Below, piece after piece: positions 1 to 24,000 of a stretch of DNA of 24,000 nt. Position numbers and translations under genes: made by a program. The notes below the pieces were generated by a model. The model had not been told where the DNA came from. It saw nothing but the letters and a program-made list of their open reading frames with translations, and searched no databases. This DNA comes from Aeoliella straminimaris (lineage in GTDB: Bacteria; Planctomycetota; Planctomycetia; Pirellulales; Lacipirellulaceae). Within the stretch, counting starts at the first letter, position 1. Each line of letters opens with the position of its first letter. The DNA lies in contig NZ_JAMXLR010000095.1 in assembly GCF_024054565.1 (NCBI RefSeq), positions 165,966 through 189,965 of the forward strand, written 5' to 3'.

Positions 1-1323
1 GTGTCGCAACCTGAGCTGCACATTCTGATTGTCGACGACGAACCGCCCCAACGCGAGTTGCTGGGCGACGTTGTGCAGTCGCTCGGCATGTCGCCCGTCG
101 AGGTCGAATCGGGCGAGGCGGCGCTCGAGTTAATTGCTCGCGAACCACCCGACATGGTGTTGCTGGATGTGCGTCTGGGGGGTATTAGCGGCCTGGAGAC
201 GTTGCGCCGCATCCGCCAGAGCCTGCCCGACCTGCCCGTGCTATTGATCACCGGTTTCGCCGATGTGCGTCAGGCGGTAGAGGCCGTAAAATGTGGCGCG
301 GACGATTACCTGAGCAAACCGATCGACCTCGAAGAACTGCAGACCGCCATTACCGACGCGCTGGGCCGTGCGGCCACGGATGGTCAATCGGACCAACACC
401 CAGATCTGCCCGCTGGTGTGGTGGCCGAAAGCGGTGCGATGCGGGCGGTGCTGCGCACTGCGGCATTGGTTGCCCCTTCCGACGCGCCAGTATTGATCAC
501 TGGCGAAAGCGGGGTGGGCAAGGAGGTAGTGGCCGATCTGATCCATCGTTGGAGCGATCGAGCCGCTCAGCCGCTGATTGCCGCCAACTGCGCCGGATTG
601 CCCGAGACGCTGATCGAGAGCGAACTGTTCGGGCATCTCAAGGGCGCGTTCACGGGAGCTTCCGCTACGCGCGAGGGCTACTTTCGCGCTGCCGAGGGTG
701 GAACGCTTTTTCTCGACGAGATTGGCGAACTGCCTATGCACCTGCAGCCCAAACTGCTCCGCGCATTGGAAGCCAAGGAGGTGACACCCGTCGGCGCCGA
801 TCGCCCAGTGGCCGTCGACGTGCGATTGGTCGCGGCGACTAACCGAGAACTCGAGCAGGCCGTGCAGAACAACACATTTCGCGAAGACCTGTACTACCGG
901 CTGAACGTCGTTGAGTTGCAGGTCCCACCGCTACGCGAGCGGCGCGAGGACATTCCGGCCTTGGTCCGTCGGTTGGGCTCCGAGTTCGTGGGGGCTGCGG
1001 TTCGCTTGTCGCCACAGGCACTGAATTGCTTGCTCGCGTACCAGTGGCCCGGCAACGTCCGCGAGCTTCGCAATGCCATTCAGCGGGCCTGCCTGCTTTG
1101 TCGTGGCGACGTCGTCATGCCCGAACATCTGCCCGCGAAGGTGCAAGCTCTGGCGGTCGAGGCCGATGGGGACGAGCAAGGCAGGCTGTCGCAAGTCGAG
1201 CGGGCCACGATCCTGGCGACGCTGGACGAGTGCGACGGCAATCGCACGCAGGCGGCCCGCAAGTTGGGCATCAGCCGGCGAGGTCTTATCTACAAGTTGC
1301 GGGCCATGGACTACGACGGCTAG
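1..1323 (+). CDS. sigma-54-dependent two-component response regulator (NtrC/ZraR-like: receiver + AAA+ sigma-54 interaction domain + Fis-type HTH)
   Basis: 440-aa ORF. N-terminal receiver (ILIVDDE...DMVLLDVRL...SKP). Walker [15 protein letters not shown] sigma-54 contact loop, Walker [10 protein letters not shown]-terminal [23 protein letters not shown]. The GTG start sits at window base 1, so the true start cannot be verified. Confidence 0.9.
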
Positions 1324-1506
1324 AGCGTTCTTCTCTTCCGAGTTCTGCTTTGGCACGCAATGTGTACTGTCTAGGTTTGCCACGCGAAGGCGAGTCGATC
1401 GTGCAAACACTCGTCATCCGTGGGACTCGCGGGTGTGCAAATCTTGCAGCCCCGAGAGCCAGTTCGTGGCAAAACCAGTCCAACTCTATGCATAAGGAGC
1501 CAAATC

Positions 1507-2223
1507 ATGAGAAACTTCACCCTTCCAACGCTTGTCGCACTGCTACTGTGCGGAGCACTCACCTCGGACGCCTTGGGGCAGAGGGGCGCGGGCCGCCGCC
1601 AGGGCGTCGCGCAGCAGGTCGATAAGCCAACGCTCGAAACCTTCACTGGTACCGTTGCCGAGATCAAAATCGGCCCCTGCGAAGCCACCACGGGTCGCGG
1701 GCTGATCGGCGTGCACTTGATACTGGACGGCGACGATGATGTCACCCGCGAGGTGCATCTCGGTCCTCAAGCCGCGGTGCAGGACATTGTCGACAGCATT
1801 GCCATTGGACAGACTGTCTCCATCACGGGCTTCCATACGGATGAACTGGCCGAGAACGTGATGGTTGCCAAGAGCATCACCGATGACCAACAAACGTTTG
1901 ACCTGCGCAACGACTCGCTGCAGCCGGTATGGGCGGGCGGCGTTGGTCGTGGAGCTGGGCGAGGACCCGGAGCGCAATTCGCTGGCCGGGGGCGCGGGCG
2001 AGGCGCCGGCCGTGGAATGGGCCCGGGAATGCAACAAGGTTGGGGACGTGGCATGGGGCCCGGTCGCGGCCAAGGTTGCTCTTGGGCGCCGAACTCGGGC
2101 CGATATATGCAGGGCCGCGGAATGGGTCCCGGCCAAGGCAGAGGTCGGCAAGGCAACGGATTTGGCGGCGGTCGCGGCTACGGCCAGCCCCCGCAGCCCG
2201 CTGTGGTAAACCCTGCCAACTAA
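1507..2223 (+). CDS. secreted protein with a C-terminal Gly/Arg/Met-rich repeat tail (GRGMGPG-type repeats); function unknown
   Basis: ATG at 1507 is preceded by AAGGAG (about 1494-1499), preferred over the upstream in-frame start at 1420. Signal-peptide-like N-terminus MRNFTLPTLVALLLCGALTSDALG. Three near-identical GRGMGPG-coding units lie in 1990-2130. A terminator follows. Confidence 0.75.
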   Translation: MRNFTLPTLVALLLCGALTSDALGQRGAGRRQGVAQQVDKPTLETFTGTVAEIKIGPCEATTGRGLIGVHLILDGDDDVTREVHLGPQAAVQDIVDSIAIGQTVSITGFHTDELAENVMVAKSITDDQQTFDLRNDSLQPVWAGGVGRGAGRGPGAQFAGRGRGRGAGRGMGPGMQQGWGRGMGPGRGQGCSWAPNSGRYMQGRGMGPGQGRGRQGNGFGGGRGYGQPPQPAVVNPAN

Positions 2224-2267
2224 CCCGGCCCGCATCACAATTCGTCAGCAAGTGAATGTCTCAACCA

Positions 2268-2304
2268 AGGCGAGGCCCGCCCAGCGGGCCTCGCCTGTTT
2301 TGTT
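2268..2304 (+). terminator. rho-independent terminator
   Basis: Perfect 13-bp GC-rich stem AGGCGAGGCCCGC / GCGGGCCTCGCCT with a CCA loop, followed by GTTTTGTT, 45 nt after the stop at 2223. Confidence 0.8.
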
Positions 2305-2589
2305 GGGTATCCGAGGGGCAAACCCTAGTCCAAAGGCCGGCTATGCAGCGGCGTCGTAATTCTCCGCTTTCATCCAATTTGGCGACCCTCTTCCGGGGCG
2401 AACCGGCACTTGGTTAGGATGAGAATGGGGGTCCGAAATCTGCCGGATTTTGGGAACTTTCGATCCCGACTCGACGCCTAACCCTAGTAACGACTTGCGG
2501 GGGGAACGCACGGGAAAACGCCACGGAGGCCCCATGGCCCGCTTTTCTCGCCGTTGATGCTGCACGGCTAACTTGGAAAGATCATTCTA

Positions 2590-5500
2590 ATGAAACGCTC
2601 GTCCTTCGTTGTTTGCTTCGCTGCGCTCGCTTGTTCTTGCGTGACCGCCCTGCCCTCGCTGGCCGCCGACGAAATTGGCTTTGTCGAAACGTTTGCGCTG
2701 GCTGAGGACCGGGCCGAGGTACTCGGGCAGTTGATACCGGGCACCGAGGAGTACTATTTTTATCACGCGCTGCATTATCAGAACACAAAACAGTCGGAGA
2801 AGCTTGACGACTTGCTGGACAAATGGCGCAAGCGAGTTGAAGCCTCTGAACTCCGCAATCTGATTGTGCGTCGGCAACGACTGCTAGCGTACGACAGCGA
2901 TCCGAAAGCGACCCTCGATTGGCTACGCAACGAACTGGGTATTCAATTTGCCCACCAGCGCAGTCCCGAGCCCGGGCAGAAACCAAACTTGCCCACCGTG
3001 CTCGACCCTGCGGTAATCAGCCGACAGGCATACATTCAGCGGGCCATCGACCAGCATGACAACCTGGCTGGCTTCCAGGACACGGCGCTCGACTGGATAC
3101 TCCGCGATGGCGGCGTGGAACTCACCTCCGGCCGGCGGAGGGCCCTGTTGTCACGCATCGATCGTCCCGACTACGACAATCTGGTCGAGTTGATTGCGGC
3201 TGACCTCCGCACGAAGGAAAGCCGTGGTTTTGGCGAGTTCAAGATCCACCGGCAACTGCTCAAATCACAACTGGACGCGCTGCTGGACTTGAAGCCCGAC
3301 CTCCGCACCAATTCGAACTTCATTCATACCAATCTGGTGAAGCTCGCGCCGAACGCCGATGCCGATCCGAGCGATACGGAAGTCCGGGAGGCATATCTGC
3401 AGCGCATGTGGGCGTATGTGAAAGATTTGCCACCGGCTCACAATTCGCTGAAGGCGAACATCCTGTACGCCTTGCTCGATCATCAGCGGCAAGCCGGAAA
3501 GTACAATCGCACGCTGTTCGAGGTCTACGTGAAGCAGCCCCGGCCGATGCCCTATATGGATCCCCGCTACCTGAACAGCGACCCGGTGCGGCGCTACCAG
3601 GTGAATCTGGGACAGGACTTCTCGCCCATCACGCGATGTCCGCCGGTGGGCGACGATACGACCCTGGTGCGAGACTATCTGCTGCATTTCTTGGTTGAAC
3701 AGGACGACATTGCGCCATGGAGCGAGTGGATACGCGACACTTTCGTCAGACCGCTACTGGCCGAGGCGAAAATTGTCTCGGGTGGTCCGGATTCCGAGCG
3801 ATGGGCGTCGATGCTCACGCCATCGGCCTACCAACAGCTGAAGGACCGGGTCGACATCGATCTGGCGGTGACAAACCCACAGCAGTTCGACATGGATGAC
3901 GAAGTCACGTTGGCGGCGGACATCAAGAATGTCGACAAGCTGCTGGTCAAGGTCTATGAGGTCAACGCCTTTAACGTCTATCTCGCTACGCACCGAGAGG
4001 TAAGCACCGGTCTGGAGTTGGATGGCCTGGTGGCTGGTTCGCAGCAGGTATATGCGTACAGCGAAACCCCTTTCCGACGTGTGCGGCGCGAGTTTACGTT
4101 CCCTGAACTCGAAGGCAAACGCGGCGTCTGGATGATCGAGCTGATCGGTGGCGGGCGAAGCAGTCGCGCCCTGGTCCGGAAGGGCGGACTGCACTATCTC
4201 GCGCGGCAAGGCGTGGCGGGCACGGTGCTGTCGATTCTGGACGAACAAGACAATCCGGCTCCCAAGGCATCGGTCTGGCTAGCTGGCCGCGAGTACAAGC
4301 CCGACGAACAAGGTGGCATTGTCGTTCCGTACTCCTCCGACCCGGGCCGCCACCCCATCATCCTCCGCGATGCTGATGGCTTCGCTTCGCTAGCCTATTT
4401 TCAGCATCCTGCGGAATCCTACACGCTGGACGTTGGTTTCTTCGTCGACCGCGAGGCGCTGCTGGTTGGCGGTGAGGCTACCCTGCTGGTCCGCCCCGAT
4501 TTTCGCATCAACGGCGTGGCCGCTCCTTTGGACTTGCTGGAGCAGGTGAAATTGACGATCACGTCGACCAACCTCGACGGCATCAGCACTACGGCCGAGG
4601 TGGACGATTTCCAACTTCACAGCGACAAGGAAACCGAGCACCAGTTCGCCGTACCGCCTCGGCTGGCCACACTGAGTTTCCAGCTCAGTGCTCAGGTCGA
4701 GCAGGTGAGCACCGGCAAGAAGGTCTCGCTGTCCAGCAATGGCCTGCGCAGCGTCAACGGCATCGACAAGGAGGAATCGACCTACGAACTCCACCTAAGC
4801 CACATGGACGGGCACGCCGTAGTTGAAGTGCTGGGGAAGAACGGCGAGCGTCTGGCGGACCGCGCCGTATGGCTCGTGTTTCAACATCGCGACTTCAAGA
4901 CAAACCACGGTGTGTCTCTCAAATCCGATGAAGCGGGGCGAATCGATCTTGGCACCCTGCCCGACATTGTGCGGGTGACGGCCAATGCCGATGGCATCGA
5001 CGAGGTGGCGTGGGACATCGCTGCAGGAGAAGACGCCCACAGCCGCCCCGCAGTGCTGCAGACCGTGCAGGGCGAGGCGCTACACGTACCCCACCTAGGC
5101 GGTGCGAAACTGTCGCGGGCCGACTACTCCCTGCTAGCAGTTCGTCGCGGCAACTTTACAACCGACCAGTTCGGCAAGCTCTCCGTGGCCGGCGGATTCC
5201 TGTTAATTGAAGGCCTTGAACCGGGCGACTACAGTCTAAAGATCAAACGCGAAAACCGTGTCATTCCGATTCGCGTCACGGCCGGCAAAATGGTGGGACG
5301 ATTCGCTGCTGGCAAGCATCGAATTCTCGAAACAGCCCACCGACTGCCTCTGCATATTACCGCCGTGGCCGACGACAACGGTGACTTGCTGGTCAAGCTC
5401 GCCAACGCCGAACAGGGTACGCGGGTACATGTGCTGGTATCGAGGTTCAAACCGGCGTTTCCACTGCACGGGGCTCTGGGTGCCGCGTACGATCCCACCT

Positions 5501-8500
5501 TGCTGACTATTACTCGTCCCGCATTTCGCAATGTCTATCTGAGCGGTCGCGACATAGGCGACGAGTATCGCTACATCCTCGATCGCCGCGATCAGACAAC
5601 CTACCCGGGCAACATGCTCGATCGACCAGGATTGCTACTCAATCCGTGGGAGCTCCGTGACACCGATACGGGGAAGCAACAGGCCGCCACTGGTGGCGAG
5701 TATCAGGACGCGTCGGGCAGCACACCGTCTTCAGAAATGGCCATGGAGCCGCCACCGGCAGAAGCCCGGCATCAACTTGCGGACTTGTCGAACCTCGACT
5801 TTTTGAAGCATGCCGGCGTGGTGCTCGCGAATCTCACACCTGGTAAAGACGGCATCGTCCGCATTCCCAAGGAGCAGCTCAGCGATCGCCAGGACGTACA
5901 TATCGTGGCCATCGGCTCCACCGACACGGTGTTCCGACATGTGTCGTTGCCCGATGCTGGTGCCGCATTCCGCGACCTCCGTTTGGCTAAGCCGCTTGAT
6001 TTAAAGAAGCACTTCACCGAACGCAAGGAGGTGGCTCTGCTGGGCGAGGGCGACCAACTTGAGATTCCGGATGTTCGCGCGGCCGAAATGCAGGGGTACG
6101 ACACGCTGGCTTCGATCTATAGCTTGTACATGACCCGCTCGGGCAATCCCACGCTGGCCGAATTCGCCTTCGTGCTGAAATGGGATGCATTGGACGCTGC
6201 CGAGCAACGTTCGGAGTACTCGAAGTACGCCTCGCACGAGTTGAGTTTCTACCTGAGTCGTAAGGATCCTGAGTTCTTCGAGCAGGTTATTCTGCCCTAC
6301 TTGAAAAACAAGAAGGACAAGACCTTCATCGATCACTATTTGTTGAAGGACGACCTGAGCGAATTCTTGGATCCGTGGCGGTATGGCCGACTGAACATGG
6401 CCGAGCGCGTGCTGCTGGCCGACCGTCTGGGCGACGCGGAGCGCGACGCGACCAGGCGTCACCTGGAGGACCTGTTCGCCCAGTTGCCGCCCAACCCGTC
6501 CAAGAGTCAGAGCGAGTTCCTGACCGCGTTGCGAGGCCGATCGCTCACTGCCGATTCTGGAGTGGGTGGCGTAACGCTCAGCTTCGACAGGTTTGGCGGT
6601 TTCAGGGATGGCGAAGCGGACGCGGATGCGGAGCACTTGACCGATCGTTTTGACGCCGCCGCGAGTGCGCGGGCAGTCGACCAACCCACCTTGGCAGCGG
6701 GGCCGCCGCATGCAGGAAGCCCTATCTCTGGTGACAAATTGGCTGAACTAGAGAGTCTGGAAGCGGCTCAACGTGTGAGGAGTGCCGTGGAAGAGAGAAA
6801 GAAAGATCTGAAGCTACAAGAGCTCAACGCGGATTTGAGTTTTGCCTATGATCGCGCAGGTGGTCGCCGTGCTGGGGAGTTAGAACTGTTGCGTCGCAAG
6901 CGGGTGCGTGGTTTTTATCGCAGGATGTCGGCGGTGAAAGAGTGGGCCGAAAATAACTACTACCACCTGCCCATCGAGCAGCAGCTGGCGGACCGCGTAG
7001 CGATCAATGCCTTCTGGCGCGACTATGCCGCGCACCTGGCAGACAACGCCGACGAGCCATTCCTCTCGAAGCACGTGGCTGTGCCTACTTCGAACTTCAG
7101 CGAGATGATGCTAGCCCTGGCGGTACTCGACCTGCCCGTCGAGGCCGCCGAAGCCGAGGTAACCACCGACGCAGCGTCCCTGACCTTGAAGGTGGGTTCG
7201 CCTACCATTGTGTTCCACAAGCAAATTCAGGAAGCTGCCGAAAGCGACGACAAAACACCTGTGTTAGTGGGGCAGAATTACTTCCGCCACGGCGATCGGT
7301 ACGTGCAGGTCGATGGCGAGCAGCGTGACAAGTACGTCACCGACGAGTTCCTGCCTGGCGTCGTGTACGGGTGCCAGGTTGTGGTGACCAATCCCACTTC
7401 GGCCACGCAGAAACTCGATGTCTTGACACAAATTCCCGAGAAGGCAATGCCGGTCTTGGGTAGCAAGCAGACTTACAGCTTGCCGGTGCAACTTGGTCCC
7501 TATGCCACGCAAAAGCTGGAGTATTATTTTTACTTCCCGCGTACTGGCGACTTTGCTCATTACCCGGTTCAAGTCGCCCGCGACGAGCAACTGGCCGCCT
7601 GGGCCGAGCCCTTCACCTTTCACGTAGTCGAGCAGTTAAGCCGCATCGACAAGGCGTCATGGGACTACCTGTCGCAGTGGGGTACGTCCGACGAGGTGCT
7701 GAGCTACCTTCAGCAGAACAACATCGAACGCATCGATCTGGCCCGCATCGCATGGCGGATGCGGGATGTCGATTTCTTTAAGCAGACGCTCGAGCTGCTA
7801 GCCAAGCGGCACGTGTACAACCCCGTGCTGTGGAGCTACGCGATTTACCACAACCAACTTGACCGGATCCAACAGTATCTGCGTACGAACGACGAGTTTC
7901 TCCGCCGTTTTGGTGAGCGGATTGATTGCACGCTGGTCACGGTCGATCCGGTGGAGCGGCATTGGATTCAGCACCTGGAGTACAGCCCGCTGGTAAATGC
8001 CCGCGCCCATCGCTTGGGCCGCGATCGCAAGATCGTGAATGCCGCATTCGGCGAGCAGTACCATCGCTTGATGAACGTGCTGCGGTACAAGTCCAGGCTA
8101 TCCGAAGAGGACAAGCTCGACGTGGTGTATTACCTGTTCCTGCAGGACCGCATCGGCGAGGCTCTGGAGTGGTTCGACGAAATCGACGCCGAGAAACTGC
8201 CCACGGCCTTGCAGTTGGATTACCTGCGATGCTACGTGGCGTTCTACCGCGAGCAACCCGAGGCGGCCGAACAGATCGCCAAGCAGTATGCCGATTACCC
8301 TGTGGACCGGTGGCGAGCGCGATTCGCCAACGTGCTCTCGCAGATTGGCGAAATCCGTGGCGGCCAGGTAGCCGATAGCGGTGGTGACGAAGACCAACGC
8401 GAAGGGCTGCAGGACGAATTGGCTTCCACCGAGCCAGCACTCGAAATGAAGGTTGAGAACGGTCAGGTGCAGTTGACCTACCAGAATCTCGAGCAGGTGA

Positions 8501-9003
8501 CTGTGAACTACTACGAGATGGACGTCGAGTTCCTGTTCAGTTCGAACCCCTTCGTCGAAAGCGATGCCGATCGCTTTGGTGTGATCCAGCCGAATCGCAG
8601 CGATTCCGTCGAGCTGCCCGAGCAAGGCGACCGGCACGCCGTGGATATTCCGCAGGAGTTCACCGGCAAGAATGTTCTGGTCGAAGTGCTGGGCTCTGGC
8701 CGCCGCATCGCGCAGGCTTACTACGCCAACGATCTGAAGGTGCAGCTTGTTGAGCAATACGGCCGCTTGCAGGTCCGCGACGATAAGACGAACAAGCCGC
8801 TGTCGAAGGTGTACGTCAAGGTTTATGCTCGCACGCCCCAAGGCACCCGGTTTTTCAAGGATGGGTACACCGACTTGCGTGGTAAGTTCGACTACACAAG
8901 TCTCAACACCGACGACATCGGCGGTGTCAGCGAGTTTGCCGTGCTGGTGATGAGCAGCGACCACGGGGCCGTAGTGTTGACGGCCAAGCCGCCACAGCAA
9001 TAG
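2590..9003 (+). CDS. giant secreted protein (2137 aa), function unknown; C-terminal carboxypeptidase-regulatory-like/beta-sandwich-like segment
   Basis: Single uninterrupted 6.4-kb ORF. N-terminal signal peptide MKRSSFVVCFAALACSCVTALPSLAADE. The C-terminal stretch KVYVKVYARTPQGTRFFKDGYTDLRGKFDY resembles prealbumin-fold (CarboxypepD_reg-like) domains. No catalytic motif was recognised by eye. Confidence 0.85.
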   Translation: MKRSSFVVCFAALACSCVTALPSLAADEIGFVETFALAEDRAEVLGQLIPGTEEYYFYHALHYQNTKQSEKLDDLLDKWRKRVEASELRNLIVRRQRLLAYDSDPKATLDWLRNELGIQFAHQRSPEPGQKPNLPTVLDPAVISRQAYIQRAIDQHDNLAGFQDTALDWILRDGGVELTSGRRRALLSRIDRPDYDNLVELIAADLRTKESRGFGEFKIHRQLLKSQLDALLDLKPDLRTNSNFIHTNLVKLAPNADADPSDTEVREAYLQRMWAYVKDLPPAHNSLKANILYALLDHQRQAGKYNRTLFEVYVKQPRPMPYMDPRYLNSDPVRRYQVNLGQDFSPITRCPPVGDDTTLVRDYLLHFLVEQDDIAPWSEWIRDTFVRPLLAEAKIVSGGPDSERWASMLTPSAYQQLKDRVDIDLAVTNPQQFDMDDEVTLAADIKNVDKLLVKVYEVNAFNVYLATHREVSTGLELDGLVAGSQQVYAYSETPFRRVRREFTFPELEGKRGVWMIELIGGGRSSRALVRKGGLHYLARQGVAGTVLSILDEQDNPAPKASVWLAGREYKPDEQGGIVVPYSSDPGRHPIILRDADGFASLAYFQHPAESYTLDVGFFVDREALLVGGEATLLVRPDFRINGVAAPLDLLEQVKLTITSTNLDGISTTAEVDDFQLHSDKETEHQFAVPPRLATLSFQLSAQVEQVSTGKKVSLSSNGLRSVNGIDKEESTYELHLSHMDGHAVVEVLGKNGERLADRAVWLVFQHRDFKTNHGVSLKSDEAGRIDLGTLPDIVRVTANADGIDEVAWDIAAGEDAHSRPAVLQTVQGEALHVPHLGGAKLSRADYSLLAVRRGNFTTDQFGKLSVAGGFLLIEGLEPGDYSLKIKRENRVIPIRVTAGKMVGRFAAGKHRILETAHRLPLHITAVADDNGDLLVKLANAEQGTRVHVLVSRFKPAFPLHGALGAAYDPTLLTITRPAFRNVYLSGRDIGDEYRYILDRRDQTTYPGNMLDRPGLLLNPWELRDTDTGKQQAATGGEYQDASGSTPSSEMAMEPPPAEARHQLADLSNLDFLKHAGVVLANLTPGKDGIVRIPKEQLSDRQDVHIVAIGSTDTVFRHVSLPDAGAAFRDLRLAKPLDLKKHFTERKEVALLGEGDQLEIPDVRAAEMQGYDTLASIYSLYMTRSGNPTLAEFAFVLKWDALDAAEQRSEYSKYASHELSFYLSRKDPEFFEQVILPYLKNKKDKTFIDHYLLKDDLSEFLDPWRYGRLNMAERVLLADRLGDAERDATRRHLEDLFAQLPPNPSKSQSEFLTALRGRSLTADSGVGGVTLSFDRFGGFRDGEADADAEHLTDRFDAAASARAVDQPTLAAGPPHAGSPISGDKLAELESLEAAQRVRSAVEERKKDLKLQELNADLSFAYDRAGGRRAGELELLRRKRVRGFYRRMSAVKEWAENNYYHLPIEQQLADRVAINAFWRDYAAHLADNADEPFLSKHVAVPTSNFSEMMLALAVLDLPVEAAEAEVTTDAASLTLKVGSPTIVFHKQIQEAAESDDKTPVLVGQNYFRHGDRYVQVDGEQRDKYVTDEFLPGVVYGCQVVVTNPTSATQKLDVLTQIPEKAMPVLGSKQTYSLPVQLGPYATQKLEYYFYFPRTGDFAHYPVQVARDEQLAAWAEPFTFHVVEQLSRIDKASWDYLSQWGTSDEVLSYLQQNNIERIDLARIAWRMRDVDFFKQTLELLAKRHVYNPVLWSYAIYHNQLDRIQQYLRTNDEFLRRFGERIDCTLVTVDPVERHWIQHLEYSPLVNARAHRLGRDRKIVNAAFGEQYHRLMNVLRYKSRLSEEDKLDVVYYLFLQDRIGEALEWFDEIDAEKLPTALQLDYLRCYVAFYREQPEAAEQIAKQYADYPVDRWRARFANVLSQIGEIRGGQVADSGGDEDQREGLQDELASTEPALEMKVENGQVQLTYQNLEQVTVNYYEMDVEFLFSSNPFVESDADRFGVIQPNRSDSVELPEQGDRHAVDIPQEFTGKNVLVEVLGSGRRIAQAYYANDLKVQLVEQYGRLQVRDDKTNKPLSKVYVKVYARTPQGTRFFKDGYTDLRGKFDYTSLNTDDIGGVSEFAVLVMSSDHGAVVLTAKPPQQ

Positions 9004-9257
9004 TGCCGCTTGCCTCGATCGGTAGAATCGACCTGCCCTCACCACCACGCCGCTGTCGGATGTCGCGTCGGGTATGATGCTCCAAGTGTGTCGGCCGAGG
9101 CGGCGAGGTACGCCCTCCACCGGTCAAGAGGCACATGCAGGGGGTAGTAGTCGGTATCGGTACGGGGCGGGCGAGTACGTCCATCGTAGTGCGGGACGTT
9201 GGTTCGACACGTGTAGCCAGGCCGGCGGCTGTCAATGAATCGATGGAGCATGAGAAC

Positions 9258-9286
9258 CGGAGGCCGAGAATTCTCCCGGCCTCCGG
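9258..9286. terminator. bidirectional hairpin terminator between the convergent giant-protein gene and rsr
   Basis: CCGGAGGCCG (9258-9267) pairs perfectly with CGGCCTCCGG (9277-9286). It lies 10 nt beyond the rsr stop. The U-tracts are weak on both strands. Confidence 0.55.
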
Positions 9287-9295
9287 TGTTCGCTT

Positions 9296-10945
<1,650 letters not shown>

Positions 10946-10970
10946 CTCGACCTCCTTTCAGTGAAAAATA

Positions 10971-11088
10971 CCCGACGAAGCTTGGGCCGAGTTGCCGCGT
11001 CACAGACGCTGGAAGCTCCCGCTTCCGTGGCTACCGACGGGTGTTACCCCGACTCGGTTCGTGGATGTACTCCGCACCGACAGTCGGA
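10971..11088 (-). ncRNA. Y-RNA-like module 5, embedded in the rsr 5' leader (degenerate distal domain)
   Basis: The 5' strand UCCGAC-UG-UCGGUGC-GGAG-UACAU (from 11088) and the 3' strand CUCGG-N10-GUCGGG (to 10971) match the family pattern. The distal part keeps a decayed T-arm (CGGG-GUAACA-CCCG) and hairpins GGAAGC-GGGA-GCUUCC and GCGUC-UGU-GACGC. It is followed by UAUUUUU and then the rsr RBS. Confidence 0.5.
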
Positions 11089-11116
11089 CGTGTCTGGTAG
11101 TTGTTTATCAAAGGAT

Positions 11117-11256
11117 CCCGACGAGGGATTGCATTAGAGACTTTACGGCGAGCTACCATTGCTCCACGGCGCGACCGTTTCCTCGAAATGGCGCCGACGG
11201 GACTCGAACCCGTAACCTCCGGCGTGTGATGCATGTACTCCAACACGGCAGTCGGG
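11117..11256 (-). ncRNA. Y-RNA-like module 4 with a circularly permuted tRNA-like domain (YrlA-type architecture)
   Basis: Closing stem CCCGAC (11256-11251) / GUCGGG (11122-11117), plus UGGAG/CUCUA. The distal domain reads 5'->3': T-arm ACGGG-UUCGAGU-CCCGU, closed acceptor-like hairpin CGGCGC...GCGCCG (inner UUUC-GAG-GAAA), then U-G, then D-arm GAGC-AAUGGUA-GCUC. Confidence 0.65.
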
Positions 11257-11276
11257 ATATACGTGTGCGATAAATT

Positions 11277-11406
11277 GATCGACGAGGGGGCGACCAGAGA
11301 TATTTCTCATTGCTCTACCAACTGAGCTACATCGACGCCTGGCGCCGACGACGGGGATCGAACCCGTGACTCATGAGTTAACATGTACTCTAATCTGCAG
11401 TCGATC
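11277..11406 (-). ncRNA. Y-RNA-like module 3 with a circularly permuted tRNA-like domain (YrlA-type architecture)
   Basis: Three-segment closing stem: GAUCGAC (11406-11400) / GUCGAUC (11283-11277), UAGAG/CUCUG, and CUCAU/AUGAG. The distal domain is T-arm ACGGG-UUCGAUC-CCCGU, a closed acceptor-like hairpin CGUCGGCG..CGUCGAUG (8-9 bp), then U-A in the tRNA position 8-9 register, then D-arm GCUC-AGUUGGUA-GAGC. Confidence 0.7.
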
Positions 11407-11423
11407 GTAGGTTTGTGTTGAGT

Positions 11424-11585
11424 CCGACGAAGTGGTGGCGAGAGTTGCGTTTACGATCGTCCGTGCCCCCGTATGGAGGTCGTTGACTGGCCCCTTTGTC
11501 TCGGAGAGACTTTGGCGCCGTTCACTAGTCCGTCGCCCGACATCGCTACCTTAGGACCGTCATGTACTCCCAACCGTCAGTCGGG
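11424..11585 (-). ncRNA. Y-RNA-like module 2 (family closing stem, degenerate distal domain)
   Basis: 5' strand CCCGAC-UG-ACGGUUG-GGAG-UACAU (from 11585); 3' strand CUCUC-N11-GUCGG (to 11424). The interior holds an acceptor-hairpin-like GGCGCC-AAA-GUCUC-UCC-GAGAC-AAA-GGGGCC but no clean T or D arms. Confidence 0.5.
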
Positions 11586-11595
11586 CTATGTCAAA

Positions 11596-11669
11596 GACCA
11601 GCCAACGAAGATTTGGTTCGGATAAGGTCATCATTTCAGGATGTAGTCCGAACCGGCAGTTGACTGGTC
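11596..11669 (-). ncRNA. Y-RNA-like module 1 (minimal, stem-loop only)
   Basis: Self-contained hairpin. GACCAGUCAAC (11669-11659) pairs over 11 bp with GUUGGCUGGUC (11606-11596), and an inner helix GGUUCGGA/UCCGAACC follows. It carries the family motifs UG...GGAC-UACAU and CUUC-GUUG. It starts 2 nt after the tRNA-Cys discriminator. Confidence 0.6.
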
Positions 11670-11671
11670 AA

Positions 11672-11743
11672 AGACGCCGGTGGGAATCGAACCCACGAAA
11701 AACTGCTTTGCAGACAGCCGCCCGACCATCAGGCTTCAGCGTC
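11672..11743 (-). tRNA. tRNA-Cys(GCA), divergent (A8 instead of U8)
   Basis: Hand-folded cloverleaf, 72 nt. Acceptor GACGCUG/CGGCGUC. D-arm GCCU-GAUGGUC-GGGC. Anticodon arm GCUGU-CUGCAAA-GCAGU. Variable loop UUUUC. T-arm GUGGG-UUCGAUU-CCCAC. U73 discriminator, which is the Cys identity element. No encoded CCA. Confidence 0.7.
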
Positions 11744-11748
11744 TTGGC

Positions 11749-11848
11749 GAATGCGGAAGTGGGAATTCGGAATGCGGAATCTAACGCAAGCGAGCGTTAA
11801 GTATCGCCTGCGGGTGATTCCGCCTTCCGCATTCCGAACTCCGCATTC
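11749..11848 (-). other. about 100-nt branched inverted-repeat spacer between tRNA-Arg(GCG) and tRNA-Cys
   Basis: Outer 9 bp GAAUGCGGA/UCCGCAUUC. Inner 11 bp GGAAUGCGGAA/UUCCGCAUUCC. Apical hairpins GCGG-AAUCAC-CCGC and UAACGC-UCGCUU-GCGUUA. Built from repeated GAATGCGGAA units. Confidence 0.6.
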
Positions 11849-11852
11849 AGAG

Positions 11853-11924
11853 CAGCCCGTCCAGGAATCGAACCTGGCCTTCGACCTTCGCACGGTCGCG
11901 TGCAATCCTCTACACTCACAGGCT
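11853..11924 (-). tRNA. tRNA-Arg(GCG), divergent (G8 instead of U8)
   Basis: 72-nt cloverleaf. Acceptor AGCCUGU/ACGGGCU (7 bp). D-arm GUGU-AGAGGAUU-GCAC. Anticodon arm CGACC-GUGCGAA-GGUCG. Variable loop AAGG. T-arm CCAGG-UUCGAUU-CCUGG. Discriminator G. Confidence 0.7.
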
Positions 11925-11927
11925 ATA

Positions 11928-11995
11928 GGAGTATTCGGGGATCAGGATTCAGGGAAAGAAGGACGCGCGTCCTCCCCCTGATCCCTCACCCCTCC
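11928..11995 (-). other. about 68-nt structured hairpin spacer
   Basis: GGAG/CUCC plus a perfect 9 bp GGGAUCAGG/CCUGAUCCC enclose AGGAC-GCGC-GUCCU and GGG/CCC pairings. It lies between the Arg(UCG)-like element and tRNA-Arg(GCG). Confidence 0.55.
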
Positions 11996-12001
11996 ACAAA
12001 G

Positions 12002-12071
12002 TACCTCGCCAGGGAATCGAACCTCGTCTTGCAGATTCGAAGTCTGCGATGCTATCCAGCACACCCACACG
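12002..12071 (-). pseudogene. tRNA-Arg(UCG)-like element, probably decayed
   Basis: Perfect anticodon arm GCAGA-CUUCGAA-UCUGC and a UUCGAUU T-loop. However, the T-stem has an A.C mismatch, the D-arm is truncated (GUGC-UGGAUA-GCAU), and I could not pair the acceptor strands. Confidence 0.35.
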
Positions 12072-12079
12072 GCGTGTAA

Positions 12080-12168
12080 TATTTCGACCTGGAATCGAAC
12101 CAGGACTTGGACTTTAGGAGAGTCCTGTGCGATCCGCCCCGTTTCCAATAAACACTGTCCATCGAGAT
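12080..12168 (-). pseudogene. tRNA-Arg(CCU)-like element with an expanded D region
   Basis: Perfect T-arm CCUGG-UUCGAUU-CCAGG and anticodon arm GGACU-CUCCUAA-AGUCC. The acceptor ATCTCGA/TCGAAAT pairs 6 of 7. The D stem GUGU/GCAC would enclose a 21-nt loop. Total 89 nt. Confidence 0.4.
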
Positions 12169-12389
12169 TTGAGGCCGATCCTCGTGCGCCGGGAGACTTG
12201 CACTAGCATCACCCGGCCACCTGTAGTGACTTCGCTTGAACAACAAAGGTTCATTAAAGGTGATGCGAGCATCACTGCCGCTTCTGAGAATATGCTTGAC
12301 ACTTTACCAGCCGGAATCGAAAATGCGGGCATTCAACAATCATTACGCTGTTACTCATCTCGGTCAGCATACTACTTGGAGCCGAGCTA

Positions 12390-13694
12390 ATGACGCTGAG
12401 CAAAAAACTGACTTACCGGTTAAATCCGTTGCACCTAAAACGCTTGGTTCGAGTTGCAGTACTTGTTGCGTTCTATTTGCATTTTAGTTCTAAGGATTTT
12501 GTCTTAGGGATGTCGCCTGAATCCGCATTGGCTACTGTGGAACTGGTGGCAGATTTCGATACTCAGATTCCAGAAAAGCTGTCTAATTTTTCGAGCCTAG
12601 GTCAACGAGCCGCTATCAGCGAATCATCGGTATTCTTCACCGGCAATAACGGGCTCTACAAGGCCGATGGCGACTCACTTGTTCGGATCGTCGATAACAG
12701 CACGCCAATTCCAGGTAAATCATCGAACTTTGTAGGAGTGTCAAACGAGACTTTATTAGTGGATGATGGTGACGTGGCCTTTGATGGCACAGAAATCTTC
12801 GGATTTCGAAACGGCATCTATGTTTATAGCTCGTCCACAGACAGTATCACGTTCATAGCTGACGAAGACTCGGCGGTGCCAAATGGTACTGGGAGCTTTG
12901 CCGGCTTTCGCGCGCCTTCTATCAACAATGGAAATGTCGCCTTCTTTGGGTTCAGTGACCCGTCGTCCCAGAATGGCATATACACCACGCTGGGGGGACA
13001 ACTCCGCGTTGTTGCAGACACCAATACTATTATCCCTGGCGGCTCCGGACCGTTCAGTGATCTACTCGGATTCCCCGTCATTGAAGGCGATAGCATCACA
13101 TTTGTAGGAAGACGCTTCAATGAAAGCCAGGGAATCTACAGAGAGTCAGGTGGCACACTGTCTACTCTCTATGATCTGACCACTTCCATCCCAGGTGGTT
13201 CGGGAAGTTTTACAAGTTTCCGAAACAATGAGTTGAATGTCGAAGGCGGTTCTTTGGCCTTTATGGGCGGTGGAGCAGGCGGATACTTTGGAGTCTTTAA
13301 GGATGTGGGAGACGGTCTTACTCTAGTCGCCGACTCGAGTACGCAGGCTCCCGGTGGGACAAATACCTTCCTCGCTATTAGCAACGTTTCATTGGACGGC
13401 GAAAATGTTGCCTTTATTGGGAGCGATGGTGGTACTCGTGGAATCTATACAGATGCTCTCGGCCAATTAACAAAGATTCTAGATACGTCGGATATCATTG
13501 ATGGTCGACAGCCCAGCGAATTTCACATTGGCCGGGACTCCTTGGTTGGGAATCAGTTGGCATTTCGGGTGCGTTTTACTGACAACACTGAGAGCATCTA
13601 TGTCGCAACTCTTGTTCCTGAACCATCTACCCTGGTCGCATTCCTATTGGCCACGGCGTGTTTAGTTATGTGCCGAAATTCCTTTAGGCATTAG
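12390..13694 (+). CDS. PEP-CTERM-anchored repeat protein (about 7 repeats of a roughly 50-aa GIY...AD..T.IPGG.G.F...G..VAF.G unit)
   Basis: 434-aa ORF. C-terminal VPEPSTLVAFLLATACLVMCRNSFRH is a PEP motif followed by a TM helix and a basic tail. The N-terminus is hydrophobic. The sequence is visibly more AT-rich than its flanks. The start codon is uncertain (alternative Met41). Confidence 0.85.
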   Translation: MTLSKKLTYRLNPLHLKRLVRVAVLVAFYLHFSSKDFVLGMSPESALATVELVADFDTQIPEKLSNFSSLGQRAAISESSVFFTGNNGLYKADGDSLVRIVDNSTPIPGKSSNFVGVSNETLLVDDGDVAFDGTEIFGFRNGIYVYSSSTDSITFIADEDSAVPNGTGSFAGFRAPSINNGNVAFFGFSDPSSQNGIYTTLGGQLRVVADTNTIIPGGSGPFSDLLGFPVIEGDSITFVGRRFNESQGIYRESGGTLSTLYDLTTSIPGGSGSFTSFRNNELNVEGGSLAFMGGGAGGYFGVFKDVGDGLTLVADSSTQAPGGTNTFLAISNVSLDGENVAFIGSDGGTRGIYTDALGQLTKILDTSDIIDGRQPSEFHIGRDSLVGNQLAFRVRFTDNTESIYVATLVPEPSTLVAFLLATACLVMCRNSFRH

Positions 13695-13717
13695 CATGCT
13701 TCGAAATGGGGTCATAG

Positions 13718-13787
13718 CACGAGCGCAAGGATTCGAACCCTGTCCGTCAGTTTTGGAGGCTGACTGCTCTCCCAGGAGCACACTCGC
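13718..13787 (-). tRNA. tRNA-Trp(CCA), short and divergent
   Basis: 70 nt. Acceptor GCGAGUG/CGCUCGU. Compact D region UGCUCCUGGGAGAGCAG. Anticodon arm UCAGC-CUCCAAA-ACUGA with a C31.A39 mismatch (alternatively a 5-bp stem with a 9-nt loop). T-arm CAGGG-UUCGAAU-CCUUG. G73 as in bacterial tRNA-Trp. Confidence 0.6.
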
Positions 13788-13793
13788 ATAATA

Positions 13794-13869
13794 GGTGACC
13801 GAGCGGAATCGAACCGCCGTCGTACGGAATCACAGTCCGTCTCCGGAAACCAGCACCGGACCCGGCCAC
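13794..13869 (-). tRNA. tRNA-His(GUG), divergent (5-bp D stem, G8, no encoded G-1 in the main register)
   Basis: 76 nt. Acceptor GUGGCCG/CGGUCAC. D-arm UCCGG-UGCUGGUUU-CCGGA. Anticodon arm ACGGA-CUGUGAU-UCCGU. T-arm GGCGG-UUCGAUU-CCGCU. C73 discriminator. Confidence 0.65.
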
Positions 13870-13871
13870 AG

Positions 13872-13961
13872 CGGAAGGCGTGGGATTCGAACCCACATGC
13901 CGCCTTCTGAGCGACTTCGCATTAGCAGTGCGACCCGGCAAGCCGTATCCGGCTACCTTCC
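13872..13961 (-). tRNA. tRNA-Ser(GCU), class II with a long variable arm (A8)
   Basis: 90 nt. Acceptor GGAAGGU/GCCUUCC. D-arm CCGG-AUACGGCUUG-CCGG. Anticodon arm UCGCA-CUGCUAA-UGCGA. 20-nt variable arm (GUCGC...GCGGC). T-arm GUGGG-UUCGAAU-CCCAC. G73. It starts 2 nt upstream of tRNA-His. Confidence 0.75.
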
Positions 13962-13972
13962 GTATTTTTCAG

Positions 13973-14043
13973 TGGACCCACCGAGAATCGAACTCGGATC
14001 TCCGACCAGCCAAGCCAGCGTCGTCCCGTTGGACCATGAGCCC
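13973..14043 (-). tRNA. tRNA-Ala(GGC), divergent
   Basis: 71 nt. Acceptor GGGCUCA/UGGGUCC with the G3.U70 Ala identity pair, and A73. D-arm UG-GUCCAACGGGACGAC. Anticodon arm CUGGC-UUGGCUG-GUCGG (two G.U pairs, U37). T-arm CCGAG-UUCGAUU-CUCGG. Confidence 0.7.
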
Positions 14044-14053
14044 TCGTGTTGAG

Positions 14054-14124
14054 TGGAGCGTCGGGGAATCGAACCCCGATTGCCTGGGTGCAAACCAAGC
14101 GTCTTCCCGTTGGACCAACGCCCC
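14054..14124 (-). tRNA. tRNA-Ala(UGC), divergent
   Basis: 71 nt. Acceptor GGGGCGU/ACGCUCC with G3.U70, and A73. D-arm UG-GUCCAACGGGAAGAC. Anticodon arm CUUGG-UUUGCAC-CCAGG. T-arm CGGGG-UUCGAUU-CCCCG. Confidence 0.8.
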
Positions 14125-14139
14125 GTCGCCTTCTATTAG

Positions 14140-14265
14140 AGGTCCGTCCGGGAATTGAACCCGAGCAGTATTTGTTCTTGCTACCGCCTTCGCCCTTCAT
14201 CTTCGCTATCGCTCGGCGGGCTCAGTTGCTACCAAGAACGTGTGCCGCCAAAACACTTACAGACC
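14140..14265 (-). ncRNA. tRNA-like RNA with about 54 extra nt replacing the anticodon loop
   Basis: Acceptor GGUCUGU/ACGGACC (7 bp). D-arm GUGU-UUUGGCG-GCAC. T-arm UCGGG-UUCAAUU-CCCGG. The 76-nt middle forms a 7-bp stem GUUCUUG/CAAGAAC plus CCGCC/GGCGG, capped by a purine-rich 26-nt loop. No 7-nt anticodon loop was found. Confidence 0.55.
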
Positions 14266-14271
14266 AAGCTT

Positions 14272-14345
14272 GGCTATCAGCTGTTAGCTATTGACTATAA
14301 GCCAGAATCGTCTGGCCCACAGCTTATAGCCAACAGCCGATAGCC
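14272..14345 (-). other. 74-nt hairpin spacer with a 20-bp stem
   Basis: Arms at 14272-14291 and 14326-14345 pair over 20 bp. The two non-Watson-Crick positions are G.U on the minus-strand RNA but A.C on the plus strand. Apical CCAGA-CGAU-UCUGG hairpin. It sits between tRNA-Val and the insertion-bearing tRNA-like RNA. Confidence 0.6.
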
Positions 14346-14352
14346 CAACCAA

Positions 14353-14425
14353 TGATCCCGGATGGAGTCGAACCATCGCTCTCCTGGTTGTCATCCAGGC
14401 GTCGTAACCGTTGGACCACGGGATC
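14353..14425 (-). tRNA. tRNA-Val(GAC), divergent D-arm
   Basis: 73 nt. Acceptor GAUCCCG/CGGGAUC (perfect). U8. D-arm GUCCAACGGUUACGAC. Anticodon arm CCUGG-AUGACAA-CCAGG. Variable loop AGAGC. T-arm GAUGG-UUCGACU-CCAUC. A73. Confidence 0.8.
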
Positions 14426-14460
14426 GTGGCGTGCTCCGACTAGGCTGGTAGTGGCCACAG

Positions 14461-14520
14461 AAAAAGGTCCACTGTCGCTGCTGACACCGGGCCTTTTTCC
14501 GATGAGCTCTGTGGCTCATC
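14461..14520. other. two adjacent hairpins at the upstream edge of the tRNA array (terminator-like / insulator)
   Basis: 14461-14498: AAAAAGGTCC...GGGCCTTTTT, a 10-bp stem with an inner TGTC/GACA helix and A/T runs on both sides. 14501-14520: GATGAGC-TCTGTG-GCTCATC, a perfect 7-bp stem. Confidence 0.45.
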
Positions 14521-14973
14521 TTCGAGTTAGACCAGGTGTCACCAACGCCTTGCCTCACCGGCGTACGCAGACCTCGAACGGCAACTTGCCCCGTGAGCAA
14601 ATGTAGTCGCATACCGTTTAACGGCCTGCGGCGATCGCCAATGCGACGCCGGTTCGATATTTGATCTTGTATGCAGCATTGAAGGTCCCTCCAACTGATC
14701 GATACCCCGAGGGCGAAGTTGATCGTGTCTCGCGGTCTCTCTGTAAGAGTGCCGAATCGTCAAATGGTTCGTGCAGAAATCAAAGCACTTGTGCAAAGAA
14801 GTCGGAAATCATTCGTTACCGCTCGGTGGAGAGGCAGTCTCCCGAAGTTTGGTCCGCAGTAGACCGGCGGACGGACATGGAGACTATTCCTCCAAAAGTA
14901 GTATCGCCTCTGGAGCTCACCACACTTTGGGTAACACCCCAGCGGAGGCGGGGTCGTCAGCCGTTCCGAAAAC

Positions 14974-15004
14974 GAAAAAAGCTCCTCGAATTCGAGGAGC
15001 TTTT
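14974..15004 (-). terminator. rho-independent terminator downstream of tRNA-Lys
   Basis: GCTCCTCG-AATT-CGAGGAGC (14981-15000) is followed on the minus strand by UUUUUU (plus-strand A-run 14975-14980). It lies 4 nt after the tRNA-Lys 3' end. Confidence 0.85.
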
Positions 15005-15008
15005 GCAG

Positions 15009-15081
<73 letters not shown>

Positions 15082-15219
15082 TTAGAAGCGACTGGCGCGG
15101 CTAAGAGAGTGTTGCAGTGTTGCCAATGGTTGGAGACTCGGTTGTCCGCGTTGCAACCTCTTGGCTGGTATCATTTTAGCGTCAAAACTCGGACGCAAAA
15201 GCCCCACAAAGGTTCGGCA

Positions 15220-15906
15220 TTACTGCCAGGTTTTCCAGCCTTTTCCGGCGATCGTCGGTTCGAAGTCTTCGCGGCCGGCGAGTTTCGCAATGGCTTTAAC
15301 GCAATCGACTGTCAACCGGGCAATCAGATCGTTGTTGCGGTCTTGGCCGTAGTGTTCGCTGAGGTCGATGGGCTCGCCGATCACCAGCTTGACTCGCGAC
15401 GGCATGAACACCGGCATCCAGGGATATTTGTGGTACGGGGTGCCTTCCAGGTAACAGGGCAGCACCGGCACTTTGGCCCTGAGGGCGACGACGATTGCTC
15501 CCGGGCGGACCGGCAGCATGAAGTCGTCGGTGGTGTTGATGGTTCCCTCGGGGAACATGCCTACCAGGTCGCCCGCTTGGGCACGGCGGATGGCCGCGCG
15601 GAGCGGCGAGACATCGTTGCCATCCTTGCGGACCGAGATCACCTCGAACACGTCGAGCATGCGGGCGATCATCGTGCCGGGCTTGTAGAGTTGAGCGACC
15701 AGCCAGTGCACGAGTCGACGCCGAGACACCACCTGAATGACACAAGGATCAACGCTGCTGCGGTGGTTGCAGATCAGCACGGCCCCTTGTTCGTCGGGCA
15801 GCGGCAGCTTGTCTGGCACCTTGGCCCACCAGATGACGCGGACGATGAACTGATTGACATAGTAGAAGCACCACTGGACGAAACTGTACGAGCGAGGTTC
15901 GGCCAT
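15220..15906 (-). CDS. 1-acyl-sn-glycerol-3-phosphate acyltransferase family protein (PlsC-like)
   Basis: 228-aa ORF with the acyltransferase motifs NHRSSVD (HX4D) and FPEGT. Confidence 0.85.
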   Translation of the reverse strand: MAEPRSYSFVQWCFYYVNQFIVRVIWWAKVPDKLPLPDEQGAVLICNHRSSVDPCVIQVVSRRRLVHWLVAQLYKPGTMIARMLDVFEVISVRKDGNDVSPLRAAIRRAQAGDLVGMFPEGTINTTDDFMLPVRPGAIVVALRAKVPVLPCYLEGTPYHKYPWMPVFMPSRVKLVIGEPIDLSEHYGQDRNNDLIARLTVDCVKAIAKLAGREDFEPTIAGKGWKTWQ

Positions 15907-16019
15907 GGATGTTCAGAGTTCGTCGAGGGGGACGCACAAATGGTAGTGGCAAGTGGCTGGCGGCGAGTGGCCACAGGCGACAAAAGTCCCTTGCCACCAG
16001 ACGTTCGCCACCGAAGTCC

Positions 16020-18788
<2,769 letters not shown>

Positions 18789-19177
18789 GGCACAGGTCAG
18801 GGGTCAGGAGTCGAAGGAAAATTGGAGCCGCCAGAACAGTGTGATTTTAGACCATCTTGGCAGTGATCGGGAGTAGGTGGTACGGCGAGAAAATTATTTG
18901 CCGCGCTAACGGGTTCGACACATATGGCGGCTAACTCCCGGGGATTGAGCAATTCCCTGCCGTGCGACCGGCGAGGCGAGCGAGCGGGAAGGTGCGATTC
19001 GAGATTTGAATAACGCGAATAACCCATTTCGGGTGATTAAGTTAAGGCGCTATAGTTTTTATTCCTTTTTCCAAAACCCCTATTGGAGAACGGTCACGCT
19101 AGCACGCATAATCGCTCCAACGTTGGTGGCAGCCAAGGAAGGTTGGCACCGAAGCTGAACAAGGAGGTTCAGGATTT

Positions 19178-19984
19178 ATGTTGCACGGATCGCAACGAGC
19201 GGTGGGTATCATTGCCCTTGTATTTTTTTGGAGCGGTGCAGCGTCGGCTCCCGCGGCAAGTATTGCCTCGTCGACACATTTCACTGTACTGGCACCAAAT
19301 CAACGTCTGGCGGACACGGTAGTCCAGCGAGCCGAAACTCTTCATTTGCGTATTGGTGCGGCGTGGCTGGGACGGACGCTCCCAGCCACCCGCACCACCC
19401 TTCCCCGCGCCACCACGACCATCTATCTCGAGATCGACGAGGAACGGTCGTTCGCACGCACGCTGGTTGACGCGCCCGAGGGAGGACACCTGGTGTGGTT
19501 GGTTGGCAGCCAGGAAGCGATCACCGGCCATCTGCTGGAACACGAATTGGCCCACGTAGTACTCGCCTCGCGCTTTGGCGATTCGATGCCCATCTGGGCG
19601 AACGAAGGAATCGCCAGCCGATACGACAATCAGCGGAGGAAAATCATCCGCCAGCAGAAACTGGCAGGCTTTGTAACCATGGATAGCTGGCCACACCTCG
19701 ATCGATTGCTGGTAGGCGAGATTCGCCAACAGTGGCAATACGCGGCCGCCGTGAGCCTGACGGACTACTTGGTAGAGCGTGGCGGTCGGACGAAATTCAT
19801 TCAGTTTGTGGCTGATTCAACCGACAACATCGACACGGCGCTGGCCGCACACTATGGCATTCGGTCGCTGTCGCAACTCCAGCATCAGTGGCAACAGGCC
19901 GTGCGAGAGCAGGTGTCGGGACAGCAGCGTCCCACGGTCATCGCAACCGCTAGGGAAGCTGCCGCACCACGCTACGTTCGGTAG
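19178..19984 (+). CDS. secreted zinc-metallopeptidase-like protein (peptidase MA-type HExxH ... NEG)
   Basis: 268 aa. RBS AAGGAGG about 10 nt upstream. Signal-peptide-like N-terminus. HELAH motif followed by WANEGIASRYD. Confidence 0.75.
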   Translation: MLHGSQRAVGIIALVFFWSGAASAPAASIASSTHFTVLAPNQRLADTVVQRAETLHLRIGAAWLGRTLPATRTTLPRATTTIYLEIDEERSFARTLVDAPEGGHLVWLVGSQEAITGHLLEHELAHVVLASRFGDSMPIWANEGIASRYDNQRRKIIRQQKLAGFVTMDSWPHLDRLLVGEIRQQWQYAAAVSLTDYLVERGGRTKFIQFVADSTDNIDTALAAHYGIRSLSQLQHQWQQAVREQVSGQQRPTVIATAREAAAPRYVR

Positions 19985-20723
19985 CCGTGGCGCCAGGGGT
20001 GCGAACTTCGTACTCCAACTCAAACTGACCGGTGATCTCGTTCTCCATCCACTCTTGAATGCCCTTGAACTCGGGCTTGCCAGCGGGATCGTACAAGAAC
20101 GATACGGTGCCTACCGGAGCGTGAACGAAAGACTTGCCGGGCACCACGGTCCAGGCGGTGCCGTTGATGTACATGATGACGTCCTGATCGGTGGTATTGT
20201 TCAAGCGAATCTTGCCCTGCAGCAGTTCGCCCATCGTACCACGCAAGTCGGCGTCTTCGACCATCGCGCCCAATGCGCGGCGGCTGAGTTCGCCGGAGTC
20301 TTGCAGGCGAGCCAATGTCCGCTGGGTGGAGTACAAGGTCTGCTTCAGTTCGTCCAACTCGGTTTCCAACGCGGCGATGCGTTGTGTTAGCTCGAACACC
20401 TTCCGGGCCTCGGCAGTGGCTCGTTCATCGGCTGCGGCGGGGCGTTCGGCGGTCATGGCCGGGCCCTCCCCAGCCCCCTCTTCTCCTGCACCTTCGATGT
20501 CGGCCGTGGCGGCATCTTCAGCGGGTTCTTCTTCGGGAGTCGGCTCTTCGTCGACGCCTGAAAAAAGTTCTGCGGCGTCGGTGCCATCGGTTTCGCCAGC
20601 CTGGGCTTCGTTGTCCGCGGTCGAGGTGTTGGGGGGAACCTTGGCGGATCCAGGTTCCTGCGCCCAACTGCAACCGGCTACGATCATCAGGGCAATCAGT
20701 GACGCGAACAAGCGAGTGACCAT
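19950..20723 (-). CDS. lipoprotein with an acidic low-complexity and coiled-coil region, function unknown
   Basis: 257 aa. Lipobox LMIVAGC at the N-terminus. GGGAG RBS upstream. The 3' end overlaps the convergent peptidase-like gene by 35 nt. Confidence 0.65.
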   Translation of the reverse strand: MVTRLFASLIALMIVAGCSWAQEPGSAKVPPNTSTADNEAQAGETDGTDAAELFSGVDEEPTPEEEPAEDAATADIEGAGEEGAGEGPAMTAERPAAADERATAEARKVFELTQRIAALETELDELKQTLYSTQRTLARLQDSGELSRRALGAMVEDADLRGTMGELLQGKIRLNNTTDQDVIMYINGTAWTVVPGKSFVHAPVGTVSFLYDPAGKPEFKGIQEWMENEITGQFELEYEVRTPGATATERSVVRQLP

Positions 20724-20976
20724 GGTATGGCTCCCATGAAGGGTGGAATCGTACGATAGGCCGCGACGCTTTGGGTCTACGGCTATCCTCTAAGTTGGCT
20801 GCCCGTGCCGCGGGTGTCAACTAGATGCAGTGAAGTCACTGGCAGACTGGCGGATTAGGGGAAGAAATGAGGCTATTCTCGCGCTGATCGCGGTGCACTG
20901 CAGTGGAATGACGGCCATCGCGGTGATAAGGTGTAACTGGAGGCAAACCGGGGGGACGGAACACTTGGAGCAAGAA

Positions 20977-22068
20977 ATGCGCGCCCATTTTGTGTGCCTG
21001 CTGCTGGCAGGCTTTCTAGCTGTAGATTCTCAACCGACGCTGGCTGCTGACTCGCAAGGGGCGACCGAGTCGCGTGTTACTCCCAGCCAACGGCGTGTCG
21101 CCCGGAAGTTGGTAGCCCATTTTCGCCGTGCCCGTCGCGATGCAGACGCCCAGGCGCAGGTGCTGGCCCAGGCGATGCAAACCAGTCCGCTGGCCGTGGA
21201 GGACATTTGTGGCTTGATCGAAGCCCAGATGACGCCGGCGGTAACAAAGTATCGCGAAGACTTTTTCCGCGCCGCTTCGGGGGCTGCGGAGCGGAAGTTT
21301 GCCGAGGCCGACAAGGCCGAAATCATGCGGTTGCAGCAAGAAGTGAACGCGCTGCGCCAGGATCCCAACCTGTCGAAAGACCAAATCAAAAAAGTAGGCG
21401 ACCCGGCCATGAAACGGCTGGCGGCGATTGCCCTGGTGAACCGTGCCGAAGTGCTGGACACCAATCGCAAGCTGGTGGAACGCCGCCAGCAATTGGTGCC
21501 CGCCGGAAAGCTGTGGGAAGTGGCCCAAGGCTACCTGGCCAAAGTACCCTCCAAGGGAGCGGATGACGACGACAAGGGTGGGGCCCTGACATTCGATGAA
21601 TACCTGGTGCAGGAAGAAGAGATCGCGGTGCGTCTGGCCCTGCCGATGGCCGCCGAGCACCGCGCCATCCTGGCCGCCAACGAGCGCCTGGCCAGCAAGC
21701 TCGACCCTGAAGAAGCCAAGTGCGTTCTCTCGCTCAATCTGACACGCGTGCTGTTGGGGCTGGATCCGCTGCTGGTCGACCTGAAGCTCACGGCCGCGGC
21801 TCGCGATCACTCGCACGATATGAAAGAGCACGACTTCTTCTCGCACGAATCGCCCTTGCCTGGCAAGAAGTCGTTCGTCGATCGGGCAGCCAACTTCGGC
21901 GCTAAGGCGTCGGGCGAGAACATCGCCGCCGGGTACGCCACGGGGCCCGATGTGAATCTGGGCTGGTTCCACAGCCCGGGCCACCACAAGAACATGCTGG
22001 GCGGCCACAAAACGGTGGGAGTCGGCCGGTACGGCAAGCACTGGACCGAGTTGTTCGGTAGGGGGTAA
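20977..22068 (+). CDS. secreted CAP/SCP-domain protein (YkwD-like C-terminal domain)
   Basis: Start moved to ATG 20977 (GGAG 7 nt upstream), which gives the signal peptide MRAHFVCLLLAGFLAVDSQPTLAA. The C-terminus HDFFSHESP...GENIAAGY...WFHSPGHHKNML is CAP-domain-like. Confidence 0.75.
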   Translation: MRAHFVCLLLAGFLAVDSQPTLAADSQGATESRVTPSQRRVARKLVAHFRRARRDADAQAQVLAQAMQTSPLAVEDICGLIEAQMTPAVTKYREDFFRAASGAAERKFAEADKAEIMRLQQEVNALRQDPNLSKDQIKKVGDPAMKRLAAIALVNRAEVLDTNRKLVERRQQLVPAGKLWEVAQGYLAKVPSKGADDDDKGGALTFDEYLVQEEEIAVRLALPMAAEHRAILAANERLASKLDPEEAKCVLSLNLTRVLLGLDPLLVDLKLTAAARDHSHDMKEHDFFSHESPLPGKKSFVDRAANFGAKASGENIAAGYATGPDVNLGWFHSPGHHKNMLGGHKTVGVGRYGKHWTELFGRG

Positions 22069-22102
22069 TTGGGGCCGTGAAAAACTCGCAAGCACGTCCT
22101 AT

Positions 22103-22390
22103 CTAGAGTCTCCGACGAGTTTTCATTGGGTCGATTCTGCAATCGAGCACCGCGTAGACTCGAACAGTTGAATCCTCAACCAAGTAATAGATAGCAAAGG
22201 GGAAAATGCGGGCCAAACTGCGATGGAATCCGTAGGCAGTCTCGTGGATGCCTGCAGTGTCGCCGAGGCTGTCGATGTCCGCAAAAAGTGAATCTAGGAA
22301 ACGATCACCGAGTCCTGCGCTCTGCAGTTCATAAAAGTCGTGTGCTTCCCACAGATCAATCTTGGCTTGCTGAAGCAATTCGATCTTCAT
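22103..22390 (-). CDS. type II toxin, RelE/ParE family
   Basis: 95 aa from MKIELLQQAKIDLWEAHDFY... through FPFAIYYLVEDSTVRVYAVLDCRIDP, a typical ParE/RelE pattern. The start overlaps the upstream antitoxin stop by 4 nt. Confidence 0.8.
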   Translation of the reverse strand: MKIELLQQAKIDLWEAHDFYELQSAGLGDRFLDSLFADIDSLGDTAGIHETAYGFHRSLARIFPFAIYYLVEDSTVRVYAVLDCRIDPMKTRRRL

Positions 22391-22599
22391 CGAACTGCGT
22401 CTCGGATTTGCTTTTTGGCGAGCTCCCAGTCGACAAACTTCGCTTGCCCTGAGTTGACCTCTGCACTTCTCGCTTGCAGGACATCGGCATGCCAATTGGG
22501 CGAAGCGTAGTCACGCTCCGATAAATCCTTCCAAAGCGCTTCCATTTCTTGAAGCTTCTCCTCTACTGTCATGTCGCTGAGTGGAAGTCTGGTTGCCAT
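22387..22599 (-). CDS. putative addiction-module antitoxin component
   Basis: 70 aa from MATRLPLSDMTVEEKLQEMEALWKDL...SPNWH..., matching the 'putative addiction module component' family pattern. It lies immediately upstream of the toxin and is translationally coupled to it. Confidence 0.7.
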   Translation of the reverse strand: MATRLPLSDMTVEEKLQEMEALWKDLSERDYASPNWHADVLQARSAEVNSGQAKFVDWELAKKQIRDAVR

Positions 22600-22728
22600 G
22601 TTTGAGGGCTCTGGACCATTGTGTGTGGTTTGATTGCCAATTGTACCACTGAAAGCAGCGGAATTCAGCAGAAAAAGCACCGCGTACCAGCCAACGGCGA
22701 ACAGCCTAGAGCCTAGAGCCCACAGCCC

Positions 22729-24000
22729 TCAATGCCCGCTGAGCATTTCCTGGCGATAGCGGGCCATCACGTCGCTACGCAGTAGCAGGCCCACCAGGCG
22801 GCGGTTGGCGCCTTTGCCTACTTCGACGGGCAGCGTCTCTACATCGCGACTGCCGAAATCGCCGAGTGCTTCGATCAGGTTCTCCGTGGGCGAGACCGAC
22901 AGTGCGGTGCGGAGCGCAATGTCCTCGGCGTTGACCAGCAACGGCGAGATGTCGCTGTCCAGCACGCGGTGCAGGTCCTCGGCGCGGATAATGCCAATCA
23001 GCTTCCCCTCGCTATCCTTGACTGGCAGGCTCTCGATCTCGGGGTTTTCGCGGGCTACGCGGACGATCTCCAGCACCGTGTCGGAGTGCTGCAGCACCGG
23101 GAACTGGCGGATCATCACATCGCGGACCATGATGTGGTCGAGGTGATGCAGGTCGTGCCCACGCGAGATTTTGTCGCCGCGGCGGCTGAGCTTTTTGTAG
23201 TAGATGCTCTCGGGCTCGATCACGCGGGCCACGACGCTCGACAGACCGGCGGCCGCCATGATGGGTAAGATGATCTCGTAACGGTCCGTCATTTCGTACA
23301 CGATCAGAATGGCCGAAAGCACGCCATGGGTGGTTCCGGCCACGACGGCCCCCATGCCGACGATGGCGTACATGCCGGGTGCGGCCGTGAAATCGGGCAG
23401 GATCATCTGCGACACAATGCCCACGCACGCGCCGAGCGTGGCCCCAATGTACAGCGACGGAGCGAACACACCGCCAGAGCCGCCGCCGCCGAGCGTCAGG
23501 CTGGTCATTAGCGGTTTGAGGAACACCAGCGGCAATAGCCACCATAGTTCGCGGAGCATGGCGGCGGTGTTGACCTCGACTTGTTTGTCGTCTTTGTACT
23601 TGGGCGTATCCGGAGGAAGATTGCCTTCCCTGCTGCCTTGGGCCTGCAGGTGCAAGGCGTGATCCACCACGCCGTAGCCTACACCCATCAGCGGAGGCAA
23701 CGGCTGGTCGCCTGACTGCATCTCGGCGGCGCGATCCGCCGAAACGTTGGGGGGTACATTCGGGTACAGCATGCCGAAAAACCCGATGAGCAGACCGATC
23801 ACGATGGCCCGTTGCCACCAGACTGGCAGACGCTCGCGGGTGATGTCCTCGGTAGCGTACAGCACACGGATGAACAGCACAGCCACGAGACCGGCAATGA
23901 GCCCCAGCAACAGGAACGAAGGCAACTGCTGCCAGGCGCCGTGGAAGTTGTAATCCAGATCTTGAAATGCCGGCTCGAAGCGGTGTTCGCCCACGTGTTG
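22729..24000 (-). CDS. voltage-gated chloride channel (ClC) family protein with a C-terminal CBS pair; N-terminus lies outside the window
   Basis: The ORF stays open to the window edge. It contains GGGGSGGVFAPSLYIGATLG (the GxFxP ClC motif), multiple TM segments, and a C-terminal tandem CBS-like region (VRDVMIRQFPVL..., VNAEDIALRTALSVSP...). Confidence 0.85.
   Translation of the reverse strand, partial: QHVGEHRFEPAFQDLDYNFHGAWQQLPSFLLLGLIAGLVAVLFIRVLYATEDITRERLPVWWQRAIVIGLLIGFFGMLYPNVPPNVSADRAAEMQSGDQPLPPLMGVGYGVVDHALHLQAQGSREGNLPPDTPKYKDDKQVEVNTAAMLRELWWLLPLVFLKPLMTSLTLGGGGSGGVFAPSLYIGATLGACVGIVSQMILPDFTAAPGMYAIVGMGAVVAGTTHGVLSAILIVYEMTDRYEIILPIMAAAGLSSVVARVIEPESIYYKKLSRRGDKISRGHDLHHLDHIMVRDVMIRQFPVLQHSDTVLEIVRVARENPEIESLPVKDSEGKLIGIIRAEDLHRVLDSDISPLLVNAEDIALRTALSVSPTENLIEALGDFGSRDVETLPVEVGKGANRRLVGLLLRSDVMARYRQEMLSGH

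Follow-up and report, generated by a model that had tools for sequence, protein, structure and literature searches.

The question raised by this locus is what is encoded by the five tandem repeats that fill the interval between a tRNA array and rsr, the gene for an orthologue of Ro60, in the planctomycete Aeoliella straminimaris. A preliminary description of the 24,000-nucleotide stretch of DNA analysed here (the window) had read these repeats as Y-RNA-like modules. We conclude that this region very probably specifies five different bacterial Y RNAs. They would partner Rsr, the Ro60 orthologue, by the mechanism set out below. Read from the tRNA array towards rsr, the locus contains the following features.

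11671-11744, minus strand: tRNA-Cys(GCA), at the end of an array of tRNA genes that share its orientation.
11596-11669, minus strand: predicted Y RNA module M1, minimal hairpin type, beginning 1-2 nucleotides past the 3' end of tRNA-Cys.
11669-11659 with 11606-11596, minus strand: helix 1 of M1, in which GACCAGUCAAC pairs with GUUGGCUGGUC.
11656-11647 with 11622-11615, minus strand: helix 2 of M1, in which CCGGUUCGGA pairs with UCCGAACC.
11421-11589, minus strand: predicted Y RNA module M2, subtype A of a 23S-rRNA-like class, with an inner domain of about 125 nucleotides in the Y stem.
11276-11409, minus strand: predicted Y RNA module M3, YrlA type, with an Rfam YrlA match and a tRNA-like domain.
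11366-11352, 11351-11330 and 11330-11312, minus strand: T arm, acceptor-like stem-loop and D arm of the M3 tRNA-like domain.
11115-11260, minus strand: predicted Y RNA module M4, YrlA type, with a T arm (11213-11197) and a D-like arm (11165-11150).
10969-11092, minus strand: predicted Y RNA module M5, with a three-hairpin inner domain.
11053-11036, 11026-11011 and 11009-10997, minus strand: hairpins of M5, namely a GNRA hairpin, GGAAGC-GGGA-GCUUCC and a third hairpin.
10958-10951, minus strand: Shine-Dalgarno-like AAAGGAGG ahead of rsr.
9296-10945, minus strand: rsr, encoding a Ro60 orthologue of 549 amino acids with Pfam TROVE and vWA_Ro60 domains.

The modules follow one another head-to-tail, the first adjoining the 3' end of tRNA-Cys and the last stopping 24 nucleotides short of the rsr start codon; rsr comes immediately downstream on the same strand. 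The best solved relative of the rsr product is Deinococcus radiodurans Rsr (2NVO, E = 3.7e-19), which it matches over its full length, and 80 orthologues with identities of 71-89% are present in Planctomycetota. The tRNA array comprises 10 tRNAs between 11671 and 15081, and up to 29 in relatives; the gene order Arg(TCG)-Arg(GCG)-Cys(GCA)-Y array-rsr is kept in related loci. A phage origin, prompted by the tRNA cluster, was rejected: megablast against phage records returned a tRNA-Lys match only, and the genes around the feature (aconitase, a sigma-54 activator and a CLC channel) are chromosomal. The window is part of a Pirellulales chromosome. Beyond the preliminary description, the analysis adds the strand of the modules, the adjoining rsr, a tRNA-like domain in each of M3 and M4 and the likeness of part of M2 to 23S rRNA.

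Every module has a two-part closing stem containing ACUG, UACAU and CYUCGUYG, in which helix 1, ending in (C/U)(G/A)AC, is followed by UG, helix 2 and UACAU, with CYUC-GUYG on the return strand; these motifs resemble a Ro60 site. The stem joins the 5' and 3' ends of the module around an inner 'effector' domain that differs from module to module, an organisation in two parts already reported for Y RNAs. The five tandem copies exist as originally described, all on the minus strand from 11669 to 10969. The pattern ACTGN{5,12}TACAT has exactly five matches in the 24-kb window, all on the minus strand and inside the feature, compared with a chance expectation of 0.58 from shuffled sequences (none of 100 shuffles attained five), and a downstream CYUCGUYG partner was found for each copy. 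The pairings proposed earlier for both helices were reproduced by duplex folding, with cognate energies of -7.8 to -13.0 kcal/mol for helix 1 and -6.5 to -13.2 kcal/mol for helix 2. Cognate strands gave -11.3 kcal/mol versus -4.7 kcal/mol for non-cognate strands in helix 1, and -8.3 versus -5.7 kcal/mol in helix 2; most, not all, of the non-cognate combinations were weaker than the cognate ones. Helix 2 is weakest in M5, whose closing stem does not form in the single-sequence minimum-free-energy fold, and helix 1 of M2 has one C.A mismatch.

Arrays of two to nine modules occur at 80 related Pirellulales rsr loci, with orthologous module classes recurring in the same order, and in a scan of these loci together with the window, 306 modules shared the strand of rsr and 24 did not. 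Modules in the other loci were required to contain ACUG, ACAU and CYUCGU, with 5' and 3' motifs paired by energy-based interval scheduling plus filters, so that the 'invariance' of these motifs in the census is partly circular. Where classes were aligned by way of their inner domain, UCCAU or UGCAU sometimes stands in for UACAU. Covariation of the closing helix persists after orthologous loci are aligned. RNAalifold on 96 stem-only constructs returned a 7-bp helix 1 with compensatory changes at five pairs, and one helix 1 pair appears as CG in 30 constructs, AU in 23, UA in 18 and GC in 9. The stem covariation score was 0.484 versus 0.217 when shuffled (attained by 0 of 500 shuffles), and slid controls reached at most 0.26. 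Because the register of helix 2 shifts by one nucleotide between classes, RNAalifold did not recover this helix from the stem-only alignment; it was assessed instead by explicit structure and by the cognate and non-cognate duplex energies.

The Y-RNA-like reading is upheld by this covariation in orthologous loci, by the adjoining rsr and by the matches of M3 and M4 to YrlA. Proximity to an rsr (TROVE) gene is expected of bacterial Y RNAs, and is seen here and in the 80 related loci. The Rfam YrlA model (RF02553), a search for which the preliminary description had called, aligned over its whole length with both M3 (35.5 bits, E = 1.1e-5) and M4 (34.9 bits, E = 1.6e-5), at about half the gathering score of 69, and gave no match to M1, M2 or M5. 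That threshold is strict, given that clear YrlA-like modules of other lineages score 55-64 bits and also fall below it. Aligned to the YrlA consensus, the stem motifs read CGAcUGC for CgaAUGC, G(A/G)GUAC for gaaCUAc and CUUCGUCG for cUuGucG. The Ro60-binding motif published for the region near the Y RNA 5' end is GNCGAAN0-1G (PMC4201824); the planctomycete motif, N(C/U)(G/A)ACUG, is one position off (C for A; CGACUG versus CGAAnG), and non-planctomycete relatives of the modules carry the canonical CGAAUG or CCGAAAG. The low YrlA scores, this one-position departure and the weak closing stem of M5 weigh against the Y RNA reading. The site had also been described as unlike the metazoan GGUCCGA/UUGACU helix, which is borne out by the absence of any match to the metazoan-type Y_RNA model (RF00019) between 10800 and 12200 at E values up to 10. 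Given the YrlA matches and the conserved, covarying arrays, the tRNA-like modules appear to be new members of the known bacterial Y RNAs.

Each class of inner domain has its own character. M1-like modules head the array in related loci, right behind tRNA-Cys. A T arm (with a GGUUCGA loop), an acceptor-like stem-loop and a D arm occur in that order in M3 and M4 only. The T and D arms of M3 match E. coli tRNAs, and M4 matches E. coli tRNA-Asp at 39 of 49 positions, from the 3' side of the anticodon stem through the T arm; an M4 orthologue is present in a related locus (L001). The M5 class is invariably the final module, stopping about 19-24 nucleotides ahead of the rsr start codon, and its stems covary in a class alignment of 12 loci. 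A likeness of M5 to 5S rRNA or to h45 of 16S rRNA, seen by eye, was dropped when BLAST and class HMMs found no match in the E. coli operon; these comparisons likewise found no 5S, 16S or 23S likeness for M1, M5 and other classes.

M2 stands apart in carrying a segment of 23S rRNA sequence, with three features of interest.

11543-11563, minus strand: 23S-like segment AUGACGGUCCUAAGGUAGCGA, identical at 20 of 21 positions to E. coli 23S nucleotides 1916-1936.
11528-11541, minus strand: GNRA-capped hairpin GUCGG-GCGA-CGGAC, at the position of 23S H71.
11451-11464, minus strand: ACGGACGAUCGUAA, a 3' strand pairing with CGGUC of the 23S-like segment.

E. coli 23S nucleotides 1916-1936 are the 3' strand of H69 and the H69/H70 junction; H69 and this junction (nucleotides 1906-1936) are part of intersubunit bridges B2a and B2b. 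The segment was matched by BLAST in the E. coli rrnH operon at E = 3e-4 (0.001 in a shuffle test). This single-operon comparison was used in place of all E. coli genomes, against which direct BLAST of M2 returned nothing at E values up to 10 because a 21-nucleotide match is lost in 28 Gb. In a search space of 1.35 Mb, nhmmer profiles of subtypes A and B matched 23S rRNA at E = 0.0054 and E = 1.7e-5, respectively, and no further target other than M2. With E. coli 23S nucleotides 1900-2075 as query, M2-type modules were the only matches in 670 kb, and CM R1, a covariance model trained on these Y RNA domains alone, finds authentic 23S rRNA at 1906-1963 (39.7 bits, E of about 3e-8). Subtype B keeps the whole H69 hairpin CGUAACUAUGACG as well as CCUAAGGUAGCGA. 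About 42 of the 80 loci carry the 23S-like domain; it lies on the rsr strand in every case and keeps one position within the covarying Y stem. For each subtype the predicted structure is 95-97% paired and shows compensatory change at 20-23 pairs, a result attained by none of 500 shuffles.

The pairs of the GNRA-capped hairpin covary in 21 subtype-A and 10 subtype-B modules. The hairpin is aligned by nhmmer to 23S 1945-1961 and is aligned poorly to H71 by CM R1; we infer that it is the equivalent of H71. Pairing of ACGGACGAUCGUAA with CGGUC is predicted to rebuild an H69-like stem with the strand order permuted, and RNAalifold finds this helix (A2 columns 31-35/163-167) 99% paired, with compensatory changes in three of five pairs. 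Significant 23S similarity of M2 is limited to nucleotides 1909-1936. The similarity of ACGGACGAUCGUAA to 23S 1901-1914 is not significant, similarity of the remaining ~100 nucleotides of M2 to H68, H71 or H72 did not pass shuffle tests, H67/H68 were not found with the 3' part of M2 alone, and LSU rRNA models gave no cmscan match to M2 or subtype B at E values up to 10. An extended collinear similarity to 23S (H72, H73 and H68) was also rejected, as gapped local alignment gave a z of about 2.7 and segment shuffles were not significant. These nulls leave the rebuilt H69 stem and weak flanking similarity as the evidence for a permuted arrangement.

The M2-type domain extends beyond the Pirellulales. 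Other lineages carry it on canonical Y stems beside divergent rsr genes, and its core recurs in at least three more lineages whose Y-stem motifs differ. In lineages other than this one, modules of these kinds occur downstream of rsr, and one viral (phage-like) contig carries an M2-type domain with no rsr within 6 kb. We found no Rfam family or paper describing the M2-type domain, nor any description in the literature of a non-coding RNA that copies 23S H69.

The arrangement suggests how these RNAs may be made and used. The array would be co-transcribed with the tRNA genes that precede it and with rsr after it, given that no terminator-like site was found between tRNA-Cys, the modules and rsr, that M1 begins so close to tRNA-Cys, and that there are precedents in Mycobacterium smegmatis, where Y RNAs upstream of rsr are processed from a single precursor, and in D. 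radiodurans, which has polycistronic tRNA/Y RNA precursors (PMC4201824). We also count the conserved tRNA-Cys/array/rsr synteny in favour of co-transcription. The transcript would be cut by tRNA-processing and other RNases into RNAs of 70-170 nucleotides, and the common stem of each would be bound by Rsr. The variable domain would then tether or gate Rsr, with any bound exonuclease (for example, PNPase), to differing partners; a two-module 'Ro60-binding plus effector-binding' model of Y RNAs has been put forward previously (10.1101/312249). For M2 we would expect a partner that recognises the H69-H71 region of 23S rRNA at the subunit interface. From its sequence, the near-exact 23S copy in one Y RNA suggests that some Ro60 particles may be aimed at the ribosome; we count against this the report that Rsr associates with ribosomal subunits independently of Yrn1 in D. 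radiodurans (PMC4201824).

A more specific version, which we put forward tentatively and consider unlikely as a whole, is that M2-type RNAs are a widespread, undescribed class of Y RNA in which a miniature, permuted 23S H68-H71 effector delivers Rsr or recruits a factor. The H68-H71 junction of 23S rRNA is the face of the 50S subunit that makes bridges B2a, B2b and B3 with the 30S subunit. The effector would be a circularly permuted form of this domain IV junction (H68-H69-H70-H71), grafted to the Ro60-binding stem at the H69 loop in subtype A or at the H68/H69 boundary in subtype B. Such an RNA might occupy the 50S docking site of free or damaged 30S subunits, beside the 16S 3' end, and so bring the Rsr ring with its exonuclease to 16S rRNA, for quality control or for decay during starvation; or it might instead recruit an H69-binding factor such as RRF, RluD or HflX. 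With its tRNA-like modules, the array would then be a set of adaptors for different parts of the translation apparatus.

The modules could instead be Y RNAs whose variable domains mainly give protection from nucleases through a stable fold, the 23S-like sequence being kept for folding. The discoverers of YrlA raised nuclease protection for its tRNA-like domain (PMC4201824), and the YrlA RNAs have no known partner. We nevertheless think this rather unlikely, since CCUAAGGUAGCGA is predicted to be mostly single-stranded or weakly paired in both subtypes, yet is near-invariant across lineages, such that its sequence conservation exceeds the needs of folding. The same beyond-folding argument has been made for the conserved bases of the D and T stems of YrlA (PMC4201824; 10.1101/312249).

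We give a low probability to the explanation that the modules are cis elements of the rsr leader, with Rsr controlling its own translation or the stability of its mRNA by binding the repeated stems of the 5' UTR. The array does run into rsr without a terminator, and the end of the M5 class lies beside the Shine-Dalgarno sequence. However, leader function cannot account for modules located downstream of rsr, or on a viral contig without rsr nearby, and a simple operator needs no elaborate, class-specific, covarying inner domains. Moreover, Y RNAs are processed and stable in the three species studied (PMC4201824). The two roles are compatible, and M5 could serve as both leader element and Y RNA.

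It is highly improbable that the modules have no link to Rsr and are decayed tRNA genes, or repeats derived from tRNA, trailing the tRNA array. They do lie directly behind tandem tRNAs, and the T and D arms of M3 and M4 closely resemble those of real tRNAs, but neither ARAGORN nor the Rfam tRNA model calls a tRNA within 10969-11669, and M1, M2 and M5 lack tRNA features. The ACUG/UACAU/CUUCG closing stem is foreign to tRNA and covaries over the 96 constructs, and linkage to rsr is kept in several lineages with differing gene orders.

It is equally improbable that M2 is a piece of a 23S gene that has no function (pseudogene debris, or what is left of a homing-endonuclease or intron target) lying between Y RNA genes: its demonstrable 23S likeness is just ~21-32 nucleotides and coincides with what we take to be the I-CeuI homing-endonuclease site in 23S rDNA, but its fixed position and strand in the Y stem across those ~42 loci, the conservation and covariation of the rest of the domain, and a core common to two architectures and at least three further lineages indicate purifying selection on an RNA, not decay.

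The reading of the modules as bacterial Y RNAs bears on the role of Ro60 and Y RNAs in bacteria, and on why effector domains imitate tRNA, a question that has stood since 2014. The discoverers of YrlA speculated on partners among ribosomes or translation factors and found none (PMC4201824). The arrays described here, which adjoin the end of the main tRNA operon of the cell, indicate that five to nine differing Y RNA modules can be ordered in series on one scaffold predicted to bind Rsr. One class among them copies a universally conserved subunit-interface piece of 23S rRNA, not tRNA, and is conserved across distant rsr lineages as well as on a phage-like contig. As a second, independent kind of translation-RNA mimicry, it makes the idea of an 'adaptor to translation machinery' directly testable. 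The modules also supply a concrete signature by which annotation pipelines could pick up RNAs now missed by Rfam.

Among known systems the closest is YrlA (Chen et al. 2014, PMC4201824; structure, 10.1101/312249), which is likewise encoded beside rsr. The CGA-xUGC, CUAC and CUUG-UCG motifs of its terminal stem have close counterparts in the planctomycete modules, and M3 and M4 share its inner domain order of T arm, acceptor-like stem-loop and D arm. The attachment of the 23S-like domain in M2 parallels that in YrlA, where tRNA is grafted on at the anticodon stem. Unlike YrlA, the planctomycete stem has CGACUG in place of CGAAUG and an extra C in CUUCGUCG, the modules number five in tandem (up to nine in relatives) compared with one to two reported YrlA-like RNAs, and M1, M2 and M5 have no tRNA-like domain. 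M1 resembles instead the hairpin-type RNAs Salmonella Typhimurium YrlB, M. smegmatis YrlB and D. radiodurans Yrn2, which are bound by Rsr, consist chiefly of a long hairpin and lie beside YrlA or Yrn1 (PMC4201824). M1 is likened to them by their descriptions, and its apical loop is ~18-25 nucleotides, whereas theirs is small and pyrimidine-rich.

In D. radiodurans, one polycistronic precursor upstream of rsr contains Yrn2, tRNA-Asp and Yrn1 (PMC4201824), so that there too Y RNAs lie upstream of rsr, co-oriented and interleaved with tRNA genes. The planctomycete Y RNAs differ in following a 10-gene tRNA array and in having a YrlA-type stem motif, not the metazoan-like Deinococcus type. In comparison with 23S rRNA itself, the M2 domain is just ~125 nucleotides and set in a Y stem, the stretch 1937-1944 is missing, the hairpin that follows has a GNRA tetraloop in place of the H71 loop, and in subtype A the junction to the Y stem takes the place of the H69 loop. 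The principle of a non-coding RNA copying an RNA of the translation machinery, presumably for the same partners, is shared with tmRNA and viral tRNA-like structures; these copy tRNA, whereas M2 copies H69 of 23S rRNA.

Five Y-RNA-like modules, M1 to M5 in the direction of transcription, are arranged head-to-tail on the minus strand across 11669-10969, next to rsr, the gene for a Ro60 orthologue.

Modules of the array and the adjacent rsr gene, in window coordinates
11669-11596, minus strand: M1, about 70 nucleotides
11589-11421, minus strand: M2, about 170 nucleotides
11563-11543, minus strand: AUGACGGUCCUAAGGUAGCGA, the start of the M2 inner domain, identical at 20 of 21 positions to E. coli 23S rRNA nucleotides 1916-1936
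11409-11276, minus strand: M3, about 135 nucleotides
11260-11115, minus strand: M4, about 146 nucleotides
11092-10969, minus strand: M5, about 124 nucleotides
10945-9296, minus strand: rsr, an open reading frame of 549 amino acids with Pfam TROVE and Ro60-vWA domains

In the 5' part of each module, the helix-1 strand has (C/U)(G/A)AC at its end, and UG, the helix-2 strand and UACAU follow; in the 3' part, the helix-2 partner is followed by a run rich in pyrimidines, with CUUC or CCUC at its end, and then by GU(C/U)G and the strand that completes helix 1. The pattern ACTGN{5,12}TACAT matches the 24-kb window five times, versus 0.58 expected by chance, and all five matches fall in the array on the minus strand. 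The observation of five modules stands. The preliminary description had placed them correctly to within 2 nucleotides, leaving the strand (minus) unstated, and the helix 1 and helix 2 pairings that it listed were recovered by duplex folding.

To get a comparative view of the stem, we scanned 80 Pirellulales rsr loci for the 5' and 3' motifs flanked by complementary sequence, picking non-overlapping modules by duplex energy. With the window included, this census yielded 306 modules on the rsr strand versus 24 on the opposite strand, most loci having two to nine. ACUG, ACAU and CYUCGU were conditions of the scan, and their invariance among the counted modules is therefore circular in part; covariation in the flanking helices is free of this circularity. 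RNAalifold applied to 96 non-identical stem-only constructs (5' strand, GAAA linker, 3' strand) returned a 7-bp helix 1 with compensatory changes at five pairs. With helix 2 set explicitly, the covariation score was 0.484, versus 0.217 for shuffled constructs (0 of 500 reached the observed value) and 0.26 or less when the partners were slid, which upholds over related loci the covariation first claimed for the closing stem. An alignment-free test was in agreement: cognate 5' and 3' strands paired far better than strands drawn from different classes, with duplex energies of -11.3 versus -4.7 kcal/mol for helix 1 and -8.3 versus -5.7 kcal/mol for helix 2.

A search at relaxed thresholds with the Rfam model of YrlA, a tRNA-like bacterial Y RNA (RF02553), proposed earlier as a check, aligned M3 (35.5 bits, E = 1.1e-5) and M4 (34.9 bits, E = 1.6e-5) end-to-end over the full model. 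These scores are half the gathering threshold, below which evident YrlA-like modules of other lineages (55-64 bits) also fall. Window sequence aligns to consensus as CGAcUGC on CgaAUGC, GAGUAC on gaaCUAc and CUCGUCG on cUuGucG, and the T arm, acceptor-like stem-loop and D arm are all present. M3 and M4 are newly recognized members of the YrlA kind. There was no metazoan Y_RNA match and no tRNA call inside the array, and M1, M2 and M5 of the window had no Rfam 15 match at E values up to 10. Given the adjacent rsr, the YrlA alignments and the covarying stem, the original Y-RNA-like reading was essentially correct.

The array is flanked on both sides by genes that the preliminary description did not mention. 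The rsr start lies 24 nucleotides downstream of M5 and is preceded by the Shine-Dalgarno sequence AAAGGAGG. The best-matching solved structure for the protein (Rsr) is that of D. radiodurans Rsr (2NVO, E = 3.7e-19 over the full length), and Ro60 structures from phage, human and Xenopus come next; the protein's nearest relatives are exclusively Planctomycetota, mainly Pirellulales, led by a Bythopirellula MAG at 89% identity. Upstream, the 3' end of tRNA-Cys(GCA), the last of 10 co-oriented tRNA genes (11671-15081, minus strand), sits 1-2 nucleotides from M1, and no terminator-like site was found between tRNA-Cys, the array and rsr. The remaining window genes are chromosomal.

A very large array of co-oriented tRNA genes carries the Y RNA and rsr genes at its 3' end; it has 10 tRNAs in the window and up to 25-29 genes within 3-4 kb in Pirellulales relatives (L001, L002, L007, L021, L022 and L039, positions 1-3200). 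The three terminal tRNA genes, Arg(TCG)-Arg(GCG)-Cys(GCA), keep their order in related Pirellulales loci. In the window, the spacers between these three tRNA genes (11745-11851 and 11925-12000) contain long inverted repeats, in which GAAUGCGGAA repeats lie opposite UUCCGCAUUC, and also GGGGAUCAGG...CCUGAUCCC; they give weak, spurious matches to miRNA families in Rfam, and may have a role in the processing or structure of the tRNA operon. A DUF7453 open reading frame (434 amino acids, 12390-13694, plus strand) splits the tRNA array from the opposite strand between tRNA-Arg(TCG) and tRNA-Trp. Directly after tRNA-Lys(TTT) is a strong terminator-like hairpin (12 bp then a T run, 14977-15004, minus strand), so that this tRNA may be a transcription unit apart from the rest. 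Convergent with rsr, and ending about 290 nucleotides from its 3' end, is an open reading frame of 2137 amino acids (2590-9003, plus strand) with no Pfam match at E values up to 0.001.

Inner domains clustered into a tRNA-like class (n = 145, with a T-loop in 141), a 23S-like class, an M5 class and several small hairpin groups. Their order is conserved: tRNA-Arg(TCG), tRNA-Arg(GCG), tRNA-Cys(GCA), M1-type hairpin, M2 type, tRNA-like, M5 type, rsr. The M5 class, with a conserved hairpin GGAAGC-GGGA-GCUUCC and covarying stems, is the last module in every case and ends about 19-24 nucleotides before the rsr start codon. The five putative RNAs share a covarying Y-type stem, carry distinct conserved inner domains and have a conserved linkage to rsr and the tRNA array. 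Several genomes have two rsr loci (CP197414.1, L048 and L054; Rhodopirellula maiorica, L043 and L053; L021 and L051; L069 and L080), and in CP197414.1 each has its own Y RNA array with a 23S-like module.

The 23S stretch matched by M2 comprises the 3' strand of helix 69 (H69) and the following junction (shuffle test, 0.001). Allowing at most one substitution, CCUAAGGUAGCGA is present in about 42 of the 80 loci, without exception on the rsr strand and about 23-30 nucleotides after the 5' stem motif. In subtype A, present in the window and in 22 further loci, UACAU leads directly into the H69 3' strand; in subtype B (10 loci), the hairpin is complete, CGUAACUAUGACG versus CCGUAACUAUAACGG in 23S rRNA. 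Profile HMMs of the inner domains, searched against 1.35 Mb, matched E. coli 23S nucleotides 1909-1940 with the subtype-B profile (E = 1.7e-5) and 1916-1975 with the subtype-A profile (E = 0.0054), with no other non-M2-type target better than E = 0.9. In reverse, 23S nucleotides 1900-2075 found only M2-type modules in 670 kb of loci. A covariance model of 24 subtype-B domains from several lineages, with no rRNA included, scored authentic 23S nucleotides 1906-1963 at 39.7 bits (E about 3e-8), higher than the subtype-A copy of the window (27.2 bits). No rRNA likeness was found in the other module classes. As DNA, subtype B (for example, L037 2270-2300) reads CGTAACTATGACGGTCCTAAGGTAGCGA, which differs little from TAACTATAACGGTCCTAAGGTAGCGAA, the site recognized by I-CeuI, a homing endonuclease of 23S rDNA; such loci might therefore be cut by I-CeuI-like enzymes.

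The M2-type folds are well supported in both subtypes, being 97% and 95% paired and having 20 and 23 compensatory pairs, respectively, values reached by 0 of 500 shuffles, with slid controls at or below 0.1. A covarying GNRA-tetraloop hairpin follows CCUAAGGUAGCGA in the place of H71; unlike 23S rRNA, the domain lacks the stretch 1937-1944. The H69 stem is rebuilt in subtype A, G.U pair included, by pairing of its 3' strand CGGUC with a GGCCG located distally, and the flanks ACGGAC-GGCCG-UA(A/G)C resemble ACGGC-GGCCG-UAAC of 23S 1901-1914. This pairing and these flanks suggest that the Y stem is inserted at the site of the H69 loop. The domain of subtype B, and of the cross-lineage alignment, is closed by an irregular helix, GCGUGCCCACUGCC...GGUAAGAGCG, which is conserved and by eye recalls the base of H68 (23S 1831-1846, GCCUGCCCGGUGCCGG; 1896-1907, GGUAAACGGCGG). 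The M2-type domain could accordingly be a permuted mini domain IV, a reading we infer only, since segment-wise shuffle tests of M2 against 23S and a separate HMM of the 3' part were not significant and the covariance model did not place the second hairpin on H71.

Metagenomes were scanned for CCTAAGGTAKCGA followed, after a gap of 3-7 nucleotides, by GGRKYRAY, the gap length excluding genuine 23S rRNA; this gave 63 loci, some of them chance matches in coding sequence and about 40 with an H69-like core. Among the latter are versions of the core on canonical Y stems, AGCGAAUGCC...GGAACUACAC and GCGGGCCGAAAGG, in agreement with the published GNCGAAN0-1G. Where contigs were long enough, a sensitive search found rsr on the same contigs. 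The rsr products of L131, L134 and L143 are 43-45% identical to the window protein, and L131 and L134 have arrays of 6-8 canonical modules with YrlA-type and 23S-like members. In L139, L121 and L109, the 23S-like RNA lies 185-200 nucleotides downstream of an rsr whose product is about 24% identical (measured on L121).

Metagenome Y RNA loci, in motif-forward orientation
L131, 5824-6700
L134, 1644-2900
L139, 6364-6900
L121, 3712-4250

No Rfam 15 match overlapped these metagenome 23S-like modules at E below 0.01. Outside Planctomycetes (L082-L144), the 23S H69-like domain is found on canonical Y stems of the CGAAUGC or CCGAAAG type, beside rsr genes whose products share only 24-45% identity with the window protein. 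A 94-kb contig classed as viral (L145, IMGVR_UViG_3300031949_000013, the contig of L105) has a 23S-like module around 2946-3005 (minus strand) and two YrlA-like modules within an array of about 30 tRNAs, with no rsr detected within 6 kb of them; L139 and L143 also lie within tRNA arrays.

By analogy with the literature on three species, the array would be co-transcribed with the tRNAs and rsr, and the RNAs released by tRNA-processing and other RNases, with the 5' end of M1 probably made by 3' processing of tRNA-Cys. Rsr would bind the stem of each RNA, and the inner domain may serve as a tether or gate. The partner of M2 should recognize the H69/H70 region; candidates are the 30S subunit (bridges B2a, B2b and B3), factors that recycle or split ribosomes, and enzymes that modify H69. 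The full-text literature searched, which lacks many subscription reviews, contained no description of an rRNA-like Y RNA or of Planctomycetes Y RNAs. The array as a whole, and above all its 23S-like class, is a variant of the Y RNA kind of which we found no account in that literature.

Bacterial Y RNAs are Rsr-bound RNAs encoded near rsr, at least two per species, that combine a terminal Ro60-binding stem with an effector-binding module, often tRNA-like; in D. radiodurans and M. smegmatis, they arise by processing of polycistronic precursors, in which a tRNA may be included (PMC4201824; 10.1101/312249). The array locus matches this published description. The suggested placement of the Y stem at the H69 loop site in subtype A parallels YrlA, whose Y stem replaces the end of the tRNA anticodon stem.

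What the first reader, a model, noticed from the sequence alone, without database searches (positions are those of the whole stretch)
11117..11406. Two modules carry a circularly permuted tRNA mimic (T-arm, closed acceptor hairpin, U8-A9/G9, D-arm)
Read linearly, 11190-11340 looks like a tRNA with about 95 nt in place of the anticodon arm. That reading leaves 5 nt between the acceptor and D stems.

Read across unit boundaries the register becomes canonical. The T-arm (ACGGG-UUCGAUC-CCCGU) is followed by a closed hairpin (CGUCGGCG..CGUCGAUG), then exactly U-A, then GCUC-AGUUGGUA-GAGC. The 'anticodon stem' CUCAU/AUGAG continues into the long closing stem formed by the module's 5' and 3' ends.

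This is the architecture reported for bacterial YrlA RNAs. T-loop UUCGA and D-loop GG are preserved, so the tRNA elbow could form.
Basis: partly seen in the sequence, partly recalled or inferred. Interest (0 to 1): 0.7.

Follow-up and report, generated by a model that had tools for sequence, protein, structure and literature searches.

The report
tRNA-shaped Y RNAs beside Ro60 gene
The two modules are tRNA-shaped "Y RNAs" (YrlA type) encoded just upstream of the Ro60 protein that binds them; this RNA class is already known, here found in a planctomycete, and a neighbouring module unexpectedly copies part of 23S ribosomal RNA.

Summary
On the minus strand, 11273-11407 (module C) and 11112-11258 (module D) each have a T-arm, a closed acceptor-like hairpin, U8-A9/G9 and a D-arm. 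All of this sits inside a long stem formed by the module's own 5' and 3' ends. They lie 167-462 nt upstream of, and on the same strand as, a Ro60/Rsr gene (9296-10945). Both match Rfam YrlA end to end (E about 1e-5) but score below its gathering threshold.

A model built from C alone recovers D. Of its best 148 hits in 80 planctomycete Ro60 loci, 147 lie upstream of Ro60 on the same strand. Helices co-vary, and the tertiary Levitt pair 15:48 is A:U or G:C in 85 of 86 cores. This is the published YrlA architecture, described in the literature as "circularly permuted tRNAs with closed acceptor stems". The modules are therefore new, divergent members of a known kind.

C and D are two of five tandem Y-RNA modules that fill the gap between a large tRNA operon and Ro60. 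The more novel result is module B (11422-11585). Its effector domain looks like a circularly permuted copy of the 23S rRNA H67-H71 junction.

The parts
11273..11407 (-). Module C: complete YrlA-type Y RNA (about 135 nt)
   Evidence: Rfam YrlA positions 1-114, 35.5 bits, E 6e-6. The MFE equals the YrlA fold, z = -3.06.
11400..11406 (-). C: 5' strand of the closing (Ro60-binding) stem, GAUCGAC, followed by UGC
   Evidence: Pairs with 11277-11283. The homologous columns are 97-99% paired with compensatory changes (helices 1-2).
11277..11283 (-). C: 3' strand of the closing stem (GUCGAUC), preceded by the conserved CCCUC
11351..11367 (-). C: T-arm ACGGG-UUCGAUC-CCCGU
   Evidence: Read directly. 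The T stem is 98% paired across homologs (helix 8).
11330..11350 (-). C: closed acceptor-like hairpin. It has 7 bp in tRNA register (CGUCGGC/GUCGAUG) plus 2 more bp, and the loop side reads G73-CCA.
   Evidence: The acceptor helix is 96.8% paired, with compensatory changes at all 9 pairs (helix 9).
11328..11329 (-). C: U8-A9 linker
   Evidence: UA occurs in 79 of 86 homologous cores.
11312..11327 (-). C: D-arm GCUC-AGUUGGUA-GAGC (A14, G15, G18, G19)
   Evidence: G15 pairs with C48 (11368), forming the Levitt pair.
11306..11310 (-). C: 3' strand of the anticodon-like stem (AUGAG); its partner CUCAU is at 11373-11377
   Evidence: This is the least conserved helix in homologs, 72-82% paired (helices 5-7).
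11112..11258 (-). Module D: complete YrlA-type Y RNA (about 147 nt)
   Evidence: Rfam YrlA positions 1-114, 34.9 bits, E 9e-6. Recovered by the model built from C only, E 1.8e-6. It is 88% identical to L001:3545-3688.
11197..11213 (-). D: T-arm ACGGG-UUCGAGU-CCCGU
11167..11196 (-). D: closed acceptor-like hairpin, CGGCGC...GCGCCG, with an 18-nt cap
11150..11166 (-). D: U8-G9 followed by the D-arm GAGC-AAUGGUA-GCUC (A15 pairs with U48; G9 goes with G12:C23)
   Evidence: The Levitt pair and the 9-12-23 triple are in the alternative co-varying state relative to C.
11115..11122 (-). D: 3' strand of the closing stem (GUCGGGAU); its partner AUCCCGAC is at 11251-11258
11598..11662 (-). Module A: minimal Y-RNA-like hairpin with no tRNA-like domain, starting 9 nt after tRNA-Cys
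   Evidence: Shares the terminal motifs. Same-strand counterparts in 36 loci; where checked they lie 4-9 nt after tRNA-Cys.
11422..11585 (-). Module B: Y-RNA-like module whose effector domain resembles a circularly permuted 23S rRNA H67-H71 junction
10966..11090 (-). Module E: Y-RNA-like module immediately upstream of Ro60, with no tRNA-like or rRNA-like domain
   Evidence: Terminal motifs. Counterparts in 32 loci; the best-matching ones lie directly before Ro60. No rRNA similarity.
9296..10945 (-). Ro60/Rsr ortholog (549 aa), the presumed protein partner
   Evidence: Pfam vWA_Ro60 1.3e-13 and TROVE 2.6e-9. PDB 2NVO Rsr, E 3.7e-19 over residues 20-533. AGGAGG lies 8 nt upstream of the ATG.
11671..11744 (-). 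tRNA-Cys(GCA), the last gene of the upstream same-strand tRNA array
   Evidence: The order Arg-Arg-Cys, then Y modules, then Ro60 is conserved in related loci.

Best explanation
Modules C and D are genes for YrlA-type bacterial Y RNAs, the small RNA partners of the Ro60/Rsr protein encoded just downstream.

Each RNA has two modules. Its 5' and 3' ends pair into a stem that carries the Ro60-binding motif: CGACUG on the 5' strand and CYUCGUCG on the 3' strand, followed by an 8-9 bp helix and an invariant G-UA-C. Its distal end folds into a tRNA-shaped L, made of T-arm, D-arm, a closed acceptor-like hairpin and a variable-loop equivalent. The anticodon stem of a normal tRNA is replaced here by the stem that leads to Ro60.

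Shown here: the sequence and structure elements, their conservation and covariation, and their linkage to Ro60.

Inferred from work on Salmonella, Mycobacterium and Deinococcus (PMC4201824; bioRxiv 10.1101/312249):
- Ro60 binds the stem.
- The tRNA-like elbow is recognised by tRNA enzymes (TruB, DusA) and serves as the effector-binding or protective module. It would tether Ro60 to a partner such as PNPase, or gate access of other RNAs to the Ro60 ring.

Inferred from anatomy: the modules are transcribed together with the upstream tRNA genes and rsr and are cut out of a common precursor. Module C has a tRNA-length (7 bp or more) acceptor stem. It may also be cut by RNase P, as M. smegmatis YrlA is.
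For: - Rfam YrlA gives full-length matches to both modules.
- A Ro60 gene lies 167-462 nt downstream on the same strand.
- The MFE of C equals the YrlA fold, z = -3.06.
- A model built from C alone finds D, plus 185 hits, all on the Ro60 strand. Of the best 148 non-window hits, 147 are upstream of Ro60, at a median of 396 nt.
- Secondary structure is well supported: 90.3% of cells are paired against 31-47% in slid controls, 43 of 45 pairs have compensatory changes, and 0 of 500 shuffles reach the observed values.
- Tertiary pairs that are not part of the model also co-vary. N15:N48 is A:U in 63 cores, G:C in 22 and something else in 1, while the neighbouring-position controls show no coupling. 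U8:A14 holds in 85 of 86. The 9-12:23 triple switches together, A with U:A and G with G:C.
- C and D fall in the two opposite Levitt classes.
- The published definition and structure of YrlA match this anatomy.
Against: - Both modules score about half of Rfam's gathering threshold, 35 bits against 69. No planctomycete module reached it in 15 loci.
- The published 5' motif GNCGAAN0-1G is present only as a variant, NNCGACUG.
- Module D is not supported by thermodynamics alone.
- The alignment used for pair counts was fitted to the model and the sequences are related, so shuffle statistics overstate independence.
- The two Levitt classes may be two paralog lineages rather than many independent switches.
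- There are no expression, end-mapping, Ro60-binding or modification data for any planctomycete.
- The effector of the tRNA-like domain is unknown even in model organisms.
Confidence: 0.9

Rival explanations
1. Linear reading. The region encodes a tRNA, or tandem tRNA remnants, whose 5' half (acceptor and D-arm at 11339-11306) and 3' half (T-arm and acceptor at 11213-11190) are separated by a roughly 95-nt insert. The YrlA signal would then be the 'dimeric tRNA' artefact that Chen et al. warn about.
For: GGCGUCG (11339-11333) can form 7 bp with CGGCGCC (11197-11191). The modules sit next to a genuine tRNA array. Chen et al. list dimeric tRNAs as a false-positive source.
Against: - ARAGORN and Rfam tRNA call nothing there.
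- That reading has no anticodon stem or loop, and leaves 5 nt instead of 2 between the acceptor and D stems.
- Within-module acceptor pairing is conserved with compensatory changes: 96.8% paired, and 6.4 of 7. The figure is inflated because the parser required the first six pairs.
- Pairing across adjacent modules is only 4.6 of 7 in 11 module pairs.
- Each module is closed by its own co-varying terminal stem.
Confidence: 0.02
2. Circularly permuted tRNA genes that mature into functional, decoding tRNAs through a circular intermediate, as in the red alga Cyanidioschyzon merolae (own knowledge).
For: The order is 3' half, then 5' half. In module C the 3' acceptor strand is followed by G-CCA in tRNA register.
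Against: - There is no anticodon loop. The anticodon-like stem runs into a 20-bp-plus stem carrying the Ro60 motif.
- CCA in register occurs in only 4 of 86 cores. In L063 the same GCCAAGC cap is shifted by one base, so it looks like a hairpin cap.
- The real tRNA genes in this window do not encode CCA.
- Linkage is to Ro60, not to codon-usage needs.
Confidence: 0.01
3. A sub-variant of the main explanation. The tRNA-like domains act mainly as processing punctuation, recognised by RNase P and RNase Z to cut Y RNAs and the rsr mRNA out of the long tRNA-operon transcript. Module C would then become a two-piece Y RNA with a tRNA-like CCA end, as shown for M. smegmatis YrlA.
For: - Module A starts 9 nt after tRNA-Cys, and no terminator-like or promoter-like site was found between the tRNAs and rsr.
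- C has 7 bp in tRNA register (9 contiguous), and 36 of 86 homologous cores have at least 7 contiguous pairs.
- M. smegmatis YrlA, with a 7-bp stem, is cut by RNase P and receives CCA.
Against: - Most cores (50 of 86) have only 6 contiguous pairs, like the uncleaved Salmonella YrlA.
- In C, positions -1 and -2 pair with 73 and 74, which should hinder RNase P (inference).
- Modules A, B and E lack a tRNA-like domain yet must be processed as well.
Confidence: 0.15

Closest known systems
YrlA RNAs (Rfam RF02553; S. Typhimurium YrlA, PDB 6CU1; M. smegmatis YrlA; Chen et al. 2014, PMC4201824; Wang et al. 2018, 10.1101/312249)
   Same: - Encoded near Ro60 on the same strand.
- The terminal stem carries a CGA-containing 5' motif.
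- T-arm, closed acceptor-like hairpin, UA linker and D-arm come in that order.
- The conserved UA 'kink' nucleotides and the Levitt pair (A:U or G:C) are present.
- There is no anticodon loop and no free CCA end.
   Different: - The sequences are divergent: about 35 bits against a gathering score of 69.
- The 5' motif is CGACUG rather than CGAA(N)G, and here the 3' strand of the stem is conserved as well.
- Two YrlA-type modules sit inside a five-module tandem array, which is fused to the end of a large tRNA operon.
- There is no RtcB/RtcA neighbourhood in the window.
- Whether Planctomycetes were among the phyla in the 2014 survey could not be checked, because the supplement is not held.
Deinococcus radiodurans Yrn1 and metazoan Y RNAs
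   Same: Two-module design: a Ro60-binding stem formed by the RNA's ends, plus a distal effector module. Module E's 5' strand reads GUCCGA, close to the vertebrate GGUCCGA.
   Different: Yrn1 has only a T-arm-like element, and metazoan Y RNAs have no tRNA-like domain. C and D have the full D/T elbow.
Other tRNA mimics: tmRNA tRNA-like domain, TYMV TLS, mascRNA (discussed in 10.1101/312249)
   Same: An L-shaped fold built on the T-loop/D-loop interaction, recognised by tRNA enzymes.
   Different: Those have a free 3' end (CCA or CCA-like) and are linear in tRNA order. C and D are permuted, with a closed acceptor end. The weak mascRNA hit (18 bits, E 0.8) only reflects the T-arm.
Circularly permuted tRNA genes of Cyanidioschyzon merolae (own knowledge, not checked here)
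   Same: The 3' half precedes the 5' half in the gene.
   Different: Those mature into ordinary decoding tRNAs with an anticodon loop. C and D have none, and they are tied to Ro60.
For module B only: rRNA-mimicking regulatory RNAs such as ribosomal-protein operon leaders (own knowledge)
   Same: A short RNA reproduces a local rRNA junction, including rRNA-identical junction strands.
   Different: B is embedded in a Y-RNA stem next to Ro60, it is circularly permuted, and it is not a 5' leader of a ribosomal-protein or methyltransferase gene. No Rfam family matches it.

Membership tests
YrlA-type Y RNA | Encoded within 4 kb of a Ro60/TROVE gene, on the same strand | tested here: met
   C ends 328 nt and D ends 167 nt upstream of the Ro60 ATG at 10945, all on the minus strand. 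The same arrangement holds for 147 of 148 homologous hits.
YrlA-type Y RNA | 5' motif GNCGAAN0-1G (the presumed Ro60 contact) within a stem formed by the RNA's ends | tested here: inconclusive
   The stem is present and co-varies. The motif reads AUCGACUG in C and CCCGACUG in D. The CGA core and the trailing G are kept, but the second A is C and the first G is not conserved. Rfam's model aligns it to its CgaAUGC consensus.
YrlA-type Y RNA | T stem-loop with a tRNA-like T-loop (UUCGA) | tested here: met
   UUCGAUC in C and UUCGAGU in D. The 5-bp stems are 98% paired across homologs.
YrlA-type Y RNA | D stem-loop with the conserved A14, R15 and G18-G19 | tested here: met
   AGUUGGUA in C and AAUGGUA in D. 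The D stem is 96% paired, with compensatory changes at all 4 pairs.
YrlA-type Y RNA | [quoted passage not shown] | tested here: met
   C has 9 bp (7 in tRNA register) followed by UA. D has 6 bp followed by UG. UA occurs in 79 and UG in 5 of 86 cores.
YrlA-type Y RNA | tRNA tertiary pairs, especially a Levitt pair 15:48 that is either G:C or A:U | tested here: met
   C has G15:C48 and D has A15:U48. Across 86 distinct cores there are 63 A:U, 22 G:C and 1 other, while the position-shifted controls are uncoupled.
YrlA-type Y RNA | Conserved YUAY / UA 'kink' nucleotides 5' of the variable-loop region | tested here: met
   GAG-UAC-AU in B, C, D and E and CUAC in A. The UA is invariant, though the first position is G rather than Y in B-E.
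YrlA-type Y RNA | Score at or above the Rfam RF02553 gathering threshold (69 bits) | tested here: not met
   35.5 and 34.9 bits, and no hit at the gathering threshold in 15 related loci. This is a curated annotation cut-off, not a structural feature. It shows divergence from the seed sequences, so automatic annotation will miss these RNAs.
YrlA-type Y RNA | Bound by Ro60/Rsr in vivo; pseudouridine 55 and dihydrouridine installed by TruB and DusA | not testable with these tools
   Requires RIP, Northern blots and modification mapping.
Canonical tRNA gene | Anticodon stem-loop with a 7-nt loop, linear 5'-to-3' order, and a free acceptor end | tested here: not met
   No call from ARAGORN or Rfam tRNA at 11112-11407. 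There is no anticodon loop and the acceptor end is closed.

The most novel reading that the evidence does not exclude
C and D would be two members of a conserved planctomycete 'battery' of Y RNAs, transcribed as the tail of a giant tRNA operon. In this reading a common Ro60-binding stem carries circularly permuted copies of different translation RNAs. C and D carry a tRNA opened at the anticodon loop and closed at the acceptor end. Module B (11422-11585) carries the 23S rRNA domain IV junction H67-H68-H69-H71, opened at the H69 loop and closed at H67.

Ro60 would then be tethered to, or gated by, factors that recognise tRNA and the 50S subunit-interface region. That would give it dedicated surveillance of the translation RNAs.

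An rRNA-mimicking Y RNA has not been described in the literature I could search.
Probability: 0.4. Interest if true: 0.8.

Novelty: new member of a known kind. Interest (0 to 1): 0.38.

Why it matters
For the finding as given, it extends the YrlA tRNA-mimic class to Planctomycetota, in a form that Rfam's threshold does not capture. These RNAs therefore go unannotated in hundreds of genomes and MAGs. The 86 distinct cores also give a clean natural test of tRNA tertiary covariation outside tRNA.

The wider locus matters more. [quoted passage not shown] An array offers a comparative handle on what Ro60 is being directed to. The same Ro60-binding stem carries a tRNA mimic, a putative 23S junction mimic and two further domains, all hard-wired to a tRNA operon. 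If the 23S mimicry is real, it links bacterial Ro60 directly to large-subunit rRNA. That link has been seen genetically in Deinococcus, in 23S maturation and starvation-induced rRNA decay, but it has no known RNA determinant.

Tried and rejected
- Phage origin: megablast of 10900-11700 against 50,697 phage records found nothing. The window is chromosomal (aconitase, CLC channel) and planctomycete.
- MAFFT alignment of C with D misaligned the D-arm because the acceptor hairpins differ in length. It was not used. The model was seeded from C alone, so D served as a test.
- My first regex for tRNA-like cores was too strict, matching 27 of 150. An explicit pairing search replaced it.
- The encoded CCA in C as a conserved tRNA-like 3' end was rejected as a general feature. 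It occurs in 4 of 86 cores, is register-shifted in L063, and real tRNA genes here lack encoded CCA.
- BLAST of module B against 28 Gb of E. coli genomes gave no hit. This was uninformative, because an 18-mer cannot reach E of 10 or less in that search space. Direct comparison was used instead.
- The simple gapped local alignment of native B to 23S was not significant: score 50, against a shuffle mean of 36 and maximum of 56. Only the 18-mer, the profile alignment and the rotation test carry weight.
- rRNA mimicry in modules A and E: none found by nhmmer. Other recurrent 12-mers shared with rRNA lie in the Ro60 coding sequence or the generic 5' helix, so they are chance plus conservation.
- Supplementary tables of Chen et al. 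2014 are not held, so prior coverage of Planctomycetes is unknown.
- The exact Ro60 protein is not in the gene-position index.
Full report
WHAT IS THERE. The feature lies on the minus strand. Reading 11760 down to 10930 shows five tandem modules between tRNA-Cys (11744-11671) and a 549-aa ORF (10945-9296):
- A, 11662-11598
- B, 11585-11422
- C, 11407-11273
- D, 11258-11112
- E, 11090-10966

Each module begins with (C/U)NA(C/U)UG...G(G/A)A(G/C)UACAU and ends with CU(U/C)CGU(C/U)G(G/A). The two ends pair with each other. The finding concerns C and D.

In C the order is as follows:
- CUCAU, then a 5-nt variable-loop equivalent GAGUC.
- T-arm ACGGG-UUCGAUC-CCCGU.
- A closed hairpin CGUCGGCGC-CAG-GCGUCGAUG.
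- U-A.
- D-arm GCUC-AGUUGGUA-GAGC.
- A, then AUGAG.
- A long stem formed by the module's ends.

The unconstrained minimum-free-energy structure of C is exactly this fold. It accounts for 25% of the ensemble, with z = -3.06 against dinucleotide shuffles.

D has the same parts, with U8-G9, the D-arm GAGC-AAUGGUA-GCUC and a 30-nt acceptor hairpin. Thermodynamics alone does not favour the YrlA fold for D. Its MFE differs, z = 0.02, and the best fold containing the YrlA helices is 3.5 kcal/mol above the MFE. D's assignment therefore rests on comparative data.

However, ARAGORN and Rfam's tRNA model call nothing there, and no anticodon stem can form in that reading.

WHAT IT IS. The downstream ORF is a Ro60/Rsr ortholog:
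- Pfam vWA_Ro60 (1.3e-13) and TROVE (2.6e-9).
- The best solved relative is D. radiodurans Rsr 2NVO, aligned over residues 20-533.
- More than 6,500 homologs, the closest all from Planctomycetota.

With the sensitive Rfam scan, C and D each match YrlA (RF02553) over all 114 model positions, at 35.5 and 34.9 bits (E 6e-6 and 9e-6). That is about half the gathering score of 69.

Chen et al. 2014 (PMC4201824) defined YrlA RNAs by location within 4 kb of Ro60 on the same strand, a 5' GNCGAAN0-1G motif, and conserved T, acceptor-like and D stem-loops with a co-varying Levitt pair. Wang et al. 2018 (10.1101/312249) solved the Salmonella domain.

COMPARATIVE TEST. I fetched 80 planctomycete Ro60 loci, the closest being a Bythopirellula MAG at 89% protein identity. 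I built a covariance model from module C alone. It gave these results:
- It recovered D at E = 1.8e-6.
- It gave 185 hits at E of 1 or less, every one on the Ro60 strand.
- Of the best 148 non-window hits, 147 lie upstream of Ro60, at a median of 396 nt and a maximum of 1,883 nt. 74 of 80 loci have at least one hit.

On the resulting alignment, 90.3% of pair cells are standard pairs, against 31-47% when partners are slid by 1-3 columns. 43 of 45 pairs show changes on both sides, and no shuffle out of 500 reaches the observed values. The closing stem, the second helix, the T stem, the acceptor hairpin and the D stem are each 96-99% paired. The anticodon-like stem is weakest, at 72-82%.

Because that alignment is fitted to the model, I also tested contacts the model does not contain. 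In 86 distinct cores parsed independently of the alignment:
- D-loop position 15 and the base before the T stem (position 48) are A:U in 63, G:C in 22 and other in 1. The 15-with-47 and 16-with-48 controls show no coupling.
- U8:A14 holds in 85 of 86.
- Base 9 switches together with the 12:23 pair: A with U:A in 80, G with G:C in 5.

C (G15:C48, A9) and D (A15:U48, G9 with G12:C23) sit in opposite classes. One caveat is that the classes may be paralog lineages rather than many independent events.

RIVALS. The dimeric-tRNA artefact that Chen et al. warn of is excluded. Acceptor pairing is conserved within modules: 96.8% with compensatory changes, and 6.4 of 7, where the parser had already required the first six pairs. 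Across adjacent modules it is only 4.6 of 7 (11 module pairs). Each module also has its own co-varying closing stem.

A decoding permuted tRNA is excluded by the absence of any anticodon loop.

Module C's G-CCA after a 7-bp acceptor stem is intriguing, because M. smegmatis YrlA has a 7-bp stem, is cut by RNase P and receives CCA. Three things argue that it is a hairpin cap:
- CCA in register occurs in only 4 of 86 cores.
- The same GCCAAGC cap is shifted by one base in L063.
- The window's real tRNA genes do not encode CCA.

RNase P cleavage of C remains a testable sub-hypothesis. 36 of 86 cores have at least 7 contiguous pairs.

MECHANISM. The following are shown here:
- the architecture;
- its conservation;
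- the tertiary-pair covariation expected of an L-shaped fold;
- obligatory linkage to Ro60.

By homology with characterised systems, I infer that Ro60 binds the terminal stem. The tRNA-like elbow would be the effector-binding or protective module, modified by TruB and DusA, which tethers Ro60 to a partner such as PNPase or gates the Ro60 ring.

From anatomy, I infer co-transcription with the tRNA array and rsr. Module A starts 9 nt after tRNA-Cys, modules are 12-21 nt apart, and no terminator-like or sigma-70-like site was detected between the tRNAs and rsr.

CONTEXT BEYOND THE FINDING.

(1) C and D are part of a five-module array. The degenerate 5' motif occurs 288 times in the 260 kb upstream of Ro60 on the Ro60 strand. 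It occurs 26 times in 410 kb downstream and 40 times on the opposite strand. Typical arrays have 4-8 modules. All five window module types have same-strand counterparts in other loci (A 36, B 34, C 14, D 65, E 32 loci). A directly follows tRNA-Cys, B is second, and E directly precedes Ro60.

(2) In many related loci the array is the tail of a very large same-strand tRNA operon, with up to 29 tRNAs in the 4-kb flank. The operon usually ends with tRNA-Arg(TCG), tRNA-Arg(GCG), tRNA-Cys(GCA). The window shows the same order.

(3) Module B is the best-conserved module. Several results point to 23S rRNA mimicry:
- It contains an 18-nt stretch, ACGGUCCUAAGGUAGCGA, identical to E. coli 23S rRNA 1919-1936. 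The stretch is exact in 27 of the 80 loci, always on the Ro60 strand inside the array.
- A B-type profile aligns collinearly to 23S 1916-1975, E 1e-5.
- In the RNAalifold consensus of 18 B-type modules, CGGUC pairs with a downstream GGCCG. In most loci the 3' segment reads ACGGACGGCCGUAA, while 23S 1899-1913 reads ACGGCGGCCGUAA.
- Rfam's LSU structure for E. coli 1821-2021 gives the reference topology. B has H69-, H71-, H67- and H68-like helices in the same cyclic order as 23S, but it is opened at the H69 loop and closed at H67.
- Rotating B at its ends raises its alignment score to 23S in 18 of 18 members. For L004 the score goes from 40 to 61, against a shuffle mean of 21 and maximum of 27, and the rotated module aligns continuously to 1880-1975.
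- The B fold is 96.8% paired, with 17 compensatory pairs and 0 of 500 shuffles reaching the observed values. The H69-like helix shows only one-sided changes.
- A B-specific 23-mer occurs in 30 metagenome contigs. Eight have a same-strand Ro60 gene 470-1,050 nt downstream, and four with at least 1.3 kb of downstream sequence have none. It occurs in no viral contig.
- Modules A and E show no rRNA similarity.
- I found no paper describing an rRNA-mimicking Y RNA or planctomycete Y RNAs.

VERDICT. C and D are divergent new members of the known YrlA class. They are of modest interest in themselves. The array context, and especially module B, is the part worth following up.

Noticed in passing
window 11422-11585 (minus strand); also L001:3041-3198, L004:1430-1601 and 25 further loci: Module B is a Y-RNA-like module whose effector domain contains 18 nt identical to 23S rRNA 1919-1936. 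Its helices match H69, H71, H67 and H68 of 23S domain IV in the same cyclic order, but the junction is opened at the H69 loop and closed at H67. It looks like a circularly permuted rRNA-junction mimic, the counterpart of the permuted tRNA in C and D. No Rfam family matches it and I found no literature on it.
   Followed up: yes
window 10966-11662 (minus strand); L001-L080 upstream of Ro60: The Ro60 gene is preceded by a tandem array of 4-8 Y-RNA-like modules (five in the window). The paralog types keep fixed positions: a roughly 65-nt minimal module directly after tRNA-Cys, the B type second, tRNA-like types in the middle, and an E type directly before Ro60. Published bacterial loci that I could read describe one or two Y RNAs.
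   Followed up: partly
window 11671-15081 (minus strand); L001, L002, L007, L023, L025, L054, L063 upstream flanks: A very large same-strand tRNA gene array, with up to 29 tRNAs in the 4-kb flank, ends with tRNA-Arg(TCG), tRNA-Arg(GCG), tRNA-Cys(GCA) and runs straight into the Y-RNA array and Ro60. This suggests one tRNA/Y-RNA/rsr transcription unit.
   Followed up: partly
L001, L004, L007, L009, L014, L029, L031, L055, L057, L062, L063, L069, L071, L073, L078: At Rfam's gathering threshold, YrlA (RF02553) detects none of the planctomycete YrlA-type modules in 15 loci. Standard annotation pipelines will leave these RNAs unannotated.
   Followed up: yes
window 11330-11350; L071:2952-3088, L073:2851-2987, L078:2722-2858, L063:2731-2871: The C-type acceptor hairpin is capped by a conserved GCCA(A/G)GC. 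In four cores this places G73-CCA in exact tRNA register after a 7-bp stem. In L063 the register is shifted by one base. Whether this is a hairpin cap or a latent CCA end is unresolved.
   Followed up: partly
L069:2261-2461 and L069:3241-3448; L037:2701-2882: Some YrlA-type modules carry very long insertions (60-100 nt) in the acceptor hairpin. In L069 the inserts contain internally repeated GAGCUGUGAG/GAGUCGUGAG-like units.
   Followed up: no
L067 and L073 (both CP197414.1); L022 and L046 (same MAG); L059 and L072 (Rhodopirellula maiorica); L009:4277-4710: Several genomes carry two Ro60 loci, each with its own Y-RNA array. L009 has a second array (a B-type and a C-type module) downstream of its Ro60 gene, near the contig end.
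   Followed up: no
window 12390-13694 (+ strand): A 434-aa ORF with a DUF7453 domain lies on the opposite strand. It interrupts the tRNA array between tRNA-Trp (13717) and tRNA-Arg (12075). A sigma-70-like site at 12296-12324 (+) precedes it.
   Followed up: no
window 14977-15004 (minus strand): A strong terminator-like hairpin (12-bp stem followed by a U-run) sits immediately after tRNA-Lys (15081-15008). tRNA-Lys may therefore be a separate transcription unit from the downstream tRNAs.
   Followed up: no
window 2590-9003 (+ strand): A 2,137-aa ORF with no Pfam match converges on the 3' end of the Ro60 gene.
   Followed up: no
L014:2771-2847: A group II intron domain hit (Rfam RF00029, 64 bits) lies just upstream of tRNA-Cys in one related locus, inside the tRNA array.
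   Followed up: no

Follow-up and report, generated by a model that had tools for sequence, protein, structure and literature searches.

The six tRNA genes at positions 13717-14425 of the window, i.e., the whole 24,000-nucleotide stretch of DNA analyzed here, are best read as a decayed copy of a supernumerary tRNA array, or L-array, of a type that is widespread in Planctomycetota; for this reading as a whole, including the mechanism inferred below, we estimate a probability of roughly 70%. The intact module comprises a leader and, in the same orientation, up to 40-41 packed tRNA genes that cover all 20 amino acids in a conserved order, and in most of the sampled loci that were anchored on the Ro60 gene rsr, the array adjoins tandem Y RNAs and rsr. 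The window retains nine intact and two truncated tRNA genes over 2.8 kb, five Y-RNA-like units, and rsr. The planctomycete lineage of L-arrays is probably a stress-inducible spare tRNA set that is tied to RNA repair and quality control.

Long supernumerary tRNA arrays have been described before (PMC8421152), also as tRNA array units (PMC4758250), and Planctomycetes are among the array-bearing phyla in both surveys. No published report of a linkage between a tRNA array and Ro60/Y RNA, or of the leader described below, was found in the literature searched.

Results

Six tRNA genes with retained identity elements and divergent cores

A preliminary description of this DNA had listed six tRNA genes, all of which were called by ARAGORN on the minus strand with the same anticodons: tRNA-Val(GAC) (14353..14425), tRNA-Ala(UGC) (14053..14124), tRNA-Ala(GGC) (13972..14043), tRNA-Ser(GCU) (13871..13961), tRNA-His(GUG) (13794..13869), and tRNA-Trp(CCA) (13717..13787). 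In a default-filter search with Rfam model RF00005 (gathering threshold 29 bits), Val (63 bits), Ala(UGC) (55.6 bits), Ala(GGC) (44.5 bits), and Trp (32.3 bits) passed, while Ser(GCU) was reached, at 38.2 bits, only by a sensitive search, in which His(GUG) had no match to RF00005 and matched tRNA-Sec best, at 25.4 bits. Several of these genes thus score low, with His below the tRNA threshold, relative to the neighboring tRNA-Lys(UUU) (15008..15081, minus strand; ARAGORN; 74.8 bits), which had been named as the housekeeping type of this genome and indeed is a canonical stand-alone gene outside the array: it has its own intrinsic terminator (15004-14977, terminator scan), and blastn detected no homology to the reference array L001 at its position.

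The identity elements that had been read from the sequence were all recovered, i.e., G3.U70 plus A73 in both Ala genes, G73 plus a long variable arm in Ser, C73 in His, G73 in Trp, and A73 in Val. Inspection of the sequence also confirmed that none of the six genes encodes CCA; since the canonical Lys(UUU) gene lacks it too, this is no peculiarity of the array. The odd cores stood up as well: position 8 is A in Ser and G in His, and Ala(GGC) has a U37 that is unique to the window (A37 or G37 in orthologues). The Trp gene is of a short type (71 nt, previously given as 70 nt) with a 1-nt connector, a 6-nt D loop, and a C31.A39 mismatch in its ARAGORN structure, and His(GUG) has either a 5-bp D stem or a nonstandard 3-nt connector. 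Altogether, the picture of divergent but identity-keeping tRNAs that differ from the housekeeping type was upheld. Of the proposed spacing of 2-15 nt, only the part from Ala(UGC) to Trp is tight (1-10 nt), whereas Val lies 228 nt from Ala(UGC).

A tRNA-His that lacks G-1 would, under the rules that usually apply in bacteria, be expected to serve HisRS poorly as a substrate. A census of the -1 position placed a U opposite C73 in the window His, so no G-1 is encoded, and the same class (U at -1, C73) includes L041, L045, L048, L063, and others, while a second class of array His genes (L001 and others) does carry G-1. An alternative register of the window gene that includes G-1 requires a 4-bp T stem, and the standard register with U at -1 was preferred.

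Homologous arrays in related planctomycetes

The window is planctomycetal, its closest relative being a Bythopirellula metagenome-assembled genome, and it was compared with 80 planctomycete rsr loci whose Rsr proteins are 71-89% identical relatives. Of the tRNA genes in these loci, 819 share the strand of rsr and 2 do not. The arrays hold between 0 and 40 genes; among the 43 loci with at least 6 kb of upstream sequence, 24 have at least 10 tRNA genes and 19 at least 20. The arrays of L001 (40 genes in 5 kb) and L120 (41 in 4.5 kb) qualify as array units (at least 20 genes at no fewer than 2 per kb), and the window copy falls below that definition.

The shared order runs ...Val(GAC), Thr(GGU), Ala, Ala, Ser(GCU), Arg, Ser, His, Trp, Thr, Arg, Arg, Arg, Cys, followed by the Y RNAs and rsr, and this recurrence of the same genes in the same order in dozens of genomes is beyond chance. 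Orthologous blocks of the window and L001, including the truncated Thr(GGU) and Arg(CCU) genes, were recovered by blastn; the window Val(GAC) is 94.5% identical to L001 7397-7469, and the 5' end of Ser(GCU), GGAAGGUAGCCGGAUACGG, is kept in more than 100 contigs. Among 12 contigs that were anchored on the array Ser(GCU) and extend at least 3.5 kb downstream, rsr follows in 4 and an SPFH gene takes its place in 5, and this array-anchored metagenome scan ruled out an obligatory linkage of array and rsr.

An anticodon census of 810 array tRNAs counted Arg(GCG) and Arg(UCG) 37 times each and Arg(ACG) not once, and Ile(UAU) occurs in 18 loci. Some arrays have same-strand genes embedded in them that encode an HNH endonuclease, an SPFH/Band_7 protein, an ATP-dependent RNA ligase of the DraRnl type, or a 2OG oxygenase. 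The window lacks the HNH gene, whose homologues adjoin the Nostoc L-array; a same-strand copy was counted in 14 of 81 rsr-anchored and 30 of 80 array-anchored loci. With respect to a phage or plasmid origin, no nucleotide match was found among 50,697 phage and 72,556 plasmid records, and in IMG/VR one contig alone carries the module.

Selection on the divergent tRNAs and origin of the shared D-arm

When the window cloverleaves were projected onto their orthologues, 85-99.6% of the cells were paired, and in each tRNA 6-15 pairs had both of their bases replaced, so that compensatory changes across homologues support the four helices of the window tRNAs. The proportion was 99% for Val(GAC) (18 distinct orthologues) and 99.6% for both Ala(GGC) and Arg(GCG), the latter over 34 distinct sequences. 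For the two oddest genes, Trp reached 97.1% versus 82.7% in shuffles, both bases having been replaced in 9 pairs, and His 99.5% versus 85.7%, with 10 such pairs among 9 distinct sequences; slid controls gave 26-51%. G3.U70 and A73 are invariant among all aligned array Ala genes. The short Trp, the His with a 5-bp D stem and no G-1, the A8 of Ser, and a D-arm with GGUCCAACGG that is shared between genes all recur in orthologues with many compensatory changes, and represent selected family traits and old paralogy.

That D-arm, common to Val and both Ala genes of the window, had been taken to suggest duplication within the array followed by switching of anticodon or identity. A recent event of this kind is contradicted by the comparison: the GGUCCAACGG D-arm is found in array Val(GAC/UAC/CAC), Ala(GGC/UGC), and Thr(CGU) genes of many genomes, and the window Val and its two Ala neighbors are only 68-70% identical to each other, versus the 94.5% of Val to its L001 counterpart. 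Any duplication or switch thus predates the divergence of these organisms.

A conserved leader upstream of the array

A conserved leader (14457..14550, minus strand), delineated by covariance modeling, alignment, and folding, starts the array, with 31 nt between it and Val(GAC). In it, the box GGUGACAC is followed by a small hairpin and then by a terminator-like hairpin with a U-run. The covariance model (R1) was built from 17 other loci, the window being outside the training set, and it matched the window leader with 38.7 bits (E 2.4e-6); it has one match per locus, located directly 5' of whichever tRNA leads, also in metagenome arrays without rsr. A sensitive Rfam search of 11000-16000 did not assign the leader to a known RNA family.

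The terminator hairpin has 13 bp, 3 of which covary, and the box UGUGACAC is complementary to its 5' arm, which allows two mutually exclusive folds. In minimum-free-energy predictions for the nascent transcript, the box pairs with the terminator arm as an antiterminator in 20 of 21 leaders; the complementarity underlying this pairing is conserved, with one clear compensatory event (L045/L025). These predicted folds suggest that the ~80-nt leader acts as a terminator/antiterminator-like switch. The 3' arm of the window terminator is degenerate, with 2-3 mismatches, and this weakening means that the remnant may be read constitutively or may simply be decaying. An ATG-TGA mini-ORF in the leader box was discarded, as it has no ribosome-binding site and its start codon is not conserved in the leader alignment. 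A sigma-70 promoter scan returned a single site on the wrong strand, below chance, and matches to the sigma-54 consensus occurred at chance level, and the sigma-54 activator gene at 1-1323 can therefore not be linked to the array.

Remainder of the module in the window

The array extends beyond 13717-14425 with four more minus-strand genes: a truncated Arg(CCU) pseudogene (12081..12136), Arg(UCG) (12001..12075), Arg(GCG) (11852..11924; ARAGORN; 43.4 bits in Rfam), and Cys(GCA) (11671..11744; ARAGORN; 53.9 bits; U73). Cys(GCA) is the usual final array gene and in most loci the last tRNA gene before rsr. The window order is thus leader, Val, a hairpin insertion with a Thr remnant, Ala, Ala, Ser, His, Trp, a 1.6-kb foreign insertion, what is left of Arg(CCU), two further Arg genes, Cys, the five Y-RNA-like units, and rsr, and every array gene is on the minus strand.

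The five tandem Y-RNA-like units (10965..11667, minus strand) are located at approximately 11667-11598, 11586-11422, 11407-11273, 11258-11112, and 11089-10965. Their terminal stems fold, and the third and fourth contain a tRNA-like domain of the YrlA type, with Rfam YrlA scores that stay below the gathering threshold of 69 bits (35.5 and 34.9 bits in the window, 52.1 bits in L001). The 5' motif of these units occurs 168 times in 111 kb upstream of rsr genes versus 23 times in 2.38 Mb elsewhere, an enrichment of ~150-fold. The last gene of the module, rsr (9296..10945, minus strand), encodes a bacterial Ro60 orthologue with Pfam TROVE and vWA_Ro60 domains; it matches the NCBIfam Rsr model with an E-value of 1.7e-22, under the equivalog cut-off. 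Orientation and spacing suggest that array, Y RNAs, and rsr are co-transcribed. No conserved flanking genes were shared between loci (aconitase, a giant ORF, and the DUF7453 gene in the window; the neighbors of L001), so no operon partner can be claimed beyond the module.

Decay of the window copy

Two insertions disrupt the array. A palindromic element (14267..14351, minus strand; fold z -7.3), i.e., a near-perfect long hairpin of ~80 nt that is absent from L001 at this place, has replaced the 5' part of Thr(GGU). It shares the gap between Val and Ala(UGC) with a 25-nt remnant of that gene (14139..14163, minus strand), comprising the T arm and the 3' strand of the acceptor, and the blastn block that joins window 14163-13870 to L001 7523-7809 accordingly starts inside the L001 Thr(GGU) gene (7476-7547). 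The second insertion (12137..13712, plus strand), 1.6 kb in length, has a GC content of 49-52% versus ~60% in its flanks and splits the array; its blastn junctions indicate that it took the place of Thr(UGU) and of the first 15 nt of Arg(CCU). The remaining 3' 56 nt of Arg(CCU) are 94.6% identical to L001 8262-8317, inside the L001 gene at 8247-8319. The insertion carries one gene on the strand opposite to the array (12390-13694), which encodes a DUF7453 protein with a PEP-CTERM-like tail (Pfam) and is absent from all 80 related loci. Moreover, ~30 array tRNA genes are missing and the leader is now joined directly to Val(GAC). With only 9 of ~40 genes left, the set cannot decode all codons, and the damaged copy may no longer be a functional unit. 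Arg(UCG), whose ARAGORN structure has mismatches in the acceptor and T stems, is probably degenerating, as it scores 24.6 bits versus 43.4 bits for its L001 orthologue.

All of this damage, together with the mismatched leader terminator and the window-specific U37 of Ala(GGC), would also be expected of an unexpressed remnant of a horizontally acquired element, in which two truncated genes, hairpin elements between genes, and a low-GC insertion have accumulated and the intact-looking genes have merely not yet decayed. We consider this unlikely, because the stems of Val, both Ala, Ser, His, Trp, Arg(GCG), and Cys are complete, the leader box, the Y RNAs, and rsr are intact and contiguous, and the differences from the closest orthologues are mostly compensatory: among the 38 pairs that are not identical, both bases have changed in 23, and the pairing is standard in both sequences in 30, in a count that is biased towards the window structure.

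Probable supernumerary status of the arrays

The preferred reading, a decayed supernumerary array, was also weighed against the view that the genes form a housekeeping operon with the sole copies of these isoacceptors and that their oddities are the ordinary look of planctomycete tRNAs. The clear selection on cloverleaves and identity elements is compatible with such a role, as is the absence of CCA, which is normal here with Lys included; Trp, His, and Cys, moreover, are single-anticodon families, and the tRNA scan covered the window alone. A housekeeping role is nevertheless improbable given the distribution of the arrays, which are present, absent, duplicated, or reduced among close relatives, some rsr loci carrying none at all. 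Strain SH139 has two modules (23 and 21 array tRNAs) and 96 tRNA genes versus 43-67 in its relatives (PMC13190842), and Lacipirellulaceae have 46 to 77 tRNA genes (PMC13315336). With array content varying in this way and tRNA gene counts ranging from 43 to 96 among related strains, the arrays appear to be supernumerary. In the window, ~30 of the array genes are gone, and truncation of Thr and Arg genes has been tolerated. Furthermore, the Lys(UUU) and Ser(GCU) anticodons are each represented both by canonical genes and by array genes that look very different, and Arg(ACG), never present in arrays, occurs as a stand-alone gene in L013. Canonical Lys(UUU), Ser(GCU), Arg(ACG), Ala(CGC), and Met genes near arrays score 62-75 bits, and array genes 26-77 bits, most of them ~40-60. 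We infer that the genome of the window has, at other places, housekeeping genes for Trp, His, Cys, Val(GAC), and Ala.

In a further, non-translational reading, the array RNAs would serve the Ro60-Y RNA (and SPFH) machinery as tRNA-like cofactors, decoys, or substrates, perhaps acting as sponges for nucleases or as tethers in the manner of the tRNA-like domain of YrlA. Such a role is suggested by the tRNA-like domains of the neighboring Y RNAs, the frequent breaking of core rules (U8 in only 62% of the 810 array tRNAs, approximately, as positions were taken from ARAGORN starts; His without G-1), and the inclusion of a sponge role among the options of the Anabaena L-array authors (PMC8421152), but deserves little credence in view of a complete conserved 20-amino-acid anticodon repertoire, which is unexpected for decoys, the invariant synthetase identity elements (Ala G3.U70, discriminator bases) with canonical anticodon and T loops, and the existence of arrays without rsr or Y RNAs.

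Discussion

Under the reading of the six genes as a decayed L-array, the leader terminator would normally keep the array off, and some translational or RNA-damage stress would lead to read-through. RNase P, RNase Z, and the CCA-adding enzyme would then free a spare set of chargeable tRNAs, whose divergent bodies and anticodon choices (Arg GCG/UCG in place of ACG, and Ile UAU) may spare them from some host modifications and from nucleases that attack housekeeping tRNAs, while the co-expressed Ro60-Y RNA, SPFH protein, and RNA ligase would handle damaged RNA. More tentatively, the module could constitute an undescribed stress operon, in which the leader gates a modification-independent and nuclease-resistant tRNA set together with tandem Y RNAs/Ro60 and, in many copies, RNA ligase/SPFH; we regard this as a possibility with the odds against it. 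If it were true, Ro60-Y RNA would be directly involved in replacing and clearing damaged tRNAs, and YrlA-type Y RNAs would seem to be derived from arrays.

Little is understood of long supernumerary tRNA arrays or of bacterial Ro60-Y RNA particles, for each of which only one or two experimental systems exist. The planctomycete module joins the two in a single orientation and adds a conserved candidate riboregulator and, in relatives, RNA ligase and SPFH genes; dozens of genomes and metagenome contigs of planctomycetes carry it. This allows predictions on the inducer of the array, the charging of the odd tRNAs, and the action of Ro60 on tRNAs that can be tested in cultivable strains with intact arrays, e.g., Stieleria marina K23_9 and strain SH139; the window copy alone is a degraded example that adds little. 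For genome annotation, the arrays explain why tRNA counts of Planctomycetes vary from ~45 to ~95, and they serve as a warning that low-scoring array tRNAs are a selected family rather than noise.

Comparison with known systems

Burroughs and Aravind (2016, cited in PMC7824862) reportedly linked SPFH and TROVE proteins to tRNA-like RNAs.

The closest counterpart is the L-array of Anabaena (PCC 7120), which is silent and induced by translational stress, is co-regulated with HNH and rtcB, and has 23 of its 26 tRNAs aminoacylated in vivo (PMC8421152). Both consist of dozens of co-oriented, tightly spaced, supernumerary tRNA genes for most amino acids, with Ile(UAU) present; both are patchy among relatives, with frequent insertions, deletions, and pseudogenes; and RNA repair or processing genes are enriched near both. 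They also share an HNH protein of the same family, the planctomycete protein being 33-37% identical over its full length to that of Nostoc. In contrast, the planctomycete gene order is different and lacks Arg(ACG), the array runs directly into tandem Y RNAs and rsr or, alternatively, into an SPFH gene, and the terminator/antiterminator-like leader is absent at the Nostoc locus, Anabaena using direct repeats in the promoter. The window copy, with 9 intact genes, remains below the 20-gene definition.

The bacterial Ro60-Y modules taken as reference were the Salmonella rsr-yrlBA-rtcBA operon and the Deinococcus Rsr/Y RNA/PNPase system (PMC4201824, PMC7790460). The planctomycete module resembles them in its protein with TROVE and vWA domains adjoining Y RNAs, two of which have a YrlA-type domain, and in the theme of tRNA damage and RNA ligase. 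It differs in the up to six tandem Y-RNA-like units upstream of rsr and the tRNA array preceding them, in YrlA scores of 35-52 bits, under the threshold of 69, and, in the window, in an rsr gene without adjacent rtcBA or RtcR.

The tRNA clusters of T4 and jumbo phages replace cleaved host tRNAs and are accompanied by RNA ligases and sometimes a TROVE protein (PMC7824862). They share with the planctomycete arrays a private tRNA set with bodies unlike those of the host, combined with RNA ligase, a TROVE protein, and HNH/homing endonuclease, whereas the planctomycete array is chromosomal and conserved across genera.

RESULTS

Divergent tRNA Genes in the Window

ARAGORN detected ten tRNA genes in the window, all of them on the minus strand. 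Six had been recognized in the preliminary description, i.e., Val(GAC) (14425-14353), Ala(UGC) (14124-14053), Ala(GGC) (14043-13972), Ser(GCU) (13961-13871), His(GUG) (13869-13794), and Trp(CCA) (13787-13717); three further odd tRNA genes lie downstream of these, encoding Arg(UCG) (12075-12001), Arg(GCG) (11924-11852), and Cys(GCA) (11744-11671), and the tenth is a canonical Lys(UUU) gene (15081-15008). The divergence noted for the six genes is real. Both Ala genes carry G3.U70 and A73, and Ser(GCU) combines A8 and G73 with an extended variable arm. In His, G8 and C73 occur together with a D arm for which 5 bp can be drawn, and Ala(GGC) has U37 and an anticodon stem with two G.U pairs, while Trp, with a length of 70-71 nt, contains the C31.A39 mismatch, a single connector nucleotide, and a 6-nt D loop. 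The proposed spacing of 2-15 nt does not hold between Val and Ala(UGC), which are 228 nt apart, and the lack of an encoded CCA, although correct for every gene, does not set the array apart, as the canonical Lys(UUU) gene lacks it equally. Rfam tRNA scores were 74.8 bits for Lys, followed by 63, 55.6, 44.5, 38.2, and 32.3 bits for array genes, and the Rfam search of the window gave no RF00005 match for His. The window His gene has a U at position -1, so that the bacterial G-1 identity nucleotide is not encoded.

A Conserved Array Upstream of Y RNAs and rsr

Comparison with related planctomycete loci established the array membership of these genes, their order, and the decay of the window copy. 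A search of the genome collection with the Rsr protein yielded 80 loci (71-89% identity), all from Planctomycetota and mostly from Pirellulales, among which a Bythopirellula MAG provided the best Rsr relative. Most of these loci have a large same-strand tRNA array directly upstream of rsr, with up to 40 genes in L001, the locus with which the window was compared by blastn. The gene order is conserved and runs Phe, Glu, Pro, Pro, Ile, Lys, Ile(UAU), Lys, Thr, Gly, Pro, Asn, Ser, then Gly, Gln, Gln, Ser, Val, Leu, Leu, Asp, Leu, Glu, Tyr, Leu, Leu, followed by Val(GAC), Thr(GGU), Ala(UGC), Ala(GGC), Ser(GCU), Arg(UCU), Ser(GGA), His, Trp, and finally Thr(UGU), Arg(CCU), Arg(UCG), Arg(GCG), Cys. 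Over the 80 loci, 819 tRNAs are on the rsr strand versus 2 on the opposite strand, and among the 43 loci with at least 6 kb of upstream sequence, tRNAs precede rsr in 36, numbering 10 or more in 24 loci and 20 or more in 19.

In the window, rsr, encoding bacterial Ro60, is a 549-aa ORF with TROVE and vWA_Ro60 domains (10945-9296, minus strand). Inspection by eye combined with folding revealed five tandem Y-RNA-like units between Cys and rsr (10965-11667, minus strand), all with a terminal stem as well as two motifs, CGACUG...GAGUACAU and CUUCGUCGG; two of the five contain a tRNA-like YrlA-type domain, and sub-threshold matches to YrlA, a Y-RNA family, were obtained after Cys (11407-11273 and 11258-11112). 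The 5' motif of these units was counted 168 times within 111 kb immediately preceding rsr versus 23 times in 2.38 Mb elsewhere, and up to six units are found in tandem at related loci. A giant ORF of 2137 aa without a Pfam match (2590-9003, plus strand) is convergent with rsr.

None of the flanking protein genes is common to different loci, and the conserved unit therefore consists of the array, the Y RNAs, and rsr. Metagenome contigs were scanned with the conserved 5' end of the array Ser(GCU) gene, which recovered arrays of the same order (1032 same-strand versus 28 opposite tRNAs), with up to 41 array genes in contig L120. Only 4 of the 12 array-anchored contigs with at least 3.5 kb downstream contain rsr, and in five of the 12 a 370-aa SPFH/Band-7 gene replaces it, so rsr was rejected as an obligatory partner of the array. 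The same array-rsr module, with 32 tRNAs, is present on an IMG/VR contig classed as viral (L081), which may be a misclassified bacterial fragment.

The Window Copy Is a Remnant of a Larger Array

The decay of the window copy was mapped by blastn against L001. Val(GAC) is orthologous to the L001 copy (94.5% identity), block 14163-13870 comprises the last 25 nt of Thr(GGU) plus both Ala genes and Ser(GCU), block 13815-13713 the 3' part of His plus Trp, and block 12136-12081 the 3' 56 nt of Arg(CCU) (94.6% identity), beyond which the order of L001 is continued by Arg(UCG), Arg(GCG), Cys, the Y-RNA region, and rsr. Missing from the window copy are the 26 genes from Phe through Leu(GAG), as well as Arg(UCU) and Ser(GGA). 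Approximately 190 nt that include a near-perfect 80-nt hairpin (14267-14351; z -7.3) have taken the place of the 5' part of Thr(GGU), and a 1.6-kb segment of 49-52% GC (12137-13712) that of Thr(UGU) together with the start of Arg(CCU). This low-GC insertion carries, opposite to the array strand, a DUF7453 gene with a PEP-CTERM-like C-terminus (12390-13694, plus strand) that is present in none of the 80 related loci. More long near-perfect palindromes occur among Arg(UCG), Arg(GCG), and Cys (11749-11848 and 11937-11994), and similar ones are located between leader and tRNA-Phe in the related loci L011 and L012; such palindromic hairpins between array genes may represent a miniature mobile or repeat element. 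Mismatches are present in the acceptor and T stems of Arg(UCG), for which the score is 24.6 bits versus 43.4 bits for its orthologue, and the U37 of Ala(GGC) is peculiar to the window, its orthologues having A37 or G37. The window array represents a known type of element in degraded form, in which a few tRNAs may still be used or which may simply be decaying.

Selection on the Unusual tRNA Features

The cloverleaves of the window genes were projected onto same-anticodon array genes from other genomes. Between 85 and 99.6% of the projected cells were paired, with 6-15 pairs per tRNA in which both sides had changed. For the short Trp, 97.1% was paired, compared to 82.7% when shuffled and 34-51% when slid, with 9 pairs changed on both sides; for His with its 5-bp D stem these values were 99.5%, 85.7%, and 26-51%, with 10 such pairs. 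Trp positions 31 and 39 are unpaired in 8 of 13 distinct sequences, which makes the mismatch a recurrent family trait. The 5' end of Ser(GCU) that includes A8, GGAAGGUAGCCGGAUACGG, is identical across most array copies, and G3.U70 and A73 are invariant in all aligned array Ala genes, while the remaining acceptor stem covaries. At the level of sequence comparison, the odd features are thereby demonstrated to be not noise but the outcome of selection on structure and identity elements.

The preliminary interpretation stands where it considered these tRNAs divergent and unlike the housekeeping type, but not with respect to their origin. The D arm GGUCCAACGG, which had been proposed to be shared by Val and Ala, was confirmed in these genes and is distributed more widely, i.e., in Val(GAC/UAC/CAC), Ala(GGC/UGC), and Thr(CGU) of many genomes. 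Mutual identity among Val, Ala(UGC), and Ala(GGC) is 68-70%, versus 94.5% between Val and its L001 orthologue. Together with the wide occurrence of the D arm this indicates that the paralogy is old, and a recent in-array duplication with identity switching in the window genome is not supported.

Repertoire of 810 Array tRNAs

A census was taken of 810 array tRNAs. Arg(ACG) does not occur among them and A34 is nearly absent, while Arg(GCG) and Arg(UCG) are present in nearly all arrays and Ile(UAU) in 18 loci. TadA and TilS are essential modification enzymes, required for A34-to-I conversion and lysidine, respectively, and the array repertoire would avoid the two anticodons that need them. The T loop TTCRANNC is retained in 91% of the genes and U8 in only 62%, the latter being an approximate value since positions were counted from ARAGORN starts. 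Array His genes fall into two classes, one with an encoded G-1 (L001 and others) and one, including the window gene, with a conserved U at -1.

A Conserved Leader with Two Predicted Folds

A conserved element of approximately 80 nt is located 5' of the first array tRNA, whichever tRNA comes first (3853-3927 in L001). It consists of a box, UGUGACAC, a variable small hairpin, and a terminator-type hairpin, AAGGCCCGGUGUCAC...GACAUCGGGCCUUUUUUCGU, with 13 bp, of which three covary, and a U-run. A covariance model built from 17 loci, excluding the window, gave one match per locus, positioned 5' of the first tRNA, and also matched metagenome arrays, including that of L120; no Rfam family matches the leader. 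The model likewise matched the window leader (14550-14457, minus strand; 38.7 bits, E 2.4e-6), which lies 31 nt upstream of Val(GAC), and the 26 missing genes were therefore removed by an internal deletion that spared the leader.

The sequence GUGUCAC, part of the 5' terminator arm, is complementary to the box, and a C-to-U substitution in the box of the related loci L045 and L025 is accompanied by a G-to-A substitution in the arm. In minimum free energy (MFE) predictions for the nascent RNA up to the terminator loop, the box pairs with the arm in 20 of 21 leaders, and the box of the remaining leader pairs too, while the full-length MFE structure is the terminator in 20 of 21. The exception is the window, in which the antiterminator is the full-length MFE structure because of three substitutions in the 3' arm of the terminator. 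A leader with two such competing predicted folds has the layout of a classical attenuator. An NtrC-type sigma-54 activator with receiver, AAA+, and HTH_8 domains is encoded at 1-1323 (plus strand), but the surroundings of the array yielded no sigma-54 promoter matches above chance, so that no link between activator and array could be drawn.

Genes Embedded in the Arrays

Protein-coding genes embedded in the arrays are invariably on the array strand, and Y RNAs, rsr, and RNA-repair genes share the orientation of the array; the window array has none of the embedded genes found in its relatives. An HNH endonuclease gene follows His in 14 of 81 rsr-anchored and 30 of 80 array-anchored loci, and its product has full-length homologues on Nostoc plasmids (33-37% identity) and homologues in many phages. 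SPFH/Band_7 proteins (8 rsr-anchored and 7 array-anchored loci) are encoded following or inside arrays (L120, 8252-9364; L112, L111, L117, and L091; L073, 6381-7490), with a short paralogue in L041 (6292-7149) and others; in array-anchored contigs they take the position held by rsr elsewhere. An uncharacterized array-associated protein of approximately 276 aa is encoded after Arg(UCU) in 9 rsr-anchored and 6 array-anchored loci (L048, 6146-6976; L050, 3765-4595; L052, 5175-6005; L057, 6265-7095; L010, 292-1107; and others) and has no Pfam or NCBIfam match. ATP-dependent RNA ligase genes, which within arrays immediately precede the Y RNAs and rsr, belong to the DraRnl family TIGR02306 (L063, 6386-7447; 196.6 bits) or to PF09414 (L036, 7869-8657; L020, about 7052; L026, about 489). 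Other insertions encode a 2OG-Fe(II) oxygenase (L056 and L070), an OLD-like ATPase with AAA/TOPRIM domains (L070, 6210-8231), and a DUF4291 protein (L001, 5400-5999), or consist of a group II intron (L013, 6540-8847; Rfam, 64 bits).

Probable Supernumerary Status of the Arrays

Some rsr loci, a number of them in complete genomes, lack the array or have the Cys gene only. Canonical genes occur near the arrays as well, i.e., Lys(UUU) in the window, Ser(GCU) in L005, Ala(CGC) and Arg(ACG) in L013, and Met in L033; these score 62-75 bits and, where comparable, are very unlike the array genes with the same anticodon. We infer that housekeeping copies of Trp, His, and others are present elsewhere in the window genome. 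Two modules, one with 23 and the other with 21 array genes, occur in strain SH139, for which 96 tRNA genes have been reported versus 43-67 in relatives (PMC13190842); Lacipirellulaceae have 46 to 77 tRNA genes (PMC13315336). Both SH139 modules are complete and lie approximately 200 kb apart in CP197414.1 (L048 and L054). The complete genomes OZ245849.1 and NZ_CP036526.1 likewise contain intact arrays, and cultivable strains with such an array include Stieleria marina K23_9 and Kothea flammea SH139.

DISCUSSION

The interest of these arrays resides at the family level, in the linkage to Ro60 and Y RNAs, the leader, and the embedded repair genes. These elements suggest a mechanism in which the leader would hold the array off until translational or RNA-damage stress elicits read-through into the array. 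Processing by RNase P and RNase Z and the addition of CCA would then provide a spare set of tRNAs, possibly sufficiently unlike the housekeeping tRNAs to escape agents that target the latter, and Ro60-Y RNA, SPFH, and ligase might meanwhile clear or mend damaged RNA.

In the literature searched, no report was found that connects tRNA arrays to either Ro60 or Y RNAs, or that relates Ro60 biology to Planctomycetes. The conserved physical fusion of the array to tandem Y RNAs and rsr, or to SPFH, appears to be new, as does the attenuator-like leader of the planctomycete arrays. Long supernumerary tRNA arrays as such have been described before, in surveys that both include Planctomycetes (PMC4758250, PMC8421152). 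In Anabaena, antibiotics that target the ribosome induce the otherwise silent array, in vivo aminoacylation has been shown for 23 of the 26 array tRNAs, and the array has a conserved adjoining HNH endonuclease and a co-regulated rtcB (PMC8421152). Jumbo phages carry tRNA sets together with RNA ligases, and occasionally a TROVE protein (PMC7824862). The likeness to the cyanobacterial L-arrays extends to gene context, as one homologue of the planctomycete HNH protein is encoded directly upstream of a classical 24-gene Nostoc array, and the arrays of the window and its relatives are a planctomycete lineage of this known L-array kind.

Follow-up and report, generated by a model that had tools for sequence, protein, structure and literature searches.

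A tRNA gene array upstream of rsr

In Pirellulales, tRNA arrays of up to 40 genes are found upstream of Y-RNA-like modules and rsr, the gene for the Ro60 orthologue. The window (the whole 24,000-nt stretch of DNA that was analysed) contains a locus of this kind, and the 126-nt feature under study occupies one slot of its array. The relevant genes and features are listed below.

14353–14425, minus strand: tRNA-Val(GAC), the upstream neighbour, in the conserved array order
14267–14351, minus strand: near-perfect low-complexity hairpin of 85 nt (-58.2 kcal/mol), which fills the Val-Thr spacer
14140–14265, minus strand: chimeric gene of 126 nt, discriminator U included, with a tRNA-Thr(GGU) body whose anticodon loop contains an R1 element, assigned from sequence, synteny and alignment with canonical orthologues
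14053–14124, minus strand: tRNA-Ala(UGC), the downstream neighbour, in the conserved array order
11112–11407, minus strand: two matches to YrlA (bacterial Y RNA) between the array and rsr, sub-threshold at 35.5 and 34.9 bits (gathering score 69)
9296–10945, minus strand: rsr (Ro60 orthologue with TROVE and vWA_Ro60 domains), downstream of the array

Related rsr loci numbered 80. The tRNA order Leu(GAG)-Val(GAC)-Thr(GGU)-Ala(UGC)-Ala(GGC)-Ser(GCU) recurs from one rsr locus to the next as a conserved feature, the candidate lying between Val(GAC) and Ala(UGC). A distance of 3.2 kb separates it from the start of rsr, which is downstream on the same strand; this is within the approximately 4 kb of the YrlA-proximity criterion (PMC4201824). 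An earlier note on this DNA had drawn a comparison with Y-like modules, and rsr and the two sub-threshold YrlA-like modules are indeed found 3 kb downstream, on the strand of the candidate. Long tRNA arrays (L-arrays) are known in Planctomycetes and known to include some pseudogenes, and the two papers describing them (PMC8421152, PMC4758250) make no mention of array linkage to rsr and Y-RNA modules.

The array is eroding and variable. It has 10 tRNA genes in the window versus 38–40 in relatives, and the closest Aeoliella relatives lack the tRNA-array island. A single sister strain was found, with contigs that end at both array edges; its sequence identity is 98.2% outside the array versus 89.5%, plus an indel, inside it. 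The Val-Thr spacer is 5–17 nt long in relatives, and the Rfam matches of the 85-nt hairpin that fills it here are limited to weak ones with miRNA models. A phage origin was also considered and rejected: a phage collection gave only a 56-nt tRNA-Lys match, and the window is chromosomal.

The tRNA-Thr(GGU) body and its 51-nt insertion

Sequence and synteny identify the feature as the tRNA-Thr(GGU) gene of a long, rsr-linked tRNA array in an Aeoliella-like planctomycete of the Pirellulales, and not as a new class of RNA. The earlier note had recognized a tRNA-shaped RNA with an extended anticodon arm, and its acceptor stem, D-arm and T-arm are all present on the minus strand. What it had missed is that this is the syntenic tRNA-Thr(GGU) gene, which retains the anticodon GGU. 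The parts of the gene, from 5' to 3', are as follows.

14259–14265, minus strand: acceptor stem 5' strand GGUCUGU, pairing with ACGGACC at 14141–14147 (six Watson-Crick pairs and one U.G)
14242–14256, minus strand: D-arm GUGU-UUUGGCG-GCAC
14230–14240, minus strand: anticodon stem 5' strand CGUUC and loop positions 32–37, UUGGUA, with anticodon GGU at 14231–14233
14179–14229, minus strand: 51-nt insertion between tRNA positions 37 and 38, placed by alignment, its boundary ambiguous inside the repeated GGUAGCA
14173–14178, minus strand: A38 and anticodon stem 3' strand GAACA, in which G43-to-A gives a C27.A43 mismatch
14165–14172, minus strand: variable region AAUACUGC, 8 nt versus 4 in the orthologue alignment
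14148–14164, minus strand: T-arm UCGGG-UUCAAUU-CCCGG, conserved among orthologues

A 7-bp acceptor stem, a D-arm with GG and a T-arm with a UUCRANY loop are thus all in place. The two ends of the gene (from the 5' end to A37, and from the T-arm to the 3' end) match canonical 72-nt tRNA-Thr(GGU) orthologues in the same slot of approximately 18 related genomes, the mismatches being a few D-loop and anticodon-stem substitutions. The acceptor stem, previously described as perfect, does have 7 bp but includes one U.G wobble; it is the same in nearly all orthologues, with one pair differing in L063. Differences in the D-arm are confined to the loop, and the 5' anticodon arm equals that of L063, which reads CGUUC-UUGGUAA-GAACG without interruption. 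The changes relative to the orthologues are the 51-nt insertion at 37/38, G43-to-A and a variable loop about 4 nt longer. The anticodon loop, which had been regarded as replaced, is altered by a long insert but merely interrupted, since UUGGUA (with GGU) is kept on its 5' side and A-GAAC on its 3' side. Compared with canonical tRNA-Thr(GGU) genes in L-arrays (PMC8421152, PMC4758250), the slot, acceptor stem, D-arm, T-arm, 5' anticodon stem and anticodon are common to both, whereas the structured insertion, the longer variable loop and the lack of a call by standard detectors are specific to the chimera.

As it stands, the gene has no 5-bp anticodon stem closed by a 7-nt loop that carries U33 and the anticodon, and such an arm is obtained only by in-silico deletion: 51 nt follow A37, and G34 is paired in a 7-bp helix, GUUCUUG/CAAGAAC, which had been proposed before and was confirmed in the sequence. 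Neither default ARAGORN nor the Rfam tRNA model (RF00005) called 14140–14265, and the Rfam covariance search suggested in the earlier note, once run, gave no tRNA or YrlA match there. The intron mode of ARAGORN produced a model in which the intron is 33 nt and the variable arm 26 nt long, which is contradicted by the single 51-nt insert at 37/38 in the orthologue alignment. After in-silico deletion of exactly 51 nt, ARAGORN called tRNA-Thr(ggt), and the resulting sequence keeps the C27.A43 mismatch and the 8-nt variable loop. A tmRNA combines a tRNA-like domain with a tag reading frame; none was called at 14140–14265 by ARAGORN -m, and the G3:U70 pair is absent.

The chimera of tRNA-Thr and R1 was found in one genome only. 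It appears to be lineage-specific, because close relatives (L001, L094 and L095/L096; Rsr identity 89%) carry an intact, uninterrupted Thr(GGU) gene.

The R1 element and its copies elsewhere

The insert belongs to a conserved family of small structured elements, previously undescribed and here named R1, of which 13 copies (41–82 bits) were found by a covariance model. R1 is defined by AGCAA, an 8-bp helix, a G, an inner helix with tandem G.A and a GNRA loop, an AUGAA bulge and GCGGUAG, and all of these motifs could be detected in the insert of 14140–14265.

14180–14233, minus strand: covariance-model match to R1 (76.4 bits, E about 1e-16)
14218–14225, minus strand: 5' strand CUGAGCCC of the outer helix, pairing with GGGCGAAG at 14188–14195, with tandem G.A/A.G inside
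14201–14216, minus strand: inner helix CCGAGC/GCGAAG with the GNRA tetraloop GAUA at 14207–14210
14196–14200, minus strand: 5-nt bulge AUGAA, kept in 10 of 13 copies and AUCAA in an eleventh
14181–14187, minus strand: 3' motif GCGGUAG, invariant in 13 of 13 copies

The covariation alignment proposed in the earlier note supports a structured extension, with different helices from those drawn there. Compensatory changes occur in 8 of 16 R1 pairs. Six of the eight pairs of the outer helix covary, and this helix is also present in the minimum free energy (MFE) fold. One pair of the inner helix switches between G-C and C-G (7:6 among copies), and L036 has G-C/G-C in place of the tandem G.A and U-A in place of the C-G beneath it; the copy at 14180–14233 has one C.A where C-G is expected. 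Under this fold 79% of cells are paired, versus 27–37% in slid registers, and the observed pairing statistics were reached by none of 500 shuffles. Moreover, RNAalifold and MFE both recover the two-helix fold. The CCGCC/GGCGG helix drawn previously is possible in the sequence but is not the supported fold (-33.1 versus -44.5 kcal/mol); it is invariant across eight copies, with one pair broken in three of the eight, and its invariance therefore makes it untestable by covariation. The 26-nt purine-rich loop that was thought to cap the extension is mostly helical in the comparative fold.

No Rfam family matched R1, and the insert had no match at E up to 10. Several known motifs (hammerhead with CUGANGA/GAAA, k-turn, C/D box and sarcin-ricin loop) were rejected by eye, their core nucleotides or geometry being missing or unconserved among copies. 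Derivation of the R1 ends (AGCAA...GCGGUAG) from the D-loop of a class-II tRNA is suggestive in L018 and otherwise speculation, the implied D-stem pairs being present in only 3 of 11 copies. Pattern matches in metagenomes (L082/L086/L089, L087 and L090) and in the viral L102 were attributed to chance, as they have no flanking helix or GCGGUAG and lie in coding or AT-rich contexts. A 92-codon open reading frame that starts at the AUG of the AUGAA bulge (13922–14200) reads through tRNA genes and is spurious.

The direct repeat GGUAGCAA, which the earlier note described as flanking the extension, is present at 14226–14233 and 14178–14185, but it is built into the inserted element family and is not a duplication of the flank; the R1 ends containing it are GGNAGCAA on the 5' side and GCGGUAGC on the 3' side. 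A target-site duplication was rejected on several grounds: uninterrupted orthologues read GGUAAG (GGUAAGAAC in L063), each half of the repeat is also conserved in R1 copies from other contexts, and removing one 48-nt repeat unit yields no tRNA. The resemblance of GAACAAAUAC in the window to the spacer after R1 in L084 was put down to chance, since GAAC is complementary to the retained 5' stem in precisely the way seen in L063.

In host alignments, Gly(UCC), Ser(CGA) and Leu(GAG) genes carry R1 in the T-loop, and Ser(UGA) carries it in the D-loop region. R1 is also found behind the anticodon loop in a 5' half of Arg(GCG); the tRNA half that precedes it in L036 lacks a 3' exon. It further abuts the 3' ends of four tRNAs and occurs in three copies outside tRNAs, after co-oriented genes including eutBC and Nramp. 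Within tRNA genes it is always found in loops and never in stems, and the hosts are otherwise largely intact, with further insertions in L094b and L018. All 13 copies are oriented along local transcription, and approximately 1.3 Mb of Pirellulales DNA contained four copies, every one inside arrays. These arrays are also invaded by a second palindrome (GGGCACCGAC...GUUGGUC), which occurs there in both orientations. To judge from its distribution, R1 behaves as a low-copy, strand-specific, mobile element.

Interpretation and significance of the chimera

The chimera is probably a non-decoding tRNA body with a mobile structured element. It would have arisen recently, in this lineage alone, as a by-product of the mobility of R1 in an array that is redundant and quickly eroding, and would not be a selected new RNA. 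A 51-nt R1 copy has been inserted between positions 37 and 38 of the tRNA-Thr(GGU) anticodon loop, and the chimera may be transcribed together with the array. Through its intact acceptor stem, D-arm and T-arm, RNase P and 3'-end enzymes could release a tRNA-like RNA of about 126 nt, in which the anticodon stem is predicted to run on through the 7-bp GUUCUUG/CAAGAAC helix into the R1 hairpin. Such an RNA would be non-decoding because G34 is base-paired and the 7-nt anticodon loop is missing.

Stability and end-processing of this RNA may be expected by analogy, since tRNA bodies in which a hairpin replaces the anticodon stem-loop are processed and stable in E. coli (PMC3753655). The chimera would in effect be a natural counterpart of the engineered "tRNA scaffold": both keep the acceptor stem, D-arm and T-arm and have the anticodon stem-loop turned into a hairpin insert, although the scaffold RNAs (PMC3753655) are designed and the chimera is natural. 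The by-product reading is in keeping with the shrunken tRNA set, the sister-strain divergence and the additional defects of the chimera itself (the C27.A43 mismatch and the 8-nt variable loop). On the other hand, an insert at the exact canonical intron position, whose precise removal nearly restores a tRNA, would look like an intron, and the confinement of R1 to loops of largely intact hosts could reflect selection for functional chimeras instead of neutral damage. Since the closest relatives with a readable slot lack the chimera, preference is given neither to a scaffold-plus-effector nor to an intron reading.

It is possible but unlikely that the chimera is a selected functional non-coding RNA, in which the tRNA body provides a scaffold for processing and stability or a handle for the Rsr/Y-RNA machinery, and R1 the effector arm. 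R1 combines conserved unpaired nucleotides with covarying helices, as ligand- or protein-binding RNAs do; it lies on the transcribed strand in every copy and is embedded only in tRNA loops or sited for release by tRNA processing. Moreover, 3.2 kb downstream of the locus are rsr and YrlA-like modules, and the latter mimic tRNAs themselves (PMC4201824). YrlA (RF02553; PMC4201824) likewise has a tRNA-like body with a long stem and is encoded within 4 kb of rsr. However, in YrlA the 5' and 3' ends form the Ro60-binding stem and the acceptor stem is closed, whereas the chimera has an open acceptor stem and a long stem capped by a GNRA loop. The suggestion of a non-permuted relative of Y-like modules, made in the earlier note, is unsupported as homology: the candidate gave no Rfam match to YrlA even at E up to 10. 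A selected role is also difficult to reconcile with a chimera that occurs in one genome only, is absent at 89% Rsr identity and resides in a shrinking, hypervariable array, and R1 also occurs free of tRNA, so that a tRNA scaffold is not required.

A doubtful alternative is that R1 is a purely DNA-level selfish palindromic repeat, similar to REP or MITE elements and possibly moved by an HUH-type single-strand transposase, with the hairpin kept for the transposase and the chimera a dead pseudogene. Small palindromic repeats of the REP/MITE type invade non-essential genes, and REP elements carry a GTAG tetranucleotide, of which G(U/G)AG on the 5' side of the R1 hairpin and GGUAG on its 3' side are reminiscent. 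Like such repeats, R1 forms a short hairpin and turns up at numerous unrelated sites, different genomes having nearly identical copies, and it shares its arrays with a typical two-orientation, clearly DNA-level palindrome; its strand bias could track replication direction and not transcription. Nevertheless, repeats of this type have high copy number and both orientations, whereas the roughly 1.3 Mb of Pirellulales DNA covered had four R1 copies, each inside an array, and the 13 copies known altogether run along transcription, unlike the second palindrome. Its helices tolerate G.U, and tandem G.A exchanges with Watson-Crick pairs, in the manner of RNA covariation; a simple palindrome has no need of long conserved unpaired segments.

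In the more ambitious case, R1 would be a new class of bacterial RNA element in tRNA genes, either a transposing spliced intron that is neither group I nor bulge-helix-bulge, or a small functional RNA that uses tRNA bodies and processing enzymes and acts with the neighbouring Rsr/Y-RNA system; this is decidedly unlikely.

Very unlikely is the reading of R1 as a new kind of bacterial tRNA intron, spliced at 37/38 by protein or by itself, with the halves rejoined (for example by an RtcB-type ligase) into a working tRNA-Thr(GGU). Its attraction lies in the canonical 37/38 position, in the ARAGORN call of tRNA-Thr(ggt) after exact 51-nt removal, and in the co-regulation of long tRNA arrays with rtcB in Anabaena (PMC8421152). 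Near-identical R1 copies lie in different loops of different tRNAs, as has been described for the introns of Thermoproteales archaea (PMC4090602), and the R1 copies in D- and T-loops would then be non-canonical introns, a bacterial parallel to the intron transposition of Thermoproteales. The archaeal tRNA-Trp intron with its nested C/D-box RNA (PMC4090602) is a further likeness, as a structured RNA nested in a tRNA gene. The archaeal bulge-helix-bulge consists of a 3-nt bulge, a 4-bp helix and a 3-nt bulge (PMC4090602), and inspection of the comparative fold found none, in agreement with the earlier note: a 3-nt/5-nt internal loop, accompanied by a helix of 2 bp and a bulge AA, contains the 5' junction, and the 3' junction falls within the 7-bp helix. 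R1 further differs from archaeal introns in its bacterial host, in its copies outside tRNAs or after a tRNA half without a 3' exon (L036), and in that removal does not always restore a normal tRNA, since T-loop hosts regain no normal T-loop by single excision and the "spliced" Thr product retains its mismatch and 8-nt variable loop. The described bacterial tRNA introns are of group I (PMC4090602), and the R1 insert of 51 nt has no Rfam match at E up to 10; the earlier note was right that it is too short for that class. Within the 24-kb window no splicing endonuclease or ligase is encoded, and an uninterrupted gene suffices in close relatives. Group I introns contain a self-splicing core (P1–P9) and are typically at least 200 nt long.

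Bacterial tRNA genes have been thought to be interrupted by group I introns only, and here a 51-nt element supported by covariation is found at the canonical intron position, with relatives in the D- and T-loops of tRNAs of the same type of array in a pattern that resembles Thermoproteales intron transposition. If R1 is merely selfish, it would still be a new RNA motif family missing from Rfam, and the chimera a natural example of a "tRNA scaffold" that also offers a view of the decay of redundant tRNA arrays. Should R1 prove to be spliced or otherwise functional, bacterial tRNA biology would gain a new chapter, with consequences for the question of what links long tRNA arrays to Ro60/Y-RNA loci.

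The interrupted tRNA-Thr(GGU) gene

The candidate gene (window 14265 to 14140, minus strand) reads GGUCUGU-AA-GUGUUUUGGCGGCAC-A-CGUUC-UUGGUA-[51 nt]-A-GAACA-AAUACUGC-UCGGG-UUCAAUU-CCCGG-ACGGACC-U. It is flanked by Val(GAC) and Ala(UGC) and so occupies the Thr(GGU) position of a conserved array, where approximately 18 related loci have a canonical 72-nt tRNA-Thr(GGU). Directly aligned with these orthologues, the candidate matches them from its 5' end through A37 and once more from the T-arm to the 3' end, and its A38-GAAC is kept as the 3' anticodon-stem strand complementing its own CGUUC, as in the related locus L063 (CGUUC-UUGGUAA-GAACG). An insertion of 51 nt separates A37 from A38 (window 14179-14229), and its boundary slides within the repeated GGUAGCA. 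Compared with the normal gene, a G43-to-A change produces a C27.A43 mismatch, and the variable region has 8 nt instead of 4 nt. The observation holds, and in broad terms it is accounted for by a tRNA-Thr(GGU) gene that carries a mobile structured element where an intron would lie.

Of the elements described in the earlier note, the D- and T-arms, the 7-bp helix GUUCUUG/CAAGAAC and the direct repeat GGUAGCAA were all confirmed; the acceptor stem does have 7 bp but is not perfect, one pair being U.G. The repeat was considered as a target-site duplication and rejected, as it is a feature of the R1 family, the small structured elements to which the insert belongs (5' GGNAGCAA, 3' GCGGUAGC).

Neither default ARAGORN nor the Rfam tRNA model made a call at the candidate interval, around which ten tRNAs were called. 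In silico deletion of exactly 51 nt gave a tRNA-Thr(ggt) call by default ARAGORN, and no tRNA call was obtained by the same program after deletion of one 48-nt repeat unit. The solution of ARAGORN in intron mode, a forced tRNA-Thr(GGU) with a 33-nt intron and a ragged 26-nt variable arm, was rejected, as the orthologue alignment gives one 51-nt insert. The Rfam covariance search of the candidate, a check proposed in the earlier note, likewise returned no similarity to YrlA (the bacterial Y RNA, RF02553). YrlA Y RNAs are tRNA mimics adjoining rsr, the Ro60 orthologue gene (PMC4201824); the candidate differs from them in its opposite topology, no similarity to them was detectable, and the suggested kinship with Y-like modules found no support.

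Fold and placement of the R1 family

The R1 family was reached from a BLAST match of the extension to a spacer of the related locus L019, through a shared motif and a metagenome scan with a degenerate 24-mer, to a covariance model with 13 copies (41-82 bits). Its consensus consists of (G)GNAG(C/U)AA, an 8-bp helix, G, CCGANC-GANA-GNGARG, AUGAA, the return strand of the 8-bp helix, and GCGGUAG. The covariation check of the extension by comparative alignment, another proposal of the earlier note, found compensatory changes in 8 of the 16 R1 pairs across the 13 copies; paired cells reached 79% vs 27-37% with slid partners, and the observed values were reached by none of 500 shuffles on any measure. 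Six of the eight outer-helix pairs covary, with tandem G.A/A.G at two internal pairs in several copies. Because the inner helix was absent from the model used for alignment, its support is independent of the alignment fit: one pair flips between G-C and C-G (7:6), and in L036 G-C/G-C takes the place of the tandem G.A/A.G, and U-A that of the C-G pair below. The cap is a GNRA-type loop (GAUA in the window copy). RNAalifold, run independently, returned the same fold, and the cloverleaf-constrained fold of the candidate (-44.5 kcal/mol) is at most 0.4 kcal/mol from the unconstrained minimum, with the R1 helices in both. The CCGCC/GGCGG helix proposed earlier is disfavored (-33.1 vs -44.5 kcal/mol), with one pair broken in three of eight copies; being invariant across copies, it lies beyond the covariation test. 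No family in Rfam 15 matched R1 at E up to 10.

The sites of R1 were characterized by aligning host regions with uninterrupted orthologues and inspecting the flanks.

Placement of R1 copies (L numbers, related loci or metagenome contigs; a and b, two copies in one locus)
Window: anticodon loop of Thr(GGU)
L036: immediately 3' of the anticodon loop in a 5' half of tRNA-Arg(GCG); a complete Arg(GCG) gene comes next
L081a: T-loop of Gly(UCC)
L094b: T-loop of Ser(CGA)
L019: T-loop of Leu(GAG)
L018: D-loop region of Ser(UGA)
L084a: abuts or overlaps a tRNA 3' end, after Val(GAC) and just before Thr(GGU)
L084b: abuts or overlaps a tRNA 3' end, after Arg(UCG)
L081b and L094a: abut or overlap a tRNA 3' end, a syntenic pair just upstream of Asn(GUU)
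L083 (= L091): just downstream of co-oriented eutBC
L088: just downstream of a co-oriented Nramp-like gene
L085: just downstream of a co-oriented putative ORF

An extra 3' segment of ~20 nt is common to the three T-loop copies, and the syntenic pair differs by an internal G-C to A-U compensatory change. The orientation of R1 followed local transcription in 13 of 13 copies (two-sided p ~5e-4 for 12 independent sites, with L081b/L094a as one; 2.4e-4 for 13 sites), and in ~1.3 Mb of Pirellulales DNA around rsr the element was found only inside arrays. This distribution and orientation thus indicate a low-copy, mobile or horizontally exchanged, strand-specific element enriched in tRNA arrays.

The arrays also harbor a second element, a GC-rich palindrome that reads GGGCACCGAC...GUUGGUC (reverse complement, GCCGACC...GUCGGUGCCC). 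Most of its sites adjoin the anticodon on the 3' side, in tRNAs with several different identities (L041, L048, L054 and two L020 genes); it was also found in the Thr(GGU) slots of L002 and L008, in the Gln slot of L019 and in the T-arm of L018.

Sites of the GC-rich palindrome
L041: 2693-2787
L048 and L054: ~3454-3550
L020: 3646-3741, 3951-4046 and 6639-6731
L002: 7285-7382
L008: 7877-7969
L019: 1346-1449
L018: ~150-190

In three loci from two organisms (L041; L048 and L054), it stands in place of the 3' anticodon stem, the variable loop and some of the anticodon in a tRNA-Lys(UUU) that is otherwise intact; there it is a replacement and not a clean intron. The palindrome occurs in both orientations, as expected of a DNA-level repeat, whereas R1 occurs in one only; that R1 is purely such a repeat appears unlikely. 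Other remodelled genes include a Val(GAC)-slot gene with a shortened anticodon loop (L019 2368-2440; '???(gc)' in ARAGORN) and a Ser(CGA) gene with a variable-arm insertion of ~85 nt besides R1 in its T-loop (L094 6367-6600).

The rsr-linked array and its turnover

The window is chromosomal and not phage, encoding a sigma-54 activator, an aconitase and a CLC channel, and its sole stretch in common with a phage collection was a 56-nt tRNA-Lys. The acyltransferase flanking the locus groups with proteins annotated as Aeoliella sp.

Features downstream of the tRNA cluster in the window
11112-11258, minus strand: YrlA match (Rfam, sub-threshold)
11273-11407, minus strand: YrlA match (Rfam, sub-threshold)
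9296-10945, minus strand: rsr/Ro60 with TROVE and vWA_Ro60 domains, beyond the YrlA matches

The two YrlA matches scored 35.5 and 34.9 bits vs a gathering score of 69. By eye, further Y-RNA-like modules are possible at ~10980-11100 and 11440-11660, with the common motifs CGACUG...GGAGUACAU and CUUCGUCGG. The sequence suggests that three or four tandem divergent Y-RNA genes, missed by the Rfam model, may lie between the array and rsr. A 2137-aa ORF without a Pfam match adjoins rsr (2590-9003, plus strand), and a sister strain (L092) also has a 2137-residue gene.

A search for Rsr, the rsr product, in one genome per species yielded 80 loci, all in Planctomycetota and mostly in Pirellulales, with the best match (89% identity) in a Bythopirellula MAG. 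Many have a long array directly upstream of rsr, with as many as 40 tRNA genes in the conserved order ...Leu(GAG)-Val(GAC)-Thr(GGU)-Ala(UGC)-Ala(GGC)-Ser(GCU)...Arg(UCG)-Arg(GCG)-Cys(GCA). In the window (9296-15081, minus strand), L001, L094, L095 and many other rsr loci, a same-strand array and Y-RNA-like modules precede rsr; in L094 a phage-type integrase lies beside tRNA-Met just upstream of the array. Long tRNA arrays have been described in Planctomycetes as in other groups, and that of Anabaena, which includes some pseudogenes, is induced by translational stress along with rtcB; no mention of rsr linkage or short structured insertions was found in these accounts (PMC8421152, PMC4758250).

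The chimera is absent from the close relatives examined: Thr(GGU) is uninterrupted in all of the closest with a readable slot (L001, L094 and L095/L096, each with 89% Rsr identity), and L094 has two R1 copies elsewhere in its array, one 87% identical to the window insert. Over 11.7 kb of flanking chromosome, the window and the sister strain (sample SRR23287148) are 98.2% identical; inside the array identity drops to 89.5%, and the sister strain lacks a tRNA-Cys(GCA)/hairpin segment (window 11697-12286 vs L092 1-540). Its contigs stop at both array edges, and the candidate slot falls outside the assembled sequence. The array evolves or recombines far more rapidly than the chromosome around it. 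In L098 and L101, the closest Aeoliella genomes, Rrf2/PNT genes come straight after the acyltransferase and the site has neither array nor rsr; the block of array, Y-RNA modules and rsr is therefore a variable island. The window array has 10 standard tRNAs vs 38-40 in relatives, and large non-tRNA gaps, one with a low-GC ORF on the opposite strand. The few retained tRNAs, the gaps, the sister-strain divergence, the variable island and the intact Thr(GGU) of relatives together suggest that the array is redundant, turns over fast and tolerates the disruption of its genes.

Several further features were observed in the spacers. A 434-aa DUF7453 ORF (12390-13694, plus strand; GC 49-52% vs ~60%), opposite to the array, splits it between tRNA-Trp and tRNA-Arg(UCG), where relatives carry Thr(UGU), Arg(CCU) and sometimes Arg(CCG), and looks like a foreign insertion. 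Non-tRNA gaps of ~650-850 nt follow tRNA-His and precede Trp or Thr(UGU) in L018, L019, L020 and L084. Long near-perfect hairpins of low-complexity repeats occur at window 14267-14351, 11752-11852 and 11930-11998 (minus strand; -58, -52 and -36 kcal/mol), and similar ones fill the spacers in L011, L052, L054, L066 and L068, those of other genomes being 5-17 nt. They gave weak, spurious miRNA-model matches and have no U-run behind them, and therefore do not look like intrinsic terminators.

Status of the candidate RNA

The array would be transcribed as a unit, and the intact acceptor stem and T-arm may direct 5' and 3' end processing of the candidate transcript, since E. coli processes engineered tRNA scaffolds in which a hairpin insert replaces the anticodon stem-loop, and they are stable there (PMC3753655). 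The product would be an L-shaped RNA of ~126 nt, with the anticodon stem running on through the 7-bp helix into R1. With G34 paired and no 7-nt loop, it is predicted to be unable to decode. Anticodon nucleotides are identity elements for bacterial ThrRS, so that charging would probably be impaired too.

The most likely status of the candidate, favored with some reserve, is a recent and probably neutral insertion. A selected tRNA-scaffolded RNA linked to Rsr/Y RNA is improbable: R1 looks like a functional RNA and occurs in loops only, but the chimera is a singleton and has no similarity to YrlA. That the insert is a spliced intron is more doubtful still, for although its position fits and its removal nearly restores a tRNA, the bulge-helix-bulge motif that archaeal (Thermoproteales) tRNA introns require together with the archaeal endonuclease (PMC4090602) was missing here, as the earlier note had observed; the insert is, as also claimed there, far too small at 51 nt for a group I intron, the sole kind described for bacterial tRNAs in PMC4090602; excision would leave the defects in place; and exons are lacking around some R1 copies.

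Interrupted tRNA genes as such are already known, and R1 was not previously catalogued. Beyond this single locus, the wider pattern is of greater interest, namely the presence of R1 in the loops of tRNAs of rsr-linked arrays, always on the transcribed strand.
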